64,000 nucleotides of DNA from the NCBI GenBank assembly GCA_049964835.1, contig JBMFWW010000002.1, positions 16,701-80,700 on the forward strand, in the 5' to 3' direction. Every line of letters starts with the position of its first letter. The stretch's first letter is position 1. A program made the translations under genes and the position numbers. Of the stretch, positions 1 through 64,000 are shown in pieces. This stretch comes from Candidatus Micrarchaeia archaeon (GTDB lineage: Archaea; Micrarchaeota; Micrarchaeia; Micrarchaeales; CABMGC01). The notes below the pieces were generated by a model. It was not told the origin of the DNA and searched no databases. It was given only the letters and a program-made list of their open reading frames with translations.

Positions 1-257
1 GCGTCGCGCAGTATTACATATATTAGCCACCACACATCAGCAGCAACTCTCAATGTGAATTTTTTAAGAACTCTTAAGAAATAACCTCTTGCGACTTGTA
101 CAGATAACGCAAGTATTGTAAGTAAGGTCAAAAGCACAGCAATTGTATTTTCGGTGTATATTGTAGCAGCATTTAAGTATGTAGTAGAGTTAGAAATCAT
201 GCTCAATTGTGTTGTCAATTGATTTGGAATTTGAAGCAAAACAGGCAAAAAATACAT
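1..257 (-). CDS. hypothetical membrane protein, partial (runs off the window start)
   Basis: This frame is absent from the ORF track because it is open-ended. A reverse-strand ATG at 257-255 opens a frame that stays open to position 1 (MYFLPVLLQIPNQLTTQLSMISNSTTYLNAATIYTENTIAVLLTLLTILALSVQVARGYF...). It contains one hydrophobic stretch. I recognise no family. Confidence 0.3.
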   Translation of the reverse strand, partial: MYFLPVLLQIPNQLTTQLSMISNSTTYLNAATIYTENTIAVLLTLLTILALSVQVARGYFLRVLKKFTLRVAADVWWLIYVILRD

Positions 258-355
258 AGTAATACCATTTTACATAAGTAGAATAAGTTTAAATACGTTT
301 CTTTAAAAATTTTCCTTTTTTGTGATTTTAGTTATTTTTTATTTTGTAATAAGTA

Positions 356-1189
356 TCATCTTGTTCCATGTAATTCAGAAATTAGTTTAGAGGTTGTATA
401 AACCTCATTTAGATTTATTATTGTAAAAATCTCATTTTCAGTATTTAAAAATTCAATATAACTAATAACACCTTCCAAAGAAGCATTTCCTATTTCTTCC
501 CCAAGTCCTTTTATGGATAGATGTGCACATTCAGCTCCTGCCTTTATTCCTGAAATTGTATTTTCTACTGCAAGTCCAAAATGATTGTGGCAACTTATGC
601 TTAATGGTAAATTAATTATTGTTTTTATTTCATAAATTATTTTATGTATATCTTCCGGTATCGCATAACTTGTTGTATCATCTATATTTATTCTATCTGC
701 TCCGGCTAACTCTGCAACTCTACAGAAAATTTTAAGAAAATCCATATCTGTTCTAGTGGCATCTTGCGCAGAAAACTCTACCTTCATCTTATGCATTTTA
801 GAAAAACTTATCAATTCGTTAATTTCTTTTAATGCATCTTTTTGTCTAATTCCAAAATTTTTTCTTAGGAAATAATCGGAGCTTGGAAAATATAAGTGTA
901 CATAATTAATACCCATATCTTCTAGAATCCTAATTTCATTTTTTCTTGGCCTTGCAATTGCGCAAACTTCAGCATCTAATCCATCAGTAGCTATTATTCT
1001 TACTGCTGTTTTCTCTGCATTTGAGCTTTTTGGAAAACCTGCTTCTATAACATCTACTCCTACCTTATCGATTCTCTTTGCTAATACTAATTTTTCATCC
1101 ACTCTCAAAGGATCTCTCGAATTCTTTTCTGCATCAATTAAAGTTGTATCAAATACTTTTAATTTTCTTACTTTACTTTCATTTTCCAT
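356..1189 (-). CDS. HMGL-like / DRE-TIM metallolyase domain protein (catalytic domain of isopropylmalate/homocitrate/citramalate synthase type only)
   Basis: The N-terminal KVFDTTLIDAEK aligns to the family motif DTTLRDGEQ. SCHNHFGLAVENTISGIKAGA matches the HxH metal-binding motif. At 277 aa the protein lacks any C-terminal regulatory domain. Confidence 0.7.
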   Translation of the reverse strand: MENESKVRKLKVFDTTLIDAEKNSRDPLRVDEKLVLAKRIDKVGVDVIEAGFPKSSNAEKTAVRIIATDGLDAEVCAIARPRKNEIRILEDMGINYVHLYFPSSDYFLRKNFGIRQKDALKEINELISFSKMHKMKVEFSAQDATRTDMDFLKIFCRVAELAGADRINIDDTTSYAIPEDIHKIIYEIKTIINLPLSISCHNHFGLAVENTISGIKAGAECAHLSIKGLGEEIGNASLEGVISYIEFLNTENEIFTIINLNEVYTTSKLISELHGTR

Positions 1190-1276
1190 ATCTATTCCAT
1201 AAAAATTAAATTTTTATTTTTGGTGTTACTAAATTTATTGCTATATATATTTCATTATTTTTACATATAAATAACT

Positions 1277-1777
1277 TTACAATTTAAAATTAGTATAATA
1301 AAGTATACCTGCTATTGAAGTACTATTTTTTATTTTGCCAGTTTTTATAAGTTTAATTGCATCTTTTATATCTACTTCAATTAACTTTATTGTTTCATCA
1401 AAATCTCTGTTTGTTTTTGTTTTTTTTAACTTATCAGCTAAAAAGTAATGCATTATTTCGTTTGAAAATCCTGGACTCGCATAAGCACTAAATAAATATT
1501 TTATTCTCATAGCTTTATATCCAGTCTCTTCCTCTAGTTCTCTTAATGCACCATTTTTAGGGCTTTCATTATGTCTCAATTTTCCTGCAGGTATCTCTAT
1601 TATTGTTTTTTTAATTATTTGCCTATACTGTTTTTCTAGAATTATTTTTTTATTTTTTAATACTGCTACTATGCAAACGGTTTCTGGAGTTTCTATATAT
1701 TTTCGTATATATTCTCTTCCATTATAGGCAAACTTTTTCTGAATGAGTTTTACCTCTTCTTCTCGCATAAACTTCAT
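1277..1777 (-). CDS. Nudix hydrolase (ADP-ribose pyrophosphatase-like)
   Basis: It carries a Nudix box, GKLRHNESPKNGALRELEEETGY (GX5EX7REUXEEXGU). Its start overlaps the upstream gene by 4 nt. Confidence 0.85.
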   Translation of the reverse strand: MKFMREEEVKLIQKKFAYNGREYIRKYIETPETVCIVAVLKNKKIILEKQYRQIIKKTIIEIPAGKLRHNESPKNGALRELEEETGYKAMRIKYLFSAYASPGFSNEIMHYFLADKLKKTKTNRDFDETIKLIEVDIKDAIKLIKTGKIKNSTSIAGILYYTNFKL

Positions 1778-2463
1778 TTATTCTCTTTCGTTTCTTCTTC
1801 CCCTTCCTTATATATCTCAGAAGAAAGCTTATATCTAGAAACGCTGTGCAAGATAACTCTACCTTTTCCAGTAAATGTTGCAAGGAAAAGTCCAACACCC
1901 CCAAACATAGCAGATTTTATGTTATCTACAAATCGTATTTTATACTGTAATGTACCATCAAATCCCGCAATATGACCTGGGTCTACCTCTATAGGCAATG
2001 TTCCATCTAAATCATACTCTATTATATCTCCTGTTACATGTATGAAAACGCTTCCTGGTCCTACAAATTTTTGAAGTATTAATCCTGTTCCTCCAAAGAA
2101 TGCAGCTCCCAAGCCGACGGTTTGTATTGTGAATTTAACTGAATCCTGTGCCGCTATAAAAGCGTACTTCTCAGCTACGAATTCTTCACCTTCTTCCAGA
2201 GATATCTCTTTAATCTTTCCGGGCATAACTCCGGATACTGATATACTTCCTGAGCCGTCAATCGATTTAAATTCAGTTAGCATAGCGGTAGCTCCAGTTA
2301 CCTTTCTTTCAATTGCTCCTATAACACCTCCAAAAAGCCTAGGTGTCATCTTTATATTTGAGCTTTTACTGAGCAACTTTCCAGAATCTGAGTAAATTAA
2401 TTCACCTTCATCTAGATTAATATTCAAAGCCTGCATAGAGTTTCCTATAATTTTATATTCCAT
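1774..2463 (-). CDS. AIM24 / TIGR00266 (DUF124) family protein
   Basis: The N-terminus MEYKIIGNSMQALNINLDEGELIYSDSGKLL and the Gly-rich beta-strand pattern (GGVIGAIERKVTG, FFGGTGLILQKFVGPG, MFGGVGLFLATFTGKG) are typical of the AIM24/TIGR00266 family. Confidence 0.7.
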   Translation of the reverse strand: MEYKIIGNSMQALNINLDEGELIYSDSGKLLSKSSNIKMTPRLFGGVIGAIERKVTGATAMLTEFKSIDGSGSISVSGVMPGKIKEISLEEGEEFVAEKYAFIAAQDSVKFTIQTVGLGAAFFGGTGLILQKFVGPGSVFIHVTGDIIEYDLDGTLPIEVDPGHIAGFDGTLQYKIRFVDNIKSAMFGGVGLFLATFTGKGRVILHSVSRYKLSSEIYKEGEEETKENK

Positions 2464-2506
2464 ATATACAATCCCAAATGTTATTTTTATATTATTTATT
2501 TTTATA

Positions 2507-4336
2507 TTATTTTATATAGGAGTTAATTTCTTCACCATCTATATTCAGCCTGTATTTTGTCATTATCTCTTTTAACAAAAGCTTCTTATCCGTTGTTTTG
2601 TAATTATTTATTAATTTTTCAAGTTCTTTACCCTGTATTCTTTCTAGTGACCTTTCTTTTATTATTTTGTCTACCTCAATAGGTTCTTTTGGCAACAAAG
2701 ATAAAATCTCACCTATAGCCGCTTTGGTTATTTTTTTATTAGCATAAAGTTCAAAGATTCTTGTTATTGAATCCTCATTAACTTTTTCTATATCTATACC
2801 ATTTCTTCTAAGTTCTTTTGTTTTTTCAAGCAAAATACTCGCTACAAGAAGTGGCTCTACTTCTACTTTTTTAATTATATTCCGATATAATTGTAGATCC
2901 TTTGACCAAAGCATTTGATCAGCAAGTTGTTTGTTTTTAATCTCTTCTATAAGTGTTTTCTTTGTTTTTTCAGTATCTACCTTTTCCGGTTTAAATTTTT
3001 CAGTTAATGTGTTTATATCTATTGGTAGTACATCAGTTTCAGGATACATTCTTGATTTACCTGGCATTGGCCTTAAAAATCGTGTGTTAAGTTTTTTGCT
3101 ATCAGCACCTCTAGTTTCGCTAGGCACTTCCTCCATAGCTATTCTTGCCCTTTCAAGTGCAAGCTTCATTCCGTATTTTGCTTTTTCTTCCTTCTCCGCT
3201 ATCAAAATAAATGCATCATCTTTTTCAACATATAATTTTTCTTTTAACATTCCTACTTCTTTGTCACTAATGTTATACTTTTCCATGTCTTCGTCACTAT
3301 GTATAATGCCCTTTATTCCAGAACTTTTTGCATAATCACTTATTTCGGTTCCTAACCTTAGATCATTGGCAAGTTCTATTCCAAGCATGTTGTTAAAGCC
3401 CTTAAGTTTTGCAGCTATAACAATTCCATTTTCTTTAAGTTGGTTTTTTATTAATGGGGAAGACGTATTTCTAAAGATCTCGGTTACAATTTCAGCATCT
3501 TCAACCTTCGCATTTTTCTCATTTAACGAATTTTTAATTTCTAAGAGTTTAAGTTGCCTTCCTATTTCTGCATCTATAATACTATCCATACTGTCTAAAT
3601 CTTGAAAGCCTTTTATTTCAATTCTTGCACCATTATTTATTGAGATATTGACATCCTGTCTTATCGAGCCTATTCCTCTTTGCGATGTTCCTGTTAATCT
3701 CAAAATTAATCCTATTTCCATCGATACTTTTTTAGCCTCTTCAGGCGTAGTTATAACTGGGTCTGTATCTATCTCTACTAAGGGTATACCTAGTCTATCT
3801 AGACTATACTCTACGTATTCCTCTGTGTTTTTTATTATGCCACCAGATTCCTCTTCAAGAAATATTGATGTTATCGGTATATTTTTTTCATTTACTTTAA
3901 TCGATCCTTCATATCCAATCATCATAGTTCTTTGGAATGCGCTTGGGTCGCTGCCATCTACAACTCCCTTTCTCATGACTATTATTTCATCAGGCATTTT
4001 ACAGTTGAAAGATGCGCATATGTTCATTCCTGATTTAATTGCATCTTCATTAGGTGCATGTGGAGGTTCTTCATCTATATCTACCATACATGTACTTTTA
4101 TCGAAGTGATCGTATAAAAAGAATCTATTTTTCCTGCTCTCAAATGTTGTTGCTTTATCTATTTTGCCTAACTCTCCCGCTACTGCTCTTTGTCTTCTTT
4201 CTATCCTTCCTGTATTTTTATCATCAAAAAAATTAGCAAAACATCTACAGAATAATTTATTTTTAGTCGATAATCTTTGGTGTATTTCAAGACCACATTT
4301 GAAACCTAATTTTTTATAATCATATTTTTCTTGCAT
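2507..4336 (-). CDS. gatE: Glu-tRNA(Gln) amidotransferase subunit E
   Basis: It has the GatB/GatE N-terminal motif GFKCGLEIHQRL. Its 609 aa length and its position directly downstream of gatD support the call. Confidence 0.9.
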   Translation of the reverse strand: MQEKYDYKKLGFKCGLEIHQRLSTKNKLFCRCFANFFDDKNTGRIERRQRAVAGELGKIDKATTFESRKNRFFLYDHFDKSTCMVDIDEEPPHAPNEDAIKSGMNICASFNCKMPDEIIVMRKGVVDGSDPSAFQRTMMIGYEGSIKVNEKNIPITSIFLEEESGGIIKNTEEYVEYSLDRLGIPLVEIDTDPVITTPEEAKKVSMEIGLILRLTGTSQRGIGSIRQDVNISINNGARIEIKGFQDLDSMDSIIDAEIGRQLKLLEIKNSLNEKNAKVEDAEIVTEIFRNTSSPLIKNQLKENGIVIAAKLKGFNNMLGIELANDLRLGTEISDYAKSSGIKGIIHSDEDMEKYNISDKEVGMLKEKLYVEKDDAFILIAEKEEKAKYGMKLALERARIAMEEVPSETRGADSKKLNTRFLRPMPGKSRMYPETDVLPIDINTLTEKFKPEKVDTEKTKKTLIEEIKNKQLADQMLWSKDLQLYRNIIKKVEVEPLLVASILLEKTKELRRNGIDIEKVNEDSITRIFELYANKKITKAAIGEILSLLPKEPIEVDKIIKERSLERIQGKELEKLINNYKTTDKKLLLKEIMTKYRLNIDGEEINSYIK

Positions 4337-4350
4337 TTTGTATCAACCAC

Positions 4351-5673
4351 TTATGATATGGTAGTCCTTTCTGTGATTTCCCCAACTAAGTTTTTAGCTA
4401 AAAGTTTTTCTGCATCTTTTTTGCTATAGTTTCCAAGTAAGAAACCTAATTTAACGTATGCAGTTTCAGCTAGCATATCTTCACAGTATATAGCTCCTGC
4501 CTCTTGTATTAATCTCCCATTTCTGTATACATTTCCGTTAACCCTACCATTTATGCATTGTGATGTCATACCTATTATCATTCCTGAAGAGACACCATCT
4601 TTTATTGCCTTTGTCCAGTTATACTCATTATGACTTGTAGAAACTGGGGCATGTCCCAATCCTGTACCTTGTAATATTAAACCTTTATAATTTTTTTTAC
4701 TATAATACTCTATAACTCCAGGGTCTGAGTTAGGATAACTTATTACCATAGCTATCTTACTTTCGTATCCTGTTTTTGCAACTACCTTTTCTTTATGGGC
4801 TTTAAATTCATTTTTATAATACTCTTCAACGTTGCCTTCATAATAAGCACGTGCAAGTATTCCTGTATTTATTGACTTAAACGCGTCTCTGCTTGAGGTA
4901 TGCATCTTTCTTGCCTTGCTTCCTAATATGAAATCGCAGTATTTATCAGAAGAGTTGCTATGCATGCATATGCCAACTTTGTTTATGTTGGTTTTTGAAG
5001 CTATTCGTGCAGAGCATATGAGATTCATGAATGCGTCGCTAGAACCTCTATCACTGCTTCGCTGTGCGCCAGTTAGTACAACTGGACTATTAAGATTTTG
5101 AAGCATGAAGCTTAGCGCTGCAGAAGTGTAGTGCATAGTGTCTGTACCGTGAGTTATGACTACCCCCTTAGCTCCTTCGTTTAATGCATCCGCAACATGT
5201 TTTGCCATAAGCTGCCATTCTTTATATGACATATCCTCGCTAGCTACGCTCATTAACTGTTCAACATTTATGTTTGCTATGTCACTAAGCTCTGGAACTT
5301 CATAAAGTAGCTCTTCAGGCTTAGTAAGCATGTAAACGCCTCCAGTAACATAATCGACTTTGCTACCTATAGTCCCACCAGTATATAGCAGAGTAATCTT
5401 TTCTAAATCTTTATTATTTTTAGATGTAGCTTTAGGAAAAGTAAAATTTTCTTGCGTTTTTGACTCTTTTTTATTTACTTCAATATCTTTTGAATATTTT
5501 ATACCTATATTATATCCATTATCAAGCTTAATTATAATTATACTGTCATCTCCAGTGTCCGGTCTTGGCATAAGTATTCCATTTAATTCATTGTTATTAT
5601 TCTTAATATGCAAAAGGTCTCCTACCTTTAGTTTCTTGTTTTTAAACAATGCTTCTAATTCCTCAGAATACAT
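4351..5673 (-). CDS. gatD: Glu-tRNA(Gln) amidotransferase subunit D (asparaginase-like)
   Basis: It has the asparaginase-type motifs YTGGTIGSKVDYVTGGV and THGTDTM. An N-terminal extension and adjacency to gatE fit GatD. Confidence 0.9.
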   Translation of the reverse strand: MYSEELEALFKNKKLKVGDLLHIKNNNNELNGILMPRPDTGDDSIIIIKLDNGYNIGIKYSKDIEVNKKESKTQENFTFPKATSKNNKDLEKITLLYTGGTIGSKVDYVTGGVYMLTKPEELLYEVPELSDIANINVEQLMSVASEDMSYKEWQLMAKHVADALNEGAKGVVITHGTDTMHYTSAALSFMLQNLNSPVVLTGAQRSSDRGSSDAFMNLICSARIASKTNINKVGICMHSNSSDKYCDFILGSKARKMHTSSRDAFKSINTGILARAYYEGNVEEYYKNEFKAHKEKVVAKTGYESKIAMVISYPNSDPGVIEYYSKKNYKGLILQGTGLGHAPVSTSHNEYNWTKAIKDGVSSGMIIGMTSQCINGRVNGNVYRNGRLIQEAGAIYCEDMLAETAYVKLGFLLGNYSKKDAEKLLAKNLVGEITERTTIS

Positions 5674-5844
5674 AAGTACTATTACTCCTTTCGTATTTAA
5701 ATTACTTTTGTGATACTTTAGTTACATTCTAATATACGTTGTAGTAGACTTGAATTTACACTATGTAGTGTTGATTTTATCTTGATTTTGATTAAATGCA
5801 AAATAAACGTATACGTATATTAATCTTAATAATAGAATAATATT

Positions 5845-6141
5845 GCAGCAGAAAGGCGGGAAGCTAGGGGTTTCCCATCCGCAAATCCCCTTTAGGCGGG
5901 CCGTATGCCGAGCAAGTGATAATAAACTCTGTTTGACCTACGTTAAAGCGTTGAAGTCATGCCTTCAGTGGTGGTCTTATATATAAACCGGGCCAGGCCG
6001 GAAGGAGCAACCCTAAGTATATGGCAATGCAGTGTAACTGCGCTGTATAAGCGTACAAAGGGCTATGCTCTGAAGATACAGGGCCGAGTAGAGACGTAGA
6101 TAATCTTACATAGTTTATTATTGCAGATCGGTTTCTGCTGC
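5845..6141 (+). ncRNA. signal recognition particle RNA (archaeal 7S RNA)
   Basis: This is a GC-rich island of about 297 nt. The termini pair (GCAGCAGAAA ... TTTCTGCTGC). The S-domain helix 8 motif GGGCCAGGCCGGAAGGAGCAACCC carries a GGAA tetraloop. Alu-domain-like GGCGGG/GGGGUUUCCC hairpins sit at the 5' end. Confidence 0.85.
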
Positions 6142-6206
6142 ATTATCTAATTACTTATAATTCTCCAAAACATAAGGTTATATATCTGAAATGATAATTT
6201 ATAAGC

Positions 6207-7136
6207 ATGACCTCTAAAAAATCATCTCTCAGAGTAGATTCTGAACAAAAATTAAGTAGCCAGCTACTTCCTAAAAGTTTTTATGATGAACACAAAAATA
6301 AAACCAATGAAGAATTAAATTTATCAATAAAGGCAATAGCAAGAATTTTCAAAAAAGACGATAAAGAAATAATTGCAGCTGTGACTTCTTTGCCGCAGTT
6401 CATCAACAGAAATCATTTAAAAATAATAACCTCTGTAGCTGAAATATACTCGTGTAAAGAAGAAGAAGCAAAAAAAATTATACTTTCACATCCACAATTT
6501 TCTGGTTACTATCATATTAATAAAGTGGAAAAAATTCAAAAATTATACGGAATTGATAAAAATGTATTAAGGAAAATTATTTTATCACTTCCACAATTTA
6601 TTGGTTATGATCATGAATCTGCACTTGCCAATATCTCTGAAATATATAATTTAAATCTTGAAGATGCAAAACGCTTAGTTTTGAAAAATCCGCAATTCTT
6701 AAAGAGAGATCACAAAAAGATTATAAAAAATATAACTGACGTTTATTCCTGTACAGATGAAGAAGCCAAAAAGGCAATTAAAAAATTTCCTCAGTTCGCA
6801 GGTTATAATCATGCAAAGAAAATACGAAGAATTAGTAGAGTAGCACGTTTAATAGGCATAGATGAAAAAGTTGTCAAAGAATTCATAATAAAAAATCCAG
6901 TACTCGCTAGTTATTCTGAAAAAAGGCATATTGCAGCATTAGATAGTTTAAATTTATTTAAACCAATTAAGACAAAGGATTTTGATCCTATAACGATAAT
7001 TAAAAGGTATTCATATCACATATCTAAGTCACCTTATGTTCCTAATACCAAACTTAGAGTGTCAAAGGCAAAGAAGAAGGGCCACGACATAGAACTAACT
7101 CCTTTTTTAAAAGAAATAAGAAAAATAACTGATTAA
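6207..7136 (+). CDS. tandem helical-repeat protein with about 33-aa PQF units (mTERF-like repeat architecture)
   Basis: Five to six consecutive units each begin with P-Q-F or P-V-L: PQFINRNHLKIITSVAEIYSCKEEEAKKIILSH / PQFSGYYHINKVEKIQKLYGIDKNVLRKIILSL / PQFIGYDHESALANISEIYNLNLEDAKRLVLKN / PQFLKRDHKKIIKNITDVYSCTDEEAKKAIKKF / PQFAGYNHAKKIRRISRVARLIGIDEKVVKEFIIKN / PVLASY. The family assignment is tentative. Confidence 0.5.
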   Translation: MTSKKSSLRVDSEQKLSSQLLPKSFYDEHKNKTNEELNLSIKAIARIFKKDDKEIIAAVTSLPQFINRNHLKIITSVAEIYSCKEEEAKKIILSHPQFSGYYHINKVEKIQKLYGIDKNVLRKIILSLPQFIGYDHESALANISEIYNLNLEDAKRLVLKNPQFLKRDHKKIIKNITDVYSCTDEEAKKAIKKFPQFAGYNHAKKIRRISRVARLIGIDEKVVKEFIIKNPVLASYSEKRHIAALDSLNLFKPIKTKDFDPITIIKRYSYHISKSPYVPNTKLRVSKAKKKGHDIELTPFLKEIRKITD

Positions 7137-7181
7137 TAATCCATTATCTTTAAATATGGTTGTGTGTAAATATTACATTGT

Positions 7182-7298
7182 GCCGGGGTCGCCTAGTGGT
7201 ACAAAATATTGTTGCAATTTATTTGCACTAAATGGCGGCAGCCTGCTAAGCTGTTCGGCTAGTAATGGCCCCTGCGAGTTCGATTCTCGCCCCCGGCG
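7182..7298 (+). tRNA. tRNA-Ser (anticodon GCU) with an intron of about 30 nt in the D-loop
   Basis: The acceptor stem is GCCGGGG/CCCCGGC with discriminator G. The T arm is GCGAG-TTCGATT-CTCGC. The anticodon arm is GCAGC-CTGCTAA-GCTGT, giving anticodon GCU. There is a long variable arm. At 117 nt it is about 30 nt too long, and the excess lies between GCCTAGTGGTA and GGC of the D arm. Confidence 0.85.
7202..7231 (+). other. putative tRNA-Ser intron at a non-canonical (D-loop) position; boundaries approximate (+/- 3 nt)
   Basis: The AT-rich insert CAAAATATTGTTGCAATTTATTTGCACTAAAT interrupts the D-loop. It contains an internal hairpin, TGCAA-tttat-TTGCA. Confidence 0.6.
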
Positions 7299-7299
7299 T

Positions 7300-8067
7300 T
7301 TATATTTCTAATTTCTGTATGGCGCTGCAAAACTTCCTAAATTCCTCTTTAGAAAAAGAATATACTGTTTTTTCAAGGAAATCAGAATCAAATTCTTTAA
7401 AAATAGATTGTGAAACTTCTTTTGCCTGCTTTCTTGTAAATGAGTGCTCTTCGCTTTTATAATTCCAAAGCGTATCTATCACAACATTCTTTACCTTTTT
7501 ACTTTCACTTTTAAATCCTTCAAAAATCATCTTTTTTAATATTGTATCTTGCTCTGAAGGCTTTATTCTAATTATATATGAAGACACTCTAGGTTTCGGA
7601 TCAAATGCATCCTTTGACACTTTGTCTAATACTTCAACATCAAAAAATGAATAAAATAATGCAGATATTAAGCCGAAATTCTTACTTTGCGGTTGCGTAG
7701 TAATTAATCCTTTGAACCTACTAGGAACGGTAAAAACTCCCAATTCAAAATTATATCTGTTTTCCTTAACTAATCTAATAAAAAATTGTTCTAATATTTG
7801 ATAAGGCGGATTGGATATTAATTTATTAAATTCCGGCAAATCAACATATAGTGCATCTCCGTGGATAATTTTTATATTGTCATTAGTAAATCTTCTATTC
7901 AATTCATTATAAAATTCAGGATCTTTTTCTATTACGTACACAAATTTAACCATTCCATAGAGACATCGAGTTAGGGCTCCGTCGCCCCCTCCTAATTCAA
8001 GTACTAAATCATCTTTATTTAGATTAGCATACTCCAATATTATATCTATAAATTTTTTATCTACCAT
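7300..8067 (-). CDS. rsmA: 16S rRNA adenine dimethyltransferase, KsgA/Dim1 (RsmA) family
   Basis: The SAM-binding motif is VLELGGGDGALT. The catalytic motif ISNPPYQI corresponds to NLPY. The C-terminal FDPKPRVSSYIIRIKP corresponds to F.P.PKVdSavv.l.p. Confidence 0.75.
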   Translation of the reverse strand: MVDKKFIDIILEYANLNKDDLVLELGGGDGALTRCLYGMVKFVYVIEKDPEFYNELNRRFTNDNIKIIHGDALYVDLPEFNKLISNPPYQILEQFFIRLVKENRYNFELGVFTVPSRFKGLITTQPQSKNFGLISALFYSFFDVEVLDKVSKDAFDPKPRVSSYIIRIKPSEQDTILKKMIFEGFKSESKKVKNVVIDTLWNYKSEEHSFTRKQAKEVSQSIFKEFDSDFLEKTVYSFSKEEFRKFCSAIQKLEI

Positions 8068-8200
8068 GAAGTGCTGGTCAGAACTCTTATCTTTTTTTGT
8101 AATATTATCACTTTCTTATCCTAGTAAAACACAAATATCTAAAAAATGATATATATATAATTAGGTTGTATTGTAATAAAATTAAAAACCAAACTTATAA

Positions 8201-9323
8201 ATTATATGCCAACAAAATAAAGAAGCACAGGAGCTTATTTACAGATGTCTTACAGTTCAAAATAATACACATGCTACAGAACTTGCTAAATTTTCATTAA
8301 AAACTACTAAGTACTCCTATAAATTTCAACATGCACTTCTAGATAATCCATATCTTTCTGAAGAAGCCGTTCTTGTGTTATTAAAAAGCAGAAGCACAGT
8401 GATAAAATCAATGGCACTTCAAAAGCTAAAGGTCTCAAAGACAGAATTAGTAGAAGCTGCAAGAAGTAATAATCCAGTAATAAAATCTTCTGCAATATCC
8501 AATCAAACAACACCGCAAACAGTAAGGACAACTGAGTTATTATCAAACGACCCTTTTAGTTTTTCAGTTACGTTAAGAAAAAACTCTAGAAGATCAAAAT
8601 AATGTGTTAATATGCAATCAATAAAAGATGTAATGATATTCATAGCACCTAAACCAGTAAAGATAAGTATGGCATTGAGGAGTGATATGAGTTTTAGGAC
8701 TCATGAACTTTTATCTTTGTCACGAGATGTTTTGGTCGTATCTGCATTATCACTTTCTACGCCTTATAAAGAAATACAGAATTTCATATTTGAGATCAAT
8801 AAATCTTCATTCGGTGTATATCGGGGAGCATCTCCAATTATGATAAGTCTTTCAAACAATCCTAATCTTTCTGAAACTTTAAAAGTAAAATTACTTAAGA
8901 TACCAGAAAAGTTAGATGAATCTCTATTGCATTTCTTGGTAAAAACCGAGTTTGATTTGATGAATTATATACTAACTCAAAATTTACAATCGCATCCTTC
9001 TTATTCTGGGGCCTAGGCTTTACCTCTATAATTGCCGCCTCAAAGGGCATTAGTCCATCATTACATCAAGCTATAATAAATATGGCATTAGAGTTCTCAA
9101 AGAAAAAAATACCCATACATATAAACATAACAATAACGTCACAAACGATGAACCTAACATGTCATATTCTAAAGAAAATATAAAGCACTCTTATTCAGCA
9201 AGAAATTTGATTCGCCTGATTGAAGCTCTAAGATCAAATCCTGAATTAAATCCATACACAAAAGAGCGACTTGCAGTATTAACCGAGCGTGTGAATTCTC
9301 TATTAGAAAATACCCAACTATAA
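8201..9323 (+). pseudogene. decayed gene for an NP-x-(L/T) helical repeat (leucine-rich-variant/HEAT-like) protein
   Basis: A frame open from 8201 has no ATG/GTG/TTG before 8375. An in-frame TAA at 8600-8602 separates two same-frame ORFs (8375-8602 and 8612-9016). Two more fragments follow in other frames, 9016-9183 and 9159-9323. Recurrent motifs are DNPYLSEEAVLVLL, SNNPVIKSSAISNQTTPQTV, SNNPNLSETLKVKLL and SNPELNPYTKERLAVL. Confidence 0.45.
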
Positions 9324-9394
9324 TTATTTTTTTAAAGAAAAATTGTTTTTCAGGAAAGTTCTAATAATATAAATGTTAATATATTATTGATAAA

Positions 9395-10195
9395 ATGGCA
9401 AATAGAATAGGGATAATCGGAGGTTCTGGTTTTTATTCATTGCTTGATTCACCAGAGTCTGTAAGCATAGAAACTAAGTATGGTAATCCTAGTGATAAGA
9501 TTTCATTAGGCAAGATTGGCGAGGTTGATGTTGCGTTTCTTCCAAGGCACGGTTCGAAGCATAATATACCTCCACATAAAGTTCCTTATCGCGCAAATAT
9601 ACTTGCTTTTGAAGAACTAGGAGTAAATAGAATAATAGCTACTAACGCAGTAGGTTCTTTAAAATCTAATTACACTCCGGGAGATTTTGTTCTTTTCGAT
9701 CAATTTGTGAATATGACACATGGAAGGCATGATACTTTTTTTGACGAAGATAAAGTTGCTCATGTAAGCATGGCAGAGCCATACTGCTCTGATCTTAGAA
9801 ATATTGCATCTGTAGCGTTATCAAAAATGAAAATAAGATATCATGAAAATGGGTCTGTAATAGTTATAAATGGACCTAGATTTTCATCGAAAGCAGAGTC
9901 AAGATTTTTTAGCTCTCAAGGTTTTGATGTTATAAATATGACTCAATATCCAGAAGCTGCGCTTGCAAGAGAAAAAGGGATGTGTTATTTAGGGATTGGA
10001 ATTGTTACCGATTATGATGCAGGGCTTGAAGGAAATTCACAGATAAAAGCAGTAACCGCAGATGAAGTTAATAGGGTTTTTGGAAAAAGCATAACAGAGG
10101 CAAAAAGCCTTATAAATAACATAGTTCCTATTGCATCAAAGACCGTAAACTGCAACTGCAGTAACTCACTTAACGGAGCAATAGTTACTAAGTAA
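9395..10195 (+). CDS. mtnP: S-methyl-5'-thioadenosine phosphorylase
   Basis: IGIIGGSGFY, FLPRHGSKHNIPPHKVPYRANI and IIATNAVGSL are characteristic of MTAP/PNP family 2. Confidence 0.85.
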   Translation: MANRIGIIGGSGFYSLLDSPESVSIETKYGNPSDKISLGKIGEVDVAFLPRHGSKHNIPPHKVPYRANILAFEELGVNRIIATNAVGSLKSNYTPGDFVLFDQFVNMTHGRHDTFFDEDKVAHVSMAEPYCSDLRNIASVALSKMKIRYHENGSVIVINGPRFSSKAESRFFSSQGFDVINMTQYPEAALAREKGMCYLGIGIVTDYDAGLEGNSQIKAVTADEVNRVFGKSITEAKSLINNIVPIASKTVNCNCSNSLNGAIVTK

Positions 10196-10290
10196 AAAAT
10201 TAATAATTAAAACCTCATTATTGGAAAGTTAATAAATACTTACTCGTTAATATTTCATCTAGTTATATGTAATTCGGTTTTAGTGTTTAA

Positions 10291-11004
10291 ATGCAGTCCA
10301 ATAATAATGTAATTATAGCTGAGAATATAGGCAAGACTTATGTCTCAAAAAAAATTCAGTATACTGCTCTTAAAGATGTTTCTGTTACAGTACAAAAAGG
10401 GGAGTTTCTAGCTATTTTAGGCGCCTCTGGAAGTGGAAAGACAACCCTTATGAATATACTAGGTACACTAGACAGGCAAACTAAAGGAAGGTTAAGAATA
10501 GATGGTGTAGACACAGAAACATTAAATGATAATGAATTATGTCTTATAAGAAACAAAAAAATAGGCTTCATATTTCAATCATACAATCTTGTAAATTATC
10601 TTTCTGCCTTAGATAATGTACTTCTTCCTCTAATGATATCTAATATAGATACTCCGGAAAAAATAGAGGAGGCAAAACAGCTTCTTTCAGAGCTTGGACT
10701 GTCTGAAAAATATCAAAAAAAACCTCTTGAGTTAAGCGGAGGAGAGCAGCAAAGAGTTGCAATTGCAAGAGCTCTTATAAACTCACCTTCTATAATACTT
10801 GCAGATGAGCCTACTGGAAATCTCGACTCTAAAACTGCAGACACGGTTCTAGATATACTAATGAGAATGGCTAAGAAAAACGATATAACTATAGTTATGG
10901 TAACTCACGATCCAGAAATAGCTAAATCTGCAGACAGAGAGATACACATGAAGGACGGTGTCGTATACAAAGAGCTTAGGAGCTATAATAAAAAAGCAAA
11001 ATAA
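10291..11004 (+). CDS. ABC transporter ATP-binding protein (MacB/LolD/FtsE-like)
   Basis: Walker A is GASGSGKTT, the signature motif is LSGGEQQRVAIARAL, Walker B is IILADEPT, and the H-loop is VTHD. Confidence 0.9.
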   Translation: MQSNNNVIIAENIGKTYVSKKIQYTALKDVSVTVQKGEFLAILGASGSGKTTLMNILGTLDRQTKGRLRIDGVDTETLNDNELCLIRNKKIGFIFQSYNLVNYLSALDNVLLPLMISNIDTPEKIEEAKQLLSELGLSEKYQKKPLELSGGEQQRVAIARALINSPSIILADEPTGNLDSKTADTVLDILMRMAKKNDITIVMVTHDPEIAKSADREIHMKDGVVYKELRSYNKKAK

Positions 11005-11036
11005 ATTTTAATAAATTATCTTTAATAGGTTGTTGA

Positions 11037-12707
11037 ATGGGTATAAAAAATATGAGATATGGTCTTGTTTTGCTCGCTGTTAGTTTTATTTTTATGTTCT
11101 TGAACACAAGCTTTGCTTCGCAAGTGCAGTGTAATTTAATTCCTGCTTCTAATTACTTTAAAATTATAGGCGTAACATGGGGCAATGCTACTCATTCAAT
11201 CTCAGCTGGACCTGGAATAAACGATGCACCTCTTACCGTTACGCTTGAAAATTATGGTGGTTCATGCAACTTTATAGATCTAAAAGGATACTTGGAGCTT
11301 TATGGAGGAATATCTGATTTTAACGGTTCATCTTATGCAACTTACTATTTAAACAATCTTGCTCCATACTCTATTTTTAATATGGTCTTTAATCTTAATA
11401 TAGCTAAAAATGTATCTGCAGGCAACAATACCGTTTTATCATATCCTTTTTATATATCCTGGAACTATACTAACGATACAATAAGATCAACTCAAGAGTA
11501 TAACTTAAGCATACCTTTATACGGAAGTCCTGATCTTTCATTCTCAATAAAAAATCAACCTCTTATTGCAGGGGAATTAAATAATGTAACCTTACAAGTA
11601 AAGAATACAGGTTCTGGAAAGGCATCAGATTTATCCTCCGAGATATCTATGTCTGGAGCTAGTATCTTGACACAACCTTCTAAGATAGGCGTAATAGAGC
11701 CTAACACCACAAAAAATATTTCTTTCTATGCATATCTACCTTCAAGTTCTGCAGGACAGCCCGTACTTCTAAATCTTGATTATAACTATATAACACCTTA
11801 TGGCTACAATACGTCTATATCAACTACTGTCGATACATATGCAGTACCAAATTATAATAATGGCGTGTCTATCTCAATATTAAACAATAGCATAGAGTCT
11901 GGCAATATTCGAAATACGAGTATAGTTGCATATGATACCTCTTCATATCCTATAGAAAATCTTACTATAACTCTTACTCCATCAAGCCCTATAACGTTGC
12001 TGGGCTCTGATGGAATAATAAATTTTCCAACTATAAATCCAAATTCAAAGGTCAAAATGCCAATATCATTGTATCTGACACCTTCATCAAGCACTGTGGG
12101 TAGCATCTCCGCATCTGTCTCATATATATTAAACGGACAGCCAGAGAGCACAACTCTTCTGTTAAATGTTCTGACACCTAGCAACATAGAGCTGACAAAT
12201 GTAAATACTGTACTTCTCCCTTCATCCCCCACTGTAGGTTCATCATTTACATTGACCTCAACATTAAACAATATAGGTTCTGAAACGGCTTCTGCAGTAT
12301 CTATAACTCCTGGACATGTAAATGGAATAAGCACGGAAGGTGAAAACACTACTTCTTTAGGAAGTATACCTGTAGATACTCCTACAGCATTTACGTTAAG
12401 CTTTTTGATTTCTCAATCGCTTAAGCCTGGAATATATAATATACCTATAATAGTATCTTATCTAAATAATCTTAATCAACAAATTAACCAAACAATTCTA
12501 TTTCCAGTAAACATCTCAAAAAGCAGCGCCACATTCATAACCAGTTCCGGTGCATATGCTGGAAATGCAACTGCATACCGTAACTTTAAGGGTGGCGGAG
12601 GTATTCCAATAATTTTAATCATAATAATTATTATAATTATTTTGATAATTGCATATTTCTTATATAAGCGAAGAAAAAATAGCAAGAAAACAAAGGCGCA
12701 TCAATGA
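11037..12707 (+). CDS. exported, C-terminally membrane-anchored glycoprotein associated with the ABC/FtsX system (S-layer-domain/CARDB-like)
   Basis: The N-terminal signal sequence is [22 protein letters not shown]. The protein has many N-x-S/T sequons. The C-terminal TM helix [21 protein letters not shown] is followed by a basic tail, [10 protein letters not shown]. The gene overlaps the downstream permease by 4 nt. Confidence 0.6.
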
Positions 12708-14053
12708 AGTTAAAGGATATACTTACTCTTGGAATAAAAGGAGTATCTGAGCGTAAGTTCAGAACTGCCCTTACAGTTCTAAGCGTAGTAATAGGCATTG
12801 CAGCAATAGTGGCCCTTATTTCATTAGTTAGTGGAATTTCAGTAAGCATCTCAAAGTCATTAGAAAGTATAGGTCCTACAACTATTATTCTAACTTCATC
12901 ACCATCGCATATATTTACAAATGCAGATATAGCTGAAATAGAGTCGCTTCCTAATGTAAGTACGGCAATACCTGTTATTAGATTTTCTGCCAATGTAACG
13001 ACTGGCAATACACAGCAAACAGTAACGGTATATGGTGTTTCAAATTCATTTCTTCCCAATGCGCTTGGAAGCATAAATTTATATTCAGGAACTGTCTACA
13101 ATGACTCTACACTTCCTACTGCTTTAGTCGGTTACGATGTTGCATTTCCAACAACTTCTCAAGGTACTTCTTCGGTAAATCTAAATCAACCTGTTTATTT
13201 AACCGAACATGCTCCTAATTCTGGAACAAAAAGCATAACTCTTATACCTGTTGGTATACTTAATCAATATGGCTCTTCATTACTCATATCACCAGATTCA
13301 TCAATATTCATTCCAATACAAAATGCAGTAACAATAACTGGAAAGTATTCATACAATATAATTCTAGTGCAGGCTACCAACGCATCAAGCGTCTCTGCAT
13401 TATCCTCACTTCTTAAAAATATTTATGGAAATGGTGTCGAAATACTTTCTGTACAAGCACTTGCTAGTACGGTTAACTCTATAATAGGCTCAATTGGCGT
13501 TCTTTTGGGTAGTATAGCAGGAATCTCTCTAATAGTTGCTGGCATAAGTATTCTAAGTATAATGATGGTATCTGTTACAGAAAGAACAAGAGAGATAGGA
13601 ATTCTTAAGGCAATCGGCTTCAAGAAAAAAGATGTGCTTATTCTATTCTTATCAGAAGCTCTTATAATAGGGATTTTAGGAGGATTGGTGGGTGTGGGCG
13701 TTGGCGCCGGTGCCTCATACATACTGCCTAGTCTTTTGTCTAGTGGCACTTCAGGTGCACCTTCATCAACATCTGGTTCTAGCATTGCAACCTCTTCAGG
13801 AGGAGGTGGATTCTCAAGAAGCGGCGCAGGCTTTAGTGGAGGAGGAGCAGGTGGCGGAGGTGGTGCAGGAGCCGCTATCGCTAGTTCATCGCCAAGAAGT
13901 TCTGTTTCTAGTAGTTCATTTACTCCTGTGATTACTCCCGAGATAGTTATAATTGCAATATTCATAGCCATTATAGTAAGTCTTTTATCAAGTCTTTATC
14001 CTGCATGGAAAGCTGCAAGTGTAGATCCTGTAAAGGCTATACGCTCTGAGTAA
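12704..14053 (+). CDS. ABC transporter permease, FtsX/MacB family, with a Gly/Ser-rich loop insertion
   Basis: It has the MacB-type topology: an N-terminal TM helix, a large extracytoplasmic domain, and the FtsX signature [19 protein letters not shown]. The C-terminus is [18 protein letters not shown]. An insert of about 70 aa ([14 protein letters not shown]...GGGAGGGGGAGAA...SSS) sits between the last two TM helices. Confidence 0.85.
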
Positions 14054-14155
14054 CAATTATGAATAATATCTCAATGTTATTTTAAAAACATCATTTAAAT
14101 TGATATGGGATAAAAAAGAATAAATAAAAGATAAATACAAAGCAAAAAGAGTTTA

Positions 14156-14230
14156 CGGACATGGCGGGATTTGAACCCGCAACCCTCGGCTCCGCAAGCC
14201 GATGCGCTATCCAAGTTACGCCACATGTCC
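14156..14230 (-). tRNA. tRNA-Arg (anticodon GCG)
   Basis: The reverse complement is GGACATG TG GCGT-AACTTGGATA-GCGC A TCGGC-TTGCGGA-GCCGA GGGTT GCGGG-TTCAAAT-CCCGC CATGTCC G. It folds as a complete cloverleaf. CCA is not encoded. Confidence 0.9.
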
Positions 14231-14336
14231 AAACAAACATTTTATATATCTTTGTTGATAAAATCTTTTATACATTTATGAGTTAGCTATTATATAGCTT
14301 GCTTATGTAAATATATCTATTAATTATTGTGGTTTA

Positions 14337-14501
14337 ATGACAAGGTTAGGAAAAATTTGTACCTCATGTGGTAGATTAACTGACAAATATGTTGCATTTT
14401 CATGCCCTTCCTGTGGCAAGGCTGAAATCATACGCTGCGACGAGTGCCGCTTAAATCATACTAAATATAAATGCAAAGAATGTGAATTTGAGGGACCATA
14501 A
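14337..14501 (+). CDS. small Zn-ribbon protein (COG2888-type, usually encoded upstream of aEF-1beta)
   Basis: This 54-aa ORF falls below the track cutoff: MTRLGKICTSCGRLTDKYVAFSCPSCGKAEIIRCDECRLNHTKYKCKECEFEGP. It has four CxxC pairs. Its stop overlaps the EF-1beta start (TAATG). Confidence 0.65.
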   Translation: MTRLGKICTSCGRLTDKYVAFSCPSCGKAEIIRCDECRLNHTKYKCKECEFEGP

Positions 14502-14746
14502 TGGCAGATGTAGCAACAATTTTTAAGGTTTATACAGAAACTGGAAGGGAAACAGAGGTAAGGGACTTAATAGTAAAAAATCTCAAACCTAAAAGTATTC
14601 AGTTAGAAGATGTAGCTTTTGGTATAAAGGTAATAAAGGTAATGTTTGTTCATACAGATGAAGAAGGAAGCACAGCGATAGAAGAAAAGCTAAAATCAGT
14701 AAAAGATGTTACCGAAGTTGAAGTAGCAGATCAAACGCTTCTGTAA
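14501..14746 (+). CDS. translation elongation factor aEF-1 beta
   Basis: The 81 aa length, the start MADVATIFKVY, and the pattern EDVAFGIKVIKVMFVHTDEEG...VTEVEV match archaeal EF-1beta. Confidence 0.85.
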   Translation: MADVATIFKVYTETGRETEVRDLIVKNLKPKSIQLEDVAFGIKVIKVMFVHTDEEGSTAIEEKLKSVKDVTEVEVADQTLL

Positions 14747-14772
14747 TATAAAACTAGTTGATTTTTGATTTC

Positions 14773-16272
14773 TTACTCTTTTTTACCATTAATTTTTACT
14801 GTCCTAATTATTTTTTTCTTCTTGTCAAATATTCTAAATAAATGATTATTTGTATCTGTTATGTATAGATATCTATTATCTGATTTTACATCGTTAGGTT
14901 CAAATAATCCCAAAGAATCACATTCAGGATCATCAATTTTGCATAAGCATTTTTCTTTTTGTGATATTATACTGTAAGAAACTTGTTTCTTTATGTCTAT
15001 TGCTTTTATTGAGTTGTTAAAGGTATCTGCGATGTAAATTATTCCATTATCATAGCAAAGACCCATAGGGTGCTGTAATAGAGTGTTGCTAACTTTTCCT
15101 ACCCTATCTCCAAAGACAAAAAGTCCAGCACCTACAACTGTACTAGTAAACCTATTTTTTATAGAAATACTCCTTATTCCAGAGCATTCACTATCAGCTA
15201 TATAAATATCTTTATTTTTTTCATCAAAAAATATTCCACTTGGTTGTGCAAAGCAGCAATGTTTTAAAGATCCATCCTCAAGATCTTCATGTCCACTTCC
15301 TGCAAAATGAGATATTGTATTATCATTATCATAACATAAAATCTGATGTGTTCCAGACTGTGCAATGTAAATGGTCTTTCCATCATAAGACAAATCCCAT
15401 GGAGAGTTAAGGTTTGTTTTTGTTGCGATGTGTTCTTCATTAGGCTTAAAGTATCCTCCTGGTTTTCCTGTTCCTGCTACAATTTCAATTAATTCATCAT
15501 TTACACTTACTTTTTTTATTGTATTACTAATCGGATCGCAAACAAGTAATTCATTCCTATTTATCCAGCAAAGGCCTTCTGGCATACTCTGATAACTCGC
15601 ATTTTTATTCTTATTTAAATAAAGTTCTTTTATAAAATTTCTTTTTTTATCCAATACCACTAATCTTTTATTTCCTGAATCTGTAAATGCAATATATTCC
15701 TTGTTTATCGCAATCTTACCTGGGTATCTTAAATACTCAGCGTGCTCTATTTTTTTAAGTTTTGGATTAAAAACTTTATTACTCATTTTTTTATTCGAAT
15801 ATTTTTTAATTAATTCTTGTAAACCTCTGTCAAAATTCTCAAAGGAAATCTCTCCTGAGAACTTTGCTGCTATCTTTCCATACGGATCTAAAATTACAAA
15901 TGTTGGCCAACCTGAAGCTCCGTATTCTTTCCACGTTTTCATATTGCTATCTAAAAGAACAGGGTGTTTAATACCATATCTAGTTATCGCTTCAAGAACA
16001 TTTTCCCTACTTTTTTCCGATTCAAATTTAGGAGAATGTACTCCTATTACAACAACCTTTTTATTTTCATATTTCTCTTGTATTTTTTCAAGTATGGGTA
16101 TCATATGCACGCAATTTATGCAACAATAAGTCCAAAAATCAATAACGACTATTCTTCCGGCAAGATCTTTTAGTTTAATTTTATTATTTGAGTTTATCCA
16201 TTCGAGTTTATCATCAAATTCAGGAGCCTTTAATCCTGGGATAGAAAATAAACCAATATTCATGCTAATCAT
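14773..16272 (-). CDS. thioredoxin-like (TlpA/redoxin) domain fused to an NHL-repeat beta-propeller (NHLRC2-like)
   Basis: The N-terminal VIDFWTYCCINCVHMIP carries a redox CxxC in a thioredoxin fold. Repeated NHL-type units follow (LNSPWDLSYDGKTIYIAQSGTHQI, FAQPSGIFFDEKNKDIYIADSECSGIR, LQHPMGLCYDNGIIYIADTFNNSIK). Confidence 0.8.
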   Translation of the reverse strand: MISMNIGLFSIPGLKAPEFDDKLEWINSNNKIKLKDLAGRIVVIDFWTYCCINCVHMIPILEKIQEKYENKKVVVIGVHSPKFESEKSRENVLEAITRYGIKHPVLLDSNMKTWKEYGASGWPTFVILDPYGKIAAKFSGEISFENFDRGLQELIKKYSNKKMSNKVFNPKLKKIEHAEYLRYPGKIAINKEYIAFTDSGNKRLVVLDKKRNFIKELYLNKNKNASYQSMPEGLCWINRNELLVCDPISNTIKKVSVNDELIEIVAGTGKPGGYFKPNEEHIATKTNLNSPWDLSYDGKTIYIAQSGTHQILCYDNDNTISHFAGSGHEDLEDGSLKHCCFAQPSGIFFDEKNKDIYIADSECSGIRSISIKNRFTSTVVGAGLFVFGDRVGKVSNTLLQHPMGLCYDNGIIYIADTFNNSIKAIDIKKQVSYSIISQKEKCLCKIDDPECDSLGLFEPNDVKSDNRYLYITDTNNHLFRIFDKKKKIIRTVKINGKKE

Positions 16273-16291
16273 AAATTATATTTATAATAAG

Positions 16292-17071
16292 TTATTTAGA
16301 TACTTTATTTAATTCTGAATGTTCTTTAACTGGCGAGTAATATGCATTTAGCAAAAAACGCATGCTAACATTTTTACTAAGCTCCTCACATATCCTATTA
16401 AAGGATTCATCTGGATCTAAATTTTTAAAACATAAAAGTATCTTATTTGCAGTCATAAAACCAGATCCAAGAGAGTAATTTGAGAATAACTTATCCAACT
16501 TAAATAAATAATTATTTAAACTATTATTTATTATCATAGAGTCTATACAGTTTATAACTAAAATGCCATTTTCTTTGAGAGATCTATAACTATTTTTAAC
16601 AAATTCTTCGGTAAGAAATTCTTCAGGTATGTTATCTATTTCATACGCATCTAAAATAATTATATCGTATGTATTTTTTCTAGAAGATACAAAATCAAAG
16701 CCGTTTTTGTTATATATTTTTACAGAATCTTCAATCTCATTATCTTTGAAAAAATTTTTGTATAAAGAGATTACTTCGTTGTTTATTTCAACAACATCTA
16801 TATTTGCTCTGGTAAATATTTTAGAAATTTCTTTAATAATACTTCCGCCTCCAAGGCCTATCATAAGTATGTTTGGCTTTTCAAAAACATAACAAACTGG
16901 AGGTATAAGATCCCAATACTCTCCTGAAAAAACAGATTTTTTATTCACTCTACTTTGTATTACTCCATTAAACTTCAATGTTTTATATTTTTCATCCTCG
17001 CTTATTTCTATCTTTTTTCCAAATGATTTAATTACAAAATTTCTTTTTTTAAAAATATTTAAAAAAGTCAT
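16292..17071 (-). CDS. spermidine synthase-like SAM-dependent methyltransferase/aminopropyltransferase
   Basis: ILMIGLGGGSIIKEI is the Gly-rich SAM motif. DVVEINNEVISL and YDIIILDAY fit the PABS-family fold. Confidence 0.55.
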   Translation of the reverse strand: MTFLNIFKKRNFVIKSFGKKIEISEDEKYKTLKFNGVIQSRVNKKSVFSGEYWDLIPPVCYVFEKPNILMIGLGGGSIIKEISKIFTRANIDVVEINNEVISLYKNFFKDNEIEDSVKIYNKNGFDFVSSRKNTYDIIILDAYEIDNIPEEFLTEEFVKNSYRSLKENGILVINCIDSMIINNSLNNYLFKLDKLFSNYSLGSGFMTANKILLCFKNLDPDESFNRICEELSKNVSMRFLLNAYYSPVKEHSELNKVSK

Positions 17072-17079
17072 TAAATACC

Positions 17080-17355
17080 TTACTTCTTAGATTGCTTAGG
17101 TATCTGCTTTGCAAACTCCTCTATTTCCTCTTGAACTTCATCAAGAGCCTTAAGTATTGAGTTTCTTGCATTTTTACTTGATTTTACAATAAGTCTGGGT
17201 TGACCAACATCAGGATGAGTTTTGACTACGCTGACGAATTCTATATCACTTTTCCCTACAAGCTTATCTCTTATAATATCAGCTATTCCTCTATCCATAT
17301 CTATTAGTTCTATTATCATGCTCTTTGTGTCATCTTCAATAATATTTACTTTCAT
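17080..17355 (-). CDS. rpoL: DNA-directed RNA polymerase subunit L (Rpo11)
   Basis: This is a 91-aa protein. MKVNIIEDDTKSMIIELIDMDRGIADIIRDKL...VSVVKTHPDVGQPRLIVKS matches the RpoL/Rpb11 pattern. Confidence 0.8.
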   Translation of the reverse strand: MKVNIIEDDTKSMIIELIDMDRGIADIIRDKLVGKSDIEFVSVVKTHPDVGQPRLIVKSSKNARNSILKALDEVQEEIEEFAKQIPKQSKK

Positions 17356-17573
17356 TTAATCAACAATATATTTAGAATAAGTATATTTTAAACAAAAAAG
17401 TATATAAATATCTTGTTAAAAGCATATATTCTTGATTTTCTGATAATCTCTGAATTAAGACAGTTTTTATACTACAAAAAAGCTATGCTATCCTTTTATA
17501 TATTTTTGTTAATAAATATCTATACGCTATTTAATAGTTTAACTAGCATATTTTAGTAGATTAGTGTGAGTAA

Positions 17574-17993
17574 ATGTCAAATATATTGGAAGCAGACGGT
17601 TCAAAGTTAATATCAAAGGCCGCAGAAAAATTAAAAGAGAGTGGCATAAAAAAACCAGAGTACATAGATTATGTTAAATCGGGCGCAGGAAGGGAGCGCG
17701 TTCCATCTGATACTAATTTTTGGTATCTTCGCTGTGCATCAATAATGCGTCAAACTTACATACACGGTACTATAGGTATAACCAAATTAAGATCAAGATA
17801 TAGTAACAGAAAAAAGCATGTGGTACATAGACACCATACAATGCCTGCTGGAGGCAGCATAATAAAGGATGCCTTTGATGCTCTAGAAAAGATAGGTTAC
17901 GTTAAAAAGACACCTTCAGGAAGAACGCTAACACCTAAAGGTCGTTCATTTCTTGATAAACTTGCAGGAGAGGTAATTAAAGAGGGTGCATAA
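17574..17993 (+). CDS. rps19e: ribosomal protein eS19
   Basis: PEYIDYVKSGAGRERVPSDTNFWYLRCASIMRQTY and the C-terminal GRTLTPKGRSFLD are typical of S19e. Confidence 0.9.
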   Translation: MSNILEADGSKLISKAAEKLKESGIKKPEYIDYVKSGAGRERVPSDTNFWYLRCASIMRQTYIHGTIGITKLRSRYSNRKKHVVHRHHTMPAGGSIIKDAFDALEKIGYVKKTPSGRTLTPKGRSFLDKLAGEVIKEGA

Positions 17994-17995
17994 GT

Positions 17996-18301
17996 TTGCA
18001 GGAAGCTCAAGAGCCTAATGAAGATAGAATAAGAAAAGAATATTCAAGGCGCTTGAAGTTAATGCAGATGGAGCAACAAAAAAGAGAGATAGCTAGAAAG
18101 TTCACAACAAATGAAGCTTATGAAAGATTGATGAATGTAAGAATATCAAATAGAGATTTATACGATCAGCTAATAAATTTAATAATAAATATGGCTCAAA
18201 GCAGGCGAATAATTAGCAAACTAACTGATGAGGAGCTTAAGCAGCTACTTACTAAGTTAACATATAAGCCTGATTCAAAGATTGAGTTTAAACATAAATA
18301 A
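17996..18301 (+). CDS. PDCD5/TFAR19-like double-stranded DNA-binding protein
   Basis: It has a TTG start. The sequence QQKREIARKFTTNEAYERLMNVRISNRDLYDQLINLIINMAQSRRI and its conserved position between eS19 and eL39 support the call. Confidence 0.75.
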   Translation: MQEAQEPNEDRIRKEYSRRLKLMQMEQQKREIARKFTTNEAYERLMNVRISNRDLYDQLINLIINMAQSRRIISKLTDEELKQLLTKLTYKPDSKIEFKHK

Positions 18302-18310
18302 GGTTTTAAA

Positions 18311-18469
18311 ATGGGTAAAAAATCAGCAAAGAAAAAACAAATGCTTGGTAAAAAATTAAAGCAAAACAGGAGAATACCTGTTCTAGCAGTTCTAAGAACA
18401 CATAGAAAGGTTCAGTTTAACAGATTCCAAAGAAGTTGGAGAAAGAGAAAGTTAGGATTAAAAGGGTAA
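18311..18469 (+). CDS. rpl39e: ribosomal protein eL39
   Basis: This 52-aa ORF falls below the track cutoff: MGKKSAKKKQMLGKKLKQNRRIPVLAVLRTHRKVQFNRFQRSWRKRKLGLKG. An AGGT motif lies 6 nt upstream. Confidence 0.85.
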   Translation: MGKKSAKKKQMLGKKLKQNRRIPVLAVLRTHRKVQFNRFQRSWRKRKLGLKG

Positions 18470-18474
18470 TTTTT

Positions 18475-18942
18475 ATGGCAACGCAAATATCTAAGACAAT
18501 TGCATTAAGAAAAAAGCTAGTTAAAATACATAGATCTAGAAGACTTAAAAAAGCAGTATCCTACTTTAAGGAAGATATATCTAGATATACAAAATCTGAT
18601 TTAAATTCAATAGAATTAACCGGAGAGCTAAATGGCTATCTTATGCATGAGGTTGCTAAAAATATGAAAAGTGTAAATGTAGTAATAACAAAAGATGGCG
18701 CATCAACAAAAGTAGATCTATCACCTGAATTAAAGAAGCAAAAAACAAAACCAACGCAAGATACATCAAAGACAAAGGACACTAAATCTAAAAATGAAAA
18801 AGAAGAAAAAGCAAAATCAGAAAAGAAAGAGCAGCCTAAAAAAGATGTAGAAAAAGAGAATAAAAATAAAGAAAGCACCACTCAAGTAGAGAAAAGCAAG
18901 GAACAACACAAAAAAACTCATCCTGAAAAAACAGAGAAATAA
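18475..18942 (+). CDS. rpl31e: ribosomal protein eL31 with a Lys/Glu-rich C-terminal extension
   Basis: I start the gene at the internal ATG (MATQISKTIALRKKLVKIHRSRRLKKAVSYFKEDISRYTK...) because the longer track ORF would overlap eL39. The position between eL39 and aIF6 is conserved. The last 70 aa or so are K/E/T-rich. Confidence 0.75.
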   Translation: MATQISKTIALRKKLVKIHRSRRLKKAVSYFKEDISRYTKSDLNSIELTGELNGYLMHEVAKNMKSVNVVITKDGASTKVDLSPELKKQKTKPTQDTSKTKDTKSKNEKEEKAKSEKKEQPKKDVEKENKNKESTTQVEKSKEQHKKTHPEKTEK

Positions 18943-18953
18943 GGTTCTTGTAA

Positions 18954-19622
18954 ATGAGTATAAATACACTTACTATACACGGTGACGATTTCATAGGCGC
19001 TTATTGCATAACTTCTGACAATATTGCCATAACTGGATCTATTCTTAAAAAGAAGGATGAAGAGCTTTTTGAAAAAACATTAAAGCTAAAACCTAAAAGA
19101 CTGACTATTGGCGGATCAGATCTCATAGGGCTTTTTAGTAAGGCAAATAAGAATGGAATACTAATATCAAATAATATCTATAACTCAGAGTTAAAACAAT
19201 TCAAGTTGGAATACCCAAATTTAAATATTGGTGTTTTAGACAGTGAACTAAATGCAATAGGCAATAATATACTTATTAATGACAAATTAGCAATTGTAAA
19301 TCCAGATTACAAGGATAAAGATATAAAAATTATAGAAGAAATTTTTGGGGTAGAGGCAATAAAGCTTGAGATAGCAGGATACAAAACTGTCGGTTCACAC
19401 AACATCTTAACAAATAAAGGTCTTGTTGCTAACAATAATATATCTGAAGATGAATTTGACAATCTTAAAAAATTCTCAAAGTCAGTTTCTCAATCTACTG
19501 CAAATTTAGGTTCATTGGCTATAGGTATAAGTGTTATAGCTAATTCAAACGGTATTTTATTTGGAAGCAGCACATCAGGTTATGAAATGGCAAATATACA
19601 AGACGGTCTTGAAATATCTTAA
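18954..19622 (+). CDS. eif6: translation initiation factor 6 (aIF6)
   Basis: At 222 aa it shows the five-fold pseudo-repeat pattern. Sequences include LTIHGDDFIGAYCITSDNIAITG, IGGSDLIGLFSKANKNGILI and NAIGNNILINDKLAIV. Confidence 0.9.
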   Translation: MSINTLTIHGDDFIGAYCITSDNIAITGSILKKKDEELFEKTLKLKPKRLTIGGSDLIGLFSKANKNGILISNNIYNSELKQFKLEYPNLNIGVLDSELNAIGNNILINDKLAIVNPDYKDKDIKIIEEIFGVEAIKLEIAGYKTVGSHNILTNKGLVANNNISEDEFDNLKKFSKSVSQSTANLGSLAIGISVIANSNGILFGSSTSGYEMANIQDGLEIS

Positions 19623-19685
19623 AAACTAACTTTACAAAAAGAGATAAATACATTAAGCACTAATCTTTTATAATAAGGTTTTTTA

Positions 19686-20123
19686 ATGTCAGATGCAAAA
19701 ATAACTTCAGACAAATCAGTTGGAAAAAATGAAGCTGTGAATCAACTAAGATATTTGCAGAACGTATACTCGCAGCAGTATGAAATAATTGAAAATCAAA
19801 TTTCAACATATTCTATGTCTATAGATGCAATACAAAAAGGTATAGATGCACTAGAAAAGGCTACAAAATCAGAAAAGGTAAATACACTTATAAATACCGG
19901 TCCTGGAGTTTATATGGATGGAGTAATAACAAATACAAAAACAACCTTAACTTACATCGGCGCCGGCTATTTAGTAGAAAAAACAGTAGCAGAAGCAAAG
20001 GAGTTTATATCAAACAATAAAAAAAGGCAGGAAGAGGTCCTTAAAAAGTTAGTTTCTGAAAAAAGCAAGCTTCAAAACGAATTATTAGATATAATGTATA
20101 AGTTGGAATCATTACAAGAGTAA
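19686..20123 (+). CDS. pfdA: prefoldin alpha subunit
   Basis: This is a 145-aa coiled-coil protein with a central beta-hairpin region (LINTGPGVYMDGVITNTKTTLTYIGAGYLVEKT). Its position directly upstream of ftsY is conserved. Confidence 0.7.
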   Translation: MSDAKITSDKSVGKNEAVNQLRYLQNVYSQQYEIIENQISTYSMSIDAIQKGIDALEKATKSEKVNTLINTGPGVYMDGVITNTKTTLTYIGAGYLVEKTVAEAKEFISNNKKRQEEVLKKLVSEKSKLQNELLDIMYKLESLQE

Positions 20124-20136
20124 TTTAGGTATTAAA

Positions 20137-21630
20137 ATGTTTGATGGACTAAAGAAGAAGTTTTCAAAATTCATAAACTCTGTAACTAAAAAAGAAGAAG
20201 AGGAGATAAAAACAGAGGAGAGCATTAAACAGGAAGTTTCATCAATATCAATACTACCACAGTCAACAGAAGCTCAAAAAGAAGTTCCAACAAAAGATGT
20301 TAATGAAGCACCTATATCTACAATTGAAAAAGAGTTTAGACAAGAAAGTATCAAACAAAATATTCATGAAACTAAATTCGGATCTAATTCTGATATTCAA
20401 AAACACCACTTTATAAAAGAGAAAGAATACGAAAAAGACAAAGAAGACAAAGAAGATAAAGAGGATAAAAAAGTAGTAATTCATAAAATTCCATCAGATA
20501 AAGAAAAAAACAAAACAGAACAAAATGAGGAACCATATAAACACACAGAAAAGATTCATGAAACAAATATTAAGCATGAAAAAGAGTCTAATCACTTAAA
20601 AGAGAATCAAAAAACAAATTCTACAAATACACAAGTCAATAAAGATGATTCTAATACAAAAAATAAAAGCATATTTGGTAAAGATATAAAAAATACATAC
20701 TCAATTGAAACCAAAAATGTACAAAAACCAAACGTCACATTCGGAACAAAAATAAAAAGTGTTTTCTTCAAAGAAGTAAGTATAAAAGAGAATGACATTG
20801 AGCCTTTTTTAGAGGATTTAAGAGAGTCATTACTTGAATCTGATGTTAATTACGACGCTTCAGAAAAAATATTAGGAAGTATAAAGACCTCTCTTTTATC
20901 TAGTAAGATTTCTTCAAAGAACATAAATTCACAGATAAGTGGCATTCTTCAAGATTCGATACTTAAGATACTGCAAAAACCTTCTAAAATAGATTTAATA
21001 TCTCTTGCATCATCAAAAAAGGCTTCTGGAGAGCCACTTAAAATTCTTTTCATAGGCCCTAATGGTGCCGGAAAGACAACAACTATGGCAAAGGTTGCAA
21101 CAATGTTTATAAAAAATGATATTTCTGTAGTAATGTCAGCTAGTGATACATTTCGTGCAGCTGCAATAGAGCAAACGGTCATTCATGCAGAAAGGCTTGG
21201 AGTAAATGTTATAAAAGGAAAGTATAATGCCGATCCGGCAAGCGTTGCTTTTGATGCAATAGCGCATGCCAAAGCACACCACATAAATGTTGTTTTAATA
21301 GACAGTGCAGGCAGGCAGGAAACAAACAAAAGTTTAATGGAAGAAATAAAGAAAATAGTGAGAATAGCAAAACCAGATCTAAAGATCTTTGTAGGTGAGG
21401 GAATAGCAGGCAATGCTCTATTAAATCAGGTTTCAGAGTTTAATTCTACTGTAGGATTAGACGGTGTTATATTAACAAAGCTTGATTGTGATGCAAAAGG
21501 AGGAAACACAATATCAATAATAAGTGAAACATCAGTGCCGATACTTTTCTTTGGTATTGGTGAAGGATATGATGATCTTCTTCCTTATGACCCTAATTTC
21601 ATAGTTAAAAATATCTTTTCTGCTTCTTAA
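20137..21630 (+). CDS. ftsY: signal recognition particle receptor FtsY with a long charged N-terminal extension
   Basis: The NG domain motifs are FIGPNGAGKTTT, DSAGRQ and TKLDCDAKGG. The N-terminal 200 aa or so are K/E/N-rich, including a KEDKEDKEDK stretch. Confidence 0.9.
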   Translation: MFDGLKKKFSKFINSVTKKEEEEIKTEESIKQEVSSISILPQSTEAQKEVPTKDVNEAPISTIEKEFRQESIKQNIHETKFGSNSDIQKHHFIKEKEYEKDKEDKEDKEDKKVVIHKIPSDKEKNKTEQNEEPYKHTEKIHETNIKHEKESNHLKENQKTNSTNTQVNKDDSNTKNKSIFGKDIKNTYSIETKNVQKPNVTFGTKIKSVFFKEVSIKENDIEPFLEDLRESLLESDVNYDASEKILGSIKTSLLSSKISSKNINSQISGILQDSILKILQKPSKIDLISLASSKKASGEPLKILFIGPNGAGKTTTMAKVATMFIKNDISVVMSASDTFRAAAIEQTVIHAERLGVNVIKGKYNADPASVAFDAIAHAKAHHINVVLIDSAGRQETNKSLMEEIKKIVRIAKPDLKIFVGEGIAGNALLNQVSEFNSTVGLDGVILTKLDCDAKGGNTISIISETSVPILFFGIGEGYDDLLPYDPNFIVKNIFSAS

Positions 21631-21697
21631 TTAACTAATAATTTTGTTAATTAATTATTAATTTTTAAAAATAAAAGAGTAAAAAATAAAAAAAAGT

Positions 21698-23086
21698 TTA
21701 TACCTCATTTTTAGGATTTAGTATTTTATCTAGCGTTTCCTTATCTAATACCTTCATTTCAAGACAAACTTGTTTTATGCTTTTATTCTCTTTTAATGCT
21801 ATCTTTGCAATCTGTGCTGCTTTTGAATATCCGATATATTGATTTAATGCAGTAGCAAGTTCTATGTCCATCTCTAGATATTTATCTATTCTTTCTTTAT
21901 TTGGTTTAATTCCTTTGACACACTCGTCATCAAATGTTTTTATTGCATTTGAAAGTATCTTTATACAATATAACAATTCAAATGAAATAAGAGGTGTGAA
22001 TACATTTAGTTCTAGCTGTGCCCCTGCAACCGCTTCAGAAACTGTTCGTGAAGAACCTATTACTCTATAACATACCATATTCAACATCTCTGGAATGCTA
22101 GGATTTATCTTTCCTGGCATAATTGATGATCCTGGAAGAGCTGGAGGAAGTATTATCTCAGAAAGGCCAGCTCTAGGCCCAGAGCTAAGAAGCCTTAAAT
22201 CATTGCATATCTTACTAAGCATTGTTGCTGTTGTTAATAGGGCATTTGATAGCTCAAGCTGTTCATATCTAAACGACATATTTGTAAAGATGCTGCTAGC
22301 TTTCCTAAGCTTAAGTTCGGTTTCCTTTCTTAGCTCTTCTATTATGTATTTTTGATACTCGCTTCCAGTGTTTATTCCTGTTCCTACCGCAGTCCCACCT
22401 ATCGGAACTTCTAGCAATGCTTCATATGCATTTTCAATACTAAGTAATGATTTAGATATTGCTCCAGCATAAGCACTAAACTCTTCACCAAGTTTCATTG
22501 GCACAGCATCTTGAAGATGCGTTCTACCAATCTTTACTATATTTAAAAATTCCTTTGATTTATAAGAAAAGCTTTCATGAAGTTTTTTTAATTGCGGTAT
22601 TAAGTATTTATTCAAAGTAGTTGCACATGCTATATTTACTGCAGAAGGATATGTGTCATTTGTTGATTGAGACATATTAACATGATCATTTGGATGTACT
22701 ATTTTGTATGAACCTTTTTTACCACCTAACTTTTCTATTGCTATATTTGCTATAACCTCATTTAAGTTCATGTTTAGACTTGTTCCTGCTCCAGCTTGAA
22801 ATGGATCTATTATAAACTGGCCATTAAATTTACCACTTAAAATTTCATTACAAGCGTAAAGTATTGCATTACAAATTTTCTTATCTAATTTATTTGCTTT
22901 CATATTCGCAATTGCTGTAGCTTTCTTTAACTTCGCATAACTGTAAATAAGATCAAGGTCAACTCTCTGACCAGATATTTTAAATTTGTTAATGGTTCTT
23001 TGCGTTTCTGATCCGTAATAGACTTCAATTGGCAATTCAACTTTTCCTAACGCATCCGTTTCAACTCTATTTCTCATTTTTCTCAA
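21698..23086 (-). CDS. fumC: class II fumarate hydratase / aspartate ammonia-lyase family enzyme (fumarase by context)
   Basis: It has the signature GSSIMPGKINP and the N-terminal VETDALGKVELPIEVYYGSETQRTINKF. The motifs are intermediate between FumC and AspA. The fumarase call rests on its being the last gene of the SDH operon, where it overlaps sdhB by 20 nt. Confidence 0.7.
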   Translation of the reverse strand: MRKMRNRVETDALGKVELPIEVYYGSETQRTINKFKISGQRVDLDLIYSYAKLKKATAIANMKANKLDKKICNAILYACNEILSGKFNGQFIIDPFQAGAGTSLNMNLNEVIANIAIEKLGGKKGSYKIVHPNDHVNMSQSTNDTYPSAVNIACATTLNKYLIPQLKKLHESFSYKSKEFLNIVKIGRTHLQDAVPMKLGEEFSAYAGAISKSLLSIENAYEALLEVPIGGTAVGTGINTGSEYQKYIIEELRKETELKLRKASSIFTNMSFRYEQLELSNALLTTATMLSKICNDLRLLSSGPRAGLSEIILPPALPGSSIMPGKINPSIPEMLNMVCYRVIGSSRTVSEAVAGAQLELNVFTPLISFELLYCIKILSNAIKTFDDECVKGIKPNKERIDKYLEMDIELATALNQYIGYSKAAQIAKIALKENKSIKQVCLEMKVLDKETLDKILNPKNEV

Positions 23087-24059
23087 CCTCCTTTTTAATT
23101 CCTAAATATTCTTCTGCAGTCGCTGCCTTAAGTAATTGTATTGCAGATGCAGGATCAACTCCTTTTGGACATGCTTTAGAGCATGCTCCTGCAAATTCAC
23201 AACCCCATAATCCAGTTAATTTATCTACAATTGTAATTCTGCTTTCCATTTGATCTCTTGAATCCTTATAATACCTATAAGCTTGAGATAATGCTTGTGG
23301 CCCTATAAACTCCTTATTTGTATTAACTACTGGACAAGCATCCATACAAAGACCACACATAATACAGTACGAGTATGGCAAAAATTCATTTATCTGAGCA
23401 CTGCTTTGCTCATATGGAGATCTTCCACTCATCTGTTCTATTTTATTATTTCTCACTAAATGTGGTTCTACCTCTTTATGTTTATCAATAAATTCAGTAA
23501 AGTCAGTAACAAGATCCTTTAATATCGGATGACTTTCCATAGGCTCAACCTTTACAACCTTTTTGTCCTTGCATAATTCAATGAAGTTTGTTTCACATGC
23601 AAGTGATGGTTTTCCATCTATTACCATTCCACAAGATCCGCATATTCCCATCCTACAACTATATCTTATTGATAAGGTATTATCTTGCTTTTCTTTCACT
23701 TCTAAAAGTGCATCAAGTACGCTTGAAAAATTATTTACATCAACTTTATGATTAGTTGTAAACTGTATATTTTTTTCAGAATCAAATCTTTTTATTTCTA
23801 ATGTATAATCTTTAATATTTACCTTTAAGTTGTTGTAAGGCGTTTTAACTTTAACTTTTGATATATTTGTTTTTTCAGTTCTGTAATAAATTTCTACAAT
23901 TCCAAGAATAGAAAATACAATTAAGTCCACAGCTAAAAGAAATAAAATAATTTTTAAGAATGCAAAATAAAAATAAGCCGATATTAGAAAAACAAAGAAA
24001 AGTATTGGAAGCGCTCCCATTGCAACATAAAACGATAAGAAGTACTTTGATGTTCTCAT
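23067..24059 (-). CDS. sdhB: succinate dehydrogenase/fumarate reductase iron-sulfur subunit fused to two N-terminal transmembrane helices
   Basis: The cluster motifs are CRMGICGSCGMVIDGKPSLAC (2Fe-2S), CIMCGLCMDACP (4Fe-4S) and CEFAGACSKACP (3Fe-4S). The first 60 aa or so (YFLSFYVAMGALPILFFVFLISAYFYFAFLKIILFLLAVDLIVFSILGIVEIYY) are strongly hydrophobic. Confidence 0.85.
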   Translation of the reverse strand: MRTSKYFLSFYVAMGALPILFFVFLISAYFYFAFLKIILFLLAVDLIVFSILGIVEIYYRTEKTNISKVKVKTPYNNLKVNIKDYTLEIKRFDSEKNIQFTTNHKVDVNNFSSVLDALLEVKEKQDNTLSIRYSCRMGICGSCGMVIDGKPSLACETNFIELCKDKKVVKVEPMESHPILKDLVTDFTEFIDKHKEVEPHLVRNNKIEQMSGRSPYEQSSAQINEFLPYSYCIMCGLCMDACPVVNTNKEFIGPQALSQAYRYYKDSRDQMESRITIVDKLTGLWGCEFAGACSKACPKGVDPASAIQLLKAATAEEYLGIKKEVEKNEK

Positions 24060-24460
24060 ATAAAAATCATCTTAATATATATTATAAAAAGAAGCAGCCA
24101 TACAATTACAGTTGTATACTTTAGCACATTCAAAAAAATATATTTTCTCTTTAGGTTATTGCTAATAAGAAATGACTGATTCATATACCCAGATATGTGT
24201 CCATTACTTACTTTTATATTAAAAACCTTTACTACTGAGTATAATTGTGGCGTAAAAAGTAGCCATATACTACTTATTAAAATTTCTATAAACAGCAGGT
24301 CATTTACATTAAATAAAATAAGTAAAAATATTGCAATACTCGTAATAATGCCAAGAATAACTATAGCTCTATAAAAAAGCATGTGAAAGAAGGCTAGTTT
24401 ATCAAATGGCATTAATCTTTTAATATTACTTTGCCTTCCTCTAAAATCGATCTCCTTCAT
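24056..24460 (-). CDS. small polytopic membrane protein, candidate SDH membrane anchor
   Basis: This 134-aa protein has about 3 predicted TM helices. It lies between sdhA and sdhB, with overlaps of 1 nt and 4 nt. I see no recognisable SdhC/SdhD sequence motif. Confidence 0.4.
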   Translation of the reverse strand: MKEIDFRGRQSNIKRLMPFDKLAFFHMLFYRAIVILGIITSIAIFLLILFNVNDLLFIEILISSIWLLFTPQLYSVVKVFNIKVSNGHISGYMNQSFLISNNLKRKYIFLNVLKYTTVIVWLLLFIIYIKMIFI

Positions 24461-26193
24461 TAATATCTCCTTTCTTCAGGCATCCACTTTGTTACTGTTA
24501 CATTTTTATATCCAATATTTATTCCTGTAGCTGATTTTTCTATTATAGTATGTTTTAGCCAATTCTTATCGTCTCTTTTAGGATAATCATATCTGGTATG
24601 TGCTCCTCTGCTCTCTTTTCTATTCAACGCCGTGAGCGCAACAACATAAGCAAGTTCGATCTGATTTTGAAATTCTAACGCATCTCTTAAATTGGTATTA
24701 AATGTTTTCGATTTATCTTTTACATAAATATCATTAATTTTTTTCATAAGATTTTCAAGTTTTGAAATTCCTTTTAACATTTCCTTTTCATTTCTGTAAA
24801 CATAAAAATACTCCTCCATAATATTTCTCATTTCATCTTGTAGTTCATATGGTGAATATTTTCCTTTCTTTCCATAGTAACTTAAAACACGTTTCTCTTC
24901 TTCAATTGCACTCTGCTTTAGCTCTTCAATATCCTTTTCATTTAAATCATGTAAGTTGCGTGCTGATTCTATGCCTACTATTCTTCCCCATACTGAGCAT
25001 TGGCTCAATGAATTGCTACCTAATCTATTTGCACCATGTACACTAACACAGCCACACTCACCAACAGCCCATAAATTTTTTATCCATTTATTTTCAAGTG
25101 ACAAAATTCTTCCATTTAAATCGGTGTTTATACCACCCATAGTAAAGTGCGCAGCAGGCCTTACAGGTATTAAATCAGTTTCAGGATCAACTCCAATACT
25201 TTTCATACATATTTCTTTTATCATAGGGAGTTTTTTGTTGATTACTTCTTTTCCTAAATGCCTTAAATCAAGATTGACATAATAAAGACCAGTAGTTTTG
25301 TCCTTGATGCCTCTACCTTCATTAATTTCAGTTATTATTGCTCTTGAGATTATGTCTCTAGGTGCTAGCTCCATTTTTGACGGAGCGTAATTTTTCATAA
25401 ATCTCTCATTATTCTTATTGATTAGATAACCTCCTTCCCCTCTTGCCGCTTCAGTTATAAGTATTCCATTTGGTACAAGAGCAGTTGGATGAAATTGTAC
25501 AAACTCCATATCTTTCAATGAAGCTCCAGCATTGAAAGCTAGTGAAATTCCATCACCTGTTGTTGAATGGGCAGTAGTTGTCAATTTGTATATTCTAGAA
25601 AAACCACCAGTAGCTATTGCCATTGATGGCCCATAAATTAGCTTTGTTTTTCCATTAGCAAGTTCTACACATAAAATGCCTACAGCATTATCCGTTCTTA
25701 ATATTTTTGTTGCATAGTGCTCATGAAAAATATCAATATTTTTAATAGAGAGTACCTGGTCATATAAAGCGCGCATCATGAAAAAGCCTGTTTTGTCAGC
25801 AGCAAAAGCTGTTCTAGGTACACTCATGCCTCCAAAAGGTCTTTCAGAAATACTTCCATCATCTCCTCTATTCCATGGAACACCGACATGTTCAAAAAAA
25901 ACTATCTCTTTCGGTGCATTTTTTACAAGTATCTCTACAGCATCCTGATCAGACAAATAATCCGAGCCCTTTATTGTATCATACGCATGCAGCTTTTCAG
26001 TATCACCATTTTCTTTAGGATATAAAACTCCAGATATACCTCCTTCTGCAGATACTGAATGGCTCCTCATAGCATGTAGTTTTGTTACTATTGCTATCTT
26101 CAAGTTCTTTTTACTCTCTGCTGCATGAATTGCAGTGGTAAGACCACCTATACCGCTGCCTAATACTATTAAATCATAATTTAAGTAATCCAT
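24460..26193 (-). CDS. sdhA: succinate dehydrogenase/fumarate reductase flavoprotein subunit
   Basis: The FAD-binding motif is DLIVLGSGIGGLTTA. The covalent-FAD histidine context is MRSHSVSAEGGI. The C-terminal ESRGAHTRYDYP is also present. Confidence 0.9.
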   Translation of the reverse strand: MDYLNYDLIVLGSGIGGLTTAIHAAESKKNLKIAIVTKLHAMRSHSVSAEGGISGVLYPKENGDTEKLHAYDTIKGSDYLSDQDAVEILVKNAPKEIVFFEHVGVPWNRGDDGSISERPFGGMSVPRTAFAADKTGFFMMRALYDQVLSIKNIDIFHEHYATKILRTDNAVGILCVELANGKTKLIYGPSMAIATGGFSRIYKLTTTAHSTTGDGISLAFNAGASLKDMEFVQFHPTALVPNGILITEAARGEGGYLINKNNERFMKNYAPSKMELAPRDIISRAIITEINEGRGIKDKTTGLYYVNLDLRHLGKEVINKKLPMIKEICMKSIGVDPETDLIPVRPAAHFTMGGINTDLNGRILSLENKWIKNLWAVGECGCVSVHGANRLGSNSLSQCSVWGRIVGIESARNLHDLNEKDIEELKQSAIEEEKRVLSYYGKKGKYSPYELQDEMRNIMEEYFYVYRNEKEMLKGISKLENLMKKINDIYVKDKSKTFNTNLRDALEFQNQIELAYVVALTALNRKESRGAHTRYDYPKRDDKNWLKHTIIEKSATGINIGYKNVTVTKWMPEERRY

Positions 26194-26273
26194 TACAACA
26201 CTTTATCAATAAGCAATAAATATTAAAAATATATGTATTATTATAGTATACATAAGAAAGCAATGATGATAAT

Positions 26274-27581
26274 ATGATGGATGATGAAACATTTTTTAAT
26301 TTTGAAGACGAAATACTAAACACATTGGCTACAAAACTTAGCGGTTTTCAAACTGATGAAGATATAAAAAATGTAATATTAAAAACAGCAAGAATAATTG
26401 ATCCTGAGATAACAAATGAAGATTTAGACAGGCTTCAAAAAGATATTAATGATTTTTATCCTATAACCAAATACATAAACAACGACGATGTAGAAGACGT
26501 AATGGTAAACAATACTAAAGACATCTTTGTATATGATAGTGAAAAAGGACCGGTAATGGTTCCTGAAAGAGTTGAAGACAAAAGAAAGTTAGAACGTCTT
26601 GTGAAAAAGTTTAAGATGTACGCAACTGTTGTATCTGCTAATAAGAACATATACGATGTTCATCTACCAAACAAATCAAGAGTAAATATTGTGGAGTCAC
26701 CACTAGGCGCAGATATAACAATACGAAACTTCAGGCAAAAAGCGCTTAGCGCAATAGATTTAATAAACATGGGTGAAATGAGCTATAATATGGCAGGAAG
26801 GTTTTGGCTATACTCTGAAGGACTTAAGATAAGACCTGCAAATATGTTGATTGGGGGAATGCCTGCAGCTGGTAAAACAACACTTTTAAATTCGATGTTT
26901 AGTTTTTTCAGACCAGAACAAAGAATAATTACAATAGAAGATACATACGAGCTTAATACTGAAACACAAGACAACTGTGTTAGGTTAGAAACAAGCTCAG
27001 AGGTATCCTTAGAAGAGCTAGTTCAAAATGCATTGAGAATGAGGCCAGATTTATTAATAGTTGGAGAAGTAAGAGGAAAAGAAGCAAAGGACATGATGAC
27101 AGCAATGAATATAGGTAAGATTTCAATGAGTACAATACACGCAAGCACAGCCAGAGATATAATAACAAGACTTGAACATACTCCTATGAATGTTGAAAAG
27201 GATATTATTCCATTAATAGATGCTCTTGTTCTAGTATCACAAATTAATATAGATGGAAAGTTTGTAAGGAAAATAACACAAATATCTGAAATTTCTGGAA
27301 TAGAAACGCAGGTTTTGCTTTCTGATTTGTATAAATACGATTATAAAACAAGAAAGGGTTCGGACATACTTCCTAGTGTTACCTACAGGGATACACTTGC
27401 AAGTCTTACTGGGTTGCCACCAAGTGAGATAGTGCGCGAGGAGAGAAGAAGAGCAAAGATTCTTGAAGCAATGAACAAAAAAGGCATAAGGGGCTTAAGA
27501 GATATAAATGAGGTTTGCAGAGAGTATTACGACAATCCTAATCGAGTATTAGCTAAACTTGAGATAGCAGACTCGGTTTAG
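26274..27581 (+). CDS. type II/IV secretion-system ATPase (archaeal PilB/ArlI/VirB11 family)
   Basis: Walker A is GGMPAAGKTTLLNS, Walker B is PDLLIVGEVRG, and the His box is MSTIHAS. Confidence 0.8.
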   Translation: MMDDETFFNFEDEILNTLATKLSGFQTDEDIKNVILKTARIIDPEITNEDLDRLQKDINDFYPITKYINNDDVEDVMVNNTKDIFVYDSEKGPVMVPERVEDKRKLERLVKKFKMYATVVSANKNIYDVHLPNKSRVNIVESPLGADITIRNFRQKALSAIDLINMGEMSYNMAGRFWLYSEGLKIRPANMLIGGMPAAGKTTLLNSMFSFFRPEQRIITIEDTYELNTETQDNCVRLETSSEVSLEELVQNALRMRPDLLIVGEVRGKEAKDMMTAMNIGKISMSTIHASTARDIITRLEHTPMNVEKDIIPLIDALVLVSQINIDGKFVRKITQISEISGIETQVLLSDLYKYDYKTRKGSDILPSVTYRDTLASLTGLPPSEIVREERRRAKILEAMNKKGIRGLRDINEVCREYYDNPNRVLAKLEIADSV

Positions 27582-27600
27582 TCACATTTTAGATGTAGAA

Positions 27601-28443
27601 ATGTCATTTTTACAAAAATTAGTAGCATCAAGATGGATTGCAGGAACAACTATAGAAGAAGAAATAAAAGTTGTCAAAAAATTAAAAGAAAAAAATTTAA
27701 ACTCGATAATTAATTATCTCGGAGAGGATATAAACAACGCAGAAAAAGCAAAAGCTTCACTAGATATATATTTGGAATGCATAAAAGATATAAAAGAAAA
27801 TAATCTCAATTCACAAATAGCCATAAAGGCTTCTCAGTTAGGACTTTTTGTAAATGATAAAGTACTTAAAAAAAATTATGAGCAAATAATTAAAAAAGCA
27901 AAAATAGAAGGCATCTTTGTTTGGTTAGATATGGAGCGTTATGATACTGTAGACAAAACAATTTCACTATATAAAAAATATATATCTTATGGAAACACTG
28001 GAATTTGTATTCAATCTTATTTAAAAAGATCATTTAAAGACGTTAAAATTCTTCTTGAATTGGGAGCTGCAATTCGTATAGTCAAAGGGGCATATACCGA
28101 ATCAAGCACAATAGCTCACAATAGAGATGACGCAACTAAGAACTATATTAAAATATTAAATTATACTTTTAAAAAATCAGAAAACTTCACCGTAGCAACA
28201 CATGATCTTTCTATAATTAAAAAATCTGTAGAGTTATCAAAAAAATATAAAAAAGAACCTGAATATGCAATGTTATATGGAATAAGAAATAATATTGCTT
28301 TTAAGTTAGCTAAAAAACATAAAATGAATCTATATGTTCCATTTGGCAAAGATTGGTTTAAGTACTCCTATAGAAGACTTAGAGAATTTAGTAATCTAAA
28401 ATTAGTACTCCATTCACTATTAGAAAATCAAAAATTAGATTAA
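27601..28443 (+). CDS. proline dehydrogenase (monofunctional PutA-type PRODH)
   Basis: INYLGEDI, IAIKASQLGL, VWLDMERYD, ICIQSYLKRS, IRIVKGAYTES, VATHD, AMLYGIR, YVPFGKDWFKYSYRRLRE match the PRODH TIM-barrel motifs block by block. Confidence 0.8.
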   Translation: MSFLQKLVASRWIAGTTIEEEIKVVKKLKEKNLNSIINYLGEDINNAEKAKASLDIYLECIKDIKENNLNSQIAIKASQLGLFVNDKVLKKNYEQIIKKAKIEGIFVWLDMERYDTVDKTISLYKKYISYGNTGICIQSYLKRSFKDVKILLELGAAIRIVKGAYTESSTIAHNRDDATKNYIKILNYTFKKSENFTVATHDLSIIKKSVELSKKYKKEPEYAMLYGIRNNIAFKLAKKHKMNLYVPFGKDWFKYSYRRLREFSNLKLVLHSLLENQKLD

Positions 28444-28453
28444 GTGTTATTTT

Positions 28454-29206
28454 ATGATATCTGAATATTTTAATGAACTTTCAATTAAAAAAGTGGAAAC
28501 TAAATTTGGAAATGTAAGTTATCGAACAAATTCTACTGGAGGAAATACACTTGTTTTAATACACGGACTTGCGGCTACTTCAAAAAGCTGGAATAAATTT
28601 ATAAATTATCTTCCAAAAAGTATAAATCTAATAATACCTGATTTACTCGGGCATGGGGAATCTGATGCTCCAAATATAGAATATCATGTTACTAATCAAA
28701 CTGCAATAATCGAAGAAATATTGAAAAAAGAGGAAGTATCATCATATGTATTATTTGGACATTCCTATGGTGGTTGGGTAGCTACACTCCTTTCTATAAA
28801 AAATAAGAATCTTAAAGCCTTGATACTTGAAGATTCAAATGGTCTAAAGGCATTTTTCAATGAGGTAAAAGGTACTAAAAAAAGAGAGGAATATAAAAAG
28901 AATTTAATTAAAAAAGCGCTTTTTCTTAATGCAAATGAGTATGTTGTTAAAAGTATTGTTAATGATGAATTTAGTACGCACCAATTATCTGATGATGATT
29001 TAGTAAATATATCCGTCCCTACTCTTATTTTATGGGGTGAATTAGATCAAACAGTGGATAGAAAATTTGGTTATATGTTCAAAAAATTAATTCATAATAG
29101 TGAGTTAGAGATAATAAAAAATTCAAAGCATACTCCACACTATTCAAATCCTGAAAAAACTGCAGATATTGTAAAAGACTTTCTTGCAAAAATTAAGTTC
29201 TTATGA
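28454..29206 (+). CDS. alpha/beta-fold hydrolase
   Basis: LVLIHGLAATS forms the oxyanion region, the nucleophile elbow is GHSYGG, and the C-terminal SKHTPH supplies the catalytic His. Confidence 0.75.
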   Translation: MISEYFNELSIKKVETKFGNVSYRTNSTGGNTLVLIHGLAATSKSWNKFINYLPKSINLIIPDLLGHGESDAPNIEYHVTNQTAIIEEILKKEEVSSYVLFGHSYGGWVATLLSIKNKNLKALILEDSNGLKAFFNEVKGTKKREEYKKNLIKKALFLNANEYVVKSIVNDEFSTHQLSDDDLVNISVPTLILWGELDQTVDRKFGYMFKKLIHNSELEIIKNSKHTPHYSNPEKTADIVKDFLAKIKFL

Positions 29207-29223
29207 TTTTTACTTTTTATCAA

Positions 29224-30285
29224 TTAAAATATTAATCTTTTAACATCTCCTACTAAACATTGGTATGCTTCACAAGCAGTCCAGCATGATGGTTCTTTGC
29301 CTTCTCTTATTAAGTTTCTAACCTCTTCCGCATCAACGCCATGCCACATCTTTTCTATAGAGTAATCATAATCTCTTATGTTGCCTATTTTTCTACCCCA
29401 CATTATTGAAGGATAAACATTTCCATAACTATCCATAAATAAAGATGCATCTAAACTCCTGCTTTTCATAGGTATTTTATTTGTTAATACATATCTATTC
29501 AAATTCCTAAGAAATGCATTTTCAATTATTGGTATTGCTCCAAATTCAAATCTTCTTTTCTTTATTATAAAATCTATTTCCTTAGATAGCTCTTGTCTTT
29601 CCGCACTAATATCAAGGTCACTATTTTTATAATAACTATCTGATATTTGTCCAACATTCAAGTGAAAATCATTAAACGTTACCCATGGCAATTCTTTAAT
29701 CACTTCAGTTATTGTTTTTTCTAGCATTCCTTGATTAAATTTGCTCATCGTATATCCGAAAATAAAAAATAAGTTTTTATACTTTTTCTTAAGTTCATGC
29801 AGTCTTTTTGCCATATCCATTACTTTATCAAAATTTCCATTTACTCCTCTTATTTTATCATGCAATTCTCTATGTCCATCAAGACTTAACGTTATAGATA
29901 TTTTAGGTATGCCTAGCTCGAGTATTTCCTTTAATTTATTTTCCAACATATCATGATTACATAAGGAGTTAGTTGGCATGGTCAAAACTGTCAAATCTTT
30001 ACAGTTTTCTCTAAACGTTTTTACTATTTCTACTATCTCTTTTCTTAAAAATGGCTCTCCACCAGTTAATTCTATCCATTTAAAGAAATTATTTTTTTTT
30101 GCGAAGTTCTGTATTTCCTCAAATGTTAATTCATTAACAGGTTTTATTTGCCATATATTACATGTTAAACATCTAGACTGGCACCAGTATGATATTGAAA
30201 ATGTTAATTTATATGGTCTTTCAAGAGTTGTAAAATTACTTTTTAAAGCAGTTAAACCTAATTTTGCAAGTTTAGTAGTATTCAT
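29224..30285 (-). CDS. radical SAM protein with a Cys-rich C-terminal (SPASM/twitch-like) region
   Basis: The CxxxCxxC motif is CQSRCLTCNIW, followed by ELTGGEPFL. The C-terminal CWTACEAYQC suggests an auxiliary cluster. Confidence 0.75.
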   Translation of the reverse strand: MNTTKLAKLGLTALKSNFTTLERPYKLTFSISYWCQSRCLTCNIWQIKPVNELTFEEIQNFAKKNNFFKWIELTGGEPFLRKEIVEIVKTFRENCKDLTVLTMPTNSLCNHDMLENKLKEILELGIPKISITLSLDGHRELHDKIRGVNGNFDKVMDMAKRLHELKKKYKNLFFIFGYTMSKFNQGMLEKTITEVIKELPWVTFNDFHLNVGQISDSYYKNSDLDISAERQELSKEIDFIIKKRRFEFGAIPIIENAFLRNLNRYVLTNKIPMKSRSLDASLFMDSYGNVYPSIMWGRKIGNIRDYDYSIEKMWHGVDAEEVRNLIREGKEPSCWTACEAYQCLVGDVKRLIF

Positions 30286-30363
30286 AAAAATCTTCTAACT
30301 ATACTTATCTATTGATGTATTTGATTTATATATTTTTGCAGCTTTAAATTAATTGGTAAATTA

Positions 30364-30960
30364 ATGACATTAATTTTATTAATGAGGCATGGCGAGAGTG
30401 AAGCTAATAAAAAACATATTCTTTCAGATGAACTAAATAAATATAATTTAACTAACAAAGGTATAATTCAAGCAAAAAAAGCTGGAAGTGAATTAAAGAA
30501 GATAAAAATACAAAAAATCTTTTGTAGCCCAGTATTACGAACTATTCAAACTGCAGATTTAGTCAACAAAAAGTTAAAATTAGAAAAAACCATAGATAAA
30601 AAGCTAATTGAGAGAAGATTTAAGAGTATGTCTGGAATTTATGTTAAGGATGCATCTTGGAAATTGCTTTTTGAGAATAAGATAGAATCATACAAAAATG
30701 TTAAAAATAGAATATCAAATTTTATGTTTTCGAAAAGTAATTATGACTGCATACTTGGTGTAACACATCACGATGTAATAACTGCTGCAATGTCGTATGC
30801 ATCTAATCTAGACTCACTTTGTAGTTATGCATTTAGGCCTACATATGCAAGCATAAGTGGTTTTTTAGTAGATAAAAAGACAATCAAACCAATTTTTTTT
30901 GGTGTGCCCTTTTTATCAAAAAACATACTAAATAAAATACCAGAACAATATTTGGTGTAG
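30364..30960 (+). CDS. histidine phosphatase family protein (phosphoglycerate mutase-like)
   Basis: The catalytic motif is LLMRHGESEAN, and a second histidine region, GVTHHDVI, is present. Confidence 0.75.
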   Translation: MTLILLMRHGESEANKKHILSDELNKYNLTNKGIIQAKKAGSELKKIKIQKIFCSPVLRTIQTADLVNKKLKLEKTIDKKLIERRFKSMSGIYVKDASWKLLFENKIESYKNVKNRISNFMFSKSNYDCILGVTHHDVITAAMSYASNLDSLCSYAFRPTYASISGFLVDKKTIKPIFFGVPFLSKNILNKIPEQYLV

Positions 30961-30962
30961 TA

Positions 30963-31655
30963 ATGACAAAGCAATTAATATCAATAATAATACCAACATT
31001 GAACGAAGAAAAAAATATTTCAAAATTGCTTCCTAAAATTCCTGTAATATTAAATGATTTAAAGAATACAGATTACGAAATAATAATTGTAGACGGTGAA
31101 TCTTCCGACAAGACAGTTGAAATTGCAAAGTCATTTGGCGGAAAAATAGTCTATGACCATAAGGGAAAAGGTTCTGCTTTAAGAAAGGGATTTGAAAAGG
31201 CAAATGGTGACATATTAATATCGATGGATGCAGATCTTTCTAATGATCCTAAGGAATTAAAGTTAATTATAGATAGCATTAACATAGGTTACGATATAAG
31301 TATGGGTTCTAGGTTTATTACTGGCGGCGGTACAGATGATATGCCAATATTAAGGAAAATAGGAAATCGTTTTTTTGTTTTCTTGGTAAATATATTTTTT
31401 AAGTCTAATTACTCTGATTTATGCTATGGCTATCGTGGTTTTAGAAAAAATGTGATAAAAAAACTAAATTTAAAAGAAGACAGATTTGCAATAGAAACCG
31501 AAATAAGTATTAAAGCAGCAAAAAAACACTTAAAGGTAATAGAAATCCCAAGTGTAGAAAAAAAGAGGAGTTCTGGTTCTGGAAAATTAAGAACATTCTA
31601 TGACGGATACAATATACTAAAGACTATATTAAAGAATATTTTTATTAGCCGATAA
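30963..31655 (+). CDS. family 2 glycosyltransferase (dolichyl-phosphate hexose synthase-like)
   Basis: ISIIIPTLNEE, IIIVDGESSDKT and the DxD-type motif MDADLSNDP are present. Confidence 0.85.
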   Translation: MTKQLISIIIPTLNEEKNISKLLPKIPVILNDLKNTDYEIIIVDGESSDKTVEIAKSFGGKIVYDHKGKGSALRKGFEKANGDILISMDADLSNDPKELKLIIDSINIGYDISMGSRFITGGGTDDMPILRKIGNRFFVFLVNIFFKSNYSDLCYGYRGFRKNVIKKLNLKEDRFAIETEISIKAAKKHLKVIEIPSVEKKRSSGSGKLRTFYDGYNILKTILKNIFISR

Positions 31656-31698
31656 GAAAAGTATTTAAATATTATTATTTAATTATAAATCGTATAAG

Positions 31699-34600
31699 AT
31701 GGGCAAAATTATAAAGTTAAATCATAAATCAAATAAAAAAAAAGTAAAAGAGCAATCAGCAATAGAGTATGTAATGAGTTATTCTTGGGCAGTAATAATA
31801 TTGCTTGCTGTTGTAATAATCTACTTTTTTGCCAATAGTAACCAAACTACATATACTCCAACTTCTTGTTATATATCCCCGCAATTACCCTGTTACCAAT
31901 TAATAATAGGTTCTAACTCTATAGAAACTACAGCAAAACTCGTATTTACAAATGATCTTAATAAGCCAATATACTTTTATTCACAACCATTTTCAATAAA
32001 ATTCACTCCATCTTCCAACTATTACTCTGGTACCTGTGTACCAACTACAGCTAATGAGGGTTCAAATGTAACTTGCACTGTAGTAGCAAGTGGTTATTCA
32101 ATCTTACAAGGTAGTGAAGCAGAACCGACATTTTATTTATCATATGCAGAGTGTGTATCTCAAAACTGTAATATTAATCAAAGACAGTTAATAACTCTGA
32201 CAACATCTGGTAGCGGCACATCATATATATACAATCTTTCAGGCAATTTTATAGTTCCACAACCAGTTTTTACTAATTATTTTTATCTTGTTACAAATTC
32301 ATTCCCATCTATTGGTGGGAGTACCTCTCCAGGATATGGTGTTTACGCGCAGGGAACAAATGTAATTATCTCCGAATCTCCATCTTCTGGGTATACTTTC
32401 AGTGATTGGACCTGTTCTGGAACTGGCTGTTATTCCGGCACAAGTCCCTCTGAAAAAATAACTATAAATTCAAATACTATAGAAACGGCTAGTTTCCAGC
32501 AAATACCTATTTATACACTAACTACAAATGCAGTACCATCGGGATCTGGAAGTGTTTCTCCAACATCTGGTTCTTATGAACAAGGATCACAAGTTACTAT
32601 TTTGGCATCTGCAAATCCCGGTTACACATTTAATGGTTGGACCTGTTCTGGAACTGGCTGTTATTCTGGCACTTCACCATCAAATACAATAACAATAACT
32701 TCAAATACAGTTGAAACTGCAAATTATAAATTTAATACTGGTTACTTTGGCTATGTCCCACCATTTAACGGCGAATCAAATCAAACTTATTTGTATTCAT
32801 CACCTTATGCTTACTACTCCCATGCTCCACAACAGATAACTTTGTGGAGTGATCTATTCCATAATCTTGTGCTAAACAACTTAAATACGCCATCATCAAC
32901 ATCAACTATACTTAATTTGATTGGAACTGTAAACAATGGTTATTTATATGAATTAGCATTGGGAGAACCTGCTGACACATACTATCCAGAAATCACTATA
33001 ATAAACACCTCTAAAAATTCAGTACAAAAAACAATATTTATTCAAAATGCCACAGTTGCAAATGAAATAACAACATCACAAGATACTTTATTTGCAAATG
33101 TTAATTCTACTGGTTCTTTATACATATTATCTTCAAAATCAGCCGGATCTCTTTCGCAAGTATCACTTATTGTAGCAAATACTTCCTTACTTAATGATGC
33201 GATGCAATCAAGTAATCTATTCTATAACATTACAAAAATCACATCAATTAATTTGTCTAATACCACATATGATGGAAATATAGTATTTCCAGAAGAATTT
33301 ACAAATTATCCTATCTCTAGCTTCTTAATGCTTGGCAATTACGCATATATAGCTAATCAATCTACCCTGTATATACTTAATACCTCAAAATCAAATGTTG
33401 TTGCTAATTCTATGATAATATATCCTAAAAATAAGGTTGAAACTGGAGCATTAGATTCAGGAATTATAAATATGCAAACTAGTGGAAATTATGTTTATTT
33501 TGATATCAGCAATACAACAGTTTCAAGTAGCACTAATTATAATACAGTAATTAGCGTACTTAATACAACATCTTTAAAAGTAACAAACATCACCATAGTT
33601 AATTCACCAAATAATTATACTGTCGGCGCAGTTATAAGTAATCATTTCAAAAAATTATACATTCTATTATCAAATCAAACTTTATACACTATTGACTTGA
33701 GCAGCAATGGACTAGGAACAGTTTCTAGAATACAAGATTTTGCAACAACAACTCCATTTCCTAGTACAACTTCTACATTAGAAAGCTCTCTCGGATCAGA
33801 ATACAATATGTTATTAAGTGCCAATGGTACAGAGTTGTATGTAGGTACTACGTATTCTAATGGGTATAATGGTTATGCAATATATAATCTTGTAACTGGA
33901 ACTGAAGTAGGATTTATGGGTACGCTCAATGCAGTAAGGGTTGTAGCCCCACAAAATAATTATAATATATATACAACTGCTAGTCAAAATCAAGCTATTG
34001 AAGATTATGCTACTTTAGGTGGTATAGTTGGAGTTTATAGCAGTGCATATAATATAAATAAAGAAAACATAACAATTCCTTCAAATTTTATAGCCACTGC
34101 TTTGTTATTTGATGGAAATATTTTAAGAATAGGCGGTTATAACTATAGTGACAATTCATTAACTCAAGATGAAGGTTTATTAACAACGGCAAATGTAATG
34201 ACAGATACAATGAATTCAAATGTTATATCTCCAGAAGCTGAAATTAGTTATTTTGCAAATACCGGTTATCCAATGACTCCTACTCAAACTATAATGCACA
34301 TGCCTTCTATAATGGATTTCTCAGAGCCCACGGGTCAGTTCTTTTCTATACCTGCTTTGCTTGGTGGAACATCTAATTTATTCCTTATACAACAAGCATC
34401 TCAAGTATTTCCAACTAATGAAGTTTTAGATGGACTTGCTGCTGTTTCAAGTAATACTCAAGCATCTGATTGTGTTTCTTCTTCAGAATGTATTAGTAGC
34501 GGTAGTTATCTTACTGCATATAGTAATATTGATGCATACAGTTCATACGCTACTCCTTCTGGCGTTGCGTGTGTTGCAGAAGCAAATTATGGTATTGCAT

Positions 34601-35529
34601 CAACGGCAACAGTTAACTTATACGGAATGATAGAAAATGCAAATAATCTGTTAGTTATGTCTTATCAAGAAAATAAACCAAGTACTCAAGATTTTTCAAG
34701 TATATATACTGCCCCTACTCCTGGCGGAATGGGTGCTAATGCAGCTTCAGCATACTTTAATTATTGGTTAAATGATACAATCGCATCTCAATACGCTATT
34801 GCTGACTCTCAAACCATTACGCAAATTGCTGCAGGAACTGGAGATGCAGGTGGTTTTGGCTGTTCAAATCCTCCAAATCCAAATGAATTTATAACAGATA
34901 CCTATTGGACAATGACTCAGAGTGCATTGGAAAGTCAAGCGTTATCAAATTCAATAGTTATGTTACCACCAGCAATATTAGCAAATAATACAAATAATGT
35001 TTATATGTTCAACATAGCAGCATCGAATGGTGGGCTGGCCGTTTATAATATAGCTACGAGCACATACTCTGAGATACCATTACCAAAGTTTTCATCAACA
35101 GCTTATGTTTATCCTAATGATCAAATTCCATCTTTGGCAGAAACAACAAATGGTACCTTTGTATTTGCCGGTTACCAACCATTTTCTGGATATTGTGCTA
35201 TTGCAGTAATAAATACACAATTAGAAAAGGTTGTAAAGGTAAATTATGGACTTCCAGTAGGTTCTTGTGAAGGGGATACTATAGTAACTCCTGATGGAAA
35301 ATACTTATATAGTGGTATCGCAGAAGGTCTTAATAGCGAATATGTATTTAGTGTTCATGATCTTATAACTTACAACTCTTCAGAAATAAATTATACCGGT
35401 TCTCTTTATAACTATTCAATAGCTAATATTGGAACTATGACTATGCCTATTACTTATGGAATATATGCTCCTCAAATGAACTACTATCAAGGCATTGCAA
35501 TATCAACAGATACGCAGCCTATACCGTGA
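31699..35529 (+). CDS. giant (1276 aa) surface protein with an archaeal class III (type IV pilin-like) signal peptide
   Basis: The N-terminus is basic leader KKKVKEQSAIEYVMSYSWAVIILLAVVIIYFF (QSAIEY motif plus hydrophobic helix). Then come two tandem units of about 70 aa containing GYTF(S/N)(D/G)WTCSGTGCYSGTSPS, resembling InlB B-repeat/Listeria-Bacteroides repeats. The remainder is a long N-x-S/T-rich region with beta-propeller-like strings (SANGTELYVGT, TPDGKYLYSG, KKLYILLSNQTLYTIDL). Confidence 0.6.
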   Translation: MGKIIKLNHKSNKKKVKEQSAIEYVMSYSWAVIILLAVVIIYFFANSNQTTYTPTSCYISPQLPCYQLIIGSNSIETTAKLVFTNDLNKPIYFYSQPFSIKFTPSSNYYSGTCVPTTANEGSNVTCTVVASGYSILQGSEAEPTFYLSYAECVSQNCNINQRQLITLTTSGSGTSYIYNLSGNFIVPQPVFTNYFYLVTNSFPSIGGSTSPGYGVYAQGTNVIISESPSSGYTFSDWTCSGTGCYSGTSPSEKITINSNTIETASFQQIPIYTLTTNAVPSGSGSVSPTSGSYEQGSQVTILASANPGYTFNGWTCSGTGCYSGTSPSNTITITSNTVETANYKFNTGYFGYVPPFNGESNQTYLYSSPYAYYSHAPQQITLWSDLFHNLVLNNLNTPSSTSTILNLIGTVNNGYLYELALGEPADTYYPEITIINTSKNSVQKTIFIQNATVANEITTSQDTLFANVNSTGSLYILSSKSAGSLSQVSLIVANTSLLNDAMQSSNLFYNITKITSINLSNTTYDGNIVFPEEFTNYPISSFLMLGNYAYIANQSTLYILNTSKSNVVANSMIIYPKNKVETGALDSGIINMQTSGNYVYFDISNTTVSSSTNYNTVISVLNTTSLKVTNITIVNSPNNYTVGAVISNHFKKLYILLSNQTLYTIDLSSNGLGTVSRIQDFATTTPFPSTTSTLESSLGSEYNMLLSANGTELYVGTTYSNGYNGYAIYNLVTGTEVGFMGTLNAVRVVAPQNNYNIYTTASQNQAIEDYATLGGIVGVYSSAYNINKENITIPSNFIATALLFDGNILRIGGYNYSDNSLTQDEGLLTTANVMTDTMNSNVISPEAEISYFANTGYPMTPTQTIMHMPSIMDFSEPTGQFFSIPALLGGTSNLFLIQQASQVFPTNEVLDGLAAVSSNTQASDCVSSSECISSGSYLTAYSNIDAYSSYATPSGVACVAEANYGIASTATVNLYGMIENANNLLVMSYQENKPSTQDFSSIYTAPTPGGMGANAASAYFNYWLNDTIASQYAIADSQTITQIAAGTGDAGGFGCSNPPNPNEFITDTYWTMTQSALESQALSNSIVMLPPAILANNTNNVYMFNIAASNGGLAVYNIATSTYSEIPLPKFSSTAYVYPNDQIPSLAETTNGTFVFAGYQPFSGYCAIAVINTQLEKVVKVNYGLPVGSCEGDTIVTPDGKYLYSGIAEGLNSEYVFSVHDLITYNSSEINYTGSLYNYSIANIGTMTMPITYGIYAPQMNYYQGIAISTDTQPIP
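32284..32727 (+). repeat. internal tandem duplication (2 units of about 70 codons) within the giant surface protein gene
   Basis: The units span roughly aa 196-266 and aa 272-343. They share a 30-nt identical core, TTGGACCTGTTCTGGAACTGGCTGTTATTC, at 32406-32435 and 32637-32666. Confidence 0.8.
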
Positions 35530-36233
35530 TTTTTATGGACGATACAAATTATAATAATAACAATAGCAACATCAATAATGGAGTTATGTCAAATACAATA
35601 AAACCTGAACGCAGATTTAAATATACAAATTTGGCTTTAATGTTAATAGTTATCTTAGCACTTATAGCATATATAATAATAACAAATATACTAAACAATC
35701 AAAGTATTCCGACAAATATGCAATTAAGTAGTTCTTATACAGCAAATGCAAATCAAATAAGTTACATAACAAAATCTCAACTATTAAGTATTTTTGGAAA
35801 TGAAACATATAACGCAATGGTTCTTAATAAAAATACTGCATTTCACTATATTTATATACTACAAACACAGTTTCATATCGATATACCTTTTAATGGGTTT
35901 GTAAATGGCACATCAACAAACTATTTCGGTAAGATTACCTTTAATGAATTACAGTTCATATTTAATAAAACACAGAATACTACTTATTCTAATATACTTT
36001 CACAAATAAAATCAACATATACAACTTCAATAATAAACACTTCAATTTATAATAGAATAACTTATACGACAATATATCCAAAAACTATACTTTCAACAAA
36101 TGAGTTTATAATTTTGGAATACTATAAAAATACAATATTATTCTCTTATACTATCTCTAATTATTCAACAACTCAGTTTAATGCATTACTGCCAAAACTT
36201 CTTTCATATTCTAGCAAACAGATATTTGATTAA
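35526..36233 (+). CDS. hypothetical single-pass membrane protein (Asn-rich N-terminus, extracellular N-x-S/T-rich domain)
   Basis: The GTG start overlaps the stop of the giant gene, and an alternative ATG lies at 35535. The TM helix is LALMLIVILALIAYIIITNIL. I recognise no family. Confidence 0.5.
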   Translation: MIFMDDTNYNNNNSNINNGVMSNTIKPERRFKYTNLALMLIVILALIAYIIITNILNNQSIPTNMQLSSSYTANANQISYITKSQLLSIFGNETYNAMVLNKNTAFHYIYILQTQFHIDIPFNGFVNGTSTNYFGKITFNELQFIFNKTQNTTYSNILSQIKSTYTTSIINTSIYNRITYTTIYPKTILSTNEFIILEYYKNTILFSYTISNYSTTQFNALLPKLLSYSSKQIFD

Positions 36234-36271
36234 TTAAATAATTCAAATCAGAGTAGGCTAAGTTAGATAAG

Positions 36272-37036
36272 TCAGGCCTTTAGCATTTTGCTTTCTATTA
36301 TTCTTCTTAATTTTTCACCTAATGTTTCTTCTATGCCATCAAGTTTTATTACTTTTATGTCCTTATTAGAAAGCATGACATCAAACGAGCTTCCCTTTTT
36401 TGTTTTATCTACATATATATTATCATAAACAAGATTTGCATCGTATTTTGTAATTCTGACTCTTATCTTTTTTTCAGATCCTACAACGAGGGAGTTTCTA
36501 TACGGTCCGTCCGGATTGATAAAAGTTATACACATCAAATCTTTTTGTAAAAGCAATGGACCTCCAGCACTTCTGTTATAAGCAGTAGATCCTATCTTGC
36601 CAGAAATAATTACTCCATCACCACTTATAACAAATGGAAAGAGTGTTTTTTCTTTATTATTTTTTACTTCACAAATTGTAAATTGTACTTCTCCTATCTT
36701 TGTAGATAAATAACACTCATTAACCGCATAATACTTTTTATTCTTATGAATTATCTCAAGCTTCTTACCAAGACTATCCACTGTATACTTATTATCTTTA
36801 ATCATCTTTATTACAAGGTCTAGTTTATCTATTCCAATATCAGAGTAATAACCCGTGCTGCTACTTGAATTATCTCTTATAAGTATAATTGGGCAGGAAT
36901 ACTTCTGCACAGCTTTTATGAAGGTTCCATCACCTCCTATTGCAATGCAAATTTTACCATTTTTAACTACATCAAATGCCTTCTTTATTTTATTAAGTTC
37001 TGGATAATTTTTTTTTGCTACAAGTGAAATTTTCAT
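36272..37036 (-). CDS. nadK: NAD kinase
   Basis: It has the GGDG motif (IAIGGDGTF) and GDGVIISGKIGSTAYNRSAGGP. Confidence 0.85.
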   Translation of the reverse strand: MKISLVAKKNYPELNKIKKAFDVVKNGKICIAIGGDGTFIKAVQKYSCPIILIRDNSSSSTGYYSDIGIDKLDLVIKMIKDNKYTVDSLGKKLEIIHKNKKYYAVNECYLSTKIGEVQFTICEVKNNKEKTLFPFVISGDGVIISGKIGSTAYNRSAGGPLLLQKDLMCITFINPDGPYRNSLVVGSEKKIRVRITKYDANLVYDNIYVDKTKKGSSFDVMLSNKDIKVIKLDGIEETLGEKLRRIIESKMLKA

Positions 37037-37045
37037 TATATCAAC

Positions 37046-38407
37046 TTACTTTCCATAGAAAAAGTGTATTGCTCTTCCTAATGAAGCTTCTGCGACCTCT
37101 TGTATTTGTTCAGAGTATGTAGGGTGTGGGTGTATAGTATCCGCAATATCCTCTAATGTCGCGCCCATCTCTATTGCTAATGCAGCTTCAGCTATCATAG
37201 AGTTTGCATCATCAGATACTATTTCAATACCTTTTACAATTAGATTTTTATCAAATGCCATTTTTACAAATCCATCTGTTCTATCTAATGCAATTGCTCT
37301 TCCTAGTGCACTCAATGGAAATTTTTTAATTGTAATTCCATTCTTAATAGAAATATCTCCAGCCACAGCAACTTCCGGATCAGAGAAGACAACCGCAGGT
37401 ATAATTATATTATCAAAACCTGAATTTTTACCGGCAGCTACCTCACCGGCAACAACGCCTTGCCTCATGGATTTATGTGCTAGCATTGGCTCTCCTACAA
37501 CATCCCCTATTGCCAATATTTTTTCATCATCTGTCATCAAAGAATTATTTACTTTTATAAATCCTTTTTCATTTAATACAACTTTAGTATTCTCTAAACC
37601 AAGTCCATCAGTATAAGGTTTTAATCCAACTGCAACAACTACAATATTATGTGATATTTCTTCTCCAGAACTTAATTTTATTGAATTTGGTGTATGTGAT
37701 ATCGGAGTTGCATTTTTGTATATCTTAACATTTAATTTTATCAAACCTTTTTCAATTATGGCTACTGCTTCAGGATCAAAGTGCGAAAGAAGTGTAGACC
37801 TAGCAATTATAGAAACACTTACTCCAAGCTTTGCGTATAGAGTTGCAAGTTCTACTGCAACATAGCCGGCTCCTATTATTGTCATTTTTTCCGGATATTT
37901 GTCTAGCATAAGCGCTTTCTTGTAATCTATTATATACTCATTGTATTCAAAGCCTAAAAGAACTGTCGGTACAGAACCTGTTGCTATTATTGCGGTATCA
38001 AAATCAAGCTCCGTGCCATTTGTAAGTTGAAGCTTCTTCGAGTTCAAGAATGTAGCTGAACCTTTTATAATCTCTATTCCATTTGATTTGCATAAAAACT
38101 CAACCCCTTTTTCAAGCTTTTCTGAAACTCCAATTCTCCACTCAAAAGCTTTGGAGCTGTTTATTTTTGGTTCAGCTTCAATTCCAAACCTTTGCGAATT
38201 TTTAGCTTTGTAGTAAACATCAGCAATGTGCAACATTGTCTTTGAAGGTATACATGCATAGTTAAGGCAATGTCCCCCCATCTTTTCTTTTTCAATTACA
38301 GTTACAGAAAGCCCTAATTCTGCAGCTCTTATAGCGGCAACATATCCCCCAACACCCCCTCCTACTATTGCAAGATTTACGTCTTCAGGTATAGATCCCA
38401 TAACCAT
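37046..38407 (-). CDS. lpdA: dihydrolipoyl dehydrogenase (E3)
   Basis: The FAD motif is VGGGVGGYVAAIRAAELG. The redox-active disulfide is GGHCLNYACIPSK. The C-terminal interface motif is HPHPTYSE. Confidence 0.9.
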   Translation of the reverse strand: MVMGSIPEDVNLAIVGGGVGGYVAAIRAAELGLSVTVIEKEKMGGHCLNYACIPSKTMLHIADVYYKAKNSQRFGIEAEPKINSSKAFEWRIGVSEKLEKGVEFLCKSNGIEIIKGSATFLNSKKLQLTNGTELDFDTAIIATGSVPTVLLGFEYNEYIIDYKKALMLDKYPEKMTIIGAGYVAVELATLYAKLGVSVSIIARSTLLSHFDPEAVAIIEKGLIKLNVKIYKNATPISHTPNSIKLSSGEEISHNIVVVAVGLKPYTDGLGLENTKVVLNEKGFIKVNNSLMTDDEKILAIGDVVGEPMLAHKSMRQGVVAGEVAAGKNSGFDNIIIPAVVFSDPEVAVAGDISIKNGITIKKFPLSALGRAIALDRTDGFVKMAFDKNLIVKGIEIVSDDANSMIAEAALAIEMGATLEDIADTIHPHPTYSEQIQEVAEASLGRAIHFFYGK

Positions 38408-38411
38408 AAAT

Positions 38412-39740
38412 TCAACCTATAAGCTCGAGGAAATCCGGATCCTCAAGATATTTTTTAAGCGCATTGCCAAAATGAACCGCATCAGCGCCGTCTACTACTC
38501 TATGGTCAAAGGTTATAGAAAATGGCATAATCTTTCGTATTACTATTTCATCATTTACAACTACTGGTGTGTCTCTTATAAGATGTATCCCAAGTATTGC
38601 AACTTCTGGGTAATTTATCATAGGAACCGAGAGATATCCCCCACCTAAACTACCAATATTAGTTATTGTAAAGGTTGAGTCTGACATATCGCTTAGTTGA
38701 ACCTCTTGTTTTTTTACCTTTTCAGCAAGCTCTTGTATCTCCTTTGCTATGTTTGCAATACTCTTTTTATCAGCATCTTTTATTACAACTACCTTTAATC
38801 CATCGGGACCTTCTGCGGCAAGTCCAATATTAAAGTATTTTTTTACAATTATCTCTAACTGTTCATGATCATAACTTGAATTAAAACGAGGACTTTCCTT
38901 TAATGCTTCTACTGTTGCCTTTATTATAAATGGAAGGAATGTCAACTTAACTCCAAGCTCATTCATATTTTCTTTTTCTTTTTTTACAAGGTCAAATAAT
39001 GTTGTTGCATCTATCAAATCCATATGTGATGCTCTTGGTATACTCCATGAAAGTTCCATATTTCTTGCTATTGCCTTTCTAGTTTGTGTAAGTGGAATAC
39101 GTTCTATATCATTAGCATGCGATCTTTCTAATGTTTCAGAGAACTTAGGTGAAGAAACCTTCTTGTTAGTTTTAGCAGACGCATTTCTTACATCATTTTC
39201 AATAACTTTTCCATTAGGCCCTGTTCCTACCACTGTATTTATATCAATATTTAACTCTCTTGCAAGCTTTCTTACATAGGGTGTTGCAATCACATCTTTT
39301 TTTACTGTGTTTGTATCTGTACTTTTATTTTTATTAAAATCACTTTTTTGCACTTCTATATCTTTTTGTTCGTTCATATTGAACTGTTCATGTATAGATA
39401 TATTCTTTATTTGTGGTATACCAGAAAAGGTAGGTTGTTGAACACTTTGTTTTTGGATATTATCCTTGACATTGCTTTGTGCTGTATTTACTACATTGTT
39501 AGTGTCTTTATCATCTCCAACGTAAGCTATAATGTCTCCAATCTTTAATGTGTCATTCTCCTGTGCAACTATTTTTAAAGCCCCGGATATAGGCGCAGGT
39601 ATATTGACAACAGCTTTGTCTGTTTCTATTTGCACTATAGTGTCATCTTCTTTTACAGTATCTCCATTCTTGAATAACCATTTCTTGACAACGCCCTCAG
39701 TTATACCTTCCCCGACATCAACAAACTTTAATTCTTTCAA
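38412..39740 (-). CDS. dihydrolipoamide acyltransferase (E2) of a 2-oxoacid dehydrogenase complex
   Basis: The lipoyl attachment site is IETDKAV. The subunit-binding domain is ATPYVRKLARELNIDI. The catalytic motif is DHRVVDGA. Confidence 0.9.
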   Translation of the reverse strand: MKELKFVDVGEGITEGVVKKWLFKNGDTVKEDDTIVQIETDKAVVNIPAPISGALKIVAQENDTLKIGDIIAYVGDDKDTNNVVNTAQSNVKDNIQKQSVQQPTFSGIPQIKNISIHEQFNMNEQKDIEVQKSDFNKNKSTDTNTVKKDVIATPYVRKLARELNIDINTVVGTGPNGKVIENDVRNASAKTNKKVSSPKFSETLERSHANDIERIPLTQTRKAIARNMELSWSIPRASHMDLIDATTLFDLVKKEKENMNELGVKLTFLPFIIKATVEALKESPRFNSSYDHEQLEIIVKKYFNIGLAAEGPDGLKVVVIKDADKKSIANIAKEIQELAEKVKKQEVQLSDMSDSTFTITNIGSLGGGYLSVPMINYPEVAILGIHLIRDTPVVVNDEIVIRKIMPFSITFDHRVVDGADAVHFGNALKKYLEDPDFLELIG

Positions 39741-39744
39741 ATAA

Positions 39745-40728
39745 TCAACCTTTCATAAGCTTATCCAACGCGTACATAACTTTCTTTTCATTTGGAACAT
39801 AGTAGTTTTCATATCCTGGATATGGATAAGGGAAGCTGTTTCCACCTACTCTAACTATCGGTGCATTTAATTTATATAATGCCTTTTCTGCTACTCTTGC
39901 AGCTATTTCTGCTCCGACTCCGAAGCTTAATGAAGCTTCATGAACAATAGCTAGTCTCCCTGTTTTATTTACGCTATCTAATATTGTTTTTTCATCAAGC
40001 GGATTTATTGTTCTTAAATCTATTATTTCGGCATCTAAATTCATTTTAGCTACGGCGTCTTTTACTACAGGAACCATAGTTCCATATGTTACTACTGTTG
40101 CATTATTTCCTTCTTTTATTATACTAGCCTTTCCTATCGGAACCTCATAAGCTTCTGTCGGAACTTCCTGTTTAAACAATCTGTAAAGTTTTGTAGGCTC
40201 TAAAAATATCACCGGATCATTCATTCTAGAAGCCTTTATCAAAAGGCCTTTTGCATCATAAGGATTAGAAGGTTCGACTACCATCAAACCACCGATATGT
40301 GAGTAGTAAGCTTCTGGACTATCTGAGTGATGTTCAAGTGTTCTTACACCTCCGCTTACAGGTGTTCTAACTACCATCGGTACAGTTAGATTTGATCTAG
40401 TTCTTGTTCTATATCTAGAAGCATGATTTATTAACTGACTAAATCCTAAATACATAAAGCCTGCAAACTGTATTTCTGGAATTGGCCTAAGTCCAGAGAT
40501 TGCCATTCCTATTGCAGTACCTATAATTCCTGATTCTGCAAGAGGGGTATCTATAACTCTATTTTCTCCGTATTTTTTTAAAAGTCCATCCGTAACTCTA
40601 AAAACTCCGCCGTCTTTTCCAATATCCTCTCCAAGCAACAATGTTTTGTCATTTTCATTAAGTATTATGTCCAAAGCGCTATTAAGAGCAGAAACCATAT
40701 TCATCTGCATAAACTCACCTACTGCCAA
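39745..40728 (-). CDS. 2-oxoacid dehydrogenase E1 component beta subunit
   Basis: LLGEDIGKDGGVFRVT, VIDTPLAESGIIGTAIGMA and FLEP are typical of the transketolase-like E1 beta subunit. Confidence 0.9.
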   Translation of the reverse strand: MAVGEFMQMNMVSALNSALDIILNENDKTLLLGEDIGKDGGVFRVTDGLLKKYGENRVIDTPLAESGIIGTAIGMAISGLRPIPEIQFAGFMYLGFSQLINHASRYRTRTRSNLTVPMVVRTPVSGGVRTLEHHSDSPEAYYSHIGGLMVVEPSNPYDAKGLLIKASRMNDPVIFLEPTKLYRLFKQEVPTEAYEVPIGKASIIKEGNNATVVTYGTMVPVVKDAVAKMNLDAEIIDLRTINPLDEKTILDSVNKTGRLAIVHEASLSFGVGAEIAARVAEKALYKLNAPIVRVGGNSFPYPYPGYENYYVPNEKKVMYALDKLMKG

Positions 40729-41786
40729 AAGTTATTCGCCTCTGCCTCGTCAAACTCTTCCCTAAGCGTTTGCGGTATAAAACTATACACTGTATTGAAC
40801 ATGCTTCTAGGGTCAGCTTTAAACTTTTCTGCCTTTTCTACAGCTTCATCTATTAACTTCAATGCAGCGTCCTTTTCCTCTTTGTCCTTTTGTTCATTTA
40901 ACAAATTATTTTTAATAAGATACTTCTTCACACGTTCTATCGGGTCTTTTTTTGCCCAGATTGAAACATCTTCATCACTTCTATACTTTGTAGGATCATC
41001 TGCAGTTGTATGCAAACTCATTCTATACGTTATACACTCAATTACTGTAGGGCCTTTCTTTGAATTAAGTATCGCATCCTTTGTTGCCTTGTAAACTGCC
41101 AGAACATCATTTCCGTCTACCTGAACTGCATCTATTCCTGCAGCAACCGCTTTTTGTGCAAGTGTTTTTGTATTTGTCTGTTCTGACCTTGGCAAAGATA
41201 TTGCCCATTGATTATTTTCTATAATTGTTATTAGTGGAACCTTCCATACTCCTGCAAAGTTAATTGCCTCATAAAAATCTCCTTCTGATGTTCCTCCATC
41301 TCCAATATATGCAATAACAGCAGAGTCTTTGTTTTGATATCTTTGTGAGAACGCAATTCCTGTTGCATGGGGCATTTGTGTTGCCACTGGCACTATTATA
41401 GGGAACGCATTAGACTCTTTTGGAAAAACATTTCCTTCTTCATAACCTCTCCAATATATAAACATAATCTCTGGCGGGACTCCTCTTTCAAGAAAAACTC
41501 CATGCTGTCTAAATGCAGGTACAAAAATATCTTGTTTTCTCATAGCGGCTGCACTTCCTATTTGCGTAGCCTCTTCTCCAAGTAGTGGTGCGTAAGTTAC
41601 TGCACGACCTTGCCTTTGTAAACTCAAAACTTTAGTATCAAGAGTTCTTGCAAGTATCATACCTTTATACATTTCTAAAATTTGTGAATTTGTTAAATCT
41701 ACAGGCATAAGTTTTGGATCTACATTTCCTTCTTCGTCTATAATTTGATAATAATCTATGCTGCCTTCGTAAGCCTTTCCTAACAA
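40719..41786 (-). CDS. 2-oxoacid dehydrogenase E1 component alpha subunit (TPP-binding)
   Basis: It has a TTG start. The TPP motif is YIGDGGTSEGDFYEAINFA...IIENNQWAIS. Confidence 0.9.
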   Translation of the reverse strand: MLGKAYEGSIDYYQIIDEEGNVDPKLMPVDLTNSQILEMYKGMILARTLDTKVLSLQRQGRAVTYAPLLGEEATQIGSAAAMRKQDIFVPAFRQHGVFLERGVPPEIMFIYWRGYEEGNVFPKESNAFPIIVPVATQMPHATGIAFSQRYQNKDSAVIAYIGDGGTSEGDFYEAINFAGVWKVPLITIIENNQWAISLPRSEQTNTKTLAQKAVAAGIDAVQVDGNDVLAVYKATKDAILNSKKGPTVIECITYRMSLHTTADDPTKYRSDEDVSIWAKKDPIERVKKYLIKNNLLNEQKDKEEKDAALKLIDEAVEKAEKFKADPRSMFNTVYSFIPQTLREEFDEAEANNFWQ

Positions 41787-42114
41787 AAAAACACCGATTT
41801 ATATAAAACAACAATAATATTTAAACACTTCTAAAAGAAATCATTATTATTATAAATAATATACGATAAGACGAAGAAATCTCCAAAAGTAAAATAACGC
41901 TTTAAGACGAACCTATAAAAACCATTTAAATATCACATTTATCAGATATTTTATGATTTTATGCCAAATCAAAAACAAAGAAAAACAAATAGAGACATTC
42001 AAAACAAAGCATTAGATTTAGATCTAATAAGTAGCTTAAGAAGAAAATCAGATAAAAGAGCAGAAACAAAACCAGGCGTTTTTAATTTAAAACACGGAAA
42101 TAGTATCCTTGAGC

Positions 42115-43083
42115 TCAGTTAGTTTTTTCTCCTATTAATGCAAGTTTAGCGAGCATTGACTCAAGCTGTATTCTGTCGTTAGCACCTTCTACTATTCTGT
42201 AATTGCAGTCACCTATCTGTGATATTAGTCTTAATTTTTTCTTATCCTCTATTTCCATAGATACTGCTTCTCTATAGCATTGTACTAGAATATCTTCGCC
42301 GCTCATTCCATGAACTAAAGTAAGTGTATTTAGTTCTGTTCTTGCCTTTTCAAAATCACCGGAGAGAGCAAACCTTAACATCGCTATTACCTCTTTAGGT
42401 CTTGCTCTTGCTGCTATTTCATATATTGAAGACTCAGTTACTTTTTTATCTGTTACAGTTGCGCTCTGCATTATATTAGTTAATCTTCTCAAATCTCCCT
42501 CGCTAACATAGAGCAGTGCATCTATTGCTTTTTTATCTAGCTCTAAGTTTTCTGATGCAGCTATTCTTTCTATATAAGAGCGCATCTCATCCTCTTTCAA
42601 AGGCTTAAATCTCAATACAACACACCTACTTTGTATAGGATCTATTATTTTGCTAGAGTAATTTGCTCCAAGAATAAATCTCGTTGCTGCAGAGTACTTT
42701 TCCATAGTTCTTCTAAGCGCGTGCTGTGCTTCTGGAGTTAGTGCATCAGCTTCATCCAAAAAAACTATTTTGACTAAGCCACTAGATAATGGAATCGTTC
42801 TTGCAAATTCTTTGACCTTTCCTCTAACTACCTCTATTCCCCTAGAGTCGCTTGCATTTAGTTCAAGAAATGCCTCATTTATGCTTTCTCCATACAGTTC
42901 CTTTGCCATTGCTATTGCCGATGTTGTTTTTCCGACTCCGGCAGGACCTGCAAAAATCATACTCGGAAAGCTTTTTACTTTTACAAATGCTTTTAACTTT
43001 TCTACTATTGCGTCTTGGCCTATAATCTCCGATAACTTAGACGGTCTGTACTTTTCTGTCCATGAAAGATCTATTCCGCTCAA
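42115..43083 (-). CDS. rfcS: replication factor C small subunit
   Basis: WTEKYRP, Walker A GPAGVGKTT, DEADALT and the SRC motif (QSRCVVLRF) are all present. Confidence 0.9.
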   Translation of the reverse strand: MSGIDLSWTEKYRPSKLSEIIGQDAIVEKLKAFVKVKSFPSMIFAGPAGVGKTTSAIAMAKELYGESINEAFLELNASDSRGIEVVRGKVKEFARTIPLSSGLVKIVFLDEADALTPEAQHALRRTMEKYSAATRFILGANYSSKIIDPIQSRCVVLRFKPLKEDEMRSYIERIAASENLELDKKAIDALLYVSEGDLRRLTNIMQSATVTDKKVTESSIYEIAARARPKEVIAMLRFALSGDFEKARTELNTLTLVHGMSGEDILVQCYREAVSMEIEDKKKLRLISQIGDCNYRIVEGANDRIQLESMLAKLALIGEKTN

Positions 43084-43138
43084 GAAATCATTTATTAAAT
43101 ATTTAACTCAAAAATTACTTATACTTAATGATTAAAAA

Positions 43139-43230
43139 TAGCCCCAGCCAGATTCGAACTGGCGTTTGCAGGTCCAGAGCCTGCCGTCCTTTTATGTCTT
43201 AATTTTAAGAGACCACTAGACGATGGGGCT
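43139..43230 (-). tRNA. tRNA-Gln (anticodon CUG) with an intron of about 20 nt in the D-loop
   Basis: The reverse complement is AGCCCCA TC GTCT AGTGGTC[TCTTAAAATTAAGACATAAA]AGGAC G GCAGG-CTCTGGA-CCTGC AAAC GCCAG-TTCGAAT-CTGGC TGGGGCT A. The A1-U72 pair is typical of archaeal tRNA-Gln. At 92 nt it is about 20 nt longer than a mature tRNA. Confidence 0.8.
43191..43210 (-). other. putative tRNA-Gln intron at a non-canonical (D-loop) position; boundaries approximate
   Basis: An AT-rich insert lies between GTCTAGTGGTC and GGAC of the D arm. It contains the self-complementary TCTTAAAATTAAGA. Confidence 0.55.
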
Positions 43231-43343
43231 ATTATACTTTAAATATTTATACTGTTGTTTATTAATTCTTTTCGTGGGTTATTTGTGAAACATCGACAAT
43301 TTCTTCGTTAATCTATATTATGAATAATTATCAAAAATTACAG

Positions 43344-43356
43344 AAAATATAAATAT
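43344..43356 (+). promoter_or_regulatory. candidate TATA box for the 5S rRNA gene
   Basis: AAAATATAAATAT is centred about 25 nt upstream of the 5S 5' end. Confidence 0.35.
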
Positions 43357-43375
43357 CTTTTCTTACATATAATAC

Positions 43376-43491
43376 TGCCAAACGGTCATAGTAGCAGGGA
43401 AACGCCCGAACCCATTCCGAACTCGGAAGCTAAGCTTGCTAACGATATGAAATACTGCTGTAATAGTGGGAAAGCATATTGCTGTTTGGCA
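43376..43491 (+). rRNA. 5S ribosomal RNA (solitary)
   Basis: The terminal helix is TGCCAAAC...GTTTGGCA. The core GGTCATAGTAGCAGGGAAACGCCCGAACCCATTCCGAACTCGGAAGCTAAGC closely matches archaeal (Thermoplasma-type) 5S. No other rRNA gene is adjacent. Confidence 0.85.
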
Positions 43492-43497
43492 CTTTTT
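43492..43497 (+). terminator. oligo-T tract following 5S rRNA
   Basis: CTTTTT lies immediately after the 5S 3' end. Archaeal RNA polymerase terminates at T-runs. Confidence 0.35.
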
Positions 43498-43676
43498 AAA
43501 AATTATTAAGCGAGGTGTGAGGTCAAGGTATACTATGGGCTTTAGCTCGTAGACAGGAATTGATTCCACCATTCAAAAAATACAAACATTTTTCTATTTC
43601 TACTAAAAAGATTCTTTGACGACGAGTTGTCGCAAAATTCTTCGCGTCCGGATTTTTCACCACCGAAGCGATAATA

Positions 43677-43990
43677 TGCATAGTGTAAACTCTGCAAAAA
43701 ATATAAAACCTGCGGCCACAGAGAATGGTCATCCATATAACTGGCAACATTTTGTTTTTGTTACAAAATATAGATACAAAATGTTCAAAAACGAAAAAAA
43801 CAGTTGCAATAATTAAAAAAGCAATAATAGACGCAGCTTCAAGAAATAATATCACTATAAAAGAATTTTCTTTTGGCGATGATTATTCACATATGCGCCT
43901 TGAATTAAATTTTATAGAGAATCCTTGTAAAATATTTGTTCTAAAATATCTCTATGCAAGGTTAATCTCGAGTAAAATTAAGTTATTGCC
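43677..43990 (+). pseudogene. frameshifted, truncated IS200/IS605-type Y1 (HUH) transposase remnant
   Basis: Frame 1 reads ...NGHPYNWQHFVFVTKYRYKMFKNE, matching the TnpA block H.V...KYR.k.f. Frame 2 continues with KTVAIIKKAIIDAASRNNITIKEFSFGDDYSHMRLELNF. There the position of the HUH motif DHVHLL has degenerated to DYSHMRL. I saw no terminal hairpins and no tnpB. Confidence 0.45.
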
Positions 43991-44115
43991 ATCTATTAAT
44001 TTAGATAATATTATTTCAAAAACATTTTTATGTAAAAATCTGAAGTATAAAAAACATATTAGAAAGATTTTTATATAACAAATATGATATCTATTAACTA
44101 ATAATAAGTGCTTAT

Positions 44116-44502
44116 ATGTTAGGAATTAGAAGAGAGGATCCAAACAGAGAACGTATAAATAGAAATTTAACATTAATAACCGCAATGTTAGAAATAGAAA
44201 AGGCATTATCTTCAAGAAATTTTGCAGTAGCAGGAAGAATTTTCAATTGTTCTGTTGGAGATATTGAAAAAGTTGAAGATAAACCAATTCTTACTGGTCG
44301 TTTTGCAGAATTTGCTGAAAAATTAGGATATAAAATAAAAGCTGCTCAATTATACGAAAAAGCAGGAACCGATTACGGTCCAAAAAGTATTTCATTTCTT
44401 AATAAAGCACTAAATCTTTTTAATGAATCTGGCGAATTAACGGATTCGGAAAGAGTTCAAAAGAAAATAAAGTTTCAAATGGGATCTTTAAGGAGAAATT
44501 AA
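44116..44502 (+). CDS. hypothetical protein
   Basis: This is a 128-aa ORF with normal composition. I recognise no motif. Confidence 0.45.
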   Translation: MLGIRREDPNRERINRNLTLITAMLEIEKALSSRNFAVAGRIFNCSVGDIEKVEDKPILTGRFAEFAEKLGYKIKAAQLYEKAGTDYGPKSISFLNKALNLFNESGELTDSERVQKKIKFQMGSLRRN

Positions 44503-44524
44503 AGATTAAATATATTTTTAAATA

Positions 44525-44600
44525 TGGTGCGAGCGCCGGGATTTGAACCCGGGTTTTTGGCTTGGAAGGCCAAAGTCCTACCAGGCTAGACTACACTCGC
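44525..44600 (-). tRNA. tRNA-Gly (anticodon UCC), 3' CCA encoded
   Basis: The reverse complement is GCGAGTG TA GTCT-AGCCTGGTA-GGAC T TTGGC-CTTCCAA-GCCAA AAAC CCGGG-TTCAAAT-CCCGG CGCTCGC A CCA. Confidence 0.9.
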
Positions 44601-44719
44601 CTTTGTAATAATGCTAATATATTTGTTAGATAAGAATTATAATACTTTTTAACTTTTTCTAAAACCAAATAACTAAGAAAGCTTTTTAAATTCTATATAC
44701 GTTAATATACTGTGATATA

Positions 44720-45400
44720 ATGAATTTATTATTAATAGGCATTGTCACAGTTGTAATAATCATAGTAATAGCTGTAATTGTTTCAATATACAATGGCTTA
44801 ATATCAAAAAGAAACCGTGTACAAGATGCATGGGCGCAAATAGATGTTCAGTTAAAGAGAAGATACGATCTTATTCCTAACCTACTCGACACAGTAAAAG
44901 GTTATGCCAAGTATGAACGAAGCGTTCTTACACAGGTTACACAACTTAGATCCTCTCTTATAAATGGATCTGTTCAAGACAAAGCACAAGCAAACAATCA
45001 ACTTACACAGGCATTTAAGAGCATATTTGCAGTTGCAGAAAATTATCCAGATCTTAAAGCCTCTCAAAACTTCCAGCAACTTCAGCAAGCAATAACAGAT
45101 ACTGAAGACAAGATAGCATTCGTAAGAACATCATACAACGATTATGTTCTTGATTATAATAATATATTGCAACAGTTTCCAAGCAGTATATTTGCCAATA
45201 TGTTTCATTTTGTAAAGTATGACTTTTTCCAGACAGAAAGTGATGCAGAAAAAGAACCAGTTAAGGTTAATTTTGATGATTTGAATGGACCTTCTTCTAG
45301 TAAAAGTTCTAATACACCTCCAAAATCAACAACTAGCAGTTCAGGTCCACCTCAATCAGGTTCTTCAAAAGGCAAAAAGTCAAAAGGAAGTAATAATTAA
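44720..45400 (+). CDS. lemA: LemA family protein
   Basis: An N-terminal TM helix is followed by YNGLISKRNRVQDAWAQIDVQLKRRYDLIPNLLDTVKGYAKYE and ENYPDLKASQNFQQLQ. The tail is Ser-rich. Confidence 0.85.
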   Translation: MNLLLIGIVTVVIIIVIAVIVSIYNGLISKRNRVQDAWAQIDVQLKRRYDLIPNLLDTVKGYAKYERSVLTQVTQLRSSLINGSVQDKAQANNQLTQAFKSIFAVAENYPDLKASQNFQQLQQAITDTEDKIAFVRTSYNDYVLDYNNILQQFPSSIFANMFHFVKYDFFQTESDAEKEPVKVNFDDLNGPSSSKSSNTPPKSTTSSSGPPQSGSSKGKKSKGSNN

Positions 45401-45412
45401 GTAATTAAAAAT

Positions 45413-46327
45413 ATGAGCGGGAAAAGAATGGCAAGCTTCTTTGATGAGATAGCTAAGAATAGATTAAAATCTATAATCCTTATGGCTATTTTTATTGTAT
45501 TTTTTGCAGCTATAGTTTATGCATTTGTTTGGGTCTTTGGCGGAGGATTAGTTGGATTTTCTATAGGTATACTCATAATACTTTTTTATGCAGTAATTGT
45601 TTACTTCTATGGAGATAAGATGACTCTAAAGGTAGCAGGAGCAAAGGAGGCAGATAAAACAACATATGCATCTTTGTACTCAACAGTTGAAGGTCTTTCA
45701 GCCGCAACCCAAGTTCCTACTCCTAAAGTCTATATCGTGAACGATCCTAATCCGAACGCATTTGCTACTGGAAGAAACAAGAAAGTATCTGCAATAGCAG
45801 TAACTTCTGGACTGTTAACAACAATGAATCATAGAGAACTTCAAGGAGTAATAGCACATGAAATGTCTCATATAGCTGATAATGATGTTCAATTCATGAT
45901 GATAGCAATAGTCTTTGCTGGAGCTATAGGATTAATAGCAGCAGTTCTGAGAATGTCATTATTTTTTGGCGGATTCAGAAGAGTTGAAGGTGAAGGTGGC
46001 ATAATAATATTATTAATAGCATTAGCTGTTGGAATTCTAGCTCCAATATTCGCACTCTTAATAAGACTTGCAATTTCAAGAAAAAGAGAGTATATGGCAG
46101 ATGCGAATGGAGCAAGATTGACAAGGGATCCAGAAGGACTTGCAGATGCTCTTACAAAAATTAAAAATTACACCGCGCAACCAAATGTCAAAGGCGTAAA
46201 GAATGCTAATGAAGTAAATGGTTCAATGTACTTCTCAAATCCTTTTAAGGGAAAGAGTATAATGAATATTTTTTCAACACATCCTCCTATCGATGAGAGA
46301 ATAAACAGATTAAAGAAGATGTACTAA
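45413..46327 (+). CDS. htpX: HtpX-like M48 zinc metalloprotease
   Basis: It has HEMSHI (HExxH), four TM segments, AFATGRNKK, and the C-terminal FSTHPPIDERI. Confidence 0.9.
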   Translation: MSGKRMASFFDEIAKNRLKSIILMAIFIVFFAAIVYAFVWVFGGGLVGFSIGILIILFYAVIVYFYGDKMTLKVAGAKEADKTTYASLYSTVEGLSAATQVPTPKVYIVNDPNPNAFATGRNKKVSAIAVTSGLLTTMNHRELQGVIAHEMSHIADNDVQFMMIAIVFAGAIGLIAAVLRMSLFFGGFRRVEGEGGIIILLIALAVGILAPIFALLIRLAISRKREYMADANGARLTRDPEGLADALTKIKNYTAQPNVKGVKNANEVNGSMYFSNPFKGKSIMNIFSTHPPIDERINRLKKMY

Positions 46328-46712
46328 TGTCACTAAACAGGCAAAGCTTTGTCTTAAAAGATGTAATGATGGAGCTTAATATTCTAAAATCTACAGAGTA
46401 TCTTGAAGATATGAAAAGATTCGGAATAAATACTACTTCTACAATTACATTGGGCGTATCAGTTCCTAATCTTAGAAAACTTTCAAAAAGATAGGAACAA
46501 ATCACGCGTTAGCTACTCAATTATGGAATACAAAGGTTCATGAAGCAATGATACTTGCTGCATTTATTGACGATCCATTACTTGTCAGTGAAGAACAGAT
46601 GGAGCAATGGGTCAATGGTTTTTCATCTTGGGATATATGTGATGCCGTATTCGGAACTCTTTTTGATAAAACAAGGTTTGCTTATAAAATTCCTAAATTC
46701 CCAGAGTTTTAG
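46327..46712 (+). pseudogene. DNA alkylation repair (AlkD/PF08713-like HEAT-repeat) gene, frameshifted and 3'-truncated
   Basis: The sequence MSLNRQSFVLKDVMMELNILKSTEYLEDMKRFGINTTSTITLGVSVPNLRKLSKR stops at 46492-46494, right after an A5 run at 46485-46489. Shifting the frame by one nucleotide (consistent with a single-base deletion in the A5 run) continues the protein as IGTNHALATQLWNTKVHEAMILAAFIDDPLLVSEEQMEQWVNGFSSWDICDAVFGTLFDKT. This matches the family pattern FGI...GVS.P.LR.lAk.iG.nH.LA..LW...iHEa..lA. Only about half of the expected length is present, and it runs into a transposase fragment. Confidence 0.65.
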
Positions 46713-47076
46713 ACACTAGGATGCCTAATTTTTCTGAGATTTCCTGCTGTTCTTTGGTCAATTCAGATACCAGTACCTCCTTCTCATAAATTTTACACTT
46801 TAGATTCCTCAAACTTACCAATACCTCTTCCACTGTATAGTTTTTACCTAATTTCTTTTTTAATTGTATGAACGCAATTAATATCATAAACTGCATGAAA
46901 ATAAACCCACGCAACGCCTCTTCTGAATGTACACGTAATGGAAGTATACTGATATCGTCTTTTGAAAATCCAAATAGTATTTCTGTGATTTGCCTAACAT
47001 AATATGCAGGAACAACATCGTTTTTTGATAGTTCAAATGGAAAGTATTTATTTAGGACCTTTTGATTCAGATATGA
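46693..47076 (-). mobile_element. C-terminal fragment of a DDE transposase (IS4/IS1634-like), no intact element
   Basis: The reverse-strand frame is open from 47076: ...KVLNKYFPFELSKNDVVPAYYVRQITEILFGFSKDDISILPLRVHSEEALRGFIFMQFMILIAFIQLKKKLGKNYTVEEVLVSLRNLKCKIYEKEVLVSELTKEQQEISEKLGI. It resembles the C-terminal third of IS4/IS1634-type transposases. A stop codon lies upstream, there is no catalytic core, and I saw no inverted repeats. Confidence 0.5.
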
Positions 47077-47402
47077 TTATGGTAGAGTATGAAGATATCT
47101 TAGGAAAAGATAATGGAAACGATAGCAATTCTTCGGAAATAATTGTTCAACAACCGAATGTTGTCCCGCTAAATATAAAAAATAATCAAAGGAAAAAATA
47201 AACGCAAGAACTGGAAGCTATAGAAAATAAGAGTAAATATGAATAATTGTTCTTGGTATTTACAGTAAGCTATATAAACCTTTATTTGTATAATATACTT
47301 CAACGCTTTATATGCACGTTCACACTGCATATTTGTGTTAATATTTATTGCATACTCAGTTGTATGCTTTATTGTTTAATGTGAAAATTCCTATTTGGAA
47401 TT

Positions 47403-47436
47403 GGATGTAGTCTTGAGAGTGTAAAGAGAAGAACAA
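47403..47436 (+). other. 5' strand of the pre-16S rRNA processing stem
   Basis: GGATGTAGTCTTGAGA (47403-47418) is perfectly complementary to TCTCAAGACTACATCC (49039-49054). GAGAAGAACAA (47426-47436) pairs with TTGTCTTCTC (49021-49030). The internal unpaired segments are compatible with a bulge-helix-bulge site. Confidence 0.7.
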
Positions 47437-47479
47437 CGCAATTGCAATTAATAAAATCTTGCAGACAAACAAACCAAAA

Positions 47480-48966
47480 ATTCCAGTCGATGCTGCTGGA
47501 GGACACTGCTATCAGATTTCGACAGCCATGCAAGTCAACATTCTCACTTGAGAGTGTGGCGTACGGCTCAGTAACGCGTGGTCAATCTACCGTAGAGAAG
47601 GGCATAACCTTGGGAAACTGAGGCTAATATCATATAGTTTAAGACACCTGGAAGGAGTTTTAAACTAAAGGGTTGCGAATTGGAGCATTACCGCTCTACG
47701 ATGAGACTGCGTCGGATCAGGCAGATGGCGGGGTAACGGCCCACCATACCTTTGACCCGTAGGGGATATGTGAGTATGAGCCCCGAGAAGGGCACTGAGA
47801 CAAGGGCCCTAGCGCTACGGCGTGCAGCAGGCGCGCAAACTCCACAATGCGCGAAAGCGTGATGGGGGGAGTCTGAGTGGTAGGTTTTTAACTTACCTTT
47901 TGCCAAGTTTAGCAAGCTTGGAGAATAAGTGCTGGGTAAGACCGGTGGCAGCCGCCACGGTAATACCGGCGGCACGAGTGGTGTTCACTATTATTGGGCT
48001 TAAAGCGTCCGTAGCTGGCTGAAACAGTCTTATGTGAAATATAGGTGCTTAACATCTATACGTGCATAAGATACCTTTCGGCTAGGGAGTGGGAGAGGTC
48101 AAGAGTACTTATGGGGTAGGGGTTAAATCCTGTAATCCTATAAGGACTACCTGTGGCGAAGGCGCTTGACCAGAACACATCCGACAGTGAGTGACGAAGG
48201 CTAGGAGAACGAATCGGATTAGATACCCGAGTAGCCCTAGCAGTAAATTATGCAGACATTGGTGTTGCATTTATCTTGAATAAGTGCAGTACCGTAGGAA
48301 AACTGTTAAGTCTGCCGCCTGGGGAGTACGGCCGCAAGGTTGAAACTTAAAGCAATTGGCGGGGGAGCACACAAGGGGTGGATGCTACGGTTTAATTGAA
48401 TTCAACGTCGGAAATATCACCTGGAGCGACGGCAGTGTGAAGGCCAGACTAAAGATCTTGCCTGACAAGCCGAGAGGTGTTGCATGGCGATCGTCAGTTC
48501 GTGGTGTGAACTATCCGGTTAAGTCCGGTAACGAACGAGATCCTCACTAACAGTTGCAACTAATACAGTTGTGTATTGGGCACTCTGTTAGTACCGCCTG
48601 CGTTTAAGCAGGAGGAAGGAGAGGGCCACGGTACGTCAGTATAGCCCGAACCTCCAGGGCTACACGCGGCATACAAAGGTTGGTACAATGGGCTGCCACT
48701 CAGAAATGAGGAGCTAATCCCCTAAAACCAATCTAAGTTCGGATTGAGGGTTGAAACTCACCCTCATGAAGTTGGAATCCCTAGTAATCGCTTGTCACTA
48801 TCGAGCGGTGAATATGTCCCCGCTCCTTGCACACACCGCCTACCAAGTCATCCAAGTGAGGTCTTAGTGATACAGCATCGTAATAGATACTGTTGAACTA
48901 AGGTTTCGTGAGGGGGGCTAAGGTATAACAAGGTATCCGTAGGGGAACCTGCGGATAGATCACCTC
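47480..48966 (+). rRNA. 16S ribosomal RNA (solitary, no linked 23S or spacer tRNA)
   Basis: The 5' end ATTCCAGTCGATGCTGCTGGAGGACACTGCTATCAG compares with the archaeal ATTCCGGTTGATCCTGCCGGAGG. The 530-loop GTGGCAGCCGCCACGGTAATAC is present. The 3' end is GTAGGGGAACCTGCGGATAGATCACCTC. The length is about 1487 nt. Confidence 0.95.
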
Positions 48967-49020
48967 GAAACTTTTTAAGAAGGTTTCAAGCTACTTAATA
49001 TTTAGTGTGCGTAAAATTAG

Positions 49021-49054
49021 TTGTCTTCTCGCACTATTTCTCAAGACTACATCC
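49021..49054 (+). other. 3' strand of the pre-16S rRNA processing stem
   Basis: See feature 47403-47436. The sequence is TTGTCTTCTC GCACTATT TCTCAAGACTACATCC. Confidence 0.7.
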
Positions 49055-49059
49055 TTTTT
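49055..49059 (+). terminator. oligo-T tract after the 16S processing stem
   Basis: TTTTT lies directly after the stem. Confidence 0.3.
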
Positions 49060-49121
49060 CTATTTTGTAATTTTTCTAATCATTATAAAAATATATATTT
49101 AATAATAATTATGGTTTTAGA

Positions 49122-49760
49122 ATGAGCAAACGTTGTCCAAAATGTGGAAGGACAAGCGACACCATTCAGTTTTATGGACAATTCTGTAAGATATGTTCAG
49201 AGAGAAAACTTGGTGAAGAGCTTCCTGAAAGTGCAGAGATTATCATATGCAAAAACTGTGGAAAAATACGTCTGCAAGGTGTTTTTGTAAAAGACAGTGG
49301 CCAGAATATGCAGCAAATACTACAAAACACATTCAAGAATTTTTTTGTAAGTCTGATTGATTATGATCCTGAAAATGCAACTGCAGTACTTTCATTTTCA
49401 AAAAAAGACAAGGAAGATTTATCTGTAGATAAAAAGATACTTCTACTATATAAGAAAATACTTTGCGATGAGTGTAATAAACGTGCTGGATCTTACTATG
49501 AAGGAGTAATGCAATTAAGAGGAGATAAAGCACGAATTGAAAGATTCATAGAAAGAGTAAATACTTATTTTGAAAAACGTGGAGAATTTATAGCTAAAAT
49601 TAAAAATGTGGATAATGGTATCGATGTATATCTTAGCAATAAAAAGCTTGCAGAAGCATACATATCCTCACATCATTTAGAGGTTGTACGTTCATATACT
49701 TTATATGGAGTAAAAAAAGGGAAAAAAGTGTACAGGCATACTTACTCTATAAGACTATAA
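49122..49760 (+). CDS. NMD3-like protein (archaeal homologue of the 60S export/maturation adaptor), short form
   Basis: The N-terminal Cys clusters are CPKCGR...FCKICSER...CKNCGK...CDECNK, followed by YYEGVMQLRG. At 212 aa it is shorter than many archaeal NMD3 proteins. Confidence 0.6.
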   Translation: MSKRCPKCGRTSDTIQFYGQFCKICSERKLGEELPESAEIIICKNCGKIRLQGVFVKDSGQNMQQILQNTFKNFFVSLIDYDPENATAVLSFSKKDKEDLSVDKKILLLYKKILCDECNKRAGSYYEGVMQLRGDKARIERFIERVNTYFEKRGEFIAKIKNVDNGIDVYLSNKKLAEAYISSHHLEVVRSYTLYGVKKGKKVYRHTYSIRL

Positions 49761-50019
49761 AAATAAATAAAGCATAAAATTAGTGTATGGTTACGGTGGA
49801 AGGACGTCAATTATTTCAGACGCCACGGGAAGGCCCAACCTCTATTTACCATACATCCCCTTCTACTACTATAATTCACGTTAAGTATAAATATATAATT
49901 TACATTTTTGTTTATTATAATAAATATTGAATTAATTTTTTTGTTATTATTTCTCGAATCAAAAAGGTTATATAAATTATTAAACAATATCATTCTTACT
50001 AAATCATTAAACTGATACT

Positions 50020-51912
50020 ATGCCATTAAATAATAAAAACACTGCAAAAAATAGGTTCAAAACTCTTATAAAAAACGTACTTAAGGATGAAATAAAACTA
50101 GAAGATTTGGATATAGATAGAAGCATATGCCTTGTTTTAAATCAGGATTGGGATATCTCTTCATCTATAGCATTAAGAATTGCAAAAATTATGAAAAAAA
50201 ATCCAAAAGAGTTAGCAGAAAGTATTACTAGTAAACTATCAAAGATAGAAAGTACAGAAAATCCAAAAACCACCTTTTTTTCTGAGTTTTTTGCAATGAA
50301 CGGTTATATAAATGCAAAACTAAATATTAAAAATTTCTCAAAATCTGTACTTGAAGAGGTACTCTCTTTAGAAGAAAAGTATGGTCATAATGAAGTTGGT
50401 AAAGGCAAAGTTGCAATAATCGAATATCCTAGTGTAAATCCAAACAAACCCTGGCATGTAGGGCATATTAGGAACCCTCTTCTCGGAGATTCAATTTCAA
50501 GAATTATGTCTTTTTCTTCATATAAAGTACTACGTACTGATTATATCGAAGATTTAGGTTTGCAGATGGCAGAGATTCTCTGGGGCAGCAAAAATTTAGA
50601 GTGGAATGAGAATGGTAAGAAGTATGACCAGTTCCTCGGAGAAAAATATGTAGAAATAAATAAACATATAGAAAAGGAAAATGTGAAAAACGAAATATCT
50701 GTTTTGTTAAAAAATATGGAAGACGTTTCAAGTGACGATGCAATTAAAATCAGAGAAATATCAGAAAAGAGTGTAAAGGCACAGTATCAAACAAGTTTTT
50801 CGTATGGCGTATATCATGATTTACTTATCTGGGAAAGTGATATACTAAGAGAAAAGCTTCTAGAAAAGTCATTAGATCTTCTTAAAAAGAATAACCTGAT
50901 TAATATTGAAAAAGAAGGTAAGCTATCTGGCTGCACCGTTTTAAAGACCGATCTATCTGGTAAAACAGAAGAAAAAAACAAGAAGGTATTACTAAGAAGC
51001 AATGGCGTTCCAACGTATCTTGCAAAAGATATTGCATTTCATATGTGGAAGTTAGGCATAATAAAAATACAGTTCAATGTACATAACTTTATTGGACAGC
51101 CCGATGGTACTTTCGCTAAAACAACTAATAAAACAGGCGATAGTTTAGATTTTAATGGTGCTGATATCGCAATAAATGTAATAGGTTCAGCCCAAAATGA
51201 ACCACAAATTATACTAAAAAATGTTTTTAAATTACTTGATGGAAAAAAATCCAATTCTCTTATACATTTATCTTATGGAGAAGTAAGTTTGAAAGAAGGC
51301 AAGATAAGTGGAAGAAGTGGAAAATGGCTCGGTGAAGATAGAAATTACACTGCAGATGATTTGTTAAAGTTTACAGTAAATAAAGTTCGAGAAGTAATAT
51401 TATCTGGAGAAAAAATATCAAAAGAAATAGATATAGAAAAGGTTTCAAAAAGCATTGCACTGTCTGCAATAAAATTTGATTTGTTAAGAATAGATCCTAT
51501 AAAGAAAATAGTATTTGATTGGGATAGAGCGCTTGATTTAAATTCAAATAGCGGACCTTACTGTGTTTACATGTATGCTAGATGTTGTAGGATACTTGAA
51601 AAATCTTCTATAACTATTAAATTAGATGATATAAATCTGAATTATATAGAAAGAGATTTTGGTTTTGAACTATTAAAATTGATATCTAAATGTAATGAGA
51701 TAGTAGAAAAAGCACTTACTGAGTATAAACCAAATATAATAACTGATTATTTAATAGATTTATCCCAATTATTCGGTAAGTTTTATGAGCATAATAATGT
51801 ACTTAAATCTGGAGATGCGATGGTTGCGCGTTTAGCAATAGTCAATGCGACAAAGCAAACATTATATAACATGCTTATGCTTTTAGGTATAGAACCACTA
51901 TCTTCTATGTAA
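50020..51912 (+). CDS. argS: arginyl-tRNA synthetase
   Basis: It has the class I HIGH-type motif PNKPWHVGHIRNPLLGD and a DALR anticodon-binding C-terminus. It ends in ...LLGIEPLSSM, as ArgRS proteins typically do. Confidence 0.9.
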   Translation: MPLNNKNTAKNRFKTLIKNVLKDEIKLEDLDIDRSICLVLNQDWDISSSIALRIAKIMKKNPKELAESITSKLSKIESTENPKTTFFSEFFAMNGYINAKLNIKNFSKSVLEEVLSLEEKYGHNEVGKGKVAIIEYPSVNPNKPWHVGHIRNPLLGDSISRIMSFSSYKVLRTDYIEDLGLQMAEILWGSKNLEWNENGKKYDQFLGEKYVEINKHIEKENVKNEISVLLKNMEDVSSDDAIKIREISEKSVKAQYQTSFSYGVYHDLLIWESDILREKLLEKSLDLLKKNNLINIEKEGKLSGCTVLKTDLSGKTEEKNKKVLLRSNGVPTYLAKDIAFHMWKLGIIKIQFNVHNFIGQPDGTFAKTTNKTGDSLDFNGADIAINVIGSAQNEPQIILKNVFKLLDGKKSNSLIHLSYGEVSLKEGKISGRSGKWLGEDRNYTADDLLKFTVNKVREVILSGEKISKEIDIEKVSKSIALSAIKFDLLRIDPIKKIVFDWDRALDLNSNSGPYCVYMYARCCRILEKSSITIKLDDINLNYIERDFGFELLKLISKCNEIVEKALTEYKPNIITDYLIDLSQLFGKFYEHNNVLKSGDAMVARLAIVNATKQTLYNMLMLLGIEPLSSM

Positions 51913-52276
51913 ATTTAACTTACGATTAATCACTTCAAATTAAAAAATAATATCTTATCTCGAAATAAGGTCCTTACGAAAAAGAAATATGATTATGTAA
52001 AAAGTATACAAATGATGAAGAAGTTGACAAATAGCGGAATGAGATGGACAAAGTTGTTGAGTGTTATAACAACATGCCACATCTGAATCTTGACACTACT
52101 CAAAAAATTGCATATTTTGAGAAGATCACACGAAAAATGGTTGAATACAAAACAAATAAAAGGTAAAATGATGAGATTAATTATCGAGAGGACATTAAAT
52201 CAGGATACTACAAAATTAAAAATAAAAGAAAGACATATATTACTTTTAAGCAAAGATAAGTTAGAATTCTCTAGAA

Positions 52277-52351
52277 GGGTCTGTAGCTCAGCTTGGATAG
52301 AGCGGCGCCGTCCTAAGGCGAAGGTCACGGGTCCAAATCCCGTCAGACCCG
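52277..52351 (+). tRNA. tRNA-Arg (anticodon CCU)
   Basis: The fold is GGGTCTG TA GCTC-AGCTTGGATA-GAGC G GCGCC-GTCCTAA-GGCGA AGGTC ACGGG-TCCAAAT-CCCGT CAGACCC G. There is one G:A mismatch at the top of the anticodon stem. Confidence 0.85.
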
Positions 52352-52374
52352 TTTACACTTAAAAGGTTGTCAAT

Positions 52375-53448
52375 ATGGCTAAGAAAAATATGAATAATAA
52401 AAAAAGCGAGCCCAATCTCATAATAAAACCTATAGGTAAGTTGGGCGGCTTAGACGGAATACATGTACTTTTAATATTGCTACTTATTGTGGCGCTAGCA
52501 TTACTTTTATACACATCTTACGCTAAGCAGTCAATATTGATAATAACAAATCAGAGTACAAATCAAACATTTAATAATACGCAGTGTCAATATGGAGTTT
52601 ATAAAAATTCATGCGTAACTCCAGTTCACAATGCTACTCAAATCAAAAAAATATTTGAAAATCTTTTGGCAAGTTATACAACAGTAAACAATCAAGACTC
52701 TTTAATTCCATTTATTTCAAATACTTCACAAATAAAAGAGTATTATTCTCCATTAACTAAGACTTGGGTAGTTACAGTTATAGATAAGGATATACTAACA
52801 AATAGTACCTTCTTATTCTCTGCAATAATAAATGACACAAATACTAGTAAGATAATACCTTCGATACAGACAGTACTCCCATCCCTTAAATCAAAGAATC
52901 TAGTTACAGGTAATGGTTATATTGATTTAACAAATAAAACATCATGCATAACTGAAAATACAACACCTGTCTATTGGTTTATAGATCCATACTCTCCTGG
53001 AAGTATAAATAGTCTTTCTTACTATGAACAAATACAAAAATCATTCAACAAGAGCATATCGCCTGATTTATACATACTTTATACACAGTACTCTCAAGAA
53101 ATTGCGAATGAGTATGGATTACATAATGCAACTATGATGGGCAAGTATTTATTCTGTGCTTCAAAGCAGCCGAACTTTGATGAATTTGCAAGCACATTAA
53201 ATTCAAGTTATCAAAATTTATACATATCAACATCTGAACTTAATTCCATAGCAAAGAACTCAGACCTAAACATAACACAGCTTTCTTCGTGCATTTCAAC
53301 TGCAGGAACAGCTATAAATAGGCAAGCTATTGTAGCAAATTACTACAATGTAACAGCCAGTCCTTTTGTTGTAATAGGTTGCAAGTATCAGACCATACCT
53401 CAGATGGCATATCAAGCAATATGCAGCATTAAAAACTACACTTGCTGA
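52375..53448 (+). CDS. membrane-anchored extracellular protein with a C-terminal DsbA/thioredoxin-like domain lacking the CxxC motif
   Basis: The N-terminal basic stretch is followed by the TM helix HVLLILLLIVALALLLY. The C-terminal half aligns by eye to the DsbA-like (Thioredoxin_4) pattern: VYWFIDPYSPGSINSL occupies the position of the usual D..CP.C motif, ...LFCASKQPNFDEF... follows, and SPFVVIGCK corresponds to TPtf.inGk. Confidence 0.5.
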   Translation: MAKKNMNNKKSEPNLIIKPIGKLGGLDGIHVLLILLLIVALALLLYTSYAKQSILIITNQSTNQTFNNTQCQYGVYKNSCVTPVHNATQIKKIFENLLASYTTVNNQDSLIPFISNTSQIKEYYSPLTKTWVVTVIDKDILTNSTFLFSAIINDTNTSKIIPSIQTVLPSLKSKNLVTGNGYIDLTNKTSCITENTTPVYWFIDPYSPGSINSLSYYEQIQKSFNKSISPDLYILYTQYSQEIANEYGLHNATMMGKYLFCASKQPNFDEFASTLNSSYQNLYISTSELNSIAKNSDLNITQLSSCISTAGTAINRQAIVANYYNVTASPFVVIGCKYQTIPQMAYQAICSIKNYTC

Positions 53449-53531
53449 TGTCTTACTGATGTTGAAGTACTAGAAGAAGATAAGCCAGAAAGACTAAAAG
53501 GTTTATAAGCTGAATTGTTATATGTAATAAT

Positions 53532-55040
53532 ATGTTAAAGCTACAAAGTGCAATTGAATATTTAATTACGTACGGCTGGGCAATTCTTATAATAGCTATT
53601 GTGCTTGTTACATTATTCGAGCTTGGATTATTTACACCTAAACCAATAAAGCAATGTGTTATCGAAGCTGGGTTTTCTTGCAGTAATTATTATCTAAATT
53701 CGCAAGGAGTTCTTACATTTACATTAAAACAACAAACATCTAATCCTGTAAATATTACAGGAATAGCATGCTATGAAAATGGGACATTACTTTCAGGACA
53801 GGCGCCATATAATCCTCCTACAAATGAAGTTTTCATGCCAGTAGGTACATCTTATACATTCTATGCACAATGTTACTCTAGTAATACAATACCATTTTCT
53901 GGAAATATAGGTGATTATTTTACTGGATCAGTAGCTATTTATTATAAAGATGCAATAACTCATCTTACTGAGTTAGCAGTTGGCTCATTAACAGTTCCAG
54001 TAAGTACAGATACGCCTACATTATTAAGTGCAAATCCAGATACTGAAAATTCAATAAAGATAACTATAATAAATATTGCTTCTAATACCGTTCCACAGAA
54101 CTTCCAGCAAGAACTTTCCATCAATCCAAGTGCATTTGCACAGTACGGACTAAATCAAAATATGAGCAATCTCATATTCACAACAGGAGCATACGGCAGC
54201 GGAAGTCCAATAGATGCTTGGATAGAAAGCGGCGCGAGCAACACCGCAACAAACTCTATAATATGGTTAAATTTACCAAGTAGTATTTCACCTAATGGAG
54301 GAACAGAAACTGTATATATGAGTTTTCTTACAGATAACACTCCCGTCGCTTCGGGCTACACTGGTTATGCTCCACAATTATACTGTGCGTCTGGATGTTT
54401 TCAAACAACTTATGCAGAATATGATAATGGAAATAATGTGTTTCCTGTTTATTTCAATGCAAATACATTATTATCTAGATTTACAACATATGATGTCGGA
54501 ACCTTGTCACAAACTACACTTAATGGAGAACCAGTAATATCTATTGTAGGAGATTCAATTTTTGGTTATGGGTGGGCTGGTTTTTCAAATCCAATTCCTT
54601 CTTCATTCATAATAGACGGATGGATATATACAACACAATCGTCAGATATTGTTGGTTTTACATCACAAGCATCAACTTTAGGAAATGGCTATTTATTTGG
54701 TGCAGGAACTGGCGCAGGAGATACATATGTTAGTATTTCAAAAATGACATCAGGTTCAGTTTCTAATTTGGCAAATTCAGGTCCAGAAAATGCAAATAAT
54801 TGGGAATATGTACAAATTAGTTATAATAATGGGGCTATGAATATGCAAGGAGGAACATCCCCTTCAAATTTCTTATACAGCATAAGTGCTACAGATACCT
54901 CTTATACTTCAGGTTATGTAGGAATAGCTGAATCAGGTAACACTGGAAATAATTATTATCGTTATATGTTTGTTCGTGCCTACCCGCCAGAAGGAAAGAT
55001 GCCAATAGTTTCATGCAGCGTAGGTATATGCAACAACTGA
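53532..55040 (+). CDS. class III signal peptide (type IV pilin-like) surface protein with a DUF2341-like central domain, paralogue A
   Basis: The N-terminus is MLKLQSAIEYLITYGWAILIIAIVLVTLF. The central segment NLIFTTGAYGSGSPIDAWIESGASNTATNSIIWLNLPSSISPNGGTETVYMSF fits the DUF2341 pattern (DirF...L.ywiE.w....a.vWVkvp.i.a.....iymyy). Conserved Cys pairs are present, and the C-terminus is VSCSVGICNN. Confidence 0.6.
   Translation: MLKLQSAIEYLITYGWAILIIAIVLVTLFELGLFTPKPIKQCVIEAGFSCSNYYLNSQGVLTFTLKQQTSNPVNITGIACYENGTLLSGQAPYNPPTNEVFMPVGTSYTFYAQCYSSNTIPFSGNIGDYFTGSVAIYYKDAITHLTELAVGSLTVPVSTDTPTLLSANPDTENSIKITIINIASNTVPQNFQQELSINPSAFAQYGLNQNMSNLIFTTGAYGSGSPIDAWIESGASNTATNSIIWLNLPSSISPNGGTETVYMSFLTDNTPVASGYTGYAPQLYCASGCFQTTYAEYDNGNNVFPVYFNANTLLSRFTTYDVGTLSQTTLNGEPVISIVGDSIFGYGWAGFSNPIPSSFIIDGWIYTTQSSDIVGFTSQASTLGNGYLFGAGTGAGDTYVSISKMTSGSVSNLANSGPENANNWEYVQISYNNGAMNMQGGTSPSNFLYSISATDTSYTSGYVGIAESGNTGNNYYRYMFVRAYPPEGKMPIVSCSVGICNN
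54120..54252. repeat. inverted repeat tract 1, copy A (133 nt, 1 mismatch to 60043-60176)
   Basis: I hand-aligned this against the reverse complement of 60043-60176. The only difference is ATA versus ATC in ...GTCCAAT(A/C)GATGC.... Identity drops abruptly on both sides. Confidence 0.9.
54354..54430. repeat. inverted repeat tract 2, copy A (77 nt, 2 mismatches to 59866-59942)
   Basis: The sequence is GGCTACACTGGTTATGCTCC(A/G)CAATTATACTG(T/C)GCGTCTGGATGTTTTCAAACAACTTATGCAGAATATGATAATGG. Confidence 0.9.
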
Positions 55041-55049
55041 GTTGTTATT

Positions 55050-55643
55050 ATGAAAAAAGTATTTATTTACCCTAAGTTTTATAGAACTCTAAAAAGGGGT
55101 CCACAAGTTATTCTACCAAAAGATATTGGAATAATACTTTCTTATGCCTGTATAAATAAGGATAGCGTCTGTGCCGATGCCGGTACTGGCAGTGGTTGGC
55201 TTGCAGTAAGTATGGCTAGAGTAGCAAAGCATGTTTATACTTACGATATAAGGGAGGATTTCATAAAAATAGCACAAAAAAATGTTGAGATTGCAAATTT
55301 AAATAATATAACAATAACAGAATGTGACGTTACAAAAAAAATAGATGCGAAGAATGTAGATATATTTACATTAGATATGCCTAACGCTGAAAAAGCGCTA
55401 AAGAATGTAAAGAAAGCACTCAAAGAAAATGGTATTGTAGTTGGATACTTACCTCACATGGAACAGGTAGTTGCATTTACAAAAAAATTAAATGCATTAA
55501 AATTTGAAGAGCCATATGTTTTAGAATGTATACTGAGAGATATTTTAGTTAGAGAAAATGGAATGCGTCCTTCTACAAAAGGCATTTGGCATACTGCGTA
55601 TTTGGTTTTTTCAAGAAAACCTGCTAAAAATTTAGATCAGTAA
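55050..55643 (+). CDS. trmI: tRNA (adenine-N1)-methyltransferase TrmI/Gcd14 family
   Basis: RGPQVILPKDIGIILSYACI, the SAM motif DAGTGSGWLAVSMA, and FTLDMPNAEKAL...LKENGIVVGYLPHMEQV are present. Confidence 0.75.
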   Translation: MKKVFIYPKFYRTLKRGPQVILPKDIGIILSYACINKDSVCADAGTGSGWLAVSMARVAKHVYTYDIREDFIKIAQKNVEIANLNNITITECDVTKKIDAKNVDIFTLDMPNAEKALKNVKKALKENGIVVGYLPHMEQVVAFTKKLNALKFEEPYVLECILRDILVRENGMRPSTKGIWHTAYLVFSRKPAKNLDQ

Positions 55644-55756
55644 AGTTGAAAATTTAAAAAGTTTTAAATAAATTATGTGATTAATACTATAGATACATAT
55701 AAAATTAATTAAAAGTTATCAAACAACTACAAAATACTAAATACAATGGTGAAAAA

Positions 55757-56056
55757 ATGGCAGACGAAGAAAAAATGGAAAAAACTACGGGAGAAAATAT
55801 TGTTTTGATCGGTAAGAAGCCAGCAATGAACTACGTTCTTGCCGTAGTCACACAATTTAACAACGGAGCTAAAAGTGTAAAGATAAGAGCAAGAGGAAAT
55901 GCAATCTCAAGAGCTGTAGATGTAGCAGAAATAGCAAAGAATAGATTTGTAACAGACGTAAATGTATCTAGCATTGTGATTGGTTCTGAAGAGCTATCTA
56001 ACGAAGATGGTACAAAATCTAAGGTAAGCTCAATAGAGATAATGCTTGGAAGATAA
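55757..56056 (+). CDS. albA: chromatin/RNA-binding protein Alba
   Basis: The sequence is [51 protein letters not shown]. Confidence 0.9.
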
Positions 56057-56138
56057 TCTTATTTTTTATTTTTTATTTCTCTTTTTTATTTTAAAAATTC
56101 TTATAAATCTTCTTATTTATATAATACTGGTGTTTTAA

Positions 56139-57437
56139 TTGAATAATTCTTACCGGACTAATTACATATCAGATATAGACAATACTTTGATAGGCAAAAA
56201 AATAAAAATCTCAGGCTGGGTTCATGAAGTTCGAGATATAGGTCACATAATCTTTTTATTAATAAGAGATAATACAGGAATAATACAGGTAACAGCTAAA
56301 AAAGGAGTTACTGATGATGAAGTAATGAAATCATTATTACTTCCTAAAGAAAGCGTCGTTTCACTAACTGGGACAGTAGTAGAAAATAAGCAAGCAAAAA
56401 TGGGTATCGAATTACTTCCAACAGATATTAAAAATCTAAATCCAATAACTAGTACTATACCATTCGAGGTAACCGGAAAGGTACCCGCCGATTTAGATGT
56501 CAGATTAAACTTTAGATATATTGACTTAAGAAGAGCGCAAAGCACATCGATCTTTAAAATAGAATCTACCGTTCTTAAAACTTTTAGAAAGACTTTAGAA
56601 AAAGAGGGTTTTCTAGAGATACGTACACCATCTATTGTTAAAGAAGCTACGGAGGGTGGAACTGAATTATTTAAACTTCAGTACTTTGAAAGCGATGCAT
56701 ATTTAGCTCAATCTCCACAGCTGTATAAGCAGCTTACAGTTATAGGCGGCTTTGACAGAGTTTTTATGGTTGCTCCAGTATTTAGAGCTGAAAAGCATAA
56801 CACATTATTTCATCTAAATGAAATAACTCAAATGGATGTAGAGATGGGTTTTTCAGATCATAACGACGCAATAAAAATTCTTAAGAAATCAGTTTTAAAG
56901 ATAATAGAAGCGGTAAAGAAGGAAAATACAAAAGAGCTTGAAATACTTAATGTAGAACTTGCAGCAGGAAAAATTAAAGAAATTACTTATAAAAAAGCGA
57001 TAGAAGAGTTATCGAAAAACGGCTCAAAGATATCTTACGGAGATGATTTCTCAAAAGAGGACGAAATTAATTTAAGTAAAATATTTGGCGATTTGCTTGT
57101 GGTAAAAGAGTATCCCACAAATATAAGAGCATTTTATAGTATGCCTAACCAAAAAGACCCTACACTATCAAATTCTTTTGACTTTATATACAAAGGTTTA
57201 GAGTTATCTAGTGGCGCTCAAAGAATTCACATACCTGAATTACTTGAAGAAGCGCTTGTAAAAAGAGGCAATAATCCTAGAGCATTTGATTTTTATATAA
57301 ATGCATTTAGAAATGGAGCTCCACCACATGCAGGATGGTCAATAGGTCTTGAAAGATTTGTAATGAAACTTACCAATTCGCAGAATATACGAGAATGCGT
57401 TCTATTTCCAAGAGATAGAACAAGACTCATCCCTTAG
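56139..57437 (+). CDS. aspS: aspartyl-tRNA synthetase (archaeal type)
   Basis: It has a TTG start and an OB-fold N-terminus. The class II motifs are FRAEKHNTLFHLNEITQMDVEM and GAPPHAGWSIGLERFVM. Confidence 0.9.
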   Translation: MNNSYRTNYISDIDNTLIGKKIKISGWVHEVRDIGHIIFLLIRDNTGIIQVTAKKGVTDDEVMKSLLLPKESVVSLTGTVVENKQAKMGIELLPTDIKNLNPITSTIPFEVTGKVPADLDVRLNFRYIDLRRAQSTSIFKIESTVLKTFRKTLEKEGFLEIRTPSIVKEATEGGTELFKLQYFESDAYLAQSPQLYKQLTVIGGFDRVFMVAPVFRAEKHNTLFHLNEITQMDVEMGFSDHNDAIKILKKSVLKIIEAVKKENTKELEILNVELAAGKIKEITYKKAIEELSKNGSKISYGDDFSKEDEINLSKIFGDLLVVKEYPTNIRAFYSMPNQKDPTLSNSFDFIYKGLELSSGAQRIHIPELLEEALVKRGNNPRAFDFYINAFRNGAPPHAGWSIGLERFVMKLTNSQNIRECVLFPRDRTRLIP

Positions 57438-57445
57438 GTTTTAAA

Positions 57446-58099
57446 ATGTCCAAAATGTTAAGTGAAAAAGAAGCCAACGAAATGCTTAAGATACTTAAAA
57501 AGGAATATCCAAATGTACATTATTACTTAAATTACAAAACACCTCTAGAGTTGTTAGTATGTGCAATACTTTCTGCACAAACTAGAGACGAAGTTGTAAA
57601 TAAAGCAACACCAGAATTATTTAAAAAGTTTGATACTGCGCATACGTTTTCAAAAGCCACACCAGATCAGTTAAATGAATATATAAAAAGTATAACCTTT
57701 TTTCAGGCCAAATCAAAAAACATAATAGAAGCATGTAAAGTCATTGTTGAAAAATATGATGGAAATGTTCCAAGAACAATGGGTGATCTTTTGTCTCTTC
57801 CCGGAATAGGGAGAAAAACAGCAAATACTATTTTAATAAATGCTTATGGGATAGTTGAAGGTATACCAGTAGATACTTGGGTTATAAAATTATCTACCAG
57901 AATGGGTTTTACAAAAAATAAAAATCCTGATAAAATAGAAAATGATCTTATGAACTTATTTAAAAAAGAGTACTGGAAGGATTTAGCTTATCTTTTTAAA
58001 ACACATGGAAAAGCTATTTGTAAATCTACCGTTCCTATCTGCAGCAAATGTTCAGTATCAAAATTATGTCCAAAGATAGGTGTAGAAAAATATCTCTGA
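57446..58099 (+). CDS. nth: endonuclease III
   Basis: The HhH-GPD motif is LPGIGRKTANTIL and VDTWV is present. The C-terminal 4Fe-4S cluster is CKSTVPICSKCSVSKLC. Confidence 0.9.
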   Translation: MSKMLSEKEANEMLKILKKEYPNVHYYLNYKTPLELLVCAILSAQTRDEVVNKATPELFKKFDTAHTFSKATPDQLNEYIKSITFFQAKSKNIIEACKVIVEKYDGNVPRTMGDLLSLPGIGRKTANTILINAYGIVEGIPVDTWVIKLSTRMGFTKNKNPDKIENDLMNLFKKEYWKDLAYLFKTHGKAICKSTVPICSKCSVSKLCPKIGVEKYL

Positions 58100-58103
58100 T
58101 AAT

Positions 58104-59381
58104 ATGGAATTAATATCTGATTTTCACACACATTCAAAATATGCGGGAGCCTGTAGTGAAAACTTAACAATTAAAAATATATCTAGAACATGTGTTGAAA
58201 AGGGAATAAATTTAATAAGTACCGGAGATTTTACACATCCATTGTGGTTCAAAGAAATAAAGGAAAATTTAATTGATACTGGAAGTGGCATATTTAAAAA
58301 TAAAAACACTAGCACCTCTCCATACTTTATACTTGGCACAGAGGTATGTACAGTATATAATAAAAATAATGAATCAAAAGGTATATTTTCAAGAGCTCCC
58401 GGAATAAAAAAGGTTCACAACTGCATACTTGCTCCAAATTTAGAAACAGCAGAATCAATAAATGTGGAGTTAGCAAAGTACGGTTCTTTATCTATCGATG
58501 GAAGACCGATTTTAAATATTTCTACACCTGAACTTGTTGAAAAATTAATCTCTATAAATAAAGATATTTTTATATTTCCGGCACATGCATGGACACCATG
58601 GTTTGGTGTTTTTGGCTCAATTTCTGGATTCGATTCGATAAAAGAAGCTTATGAAGATCAATCAAAACATATACATGCTATAGAGACCGGGCTTAGCAGC
58701 GATCCTTCGATGAACTGGAGAATATCAAGTATTGATAAGTATGCTTTAATATCTGGTAGTGATGCACATTCTCCACAGAAGTTAGGTAGAGAAGCAACAA
58801 TCATAAAATTAAATGATCTTACATATAAAGATGTAATAAACTCAATAATTTCTAAAAATATATCTTATACAGTAGAGTTTTTTCCAGAGGAGGGCAAATA
58901 TCACTTCGATGGACATAGAAACTGTAATATTTCATTATCACCTGAAGACTCAAAAAAATACAATAATTTGTGCCCAAAATGCAGGAAGAAATTAACCTTA
59001 GGCGTGCTAAATAGAGTAGAGCAATTATCAGATAGAGATGAAGGCTATGTTTTAAAAAATGCGCCTCCTTTTATAAAGATGGTGCCTTTAATAGAGGTAA
59101 TATCTTACATTTACTCAAAAGGTAAAGCATCAAAAACTGTACTTGAAACTTATAATAATCTTATAAAAACTTTTGGAACAGAGTTTAACTTGCTACTAAA
59201 TGCAGATATAGAAAAGATAAACTCTTGCGATGTAAATTTAGGAAAAGCAATTGATTCTATAAGATCAGGAAAGATAAATATAAAACCAGGTTACGATGGA
59301 GTTTTTGGAATTATAGATATTCTATCACGAGAGCCAAATGAGAAAAATAAAGGTTACCAGAAGACAATTCAGGAATTCTAA
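58104..59381 (+). CDS. endoQ: PHP-domain endonuclease Q-like protein
   Basis: The PHP motif DFHTHSKYAGACS sits at the N-terminus. GSDAHSPQKLG and a Zn finger, CPKCRKKLTLGVLNRV, are present. The length of about 425 aa is as in archaeal EndoQ. Confidence 0.65.
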   Translation: MELISDFHTHSKYAGACSENLTIKNISRTCVEKGINLISTGDFTHPLWFKEIKENLIDTGSGIFKNKNTSTSPYFILGTEVCTVYNKNNESKGIFSRAPGIKKVHNCILAPNLETAESINVELAKYGSLSIDGRPILNISTPELVEKLISINKDIFIFPAHAWTPWFGVFGSISGFDSIKEAYEDQSKHIHAIETGLSSDPSMNWRISSIDKYALISGSDAHSPQKLGREATIIKLNDLTYKDVINSIISKNISYTVEFFPEEGKYHFDGHRNCNISLSPEDSKKYNNLCPKCRKKLTLGVLNRVEQLSDRDEGYVLKNAPPFIKMVPLIEVISYIYSKGKASKTVLETYNNLIKTFGTEFNLLLNADIEKINSCDVNLGKAIDSIRSGKINIKPGYDGVFGIIDILSREPNEKNKGYQKTIQEF

Positions 59382-59392
59382 TCTTCACAATA

Positions 59393-60790
59393 TCAATTAC
59401 AGCTTCCTATACTACATGAAACTGAAGGTATCTGCCCGTTTACCGGGTAATCTGCCAATGCTAGATAACTTACTGTAAAGTAGACGTACGTATTTATAGA
59501 ATTTGCATTTAAGCTGTCTATAGTATAAAGAAACATATCATTGTTGGGTGCTAGTGACATCATTTGTAATTGACCTTTACTAACCCCTGGATCAGGACTA
59601 CAATAATAACCTGTAGTTAACCAGCACCAGATCACTCCTCCAGGACCTGAAACCATAGGTACATAAGAAAGTAGAATTCCGTTGCTTGTATCTATATTGC
59701 TGTTTATCGATAGCAAACCTTCATACTGGTTATTACCACACCCTATTGTATTCATTGTATAACCATTATCTATAGTAAGTCCAGAAGAGCACGCTTGTGG
59801 GTTACTAAATATATTGCTTAGTTGGGTTCCTTTAAAGTCGCTATAAAGATTAAACAACTGCGCCCCATTATCATATTCTGCATAAGTTGTTTGAAAACAT
59901 CCAGACGCGCAGTATAATTGCGGAGCATAACCAGTGTAGCCTAATGAAACTGGTTCGTTGCTAGAGACAATATTCATATAGATATTTTCTTTCCCGTTAT
60001 TTGCATTTATTCCGGAAGGAAGTTTAACCCAAATTGTAGATGTTGTTGCGGTGTTGCTCGCGCCGCTTTCTATCCAAGCATCGATTGGACTTCCGCTGCC
60101 GTATGCTCCTGTTGTGAATATGAGATTGCTCATATTTTGATTTAGTCCGTACTGTGCAAATGCACTTGGATTGATGCTTATTTCTTGTTGAAATCCAGAT
60201 GGCACTGGCATATTTTGTGAGTTTGTTATAGTCAACTGATCAGAAAATTCGACACCAACCTGCGCTGGATTTACTCCTCCAGTTTCTGTTGGTTTTATAG
60301 ATACGGTACCCTCTAACTCTCCAGCAATTCCATTTTTAGGGTTTACATAGGTTACAGACAATTCACCAGAAAAGTAGCCGCCAAAACTGCTATTATACAT
60401 TTTATTGTTTGCATAACATTGTGTATAAAAGCTACCAGAACCGTCAGGGGATAAATAAAATTGACCCAAACTTGTACCCGGCTTTTGGTAATTAATTGTG
60501 TTTGTACTTTCATAACATGCTATTCCTGTAACATTTATTGGCTGATTACCACTGTTTAACAATGTTAACATAAGTATTCCATTTGTATTCATTACATAAC
60601 TTTGGCAAACTACCCCATTATTTAATAAACATTGATTTATAGGTCCTGGAGAAAAAACACCAAGAAGATAAAGTCCAAAGAGAGCTATTGCTATTATTAA
60701 CAATGCCCATCCATGAGTAATCAAGTACTCCACTGTACTTTGTAGTTTAACTGTATTTTTAACACTTTTAACTTTAAAAATTCCGGCCAT
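59393..60790 (-). CDS. class III signal peptide (type IV pilin-like) surface protein with a DUF2341-like central domain, paralogue B
   Basis: I place the start at the internal ATG (60790; MAGIFKVKSVKNTVKLQSTVEYLITHGWALLIIAIALFGL). The longer track ORF would overlap the divergent gene at 60852. The protein shares 100 percent identical segments with paralogue A: SINPSAFAQYGLNQNMSNLIFTTGAYGSGSPIDAWIESGASNTAT and GYTGYAPQLYCASGCFQTTYAEYDNG. The C-terminus is VSCSIGSCN. Confidence 0.6.
   Translation of the reverse strand: MAGIFKVKSVKNTVKLQSTVEYLITHGWALLIIAIALFGLYLLGVFSPGPINQCLLNNGVVCQSYVMNTNGILMLTLLNSGNQPINVTGIACYESTNTINYQKPGTSLGQFYLSPDGSGSFYTQCYANNKMYNSSFGGYFSGELSVTYVNPKNGIAGELEGTVSIKPTETGGVNPAQVGVEFSDQLTITNSQNMPVPSGFQQEISINPSAFAQYGLNQNMSNLIFTTGAYGSGSPIDAWIESGASNTATTSTIWVKLPSGINANNGKENIYMNIVSSNEPVSLGYTGYAPQLYCASGCFQTTYAEYDNGAQLFNLYSDFKGTQLSNIFSNPQACSSGLTIDNGYTMNTIGCGNNQYEGLLSINSNIDTSNGILLSYVPMVSGPGGVIWCWLTTGYYCSPDPGVSKGQLQMMSLAPNNDMFLYTIDSLNANSINTYVYFTVSYLALADYPVNGQIPSVSCSIGSCN
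59866..59942. repeat. inverted repeat tract 2, copy B
   Basis: This is the reverse complement of 54354-54430, with 2 mismatches. Confidence 0.9.
60043..60176. repeat. inverted repeat tract 1, copy B
   Basis: This is the reverse complement of 54120-54252, with 1 mismatch. Confidence 0.9.
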
Positions 60791-60851
60791 TTTGTTGTCA
60801 ATACCATTATTAATAGAAAAGAATTTAAATATTTGTTGTAAATAGTAATTT

Positions 60852-62768
60852 ATGTCCGGATTATTTTTTAATAAGAATAGATTGTTTTTTGTATCAGTAA
60901 TTGCATTTTTAATATTTTCACTTACATCGGCATACAATACATCTATACATGTTCCAGCCGTTTTAGGCAATACAAATACGGGGACCATAAGCATCATAAA
61001 CTTAAGTGTTACTTCAGGAAACGGTAAAATCAGTATACTTGGTCCATCTAATGTAGGACAAAGTACATTGAATTCTGCAGAAACAGGTGTAGCTTATGCT
61101 TCTTCATTATTGAATCTTAACGAGTCGAAGTATAACTTCACATATATTATTTATGATAACTTTTCTAATGTCACAGGTCCAAGCGGCGGATTAGCATTTA
61201 CACTGTTAGCAATCTCCGGCTTAAAGCAAGTACCTTTGAAGCAAAACTTCACACTTACGGGTACAATATCAAGCAATGGAGCAGTAGGTCCAATTGGAGG
61301 CATAACTGACAAGGTTGCCGCAGCTAAAAGTTATGGTTTAAATTATGTTCTAGCTCCAGCAGTACAAAATGGAAGTTTTGAGGATACTTTATATTACATA
61401 TCTCAGCAAGTAAATAATATTCCTATAATAGAGGTAGGTAATGTTTCACAAGCCATTCCATATGCTTTTGTTGGTTATACTCCAAAGATAACTAGATTAA
61501 GTTATAATGCCTCAGCTGAAAATTATAATCTAAACATTTCAGAAGCACCATTTTCATGCATAAATTCTTGTAATCAATCGTATTTTGGTGGATTAGTAAA
61601 TTACACATTCGGAATAACATCAAATGAAATAAGCTCTATATCAAATAATTTTTCAACTGTAAAATCACAACTAAATAAAAATTTAAATATTTATAAAGAA
61701 ATTGCATCAAAAGGTTATCTATATACTGGAGCAGATCTTGCATTTCTCGAGTATATAGATGCATACACCTTTGCTAATACAAATAACTACACACTTCCTA
61801 AGGCAAATGCTCTTTTAAACTCAGTTTCAAATTACTGCAATTCATTTGAGCCCACATTTATTACACCTCAAAATTATGAGTATATAATTAGCGGAGAGGT
61901 AAGACAGTCTTGGGCACAACAAAACATATTAACTGCAAAAAGCATACTAAATCAAACACAATCAACTGATAATATAGTAGAAGCAATAAATGTGCTTGGT
62001 GAATCAAGTGCATGGTGTGCTGCAACAAAGATTTTATATCAAGAAGCAAATGCAATAAATCAAAATAATAACTCTACAGTAGCTTATGGATTTTCAAAAA
62101 ATCTTCAGAACATAGTATCTAACGATCTAAATAATCTAAAAACTCAATCTATCTACGCTGGCGATTTATACTACGAAGCAGCAAATGCCAGTTACAATCA
62201 AGGCAGATTTGGCGCAGCTCTATACTCTATCTACTACTTAAAATCAGAGTCAAATACAACTCAGCCATCAAATTACTCCGAATCATATCTAGTAAACAAT
62301 TTAACGAACATATCTGGACTATGGCCTATAGAGTATGCAAACTCTGCAGCTTTCTATGCTAATGAAGCCAATGTATCAAAAAGCAATAGTTCATCTCAAG
62401 GTTATCTAGGAGCATCGTATCCTTTAGCTTTGATTGCAATTTCTATAAATAAGCTAGATTCGTTATTAGCAAATACTCTTGTTCCTGGTGTAAATGTAAG
62501 TACAAACAGTACAGTTTCATCTATTTCAAGTATAAATTCATCATCTGAATCTTCAATATTAGGACTTTTAGGTGAGGAGTTTCAGTCAATAAATACGATT
62601 CAGCAACAGGTAAAGAATCTTCAGCTTGCAATGGAACTTGTAATAATAATGGTCGTAGTACTTCTAGTAGCTCTTATTTACTCATTAGGAAAGGAGTTCT
62701 CATTACGCAGAGAGATACTCAAAAAAGAGCAGCAACTGAAAAATATAACAAGCAAGAAAAGAAGATGA
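60852..62768 (+). CDS. exported, C-terminally anchored Lon-like (S16) serine protease domain protein
   Basis: The signal/TM sequence is LFFVSVIAFLIFSLTSA. The Lon proteolytic-domain motifs are NVTGPSGGLAFTLLAISG (compare GPSAG, catalytic Ser) and GAVGPIGGITDKVAAAKSYG (catalytic Lys). A long N-x-S/T-rich helical region follows. The C-terminal TM helix is LVIIMVVVLLVALIYSL, with a basic tail. Confidence 0.6.
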   Translation: MSGLFFNKNRLFFVSVIAFLIFSLTSAYNTSIHVPAVLGNTNTGTISIINLSVTSGNGKISILGPSNVGQSTLNSAETGVAYASSLLNLNESKYNFTYIIYDNFSNVTGPSGGLAFTLLAISGLKQVPLKQNFTLTGTISSNGAVGPIGGITDKVAAAKSYGLNYVLAPAVQNGSFEDTLYYISQQVNNIPIIEVGNVSQAIPYAFVGYTPKITRLSYNASAENYNLNISEAPFSCINSCNQSYFGGLVNYTFGITSNEISSISNNFSTVKSQLNKNLNIYKEIASKGYLYTGADLAFLEYIDAYTFANTNNYTLPKANALLNSVSNYCNSFEPTFITPQNYEYIISGEVRQSWAQQNILTAKSILNQTQSTDNIVEAINVLGESSAWCAATKILYQEANAINQNNNSTVAYGFSKNLQNIVSNDLNNLKTQSIYAGDLYYEAANASYNQGRFGAALYSIYYLKSESNTTQPSNYSESYLVNNLTNISGLWPIEYANSAAFYANEANVSKSNSSSQGYLGASYPLALIAISINKLDSLLANTLVPGVNVSTNSTVSSISSINSSSESSILGLLGEEFQSINTIQQQVKNLQLAMELVIIMVVVLLVALIYSLGKEFSLRREILKKEQQLKNITSKKRR

Positions 62769-62824
62769 GTGTTTTTGAGTAAGTACAAAAGCATGCATCT
62801 TTTATTCATTGGGGTTTTCACTTG

Positions 62825-63325
62825 ATGGCTAGAAATACTAATAATGATCCCTTCTGTAGTCCATCAATAAAAGGTAGTGTATTTTTTGAGAGCAAGAATA
62901 CAATGGTTGTATACGATATAGCTCCTGTTACTAAGGGACATTGCCTTATAATACCTAAAAGACATACACCTACAATATCTGATTTAAAAAAGTATGAGAT
63001 AACTGACATATTTGTTGTATTAAAACAAATTTTGCCTGTTTTATTAGAATATTATTCGGACGAAACAAAATCATACAACTTTATAGCACAGGTAGGAAAA
63101 TCTTCAGGAATGAGTATACCACATCTTCATTTTCATCTGATTCCAAGAAATAAAAATACTGAGGATAGTAAAGACGGTATAAACCACATATATAAAGACA
63201 TAGATTCAAAGAGAAGATTATCAAAAGATGAATACTATAAAGAGGTTTTATTTTTAAGAAAGTTATTTGATTATAAAGCTAATCAATATCTAAAAGATAA
63301 TAAAAAAGATAAAAGACATAGATAA
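62825..63325 (+). CDS. HIT (histidine triad) family nucleotide hydrolase/transferase
   Basis: The histidine triad is IPHLHFHLIPR, and VTKGHCLIIPKRH is present. The track ORF begins one codon earlier, at a TTG. Confidence 0.85.
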   Translation: MARNTNNDPFCSPSIKGSVFFESKNTMVVYDIAPVTKGHCLIIPKRHTPTISDLKKYEITDIFVVLKQILPVLLEYYSDETKSYNFIAQVGKSSGMSIPHLHFHLIPRNKNTEDSKDGINHIYKDIDSKRRLSKDEYYKEVLFLRKLFDYKANQYLKDNKKDKRHR

Positions 63326-63471
63326 AAGAATTAATAAATCTAGATTTAAAAGTAAGTTAATATAGAAAATAATATCTGCTGTACTAAGTTTTTTTATCTT
63401 GCATGCAACTTTTGCATATATGCGATATTTTTAAATACTTGTGTGCATAATAAGTACTTATTGGTGAAACA

Positions 63472-63777
63472 ATGGCGAGAAGAGGAACTCAAAATATTGA
63501 CGATATAGAACCTGAAAACTATAACTCTGGCAATATAAACGCACATATGAAAAGAATGCTTCATTACAAAGAAAGGCACTCAGGTTGGCACATATTTCAA
63601 TCAGTTTATTGGGGAATCTTCCTTTTTGTCTTTGGGATAATATTAATACTTCAGCCAACATTAGGTTATACTGTTGAGTTTGCAGCAGGTTTAGTTCTTA
63701 TAATATTATCATTGATGGTAGTAATATATGGATTTGTTATCGCACTTCACTTAAAACTTTTGAAAAAATACGGTTGA
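63472..63777 (+). CDS. small membrane protein (2 TM helices), hypothetical
   Basis: The two hydrophobic helices are GWHIFQSVYWGIFLFVFGIILIL and FAAGLVLIILSLMVVIYGFVIAL. Confidence 0.5.
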   Translation: MARRGTQNIDDIEPENYNSGNINAHMKRMLHYKERHSGWHIFQSVYWGIFLFVFGIILILQPTLGYTVEFAAGLVLIILSLMVVIYGFVIALHLKLLKKYG

Positions 63778-64000
63778 GATGTTTTTATCTTTTCCTATTT
63801 TAAATTTTTAAGAATAAAATAATTTTAAAACAAACAAGAAATAAAAGCAAAAAATAAATTAAAGGATTAAAGATAATAAATTAAATATAAAGAGATAAAT
63901 ATAAAAAATAGAAAAAATGATAAATAAAATAAACATTTGATATTATGCCATTCATACCAAACATATACAAAAGCAGCAAAGCAAAGTACTATGTACTTGT

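Follow-up and report, generated by a model that had tools for sequence, protein, structure and literature searches.

A 1276-residue protein with a type IV pilin-like N-terminus from a Micrarchaeia archaeon, probably a modular surface protein with a small membrane partner

A stretch of 64,000 nucleotides (henceforth the window) from a tiny, symbiotic DPANN archaeon, Candidatus Micrarchaeia, encodes a protein of 1276 aa that begins like a type IV pilin, and raises the question of what kind of protein sits behind such an N-terminus. The first-pass annotation, which had proposed the ORF and suspected a DPANN-like organism, was correct on both points: the ORF at 31699..35529 (+) is real, and an identical protein is present at NCBI as 'InlB B-repeat-containing protein [Candidatus Micrarchaeia archaeon]'. 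Because only a single hydrophobic segment (aa 20-50) was found, ~1230 residues are predicted to be extracellular. The content of K+R is 2.5%, while Ser, Thr and Asn are abundant. There are 16 Cys residues, 13 of which are invariant in an alignment of five family members, and most of the invariant residues are paired with conserved near neighbors. The supposed richness in N-glycosylation sequons did not hold, as 27 N-x-S/T sites were counted against 28 ± 4.5 in composition shuffles. We regard this protein as probably a lineage-specific, exported and membrane-tethered modular surface protein, and plausibly as a candidate for host contact or adhesion. Such a modular surface protein would belong to a known kind, not to a new kind of system.

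The Lys-rich leader (MGKIIKLNHKSNKKKVKE; aa 1-18, 31699..31752, +) ends with K(-2) and E(-1), followed by the motif QSAIEY (Gln +1, Glu +5, Tyr +6) and a hydrophobic helix (aa 19-46, 31753..31836, +), which AF2 predicts at aa 21-46. In the giant family, K at -2 is invariant, while the -1 position is E in the giant protein and Q, A or S in the orthologues; the paralogues in the window bear L. Translated in all six frames, the window contains the motif QS[AT][IV]EY at just three places, 31753 (+), 53544 (+) and 60742 (-), each time opening a large ORF with K-x before the motif and a hydrophobic stretch after it. The other two ORFs encode a 502-aa protein with a DUF2341-family body (MLKL|QSAIEYLITYGWAILII; 53532..55040, +) and a 465-aa protein with a DUF2341 match (KL|QSTVEYLITHGWALLII; 59393..60790, -). 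The signature is thus shared with these two proteins as had been claimed, but the likeness is confined to aa 16-43 of the giant protein (BLASTP E 7e-7). The same signature was common to 91 fetched proteins of 294-1795 aa from Micrarchaeota and allied archaea, Gln +1 and Glu +5 being preset in the search pattern. Among the 91 proteins, the -2 position is K/R in 81 (89%), the -1 position is A/S/G in 64 (70%), and Tyr +6 is present in 81 (89%); the shortest leaders comprise three residues. Non-small residues (L, Q, N) occupy -1 in about 30-45% of the signature proteins, some of which adjoin a peptidase gene, and Glu at -1 was found in the giant protein alone. As two other signature proteins reach 1630 and 1795 aa, and a protein of 1466 aa with PF07790 and PF18998 is on record, the giant protein is not unique in its size, which weakens the initial impression.

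Gln +1 and Glu +5 are features of EppA substrates and Tyr +6 is a feature of Flp pilins (PMC3875500, PMC4371748). Since a conserved motif precedes the hydrophobic stretch, the data support an N-terminus of the type IV pilin/class III kind (EppA/Flp type) over an ordinary signal peptide. The pilin-like reading of the first-pass annotation is therefore sustained by the motif, the pattern at -2/+1/+5/+6, the clustering of signature genes with Peptidase_A24 and a FlaI-like ATPase in the window, but not by the Glu at -1, nor by any curated model: the N-terminus had no match in Pfam, NCBIfam or PDB profiles, including those for class III proteins and pilins. The -1 residue is reported to have to be G/A/S for processing (PMC4371748). 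Cleavage by a prepilin peptidase and loading onto type IV filament machinery are possible for the wider signature family, and doubtful for the giant protein itself because its -1 residue is Glu.

Regarding the machinery, an orphan FlaI/PilB-type secretion ATPase (26274..27581, +; PF00437, E 8e-37) is encoded 4 kb 5' of the giant gene, in a transcription unit of its own. The ATPase gene is syntenic in lineage L001, and its best NCBIfam match is FlaI (E 3e-57, below cutoff). Neither a prepilin peptidase gene nor a platform gene (FlaJ/PilC) was found within the 64-kb window. Peptidase_A24 homologues were found in 34 species representatives of Micrarchaeota, 10 of which have a signature gene within 3 kb of the peptidase gene. 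One such locus (L023) resembles the window in base composition (GC 0.30, tetranucleotide r 0.96). A single FlaK-like peptidase and a pair of type IV pilus systems, one of which belongs to the Methanococci group, have been described for Micrarchaeota (PMC5498576).

The helix is followed by an Ig-like beta-sandwich base domain (aa ~50-175, 31846..32223, +; AF2 pLDDT 62-81), in which three Cys pairs (57/65, 113/126 and 152/157) are conserved. AF2 thus predicts both the N-terminal helix and a sandwich, but Foldseek matched the latter to generic Ig-like sandwiches only and retrieved no pilin fold. The helix and the sandwich constitute a pilin-sized module (residues 12-178) common to other large proteins with different bodies, namely one in L004 (49% identity, E 1e-42) and P0023 (28% identity, E 9e-10). 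Two InlB B-repeats (PF18998) come next, at aa ~196-272 (32284..32514, +) and aa ~273-349 (32515..32745, +). The tandem duplication noticed earlier (32292-32494 and 32523-32725) is genuine, with 70% nucleotide identity, a 231-nt spacing, a 30-nt identical run at 32406-32435 and 58% identity between the protein copies. The repeats are no novel Cys motif but match the known domain PF18998/TIGR02543 (E 7.8e-22). The orthologues possess three copies (P0002-P0005) or one copy (P0117).

The remaining body of ~930 aa has only six relatives (representative clusters) among 1.84 billion representative proteins. An all-beta region with ~6 blade-like repeats, probably a beta-propeller, spans aa ~410-740 (32926..33918, +; AF2 pLDDT 50-76), and its best Foldseek matches in the PDB were propellers with seven blades (E 1e-6 to 1e-7, target-normalized TM-score up to 0.58). 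Internal blade repeats were also picked up there by an iterative blade HMM at lax thresholds. Blade-like repeats with the sPDGKYLY motif recur at the C-terminus (aa ~1096-1260, 34984..35478, +; AF2 pLDDT 50-70), for which a family profile matched weakly to the lactonase-type propellers 3fgb_A (E 0.02) and 4qrj_A, the latter of which is also among the Foldseek matches. No Pfam propeller, PKD, CARDB or LamG model matched the giant protein. The AF2 model of the body has a mean pLDDT of 41 with the center unmodeled; altogether, the low-confidence modeling and weak profile matches suggest that the body carries beta-propeller blades, in agreement with the first-pass annotation. The central ~355 aa (aa ~741-1095, 33919..34983, +; pLDDT <30), to which no fold was assigned and which had no match in Pfam, retain the conserved motifs APQNNYNIYT, GGYN, YPMTP, CxAEANYG, PGGMGA and AGTGDAG and conserved Cys residues at 925/931/958.

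Directly downstream of the giant gene lies the gene of a small membrane partner (35535..36233, +; 232 aa from ATG), which comprises a cytoplasmic N-terminus rich in Asn, a single TM helix (aa 33-53, 35631-35693, +) and an external domain of ~180 aa. The partner had been described as a 235-aa single-pass membrane protein coupled through a GTG at 35526 that overlaps the TGA of the giant gene (35527-35529). A conserved single-pass membrane protein it is, but its start is most likely the ATG at 35535, 5 nt past the TGA, which NCBI also chose; in L003, the corresponding junction (acgTGAttttATGgaa) has the ATG at the start of the partner frame and the GTG out of frame. The pairing is conserved in related genomes: partner orthologues are found directly 3' of the giant gene in five lineages (L001, L002, L003/L004, L005 and L006), and in L006 the two genes are kept while all other neighbors differ. 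When a profile of four partners was searched against 379 ORFs, the L006 partner was the sole other match (E 8e-7), and no further relatives were found among 5.8 billion proteins. Directly upstream of the giant gene is a GT2 glycosyltransferase (30963..31655, +; best NCBIfam match AglJ/dolichyl-phosphate hexose transferase, below cutoff), and an AglJ-like GT2 adjoins the giant gene in four of the five lineages.

Among known systems, the Epd (DUF361/PF04021) pilins of Methanococcus maripaludis share the short basic leader, the cleavage motif before a hydrophobic stretch, the basic -2, Gln +1 and Glu +5 (PMC3875500, PMC4371748). Unlike the giant protein (1276 aa, Glu -1), they are 67-299 aa long with a leader ending in Gly (or Ala) and lack Tyr +6, and the PF04021 model did not match the giant protein. 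Glu +5 and Tyr +6 together are the 'Flp motif' of bacterial Flp/Tad pilins, but the latter are about 50-80 aa, cut after Gly and devoid of passenger domains, whereas the giant protein is archaeal. Large non-pilin ectodomains behind a pilin-type N-terminus are found in the Sulfolobales bindosome proteins (GlcS, AraS, TreS) and other non-pilin class III proteins, whose genes lie away from the assembly machinery and which a system derived from type IV filaments is presumed to mount (PMC4371748; bioRxiv 10.64898/2026.04.22.720090). The bindosome proteins serve ABC transporters as substrate-binding proteins, have canonical K/R-G/A sites and have been shown to be cleaved by PibD, whereas the giant protein has neither a substrate-binding-protein domain nor an ABC transporter neighbor, and has a non-canonical -1 and a dedicated small partner. 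In modular type IV pilins, such as Streptococcus sanguinis PilB/PilC, functional modules are grafted onto a pilin module; the giant protein is similarly built, but its passenger of about 1100 aa is far larger. Archaeal type IV filament loci have been described to encode large adhesin-like, Ig-rich or PilY-like proteins (bioRxiv 10.64898/2026.04.22.720090), whereas the giant gene lies outside any such locus. The two clear repeat copies are a likeness to InlB B-repeat (PF18998/TIGR02543) surface proteins, although the repeat accounts for only 12% of the giant protein and all of the 100-odd other matches share nothing more. Propeller-type blades on a strain-specific giant surface protein recall the YVTN/lactonase-type surface proteins of the micrarchaeote Mia14. 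A further likeness is to the LamG/DUF2341 proteins linked to type IV pilus loci: LamG-like proteins with such a link are described for Mia14 (PMC5498576), and the DUF2341 proteins of the window share the N-terminal signature of the giant protein.

A rather unlikely alternative is a true type IV pilin-like subunit that displays a 1200-residue head. The leader would be cut before Gln19 by the organism's own A24 peptidase, which would tolerate a non-small -1 in Micrarchaeota. FlaI/FlaJ-type machinery would then load the helix into a short fiber, where the protein would be a minor or tip subunit, or into a bindosome-like assembly. The family invariably has K(-2), Q(+1), E(+5) and Y(+6), some orthologues have the canonical A or S at -1, and the frequency of non-small -1 residues, also beside a peptidase gene, suggests relaxed specificity rather than decay. 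The clustering of signature genes with Peptidase_A24, the occurrence of one pilin-sized module on different passenger bodies and the precedent set in archaeal type IV filament systems by bindosome proteins and large adhesins (PMC4371748; bioRxiv 10.64898/2026.04.22.720090) are also consistent with a pilin-like subunit. Against it stand the Glu at -1, unique to this copy, the absence of any match to pilins by profile or fold, and the gene context, in which no type IV filament locus adjoins and the ATPase is an orphan; the steric fit of a ~130-kDa passenger into a filament is questionable as well.

We consider it very improbable that the giant protein and its partner are an envelope structural pair like Sulfolobales SlaA/SlaB, in which a large glycosylated outer protein in, or decorating, the S-layer is attached through a small partner anchored in the membrane. 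The large-plus-small tandem gene pair kept across lineages, the adjoining glycosylation gene and the extracellular-type composition (few basic residues, much Ser, Thr and Asn) would fit, but the giant protein is itself equipped with a membrane helix. Moreover, PF05123 and related S-layer domains, which are present in the experimentally identified S-layer protein of Micrarchaeota (bioRxiv 10.1101/2021.04.28.441871), were not found in the giant protein, and homologues of that S-layer protein are reported phylum-wide whereas the giant family is seen in a handful of lineages. Least probable is a surface-tethered enzyme instead of an adhesin, with a propeller lactonase, lyase or hydrolase-like head scavenging host-derived substrates. 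The strongly conserved motifs of the central region and the weak likeness in profile and fold to propellers of the lactonase and polysaccharide-lyase types (3fgb, 4qrj and 6byp) hint at such an activity, but the likeness does not go beyond the fold (9-13% identity, E 0.02 at best), Pfam and NCBIfam gave no match to a catalytic family, and propellers are generic scaffolds.

Under the preferred reading of a membrane-tethered surface protein, the architecture would consist of a pilin-sized module (aa 1 to ~178: Lys-rich leader, K-x|QSAIEY, ~25-residue hydrophobic helix and Ig-like sandwich), the two InlB B-repeats as spacers, and the head of ~930 residues with propeller blades at both ends and the unassigned center in between. 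The Sec system would insert the protein such that its basic leader stays inside, the N-terminal helix would keep it in the membrane, and the Cys-paired and probably glycosylated ectodomain would span the space beneath the S-layer. We speculate that the propeller head might bind an external ligand, e.g., a component of the host or matrix surface, and that the presumably co-transcribed partner, as an anchor, dock or assembly factor, might form a membrane-proximal complex with the giant protein. A TATA-like box (tatttaaata; 31662..31671, +), recognized by eye 28-37 nt 5' of the ATG, is a candidate for the two-gene unit's own promoter.

The protein encoded by the open reading frame at 31699..35529 (+), hereafter the giant protein, is exported and carries one membrane helix, located at the N-terminus and of the pilin-signature type; its ectodomain is modular, and a membrane partner dedicated to it is encoded alongside. 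The reading frame is real: it encodes 1276 amino acids, and an identical protein from a 92-kb contig is present in NCBI under the name 'MAG: InlB B-repeat-containing protein [Candidatus Micrarchaeia archaeon]'. The tandem duplication reported by the first-pass annotation was found at 32292-32494 and 32523-32725 (70% identical, 231-nt spacing), including a run of 30 identical nt at 32406-32435, and the two copies are 58% identical at the protein level. The 'Cys-motif repeats' recognized in this region are, however, two copies of a known Pfam domain, namely PF18998 (divergent InlB B-repeat; 77.5 bits against a cutoff of 23.6, E 7.8e-22, two stretches), and were matched by TIGR02543 as well (37 bits against a curated cutoff of 20.95). 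The orthologues carry three copies of PF18998, except the most distant one, which carries a single copy. Likewise, the claimed richness in N-x-S/T sequons is a matter of composition only (27 observed, 28 +/- 4.5 expected), and we dropped the enrichment because the Asn/Ser/Thr-rich composition yields the same count by chance. Lys and Arg together account for only 2.5% of the residues, and the sole hydrophobic segment is located at aa 20-50. Among the 16 Cys residues, 13 are invariant in the five-sequence family alignment, mostly in conserved near-neighbour pairs. The gene content of the window and its stand-alone archaeal 16S gene fit the initial assignment to a DPANN archaeon.

The N-terminus of the giant protein comprises a Lys-rich leader of 18 aa, QSAIEY, and then the hydrophobic segment. 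A six-frame search of the window with the pattern Q-[SGAT]-[AST]-[IVLMT]-E-[YFL] returned three sites only, at 31753 (+), 53544 (+), and 60742 (-), which belong to the giant protein and the two DUF2341-type proteins already noted to share the motif. All three sites are at the start of a large reading frame, with K-x in front of the motif and a strongly hydrophobic stretch behind it. Class III signals consist of a motif ahead of a hydrophobic domain with a charged residue at -2 and a small one at -1, and G, A, or S has been reported as required at -1 (PMC4371748). The proposal of a class III (prepilin-like) signal holds for the motif before the hydrophobic stretch, K at -2, Gln at +1, and Glu at +5, but not for -1, which is Glu, and no curated model was matched. 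When the isolated N-termini or their profile were searched against Pfam, NCBIfam, and PDB profiles, neither PF04021 (Class_IIIsignal), PF07790 (Pilin_N), the NCBIfam archaellin/pilin N-terminal models, nor any solved pilin was matched even with E allowed up to 10. The negative result carries little weight, because HMMER filters serve short hydrophobic queries poorly.

We detected the signature before a hydrophobic stretch in 91 of 217 fetched proteins, the 91 being from Micrarchaeota and allied archaea. These proteins are 294 to 1795 aa long, and the shortest leaders have three residues (e.g., MKA before QSAMEY). Gln +1 and Glu +5 were imposed by the search pattern, while the flanking positions were free; K or R occupies -2 in 81 of the 91 proteins, and also in 15 of the 16 in an independent, peptidase-centred sample (see below). 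Position +6 is Tyr in 81 proteins. The residues at -1 are A (38), S (19), L (19), G (7), Q (6), E (1), and I (1), and the giant protein is the only one with Glu, a residue outside G/A/S. The FlaFind rule demands G or A at this position. In the orthologue set, -1 is E in the window protein and Q, Q, Q, A, and S in the others with K(-2) and Q(+1) constant, and K17 (-2), Q19 (+1), and E23 (+5) are invariant in the family. Gln +1 and Glu +5 are shared with the EppA (DUF361) pilin subgroup, which is defined by these residues (PMC3875500, PMC4371748), and Tyr +6, which comes on top of them, is Flp-like. The signature is assigned to class III by motif statistics only.

No A24 peptidase or platform gene was found in the 64-kb window. 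A FlaI/PilB-type ATPase gene is present at 26274-27581 (+) (PF00437, E 8e-37; FlaI as the best NCBIfam match), but it is an orphan between succinate dehydrogenase and proline dehydrogenase, with no platform or pilin gene adjoining it; this position is kept in L001, the locus of one giant-gene orthologue. At L008 (9025-12661), a locus of other signature proteins, a Peptidase_A24 gene (PF01478, 27.9 bits against a cutoff of 26.5; GAGD motif) is adjoined by two signature genes. We then surveyed 34 Micrarchaeota species representatives encoding a homologue of this peptidase, including a low-GC lineage that matches the composition of the window (L023). A signature gene lay no more than 3 kb from the A24 peptidase gene in 10 of them, and of the 16 signature genes located up to 8 kb to either side of the peptidase gene, 13 fell within 3 kb. 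A higher overall density of signature genes near the peptidase was ruled out (0.034 per kb, not above the window), and positional clustering is the only notable feature. This clustering favours the class III reading with moderate support only, because the related genomes are not independent. In this sample, the residues at -1 are A (5), S (4), N (3), Q (2), and L (2), and non-small ones are common. Two readings are open to choice: large residues at -1 may be tolerated by the Micrarchaeota peptidase, or some members of the family may have turned into uncleaved signal-anchors; we count L, Q, and N at -1 on signature genes adjoining the peptidase gene in favour of tolerance. The cultured relative Mia14 is reported to possess two type IV pilus systems, one of them of the Methanococci group, with one FlaK-like peptidase and LamG-like proteins tied to pilus loci (PMC5498576).

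In the AF2 model of aa 1-350 (pLDDT 56), aa 21-46 are helical, aa 50-170 fold into a beta-sandwich (pLDDT 62-81), and two small beta domains correspond to the InlB repeats. Foldseek matched the base domain to generic Ig-like sandwiches only. The region of aa 12-178 shares 49% identity (E 1e-42) with the N-terminal part of a second signature protein (at least 756 aa, different body), which is encoded directly after the orthologous giant-plus-partner pair (L003 7015-8094; L004 5748-8015) and bears KL before the putative cleavage site and QSAIEYMSSYSWALII after it. With the N-terminal part of P0023, a signature protein of 1795 aa, the same region shares 28% identity (E 9e-10). Judging from these alignments, aa 12-178 constitute a base module common to large proteins with other bodies. 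In size, this module corresponds to typical archaeal pilins (130-170 aa; PMC3875500).

The remaining body of ~930 aa is a sequence orphan, as 1.84 billion representatives, scanned exhaustively with HMMER, yielded six clusters, two of which are fragments. AF2 modelled the body poorly from a 6-sequence alignment (mean pLDDT 41, the central ~360 residues unmodelled), and we relied on the better segment for its fold class only. This segment (residues ~410-685) is all-beta with pLDDT of 50-76, and its top Foldseek matches were all seven-bladed propellers (E 1e-6 to 1e-7). Searched against PDB, the family profile gave a weak C-terminal match to lactonase-type propellers, 3fgb_A (E 0.02) and 4qrj_A, running through repeated 'sPDGKYLY' motifs, and 4qrj_A turned up in the Foldseek search as well. 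Internal repeats were detected with lax iterative blade HMMs only, which connect 414-450, 546-578, 592-637, 709-736, 1096-1123, 1150-1195, and 1214-1256; no Pfam propeller model matched the giant protein. The models and profiles are suggestive of a body with propeller blades at either end, flanking a well conserved centre of ~355 aa.

The giant gene is surrounded by a phosphoglycerate-mutase-like gene, a GT2 gene, the partner gene, NAD kinase, and a 2-oxoacid dehydrogenase complex. The partner gene at 35535..36233 (+) encodes a 232-aa single-pass membrane protein, and the pairing is conserved in relatives, a small gene being located directly 3' of the giant gene in L001/L002, L005, L003/L004, and L006. 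In each partner, a short N-terminus is predicted to lie in the cytoplasm, followed by a single TM helix and ~170 aa of external domain. Despite strong divergence (21-30% identity), the partners are homologous: a profile of four of them picked up that of L006 (E 8e-7) as the sole other match among 379 ORFs. The other neighbours in L006 are all different (tRNA synthetase, V-type ATPase operon), implying that the pairing is more than inherited synteny. The partner family was absent beside the giant signature proteins of L007 and L008 and beside the unrelated P0023, and a profile search of 5.8 billion proteins found no relatives beyond the partner's own orthologues. With regard to the proposed translational coupling, the small reading frame exists and the two genes clearly form one unit, but the start at an overlapping GTG (35526) was dropped for the ATG at 35535, five bases past the TGA and called by NCBI. 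When the junction in L003, acgTGAttttATGgaa, is compared with that in the window, ccgTGAtttttATGgac, ATG opens the partner frame and GTG is out of frame; the partner therefore probably starts at ATG 35535. An AglJ-like GT2 gene (dolichyl-phosphate hexose transferase type) lies directly upstream of the giant gene in four of five lineages, which fits a glycoprotein nature of the giant protein.

Micrarchaeota rely on physical contact with host archaea. The gene pair is a concrete candidate for making this contact, as it pairs a giant surface protein bearing a pilin-type anchor with a partner found nowhere else. The Sec system would insert the giant protein with its N-terminus inside the cell, and the N-terminal helix would tether it. 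The Ig-like domain and the InlB repeats may form a stalk spanning the sub-S-layer space, measured at 20-25 nm in a relative (bioRxiv 10.1101/2021.04.28.441871). A head putatively containing a propeller could bind an external ligand, and the partner could act as a membrane-proximal dock or assembly factor. Host attachment is plausible for such a Micrarchaeon protein.

The kind of protein to which the giant protein belongs is already known, since class III signals on large non-pilin proteins (bindosome) have been described, as have large proteins resembling adhesins in archaeal type IV filament systems (PMC4371748; bioRxiv 10.64898/2026.04.22.720090) and, for Micrarchaeota, giant propeller proteins of the surface that are strain-specific and LamG proteins linked to pili (PMC5498576). 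The giant protein may be a true filament-mounted, bindosome-like, or tip subunit, which we regard as possible but rather doubtful; the giant gene lies in no type IV filament cluster, the ATPase gene being five genes away. More far-reaching, and improbable in our estimation, is the idea that Micrarchaeota have expanded the Gln+1/Glu+5/Tyr+6 pilin module into a general mount for giant passenger domains, processed by an A24 peptidase with relaxed demands at -1 (accepting L, Q, N, and E besides A, S, and G), with the giant protein and its partner as a fibre-tip or bindosome-like host-contact device behind the filamentous Micrarchaeota-Thermoplasmatales connections seen by cryo-ET. The two proteins could also form an envelope pair similar to SlaA/SlaB. 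Domains of the PF05123/TIGR01564 type define the Micrarchaeota S-layer protein (SLP_Mh type; bioRxiv 10.1101/2021.04.28.441871), and neither Pfam nor NCBIfam matched such N- or C-terminal domains in the giant protein or its orthologues, ruling it out as that protein. The absence of S-layer domains and the narrow distribution of the family speak against the envelope pair, which we consider very improbable, and a tethered enzyme appears about as improbable.

Apart from function, the orphan body family of ~930 aa with its exclusive partner, the pilin-sized base module common to different large proteins, and the Micrarchaeota signature without any curated model and with an often non-canonical -1 residue are new. 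The signature family is possibly of more use than the single gene: ~90 proteins of Micrarchaeota and their allies, up to 1795 aa, bear a pilin-like signature outside curated models, about one third of them non-canonical at -1. The family bears on substrate choice by archaeal prepilin peptidases and on the number of surface proteins missed by FlaFind-type and Pfam-based screens.

The likeness of the giant protein to the DUF2341-type 'paralogues' is genuine for the N-terminal signature, but it is limited to aa 16-43 (P0112, encoded at 53532-55040 (+)); homology of the bodies was ruled out, and none to PF10102 was found in the giant protein. The second DUF2341-type protein, P0113 (59393-60790 (-)), matches PF10102 (27.5 bits against a cutoff of 23.4). 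These two proteins are 40% identical overall, and their genes share a block of ~130 nt that differs by one mismatch (aa FQQE...ASNTAT) along with another, near-identical block of ~75 nt, which suggests gene conversion between inverted copies ~5 kb apart. Directly upstream of the first gene, 52375-53448 (+) encodes a membrane-anchored protein of 357 aa with 8 Cys, 16 sequons, and no Pfam match, which may be another surface or partner protein. The 638-aa product of 60852-62768 (+), a gene whose 5' end overlaps a spurious 5' extension of the ORF 59393-60997, combines a Lon_C (S16) protease domain with a hydrophobic segment at the N-terminus, a TM helix at the C-terminus, and 29 sequons. It is apparently a Lon-like protease that is extracellular and anchored in the membrane.

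The 16S rRNA gene (47480-48968 (+)) has no neighbouring 23S, and the 5S gene (43378-43490 (+)) is 4 kb away, leaving the rRNA genes unlinked. The 309-aa protein encoded at 6207-7136 (+) matches the Pfam mTERF family (PF02536, E 2e-12, 47 bits against a cutoff of 23.1), which is unexpected in a Micrarchaeia genome because the family is mostly eukaryotic and organellar. Finally, a CARDB-containing surface protein of 556 aa with a C-terminal TM anchor is encoded in the region 11037-14053 (+). Its gene appears to share an operon with those of an ABC ATPase (10291-11004) and of an FtsX-like permease (12704-14053), the latter carrying a long Gly/Ser-rich insert.

Follow-up and report, generated by a model that had tools for sequence, protein, structure and literature searches.

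The 16S rRNA gene in the 64,000-nucleotide stretch of archaeal DNA analyzed here (the window) carries three adjacent base-pair swaps at the top of helix 44, in the decoding center, and this feature is real, functional, compensated, and ordinary for its lineage. Judging from sequence comparison, the helix-44 top is a shared and still-changing trait of the 16S rRNA of Micrarchaeota (ARMAN-type DPANN), with ongoing compensatory turnover. We think it probable that this is a normal Micrarchaeota 16S rRNA and that its helix-44 state was reached step by step, through compensatory and near-neutral changes in a lineage of AT-rich symbionts with reduced genomes. Sequences that carry the state are already public, a cultivated representative included.

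The 16S rRNA gene and its decoding site

The gene was matched by the archaeal small-subunit covariance model (Rfam RF01959) with 1389.6 bits, against a gathering score of 50, over model positions 1–1478 of 1478. The features around it and within helix 44 are as follows.

47480..48968, + strand: complete intron-less archaeal 16S rRNA gene of a Candidatus Micrarchaeia metagenome-assembled genome (match to Rfam RF01959, SSU_rRNA_archaea)
47403..47436, + strand: 5′ arm of the pre-16S processing stem, in which a 4-bp helix lies between two bulges (inverted repeat and cofold)
49020..49056, + strand: 3′ arm of the pre-16S processing stem (same inverted repeat and cofold)
48836..48845, + strand: 5′ strand of the helix-44 top (E. 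coli 1399–1408), CCGCCUACCA (sequence read and covariance-model alignment)
48846..48919, + strand: rest of helix 44 (1409–1491), opening with A1409-U1491 instead of C-G (covariance-model alignment)
48920..48933, + strand: 3′ strand of the helix-44 top (E. coli 1492–1505), AAGGUAUAACAAGG (sequence, covariance-model alignment, and covariation counts)

The 16S gene is solitary, with the 5S gene at 43378–43490 and no LSU rRNA match in an Rfam search of the 64,000-nt window. It is enclosed by an inverted repeat (47384–47418 / 49039–49073), and cofolding of the flanks gave a single long continuous stem (−59.8 kcal/mol) containing a predicted bulge-helix-bulge-like element (AAA / GUGU:GCAC / UAUU). 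This arrangement of bulge, 4-bp helix, and bulge is as expected for an archaeal pre-rRNA. A scan for sigma-70 promoters and terminators around the gene returned fewer sites than shuffled sequences and is uninformative for an archaeon. The nearby ArgRS gene (50020–51912) encodes a protein 100% identical to an NCBI entry from “Candidatus Micrarchaeia archaeon,” its next relatives being Micrarchaeota proteins, and the GC content along the window runs from 27 to 39%.

Read directly, the window letters are CCGCCTACCA at 48836–48845 and AAGGTATAACAAGG at 48920–48933. When the 3′ domain was searched again alone, the model consensus opposite the two strands was CCGcCCGUCA and AAGUCGUAaCAAGG, with the posterior-probability symbol “*” throughout both strands and no non-standard “v” mark on the model pairs 1399-1504, 1401-1501, 1404-1497, 1405-1496, and 1407-1494. 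In this alignment, U1404, A1405, and C1406 fall at 48841, 48842, and 48843, and G1495, U1496, and A1497 at 48923, 48924, and 48925, giving the pairs U1404-A1497, A1405-U1496, and, in place of U·U, C1406-G1495; the latter two positions are unpaired in RF01959, and the window reads C and G there. C1400–C1403, C1407-G1494, A1408, A1492, A1493, and U1498 are unchanged. Compared with the canonical decoding site (RF01959; E. coli 1399–1410 / 1490–1504), the window thus keeps the register, the functional bases, helix 45, and the 3′ tail, whereas C1404-G1497 becomes U-A, G1405-C1496 becomes A-U, U1406·U1495 becomes C-G, and C1409-G1491 becomes A-U. The last of these was found in all 78 archaeal sequences with data, including DPANN with a canonical helix-44 top.

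The original prediction, made from the letters alone, had mapped the three swaps onto E. coli numbering, called them compensatory, listed A1408, A1492, A1493, and U1498 as retained, and taken the gene for a functional rRNA. The structure-aware RF01959 alignment bears out the mapping with top posterior probability, both the alignment and the covariation counts given below show pairing kept at all three pairs, and the four retained bases are found in the sequence and the alignment alike. The 16S rRNA is functional and not a pseudogene, because the full-length model match, the processing stem, and clade-wide covariation coincide.

Covariation was evaluated on 46 distinct helix-44-top haplotypes from 206 sequences, a set that is variant-enriched by design and whose counts test pairing, not frequency: the 1404-1497 pair was always formed, as CG in 30 and as UA in 16; the 1405-1496 pair was AU in 27, GC in 12, GU in 1, UA in 1, and other in 5; and the 1406-1495 position was either C-G (11) or U·U (35), with no half-changed form. 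The observed covariation score was reached by none of 500 shuffles, and pairing amounted to 19–37% when the partner strand was slid by 1–3 columns, versus 90% in the true register. The identical six-base state is present in at least 25 independent assemblies, one complete genome among them.

It is extremely improbable that the swaps are artefactual, whether through errors in sequencing or assembly, chimerism, misalignment, or decay of the gene into an rRNA pseudogene. Assembly or sequencing error is ruled out because the state recurs in those independent assemblies and the complete genome; in addition, the RF01959 alignment leaves no ambiguity, the high-scoring gene is complete and has a processing stem around it, and Watson-Crick pairing is preserved in all three changes. 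Misalignment, pseudogene, and assembly error were accordingly rejected on the recurrence across assemblies together with the covariation.

Distribution and phylogeny of the helix-44 states

Species-representative genomes were scanned for any 16S rRNA with a base other than G at 1405 in a conserved context (185,579 species, one genome each, a number that counts genomes scanned and not genomes with an assembled 16S rRNA), a search that caught non-G1405 sequences only. It returned 104 loci without G1405, and such sequences are clearly rare overall. Writing each state as bases 1404–1406 / 1495–1497 (canonical CGU/UCG), 72 of the 104 were CAU/UUG, where the 1405-1496 pair alone is changed, to A-U; 20 were UAC/GUA, the exact window state; and the remainder comprised UAU/UUA (5), CAC/GUG (1, Iainarchaeum), CUU/UAG (1), and uncompensated forms (5). 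Hence, 99 of the 104 loci are compensated.

All 20 species representatives with UAC/GUA are Micrarchaeota by label or by 16S rRNA. Sixteen are labeled Micrarchaeota or Micrarchaeia and four “Marsarchaeota”; three of the latter (loci L074, L079, and L093) belong to the same 16S clade, and the fourth (L031) is partial and about 84% identical to the window. The 16S sequences with this state are 84–96% identical to that of the window, suggesting that the state spans roughly family-to-order depth. Among the carriers is the complete genome of Ca. Micrarchaeum sp. A_DKE (NZ_CP060530, locus L052), a co-culture-grown organism described in PMC8975820. A_DKE and the 19 other representatives share with the window UAC/GUA, helix 45, and three further signature bases or pairs described below (G18-C917, G518, and A527); they differ from it in overall identity (84–96%) and, for A_DKE and several others, in insertions of about 500–850 nt in the 16S gene, which the window lacks.

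The swaps had been called noteworthy for so conserved an RNA segment, with the remark that they would lose interest if common across a well-described archaeal clade. The exact combination proved not to be special to this window: it is shared by 20 Micrarchaeota species representatives, A_DKE included, with sister variants in the rest of the clade. By that remark, the interest of this particular 16S rRNA is lower, since the state reaches roughly family-to-order depth.

Outside Micrarchaeota, non-G1405 species include other DPANN archaea and bacteria that are mostly symbionts or have reduced genomes (Cardinium and other Amoebophilaceae, Amesbacteria, Dojkabacteria, Saccharibacteria, and sponge symbionts). 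This concentration in symbionts and reduced genomes, nearly always with compensation, is an observation in favor of drift. The CAU/UUG variant, found in Cardinium, in Amesbacteria and other CPR, in several other DPANN, and in sponge symbionts, shares A1405-U1496 with the window, whereas its C1404-G1497 and U1406·U1495 are canonical.

A single helix-45 sequence (UAUCCG...CGGAUA) is common to all 20 UAC/GUA loci and to a UAU/UUA Micrarchaeia locus (L022). Metagenome contigs were scanned with this sequence as the anchor and positions 1495–1497 left free, yielding at least 120 loci. Complete read-outs were canonical CGU/UCG in at least 71, and the derived tops were UGC/GCA (at least 17), UGU/UCA (at least 7), UAC/GUA (at least 3, plus at least 2 partial), and CGC/GCG (at least 2); CGU/UUG, with a G·U at 1405-1496, was seen at least once. 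Among the matches listed, long 16S sequences with 83% or higher identity to the window all had a derived top (UAC/GUA, UGC/GCA, UGU/UCA, or CGC/GCG), and full-length canonical CGU/UCG sequences appeared only at about 80% identity or less. The closest full-length metagenomic relatives among the matches listed, L179 and L149 (about 90%), are both UGC/GCA. The sister states UGC/GCA, UGU/UCA, and CGC/GCG share the clade and the signature positions of the window, with all pairs compensated, and differ from it in keeping G1405-C1496 or in missing one of the other two swaps.

In a neighbor-joining (NJ) tree of 81 near-complete 16S sequences (MAFFT alignment, insertions removed, the six helix-44 columns excluded), one clade of 28 sequences holds the window, A_DKE, and all the derived states (UAC/GUA 14, UGC/GCA 9–10, UGU/UCA 3, CGC/GCG 1), and canonical sequences surround it. 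By this placement, the window 16S rRNA is a member of the Micrarchaeota 16S clade, as delimited by A_DKE and the labeled metagenome-assembled genomes. Bootstrapping with 200 replicates was performed on 27 clade sequences (L125 omitted) and 7 outgroups: the derived clade was monophyletic in 200/200, and the UAC/GUA sequences were jointly monophyletic in 0/200. The window grouped with L096, L093, L179, and L149 in 200/200 and, more narrowly, with L096 and L093 in 92% of replicates. Parsimony placed 4–7 changes (mode 5) at the 1405-1496 pair within the clade, a number to be taken as an estimate from a 16S-only NJ tree, on which the appearance of repeated switching could also come from recombination between lineages or from gene conversion between them. 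When the fetched loci were searched with the ArgRS, NMD3-like protein, HtpX, and LemA of the window, HtpX and LemA were shared by L096 only, and gene order around the 16S gene is therefore not conserved.

Stepwise compensation in the helix-44 top

The comparison of UGU/UCA, CGC/GCG, UGC/GCA, and UAC/GUA shows stepwise compensatory substitution within the Micrarchaeota lineage, with the window state, UAC/GUA, as the most derived form in the clade. In this probably normal, expressed 16S rRNA, the helix-44 top is a continuous stack of four Watson-Crick pairs (U1404-A1497, A1405-U1496, C1406-G1495, and C1407-G1494), where the near-universal counterpart has C-G, G-C, U·U, and C-G. The bases reading the codon-anticodon helix and the P-site mRNA (C1400–C1403, A1408, A1492, A1493, G1494, and U1498) are unchanged, and the known ligand contacts at 1494–1497 involve the backbone. 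Since the reader bases are kept and these contacts are made by the backbone, pair swaps that preserve the shape should leave decoding intact.

Within the clade, the 1405-1496 pair appears to have gone back and forth between G-C and A-U several times, with G·U as the probable intermediate. The C1406-G1495 pair would add stability and so buffer the G·U step. Nearest-neighbor energies of the local duplex, computed with U·U as a 1×1 loop and in a model without tertiary and Mg2+ context, were −3.0 kcal/mol for the canonical top, −8.1 for UGC/GCA, and −6.1 for UAC/GUA; in the same model the G·U intermediate scored −6.1 kcal/mol in a C-G background, stronger than canonical, and +0.1 in a U·U background. 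As G·U on a C-G background stays stronger than the canonical duplex, C1406-G1495 would buffer the weakening steps favored by AT-biased mutation. The likely drivers would be this mutational bias (the genome is about 32% GC) and the weak selection found in a lineage that depends on hosts and has small populations, and we infer that the swaps themselves were neutral.

Published mutants bear on how well such changes are tolerated. The U1406C/U1495G double mutant is viable in M. smegmatis with an almost unchanged MIC (Hobbie et al., as summarised in PMC3140962). Disruption of C1404:G1497 impairs tRNA binding, and the pair must form (Cunningham et al. 1993, as cited in PMC3900107); the citing paper terms C1404 and G1497 universally conserved. 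These engineered strains, including the E. coli C1404, G1405, C1496, and G1497 mutants, are altered at the same positions as the window; they are, however, bacterial and single or double mutants, while the window combines three changed pairs in a natural archaeal lineage.

Hygromycin B contacts 1404–1406 and 1495–1498. The six changed bases and U1491 lie inside the known drug-binding pocket, G1405 is the site of m7G resistance methylation, and the possibility arises that the drug target changed adaptively, through selection for lower binding of natural 2-deoxystreptamine aminoglycosides or of hygromycin B, drugs whose contacts include G1405, U1406, U1495, C1496, and 1491. In M. smegmatis, the paromomycin MIC is 128- to 512-fold higher with G1491U and U1495 mutations (PMC3140962). 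The back-and-forth flips at 1405-1496 within the clade nevertheless speak more for drift than for directional selection, intracellular symbionts such as Cardinium commonly carry the same G1405A/C1496U change, and A1409-U1491 is common to all the sampled DPANN, those with canonical helix-44 tops included; we regard such an adaptive origin as very unlikely.

A remodeled aminoglycoside pocket with altered drug binding, which had also been proposed from the sequence, is plausible. The window 16S rRNA does not belong with acquired aminoglycoside resistance of the known kinds (ArmA/Rmt m7G1405, NpmA m1A1408, or target mutation), the methylation target G1405 being absent: m7G1405 cannot form because position 1405 is A. 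Under stepwise, near-neutral compensation, any alteration in aminoglycoside or hygromycin B binding would be a by-product.

Other changes in the decoding core and their significance

The helix-44 top is accompanied by further changes elsewhere in the decoding core.

47945..47963, + strand: 530 loop, GUGGCAGCCGCCACGGUAA, with C518→G (47948) and G527→A (47957) (covariance-model alignment and position table)
47491..47493, + strand: 5′ strand of the central pseudoknot, U17 G18 C19 (position table)
48352..48354, + strand: 3′ strand of the central pseudoknot, G916 C917 A918 (position table)

In the pseudoknot, the usual C18-G917 middle pair is flipped, with G18 opposite C917 (48353), and in the 530 loop the covariance-model alignment flags C522/A527 as a non-standard pair in the window. 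Clade members with data read UGC paired with GCA, and nearly all other sequences UCC/GGA; the exception is L199, with ACA at 916–918 and no data for 17–19. G518, A527, the derived helix-44 top, and the helix-45 sequence given above are present in the window and in all clade members with data. By the position table, no sampled sequence other than clade members has G18-C917, G518 and A527 each occur singly in other DPANN groups with a canonical helix 44, and the combination of all four is found in 0 of the 51 non-clade archaeal sequences. Most clade members also end their 16S rRNA in CACCUC(G/A)A instead of CCUCC. Neither the variation of the helix-44 state within the clade nor the accompanying G18-C917, G518, and A527 had been mentioned in the original prediction.

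That the same clade also fixed G18-C917, G518, and A527 runs against a near-neutral reading, and a coordinated retuning of the decoding center is conceivable. More specifically, co-evolution with a changed partner could link the helix-44 top to the 530 loop, to G18-C917, and to a shortened anti-Shine-Dalgarno tail; the partner could be uS12, 23S H69, or an initiation factor, or a modification at C1404 or G527 could have been lost. Positions 1494–1496 take part in bridge B2a. They are also EF-G contact sites (PMC9014874). Besides these contacts, the presence of G18-C917 (ACA at 916–918 in L199), G518, A527, and the derived helix-44 top in all clade members with data, the absence of the combination from the 51 archaeal sequences outside the clade, and the CACCUC(G/A)A tail of most members would fit such co-evolution. 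Co-occurrence on a single branch is, however, expected for any synapomorphies of a fast-evolving lineage, and G518 and A527 occur separately in other DPANN with canonical helix 44. PMC9014874 also reports that EF-G domain IV touches 1494–1496 through the backbone only and that factor contacts are generally not base-specific. As for the candidate partners, no uS12 (PNSA loop) was found in the window or in clade loci, and the 23S H69 region, searched for in all fetched loci, was present in non-clade loci only; it is missing from clade loci because their rRNA genes are unlinked. We consider co-evolution with a changed partner unlikely, and we give an equally low chance to the decoding center having been remodeled as one unit, with altered decoding, initiation, or translocation, or with intrinsic insensitivity to helix-44 drugs. 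Were remodeling as a unit true, several of the 140 nucleotides described as absolutely invariant would have a natural exception in this clade, and co-evolution would be implied, be it with an initiation factor, with 23S H69, or with a modification enzyme having been lost.

Our literature search found no paper describing the helix-44 state of Micrarchaeota, and for ARMAN and primer 1492R the match deals with Cuniculiplasmataceae. Primers 1492R (with its 3′ end) and 1392R cover the helix-44 changes, and 515F covers G518/A527. Micrarchaeota are likely under-counted in amplicon surveys because the changes sit under these primers; primer mismatches in DPANN have been reported in general terms (PMC8407392).

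PMC9014874 reports 140 nucleotides to be invariant in an alignment of 1961 species (97 of them archaea) and names 1494, 1495, and 1496 as universally conserved. On the sequences gathered here, Micrarchaeota and the 84 other species are exceptions to this reported universality at 1495 and/or 1496. The clade and about 80 other species show that several “universal” positions tolerate change if pairing is kept, which narrows what is conserved to helix geometry and backbone position, not base identity. The compensated series from CGU/UCG through UGU/UCA or CGC/GCG and UGC/GCA to UAC/GUA, with its repeated switching between G-C and A-U, forms a natural series and a clean test case of compensatory evolution crossing fitness valleys in a functional core. 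The remaining interest lies at the level of the clade, in this compensated series and in the other decoding-core changes at positions usually called universal.

Derived positions in the 530 loop, central pseudoknot and 3′ tail

The Micrarchaeota 16S clade that shares a derived helix-44 top is marked by changes elsewhere in the molecule, which in the window 16S lie at the following positions (bases in E. coli numbering):
47492, G18, which pairs with C917 at 48353 in the centre of the three-pair central pseudoknot helix (17–19 with 916–918)
47945–47963, 530 loop, with substitutions at 47948 (C518 to G) and 47957 (G527 to A)
48958–48971, 3′ tail of the 16S, GAUCACCUCGAA

The middle pair of the window central pseudoknot, G18-C917, is the reverse of the usual C18-G917, so that pairing is preserved. 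This compensated pair is fixed throughout the clade, among members with data at both positions, and is missing from nearly all non-clade sequences compared; one of these, L178, has another variant. In the 530 loop, G518 and A527 are both fixed in the clade, and each is also seen on its own in a few DPANN groups outside it. The change at 527, the m7G site of E. coli, leaves a non-standard C522.A527 pair in the window. Both positions lie beneath the 515F primer. Finally, the anti-Shine-Dalgarno CCUCC is cut down to CCUC in the window and most clade members, and CCUCC is retained by neighbouring canonical lineages.

Gene arrangement and insertions

The rRNA genes are unlinked in the window, where a solitary 16S gene (47480–48968) is preceded by a ~1.1 kb stretch (46328–47479) without any ORF of at least 80 aa, and no 23S gene was found within the 64 kb. 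A distance of 4 kb separates the 16S from the 5S gene on its upstream side:
43378–43490, 5S gene

Unlike the window 16S, which has no insertion, the gene is interrupted by ~500–850 nt in many clade relatives (L036, L076, L132, L123, L190, and others), including Candidatus Micrarchaeum sp. A_DKE (L052):
4083–4594 of L052, 16S insertion

These insertions, which follow window-16S positions ~866, ~1049, and ~1321, are probably rRNA introns.

Anomalous labels and contigs

Four MAGs submitted as 'Candidatus Marsarchaeota' (L031, L074, L079, and L093) carry a Micrarchaeota-type 16S with the same signatures, which suggests mislabelling or mixed bins. L074, L079, and L093 were placed within the Micrarchaeota 16S clade; the L031 16S is partial, with ~84% identity to that of the window.

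Separately, the metagenome contig L137 (Ga0082335_1013249, 7619 bp) contains the 16S 3′ end three times, with a canonical helix-44 top, which may reflect a tandem repeat or a mis-assembly:
40–82, minus strand, helix-45 pattern
2715–2757, minus strand, helix-45 pattern
4482–4524, minus strand, helix-45 pattern

The 1405-1496 change outside the clade

Among the 104 loci with a non-G at 1405 (L001–L104), the 1405-1496 pair is uncompensated in five, which may be errors or pseudogenes. The combination CAU/UUG (G1405A with C1496U) recurs in this set across unrelated reduced-genome or symbiotic lineages, its carriers including bacteria (Cardinium and Amoebophilaceae, Amesbacteria, Dojkabacteria, and Saccharibacteria), several DPANN groups, and sponge symbionts such as Porisulfidus and AqS2.

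Follow-up and report, generated by a model that had tools for sequence, protein, structure and literature searches.

The window, a stretch of 64,000 nucleotides, contains two genes, called A and B here, which encode modular pilin-like proteins and lie tail to tail around five housekeeping genes. The earlier note had described A (+) and B (-) as paralogous open reading frames, and both were found to be present and to match annotated NCBI proteins; the identities of the five genes between them were confirmed as well. The source of the two proteins is a Candidatus Micrarchaeia MAG, to which both are confined. The host of the pair is a tiny symbiotic archaeon (Micrarchaeia; DPANN). The locus is composed of the following features.

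53532-55040, + strand: gene A, modular pilin-like protein of 502 aa (ORF check; NCBI protein ACP5M9_01585, P0001)
53532-54101, + strand: N-terminal stem of A (about 190 codons), 64-83% nucleotide identity to A orthologues and about 50% to any B gene
54119-54252, + strand: A arm of Tract 1, 134 nt with one mismatch to the B arm, inside the DUF2341-like core
54253-54353, + strand: A copy of the diverged spacer, 101 nt with 53% identity to its counterpart in B
54354-54430, + strand: A arm of Tract 2, 77 nt with two mismatches, encoding GYTGYAPQLYCASGCFQTTYAEYDNG, the 'hinge' that closes the conserved core on its 3' side
54431-55040, + strand: C-terminal module of A, type C2, with the conserved tail (..YPPEGKMPIVSCSVGICNN); no similarity to the B module
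55050-59381, + strand: the five-gene housekeeping block between A and B, its order and orientation matching orthologous loci
55050-55643, + strand: trmI (GCD14 family), confirmed directly by domain search
55757-56056, + strand: albA (Alba), from precomputed Pfam hits on orthologues and tblastn
56139-57437, + strand: aspS (AspRS), from precomputed Pfam hits on orthologues and tblastn
57446-58099, + strand: nth (HhH-GPD), from precomputed Pfam hits on orthologues and tblastn
58104-59381, + strand: endoQ-like gene (TIGR00375/PHP), confirmed directly by domain search
59393-60790, - strand: gene B, modular pilin-like protein with DUF2341, 465 aa (ORF check; NCBI protein ACP5M9_01615)
59393-59864, - strand: C-terminal module of B, type C1, with the conserved tail; 48-53% amino acid identity to the modules of B orthologues
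59865-59941, - strand: B arm of Tract 2, pairing with 54354-54430
59942-60042, - strand: B copy of the diverged spacer, 101 nt
60043-60176, - strand: B arm of Tract 1, pairing with 54119-54252

Both ORFs are intact and in frame, and neither gene is truncated, each having its own start codon and TATA-like boxes upstream; the ORF of B can be extended to 60997, the annotated start being at 60790. Gene A is laid out as an N-terminal helix and stem, a DUF2341-like core and a C-terminal module of type C2. The class III signal peptide that the earlier note had assigned to A and B is putative; archaeal type IV pilin-like proteins of this kind have a short charged leader and a prepilin-peptidase site ahead of a hydrophobic helix of some 20 residues. 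At the N-terminus, a K-L-Q-S-x-x-E-Y-L motif is followed by about 20 hydrophobic residues, and this motif (K-L-Q-S-A-I-E-Y-L, then hydrophobic) is invariant across the family. In the AlphaFold model of gene A, residues 2-30 form an N-terminal helix, and beta-rich domains come after it. Pfam and NCBIfam gave no match to pilin families in A or B, and no homologue of the two proteins was found among solved structures. DUF2341 (PF10102) was detected in B at residues 232-278, with 27.9 bits against a Pfam gathering threshold of 23.4; it was not reported in A at E <= 0.01 in the Pfam search, despite the near-identity to B there, and orthologues gave 'faint' PF10102 hits. The C modules matched no Pfam family, and a fold search gave only weak CBM/jelly-roll-like hits. 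The C2 module of A shows 68-69% amino acid identity to modules on unrelated S2 stems (P0010, P0012, P0014), and the C1 module of B is 82% identical to that of ACP5M9_04020, a third, partial paralogue in the same MAG.

PilB of Streptococcus sanguinis is a modular type IV pilin (PMC8179133), and DUF2341 proteins have been predicted at archaeal pilus tips (PMC4858521). A and B resemble these in their pilin-like N-terminus with a grafted C-terminal module, in DUF2341 and in the presence of a secretion ATPase gene in the window; unlike PilB, they are putative pilus subunits. This ATPase gene, of the T2SSE family (type II/IV secretion), lies at 26274-27581 and represents pilus assembly machinery in the genome. 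In L174, a Peptidase_A24 gene (weak hit) lies 2 kb from a family member. The neighbours within about 10 kb of A and B are housekeeping genes.

The two inverted tracts of the earlier note were confirmed, at 134 nt with one mismatch for Tract 1 and 77 nt with two for Tract 2; the B coordinates that had been given for Tract 2 were off by one. Tract 1 is made up of exact runs of 93 and 40 nt, and 54 of the 101 nt in the spacer between the tracts are identical. The arms run collinearly without a net indel (paired A and B coordinates add up to 114295) and, hence, both tracts are in the same frame in A and B, as the earlier note had claimed. Flanking the tracts, identity is 52% in the N-terminal part and about 39% in the C-terminal part, where BLAST of A against B found no match, in agreement with the description of the N-terminal halves as moderately similar and the C-terminal ends as unrelated. 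A proposed self-comparison of the window recovered the A/B tracts, and the only other long self-similarity was a tandem repeat at 32292-32720.

The longest exact run between A and B (93 nt) compares with a maximum of 27 in 5000 column shuffles, and a run of 31 at third codon positions was attained in none of them. At identical residues, the same codon is used in 41 of 43 cases in Tract 1 and 23 of 26 in Tract 2, vs 36 of 65 in the N-terminal part (binomial P = 6e-9 and 3e-4 for the two tracts, respectively). The identity in the tracts reaches synonymous sites and is beyond protein constraint. The GC3 of Tract 1 in A is 0.40, vs 0.15-0.22 in its flanks.

The convergent arrangement of A and B around trmI-albA-aspS-nth-endoQ was found in four other Micrarchaeota lineages (L001/L014; L004-L007/L016; L008-L013; L015 and L018), with the common order X357-(DUF460)-A+ trmI+ alba+ aspS+ nth+ endoQ+ B- LonC+. 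Grouping of the N-terminal stems follows orthology in all of the lineages, whereas that of the DUF2341-coding core follows the genome. Identity in the N-terminal part is 64-83% between A genes, 55-78% between B genes and about 50% between A and B; judged by these values, the A stem evolves by orthology, without a conversion signal. In the core, A and B of the same genome are 83, 81, 74, 89 and 78% identical in the five lineages, vs 60-80% between genomes, and in the Tract 2 region the corresponding values are 96, 88, 79, 96 and 95% vs 56-82%. The near-identical patches are private to each lineage, with different positions and different synonymous codons; lineage-specific tracts occur in this genome, L001, L012 and L015/L018, while those of L004 are weak. 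The longest exact A/B runs are 93, 43, 22, 64 and 86 nt, in differing places, and the observed run was attained in 0 of 5000 shuffles in four lineages and in 18 of 5000 in L004. Of the roughly 21-35 residues that orthologues of different lineages have in common in the tracts, 5-18 use the same codon, and the identity of these orthologues is 59-74% in Tract 1 and 65-81% in Tract 2. The L012 lineage has a third gene, L017, with a hinge tract of 129 nt that is 92-95% identical to both A and B.

It is highly probable that the tracts are footprints of recurrent interlocus gene conversion (concerted evolution) between old paralogues, confined to the DUF2341 core. The claim of recent gene conversion or homologous exchange is strengthened by the private patches, with their differing synonymous codons, in the four other lineages. 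In the core and not in the N-terminal part, the A and B copies of one genome resemble each other more than they resemble their orthologues, as in concerted evolution, and this has recurred independently in separate lineages. Long-lasting concerted evolution is known in prokaryotes (PMC6053082), archaeal mtrA paralogues are a comparable case of interlocus gene conversion (PMC4632066), and the A/B conversion pair is a further example of a known process.

A and B are probably old paralogues, members of a family of pilin-like surface proteins of modular build in Micrarchaeota. Each has at its N-terminus a hydrophobic helix and a beta-sandwich 'stem', followed by the DUF2341 core, which is conserved, by a C-terminal module that varies, and by a short tail that is conserved again. 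Their convergent arrangement was probably fixed before the split of the sampled lineages. Both tracts were probably left by recent, non-reciprocal intrachromosomal homologous recombination, presumably through RadA-dependent double-strand-break repair; a RadA/Rad51 gene is present in the related genome L177. The recombination would be confined to the DUF2341 core because this is the sole part of A and B similar enough for strand invasion and heteroduplex formation, and conversion would be limited by the diverged stems on the 5' side and by the non-homologous C-terminal modules on the 3' side. We infer that it is a by-product of domain conservation and not a selected device. For Tract 1, the most likely direction is from A as donor to B as recipient: in this genome, both genes carry the A-type signature TTGxYGSGSPI..WIESGASNTAT, and the tract is 65-70% identical to A orthologues vs 59-63% to unconverted B orthologues. 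Timing, direction and crossover frequency are what we infer, since the A and B proteins come from one MAG only.

The inversely oriented tufA and tufB genes of Salmonella undergo gene conversion, with processive tracts that are blocked by heterology and are contiguous in more than 96% of cases (PMC5485169). As in this type of conversion, paralogues of one genome are closer to each other than orthologues from different genomes, the identity includes synonymous sites, the tracts end at heterology, and the inverted orientation is accompanied by no fixed inversion. Unlike in the tuf and mtrA cases, homogenisation affects a single internal domain of about 330 nt, the rest of both genes being diverged; it has left short, mosaic tracts, and the genes, which belong to a DPANN archaeon, encode surface proteins with non-homologous C-terminal modules. 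Also unlike the tuf tracts, those of A and B are interrupted by a spacer of 47% divergence, which is unusual and was counted against simple conversion; the tracts on either side of the diverged 101 nt could stem from two short events that were independent of each other, or from a single heteroduplex that was repaired in patches.

The third paralogue in the MAG and the raised GC3 of Tract 1 mean that the tracts might come from a third or foreign donor and not from A to B. In this case, another DUF2341 paralogue or imported DNA would have been copied into both genes, making A and B co-recipients in a larger recombining family and not a closed pair. Such an origin would also fit L017 sharing its hinge tract with both A and B and a GC3 above the genomic value of about 0.2 in the converted tracts of L012 (0.5-0.6) as in Tract 1, yet it is considered unlikely: Tract 1 bears the signature of A orthologues, the visible hinge of ACP5M9_04020 is of a different type (S0/S3-like) from the tracts of this genome, neither the window (64 kb) nor any of the loci fetched contained a further copy of the tracts, and the raised GC3 is explained equally well by GC-biased gene conversion.

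A crossover between the inverted tracts, which share their frame and are collinear, would give intact chimeras, and the earlier note had proposed an inversion that swaps the C-terminal modules. According to this proposal, crossovers in the tracts invert the roughly 5.8 kb between them reversibly and without a recombinase, leading to shufflon-like phase or antigenic variation. Stems and modules are indeed naturally interchangeable within the family, so that the part of the proposal concerning module exchange on constant stems stands at the family level: a C5 module is joined to an A stem in L004 and to a B stem in L012 (P0017; 50% amino acid identity over 195 aa), and in another species the contig L173 passes from locus 1 into locus 2 within the same domain, in a 68-nt identical stretch, and continues into the DNA downstream of locus 2. 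As a switch between A and B, it is nevertheless very improbable. The comparison of gene order in relatives revealed no inverted arrangement, the orientation of the middle genes relative to both flanks being the same in all five syntenic lineages (at least 12 independent assemblies) and in the more distant lineage L022/L023/L097. C1 is restricted to B-type stems (this genome, L001, L004, L018, P0015, P0016) and occurs on none of nine A-stem lineages; a protein with an A stem and C1 was absent among 1.84 billion representatives, a negative that is weak because of the 50% clustering. No site-specific recombinase of the Rci/Hin/Fim type was found near A and B or at orthologous loci, where the only mobile-element gene was IS605 OrfB in L001, and homologies of 134 and 77 nt would yield rare RecA/RadA-type crossovers and not a switch. 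An inverted-repeat search of 52500-62000 found no sfx-like repeat set bounding invertible segments; the inverted repeats inside A and B were the homologous coding tracts and a 30-nt conserved motif, and a fourth pair (21 nt, 81%) lay outside both genes. Crossovers giving the 5.8 kb inversion are physically possible, and rare inversion isomers may exist in this population, but the inversion is not a detectable or fixed outcome.

The locus shares with the IncI shufflon (R64 pilV, Rci) a pilin-type protein with a constant N-terminal part and alternative C-terminal ends, and a proposed DNA inversion. Unlike the shufflon, it lacks a site-specific recombinase, short repeats of the sfx type and any cluster of invertible segments; A and B are both complete and separately promoted, essential genes lie between them, and the inverted isomer is unseen in five lineages. 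Neisseria pilE/pilS is similar in its non-reciprocal homologous recombination on pilin-type genes, with conserved segments as anchors. Unlike in that system, A and B copy the conserved domain and not the variable part, module replacement in the family is seen only at the evolutionary or strain level, and the self-similarity search found no silent, promoterless pilS-type cassettes in the window.

A selected nucleotide-level element shared by A and B, be it an RNA structure, a regulatory site or a signal for recombination, would account for identity at synonymous sites and for the sharp edges, but is extremely improbable: in the orthologues of four lineages the same columns vary freely at synonymous sites, and patch positions differ among lineages. 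These lineage-specific patches with different synonymous codons remove the embedded-RNA or frozen-tract alternative, which the earlier note had named as a possible refutation. Rfam gave no match at E <= 1 in 53000-61500. An artefact of assembly or binning, with merged paralogue reads or a chimeric contig, is just as improbable, even though this organism is represented by one assembly, that of a single MAG, since other lineages show like patches whose sequence is unchanged among up to 4-5 independent assemblies, assemblers do not make short internal identical patches between genes with different flanks on both sides, and both ORFs are intact.

Beyond the conversion of A and B, C-terminal modules have been recombined among stems across the family exactly at the 3' end of Tract 2. 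Strain-level haplotypes in another species break at the hinge, as in cassette replacement, and L183 and L177, which come from a related species, share 97.8% identity as far as the hinge and 90.2% from the tail onward, with about 545 nt of unrelated sequence between. The junction in L173 suggests that a true crossover at the hinge can occur. Allelic cassette replacement at surface-structure loci through flanking homologous recombination is a general bacterial phenomenon, which the exchange of a C module between conserved flanks in L183 and L177 resembles; the difference is that the flanks here are intragenic (the domain-coding hinge and a tail of about 57 nt), and the hinge is also common to paralogues at other loci. 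Tentatively, and with the balance of probability still against it, the DUF2341 hinge (Tract 2, ...GYTGYAPQLYCASGCFQTxYAxYDNG) and the tail (...YPPNGxMPS...) may be intragenic recombination joints, at which Micrarchaeota swap adhesin-like C-terminal modules among pilin-like stems, both between paralogues (including by reciprocal, chromosome-rearranging crossovers) and between strains. If true, this would be a recombinase-independent cassette system, driven by homologous recombination, that varies the host-attachment structures of a DPANN symbiont, and the conversion tracts of A and B would be the visible idle activity of this hinge and tail system.

The MAG that contains the window belongs to Candidatus Micrarchaeia (DPANN), and the two pilin-like paralogues A and B lie tail to tail in it with five genes between them:

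53532-55040, + strand, gene A, 502 aa, identical to NCBI ACP5M9_01585
55050-55643, between A and B, trmI
55757-56056, between A and B, albA
56139-57437, between A and B, aspS
57446-58099, between A and B, nth
58104-59381, between A and B, endoQ-like PHP/TIGR00375 gene
59393-60790, - strand, gene B, 465 aa, identical to NCBI ACP5M9_01615

Searching contigs for proteins identical to A and to B gave no record, and no independent assembly of the organism was seen. The B reading frame has a possible start 207 nt upstream, giving 534 aa; the extension (60791-60997, - strand) overlaps the opposite-strand start of a LonC-like membrane protease gene (60852-62768, + strand), and a similar extension in P0018 and P0019 is probably an effect of the overlap rather than translated. 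Across the whole window, Rfam gave rRNA and tRNA matches only. The rRNA genes are unlinked: a lone 16S (47480-48968) and a lone 5S (43378-43490) are separated by about 4 kb, and the window contains no 23S gene.

Both proteins consist of an N-terminal stem, a DUF2341 core, a hinge, a C-terminal module (type C2 in A, type C1 in B) and a tail. The motif K-x-Q-S-x-x-E-Y-L, invariant among family members, precedes a hydrophobic stretch. AlphaFold modelled A with only moderate confidence (pLDDT 65; poor in the C module), placing a helix at residues 2-30 ahead of beta-sandwich domains. B passes Pfam DUF2341, a domain noted both in PilY-type adhesins and in proteins predicted at archaeal pilus tips (PMC4858521). 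Foldseek against the PDB gave low-TM beta-sandwich or CBM-like matches only, from which no function was drawn; a PDB sequence search found nothing, and the isolated C modules had weak fold matches and none in Pfam. The architecture of the family resembles that of the 'modular pilins' of Streptococcus sanguinis (PMC8179133), and A and B are putative pilus-borne adhesins. Two further genes of the window are of related interest:

26274-27581, + strand, T2SSE-family (type II/IV secretion-system) ATPase gene, about 26 kb from A/B
31699-35529, + strand, pilin-like 1276-aa protein with divergent InlB B-repeat domains

The former may be pilus assembly machinery. The N-terminus of the latter is 28-32% identical to A and B over about 60-95 aa, and its gene holds an internal tandem duplication (32292-32489 and 32523-32720, period about 231 nt, 71% identity).

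Repeat finding, BLAST and codon alignment recovered two inverted tracts shared by A and B:

tract 1, A 54119-54252 against B 60043-60176, 134 nt, 1 mismatch
tract 2, A 54354-54430 against B 59865-59941, 77 nt, 2 mismatches

The earlier note had described both, in the same frame in both genes, and its coordinates held overall, those of tract 2 in B being off by one; the arms are indeed collinear and in frame. The 101 nt between the tracts are 53% identical between A and B and the N-terminal parts 52%, while the C-terminal parts, at about 39%, are unrelated, as they had also seemed in the note. The longest exact run between the genes measures 93 nt; in 5000 column shuffles no run exceeded 27, and the third-codon-position run of 31 was likewise equalled in none of 5000. 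Among identical residues, codons are identical at 41 of 43 in tract 1 and 23 of 26 in tract 2, against 36 of 65 in the N-terminal part. The signal is far beyond chance. A third inverted match (53749-53778 and 60508-60537, 30 nt, 93%) covers the invariant stem motif N-I/V-T-G-I-A-C-Y-E and is too short to separate conversion from constraint.

The family to which a protein search assigned A and B numbers about 100 related proteins, and nearly all are encoded in MAGs of Micrarchaeota or related DPANN. Four syntenic lineages were found:

L001/L014, FK3.bin92
L004-L007/L016, MAS3.bin57 type
L008-L013, P0005 and P0017, four assemblies
L015 and L018, DRTY-16 bin 11

All four share one order and orientation (X357, (DUF460), A+, trmI+, alba+, aspS+, nth+, endoQ+, B-, LonC+), and in a more distant lineage (L022/L023/L097) the orientation of trmI to endoQ relative to B and LonC is unchanged, which marks the arrangement as old and stable. 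A metagenome scan added nearly no further close syntenic loci, only L093 and L097. A 160-aa DUF460 gene lies between X357 and A in all relatives (L001 9500-9982, L004 9500-9982, L012 3308-3790); it is absent at 53449-53531 of the window, and tblastn found none across the window. The L001 locus is without an nth gene and carries an IS605-type OrfB/TnpB element (12163-13403; HTH_OrfB_IS605 and OrfB_IS605) between trmI and albA.

The key test was a codon alignment of ten genes, A and B from five lineages. It was found that the stems cluster by orthology (A-A 64-83%, B-B 55-78%, A-B about 50% nucleotide identity), whereas the DUF2341 core clusters by genome, with A and B of one genome 83, 81, 74, 89 and 78% identical, compared with 60-80% for genes of different genomes; for the tract 2 region, A and B of one genome are 96, 88, 79, 96 and 95% identical. 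Every lineage has near-identical patches of its own at differing positions, with longest exact runs of 93, 43, 22, 64 and 86 nt, equalled in 0 of 5000 shuffles in four lineages and in 18 of 5000 in L004. This is the pattern classically left by interlocus gene conversion that recurs (concerted evolution); the earlier note was right to infer gene conversion, which is now well supported. An assembly artefact is argued against because the loci of the other lineages occur as identical copies in several independent assemblies. A frozen nucleotide element is ruled out, since the same columns vary freely at synonymous sites between lineages (of about 21-35 identical residues, just 5-18 have the same codon). 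An embedded RNA was dropped mainly for this divergence among orthologues; Rfam, too, gave no match at E <= 1 over 53000-61500.

In tract 1, both window genes carry the A-orthologue signature TTGxYGSGSPI..WIESGASNTAT, and the tract is 65-70% identical to A orthologues against 59-63% to unconverted B orthologues, so A probably overwrote B. GC3 is raised in the converted tracts to about double the level of about 0.2 seen genome-wide (flanks and housekeeping genes): it is 0.40-0.42 in tract 1 of the window (54119-54252, 60043-60176), about 0.36 in tract 2 of L001 and 0.5-0.6 in the core region of L012. Of the four lineages whose conversion tracts are clear, three show the rise and L015/L018 does not; the rise is a possible signal of GC-biased gene conversion, with which it is compatible in an AT-rich archaeon. 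It is also compatible with a higher-GC donor of different composition.

The best-supported mechanism is RadA-type double-strand-break repair with the other paralogue as template. Conversion would be confined to the DUF2341 core because heterology stops tract extension on both sides, and the two tracts around a 47%-diverged spacer are best read as two events or patchy repair. The closest precedent is Salmonella tufA/tufB, a pair in inverse orientation in which conversion is heterology-blocked and more than 96% of tracts are contiguous (PMC5485169). Concerted evolution is known in archaea and prokaryote-wide (PMC4632066, PMC6053082).

A crossover in either tract would yield in-frame chimeras and flip about 5.8 kb, and on this ground the earlier note had proposed a shufflon-like switch of C-terminal modules. 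The flipped state was seen in no lineage or assembly compared. The C1 module was found solely on B-type stems (the window, L001, L004, L018, P0015 and P0016), and the nine A-stem lineages all lack it. With C1 as query, an exhaustive HMMER search of a database clustered at 50% identity, which could hide chimeras, found it on B stems or inside giant proteins only. A word-indexed search with the C module of B, which gave one match and missed known relatives, is not a census. There is no recombinase gene within about 10 kb of the locus, and inside A and B the inverted repeats comprise only the coding tracts and the 30-nt conserved motif. The evidence thus speaks against inversion as a fixed or frequent outcome, and the shufflon-like reading is not supported by these sequences; rare inversion isomers are possible.

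To follow the modules across the family, 82 members were split at the hinge and stems and C modules were clustered separately, at stricter cut-offs for modules, as loose single-linkage thresholds merged everything. The clusters reveal extensive recombination of parts. The A-type stem carries at least eight module types; C5 is on an A stem in L004 and on a B stem in P0017, C7, C0, C3, C6, C9 and C11 are each on two stem types, and modules carried by unrelated S2 stems match the C2 module of the window's A at 68-69% aa identity. The stem/module junction always falls at ...YAxYDNG, where tract 2 has its 3' end. The recombining network extends beyond A and B: L017 has a 129-nt hinge tract in common with both L012 genes (92-95%), and a third DUF2341 paralogue of the window's MAG, ACP5M9_04020 (P0101; partial, 201 aa, 12.5 kb contig), has a hinge of a different type (S0/S3) and a C-terminal module 82% aa identical to that of B, near-identical over its first ~85 residues. 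On L017, the MAS3.bin106 contig, a 977-aa member (8707-11637) has a C-terminal extension of YVTN-like beta-propeller repeats, and direct repeats of 288 and 198 nt, 94-96% identical, are shared with the next gene (10627-10914 / 12510-12797). Several pilin-like genes of this contig share near-identical N-terminal segments of about 95 nt with genes of L008, and the signal-peptide/helix region is therefore subject to conversion as well.

Strain-level haplotypes were found in another Micrarchaeota species (GCA_021821605.1 type). The contigs L174, L173 and L182 agree at 99.8% identity over 7-11 kb as far as the end of the hinge; past it they have unrelated modules and different downstream DNA. L173 passes from this locus 1 to locus 2 (L177, which shares its MAG with L174) within a 68-nt segment on which the two parents agree fully (10631-10698); from there to 360 nt past the stop codon it is 99.2% identical to locus 2. 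A real crossover is plausible, and an assembly chimera less likely, because the longest run shared by the parents (119 nt) and the crossover interval (68 nt) are both below the assembler k of 141. L183 matches L177 at 97.8% up to the hinge, is unrelated for about 545 nt and matches again at 90.2% from the C-terminal tail onward, a clean cassette replacement between hinge and tail. Downstream of the variant module in L182 lies the C-terminal part of a gene whose sequence, judged by eye, resembles an rve-type transposase. The contig end of L183 (1-119) is a 100% identical inverted copy (119 nt) of L177 6618-6736, DNA that sits about 270 nt upstream of the start of its collinear L177 match, and is probably an assembler end artefact.

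Conversion between A and B adds a new instance of a process already known, and reveals no new switching mechanism at the locus. Homologous recombination is apparently active and recurrent in a DPANN genome of about 1 Mb, shaping those surface proteins that are the likeliest mediators of host contact, and the pair offers a tractable natural case, in archaea, of concerted evolution limited to one domain, which can be compared across five lineages. The more interesting lead is the family-level shuffling of C modules, with its strain haplotypes, for which the hinge is the site of swaps both across the family and between strains; hinge swapping provides a concrete hypothesis, testable with reads, for how these episymbionts vary their attachment structures.
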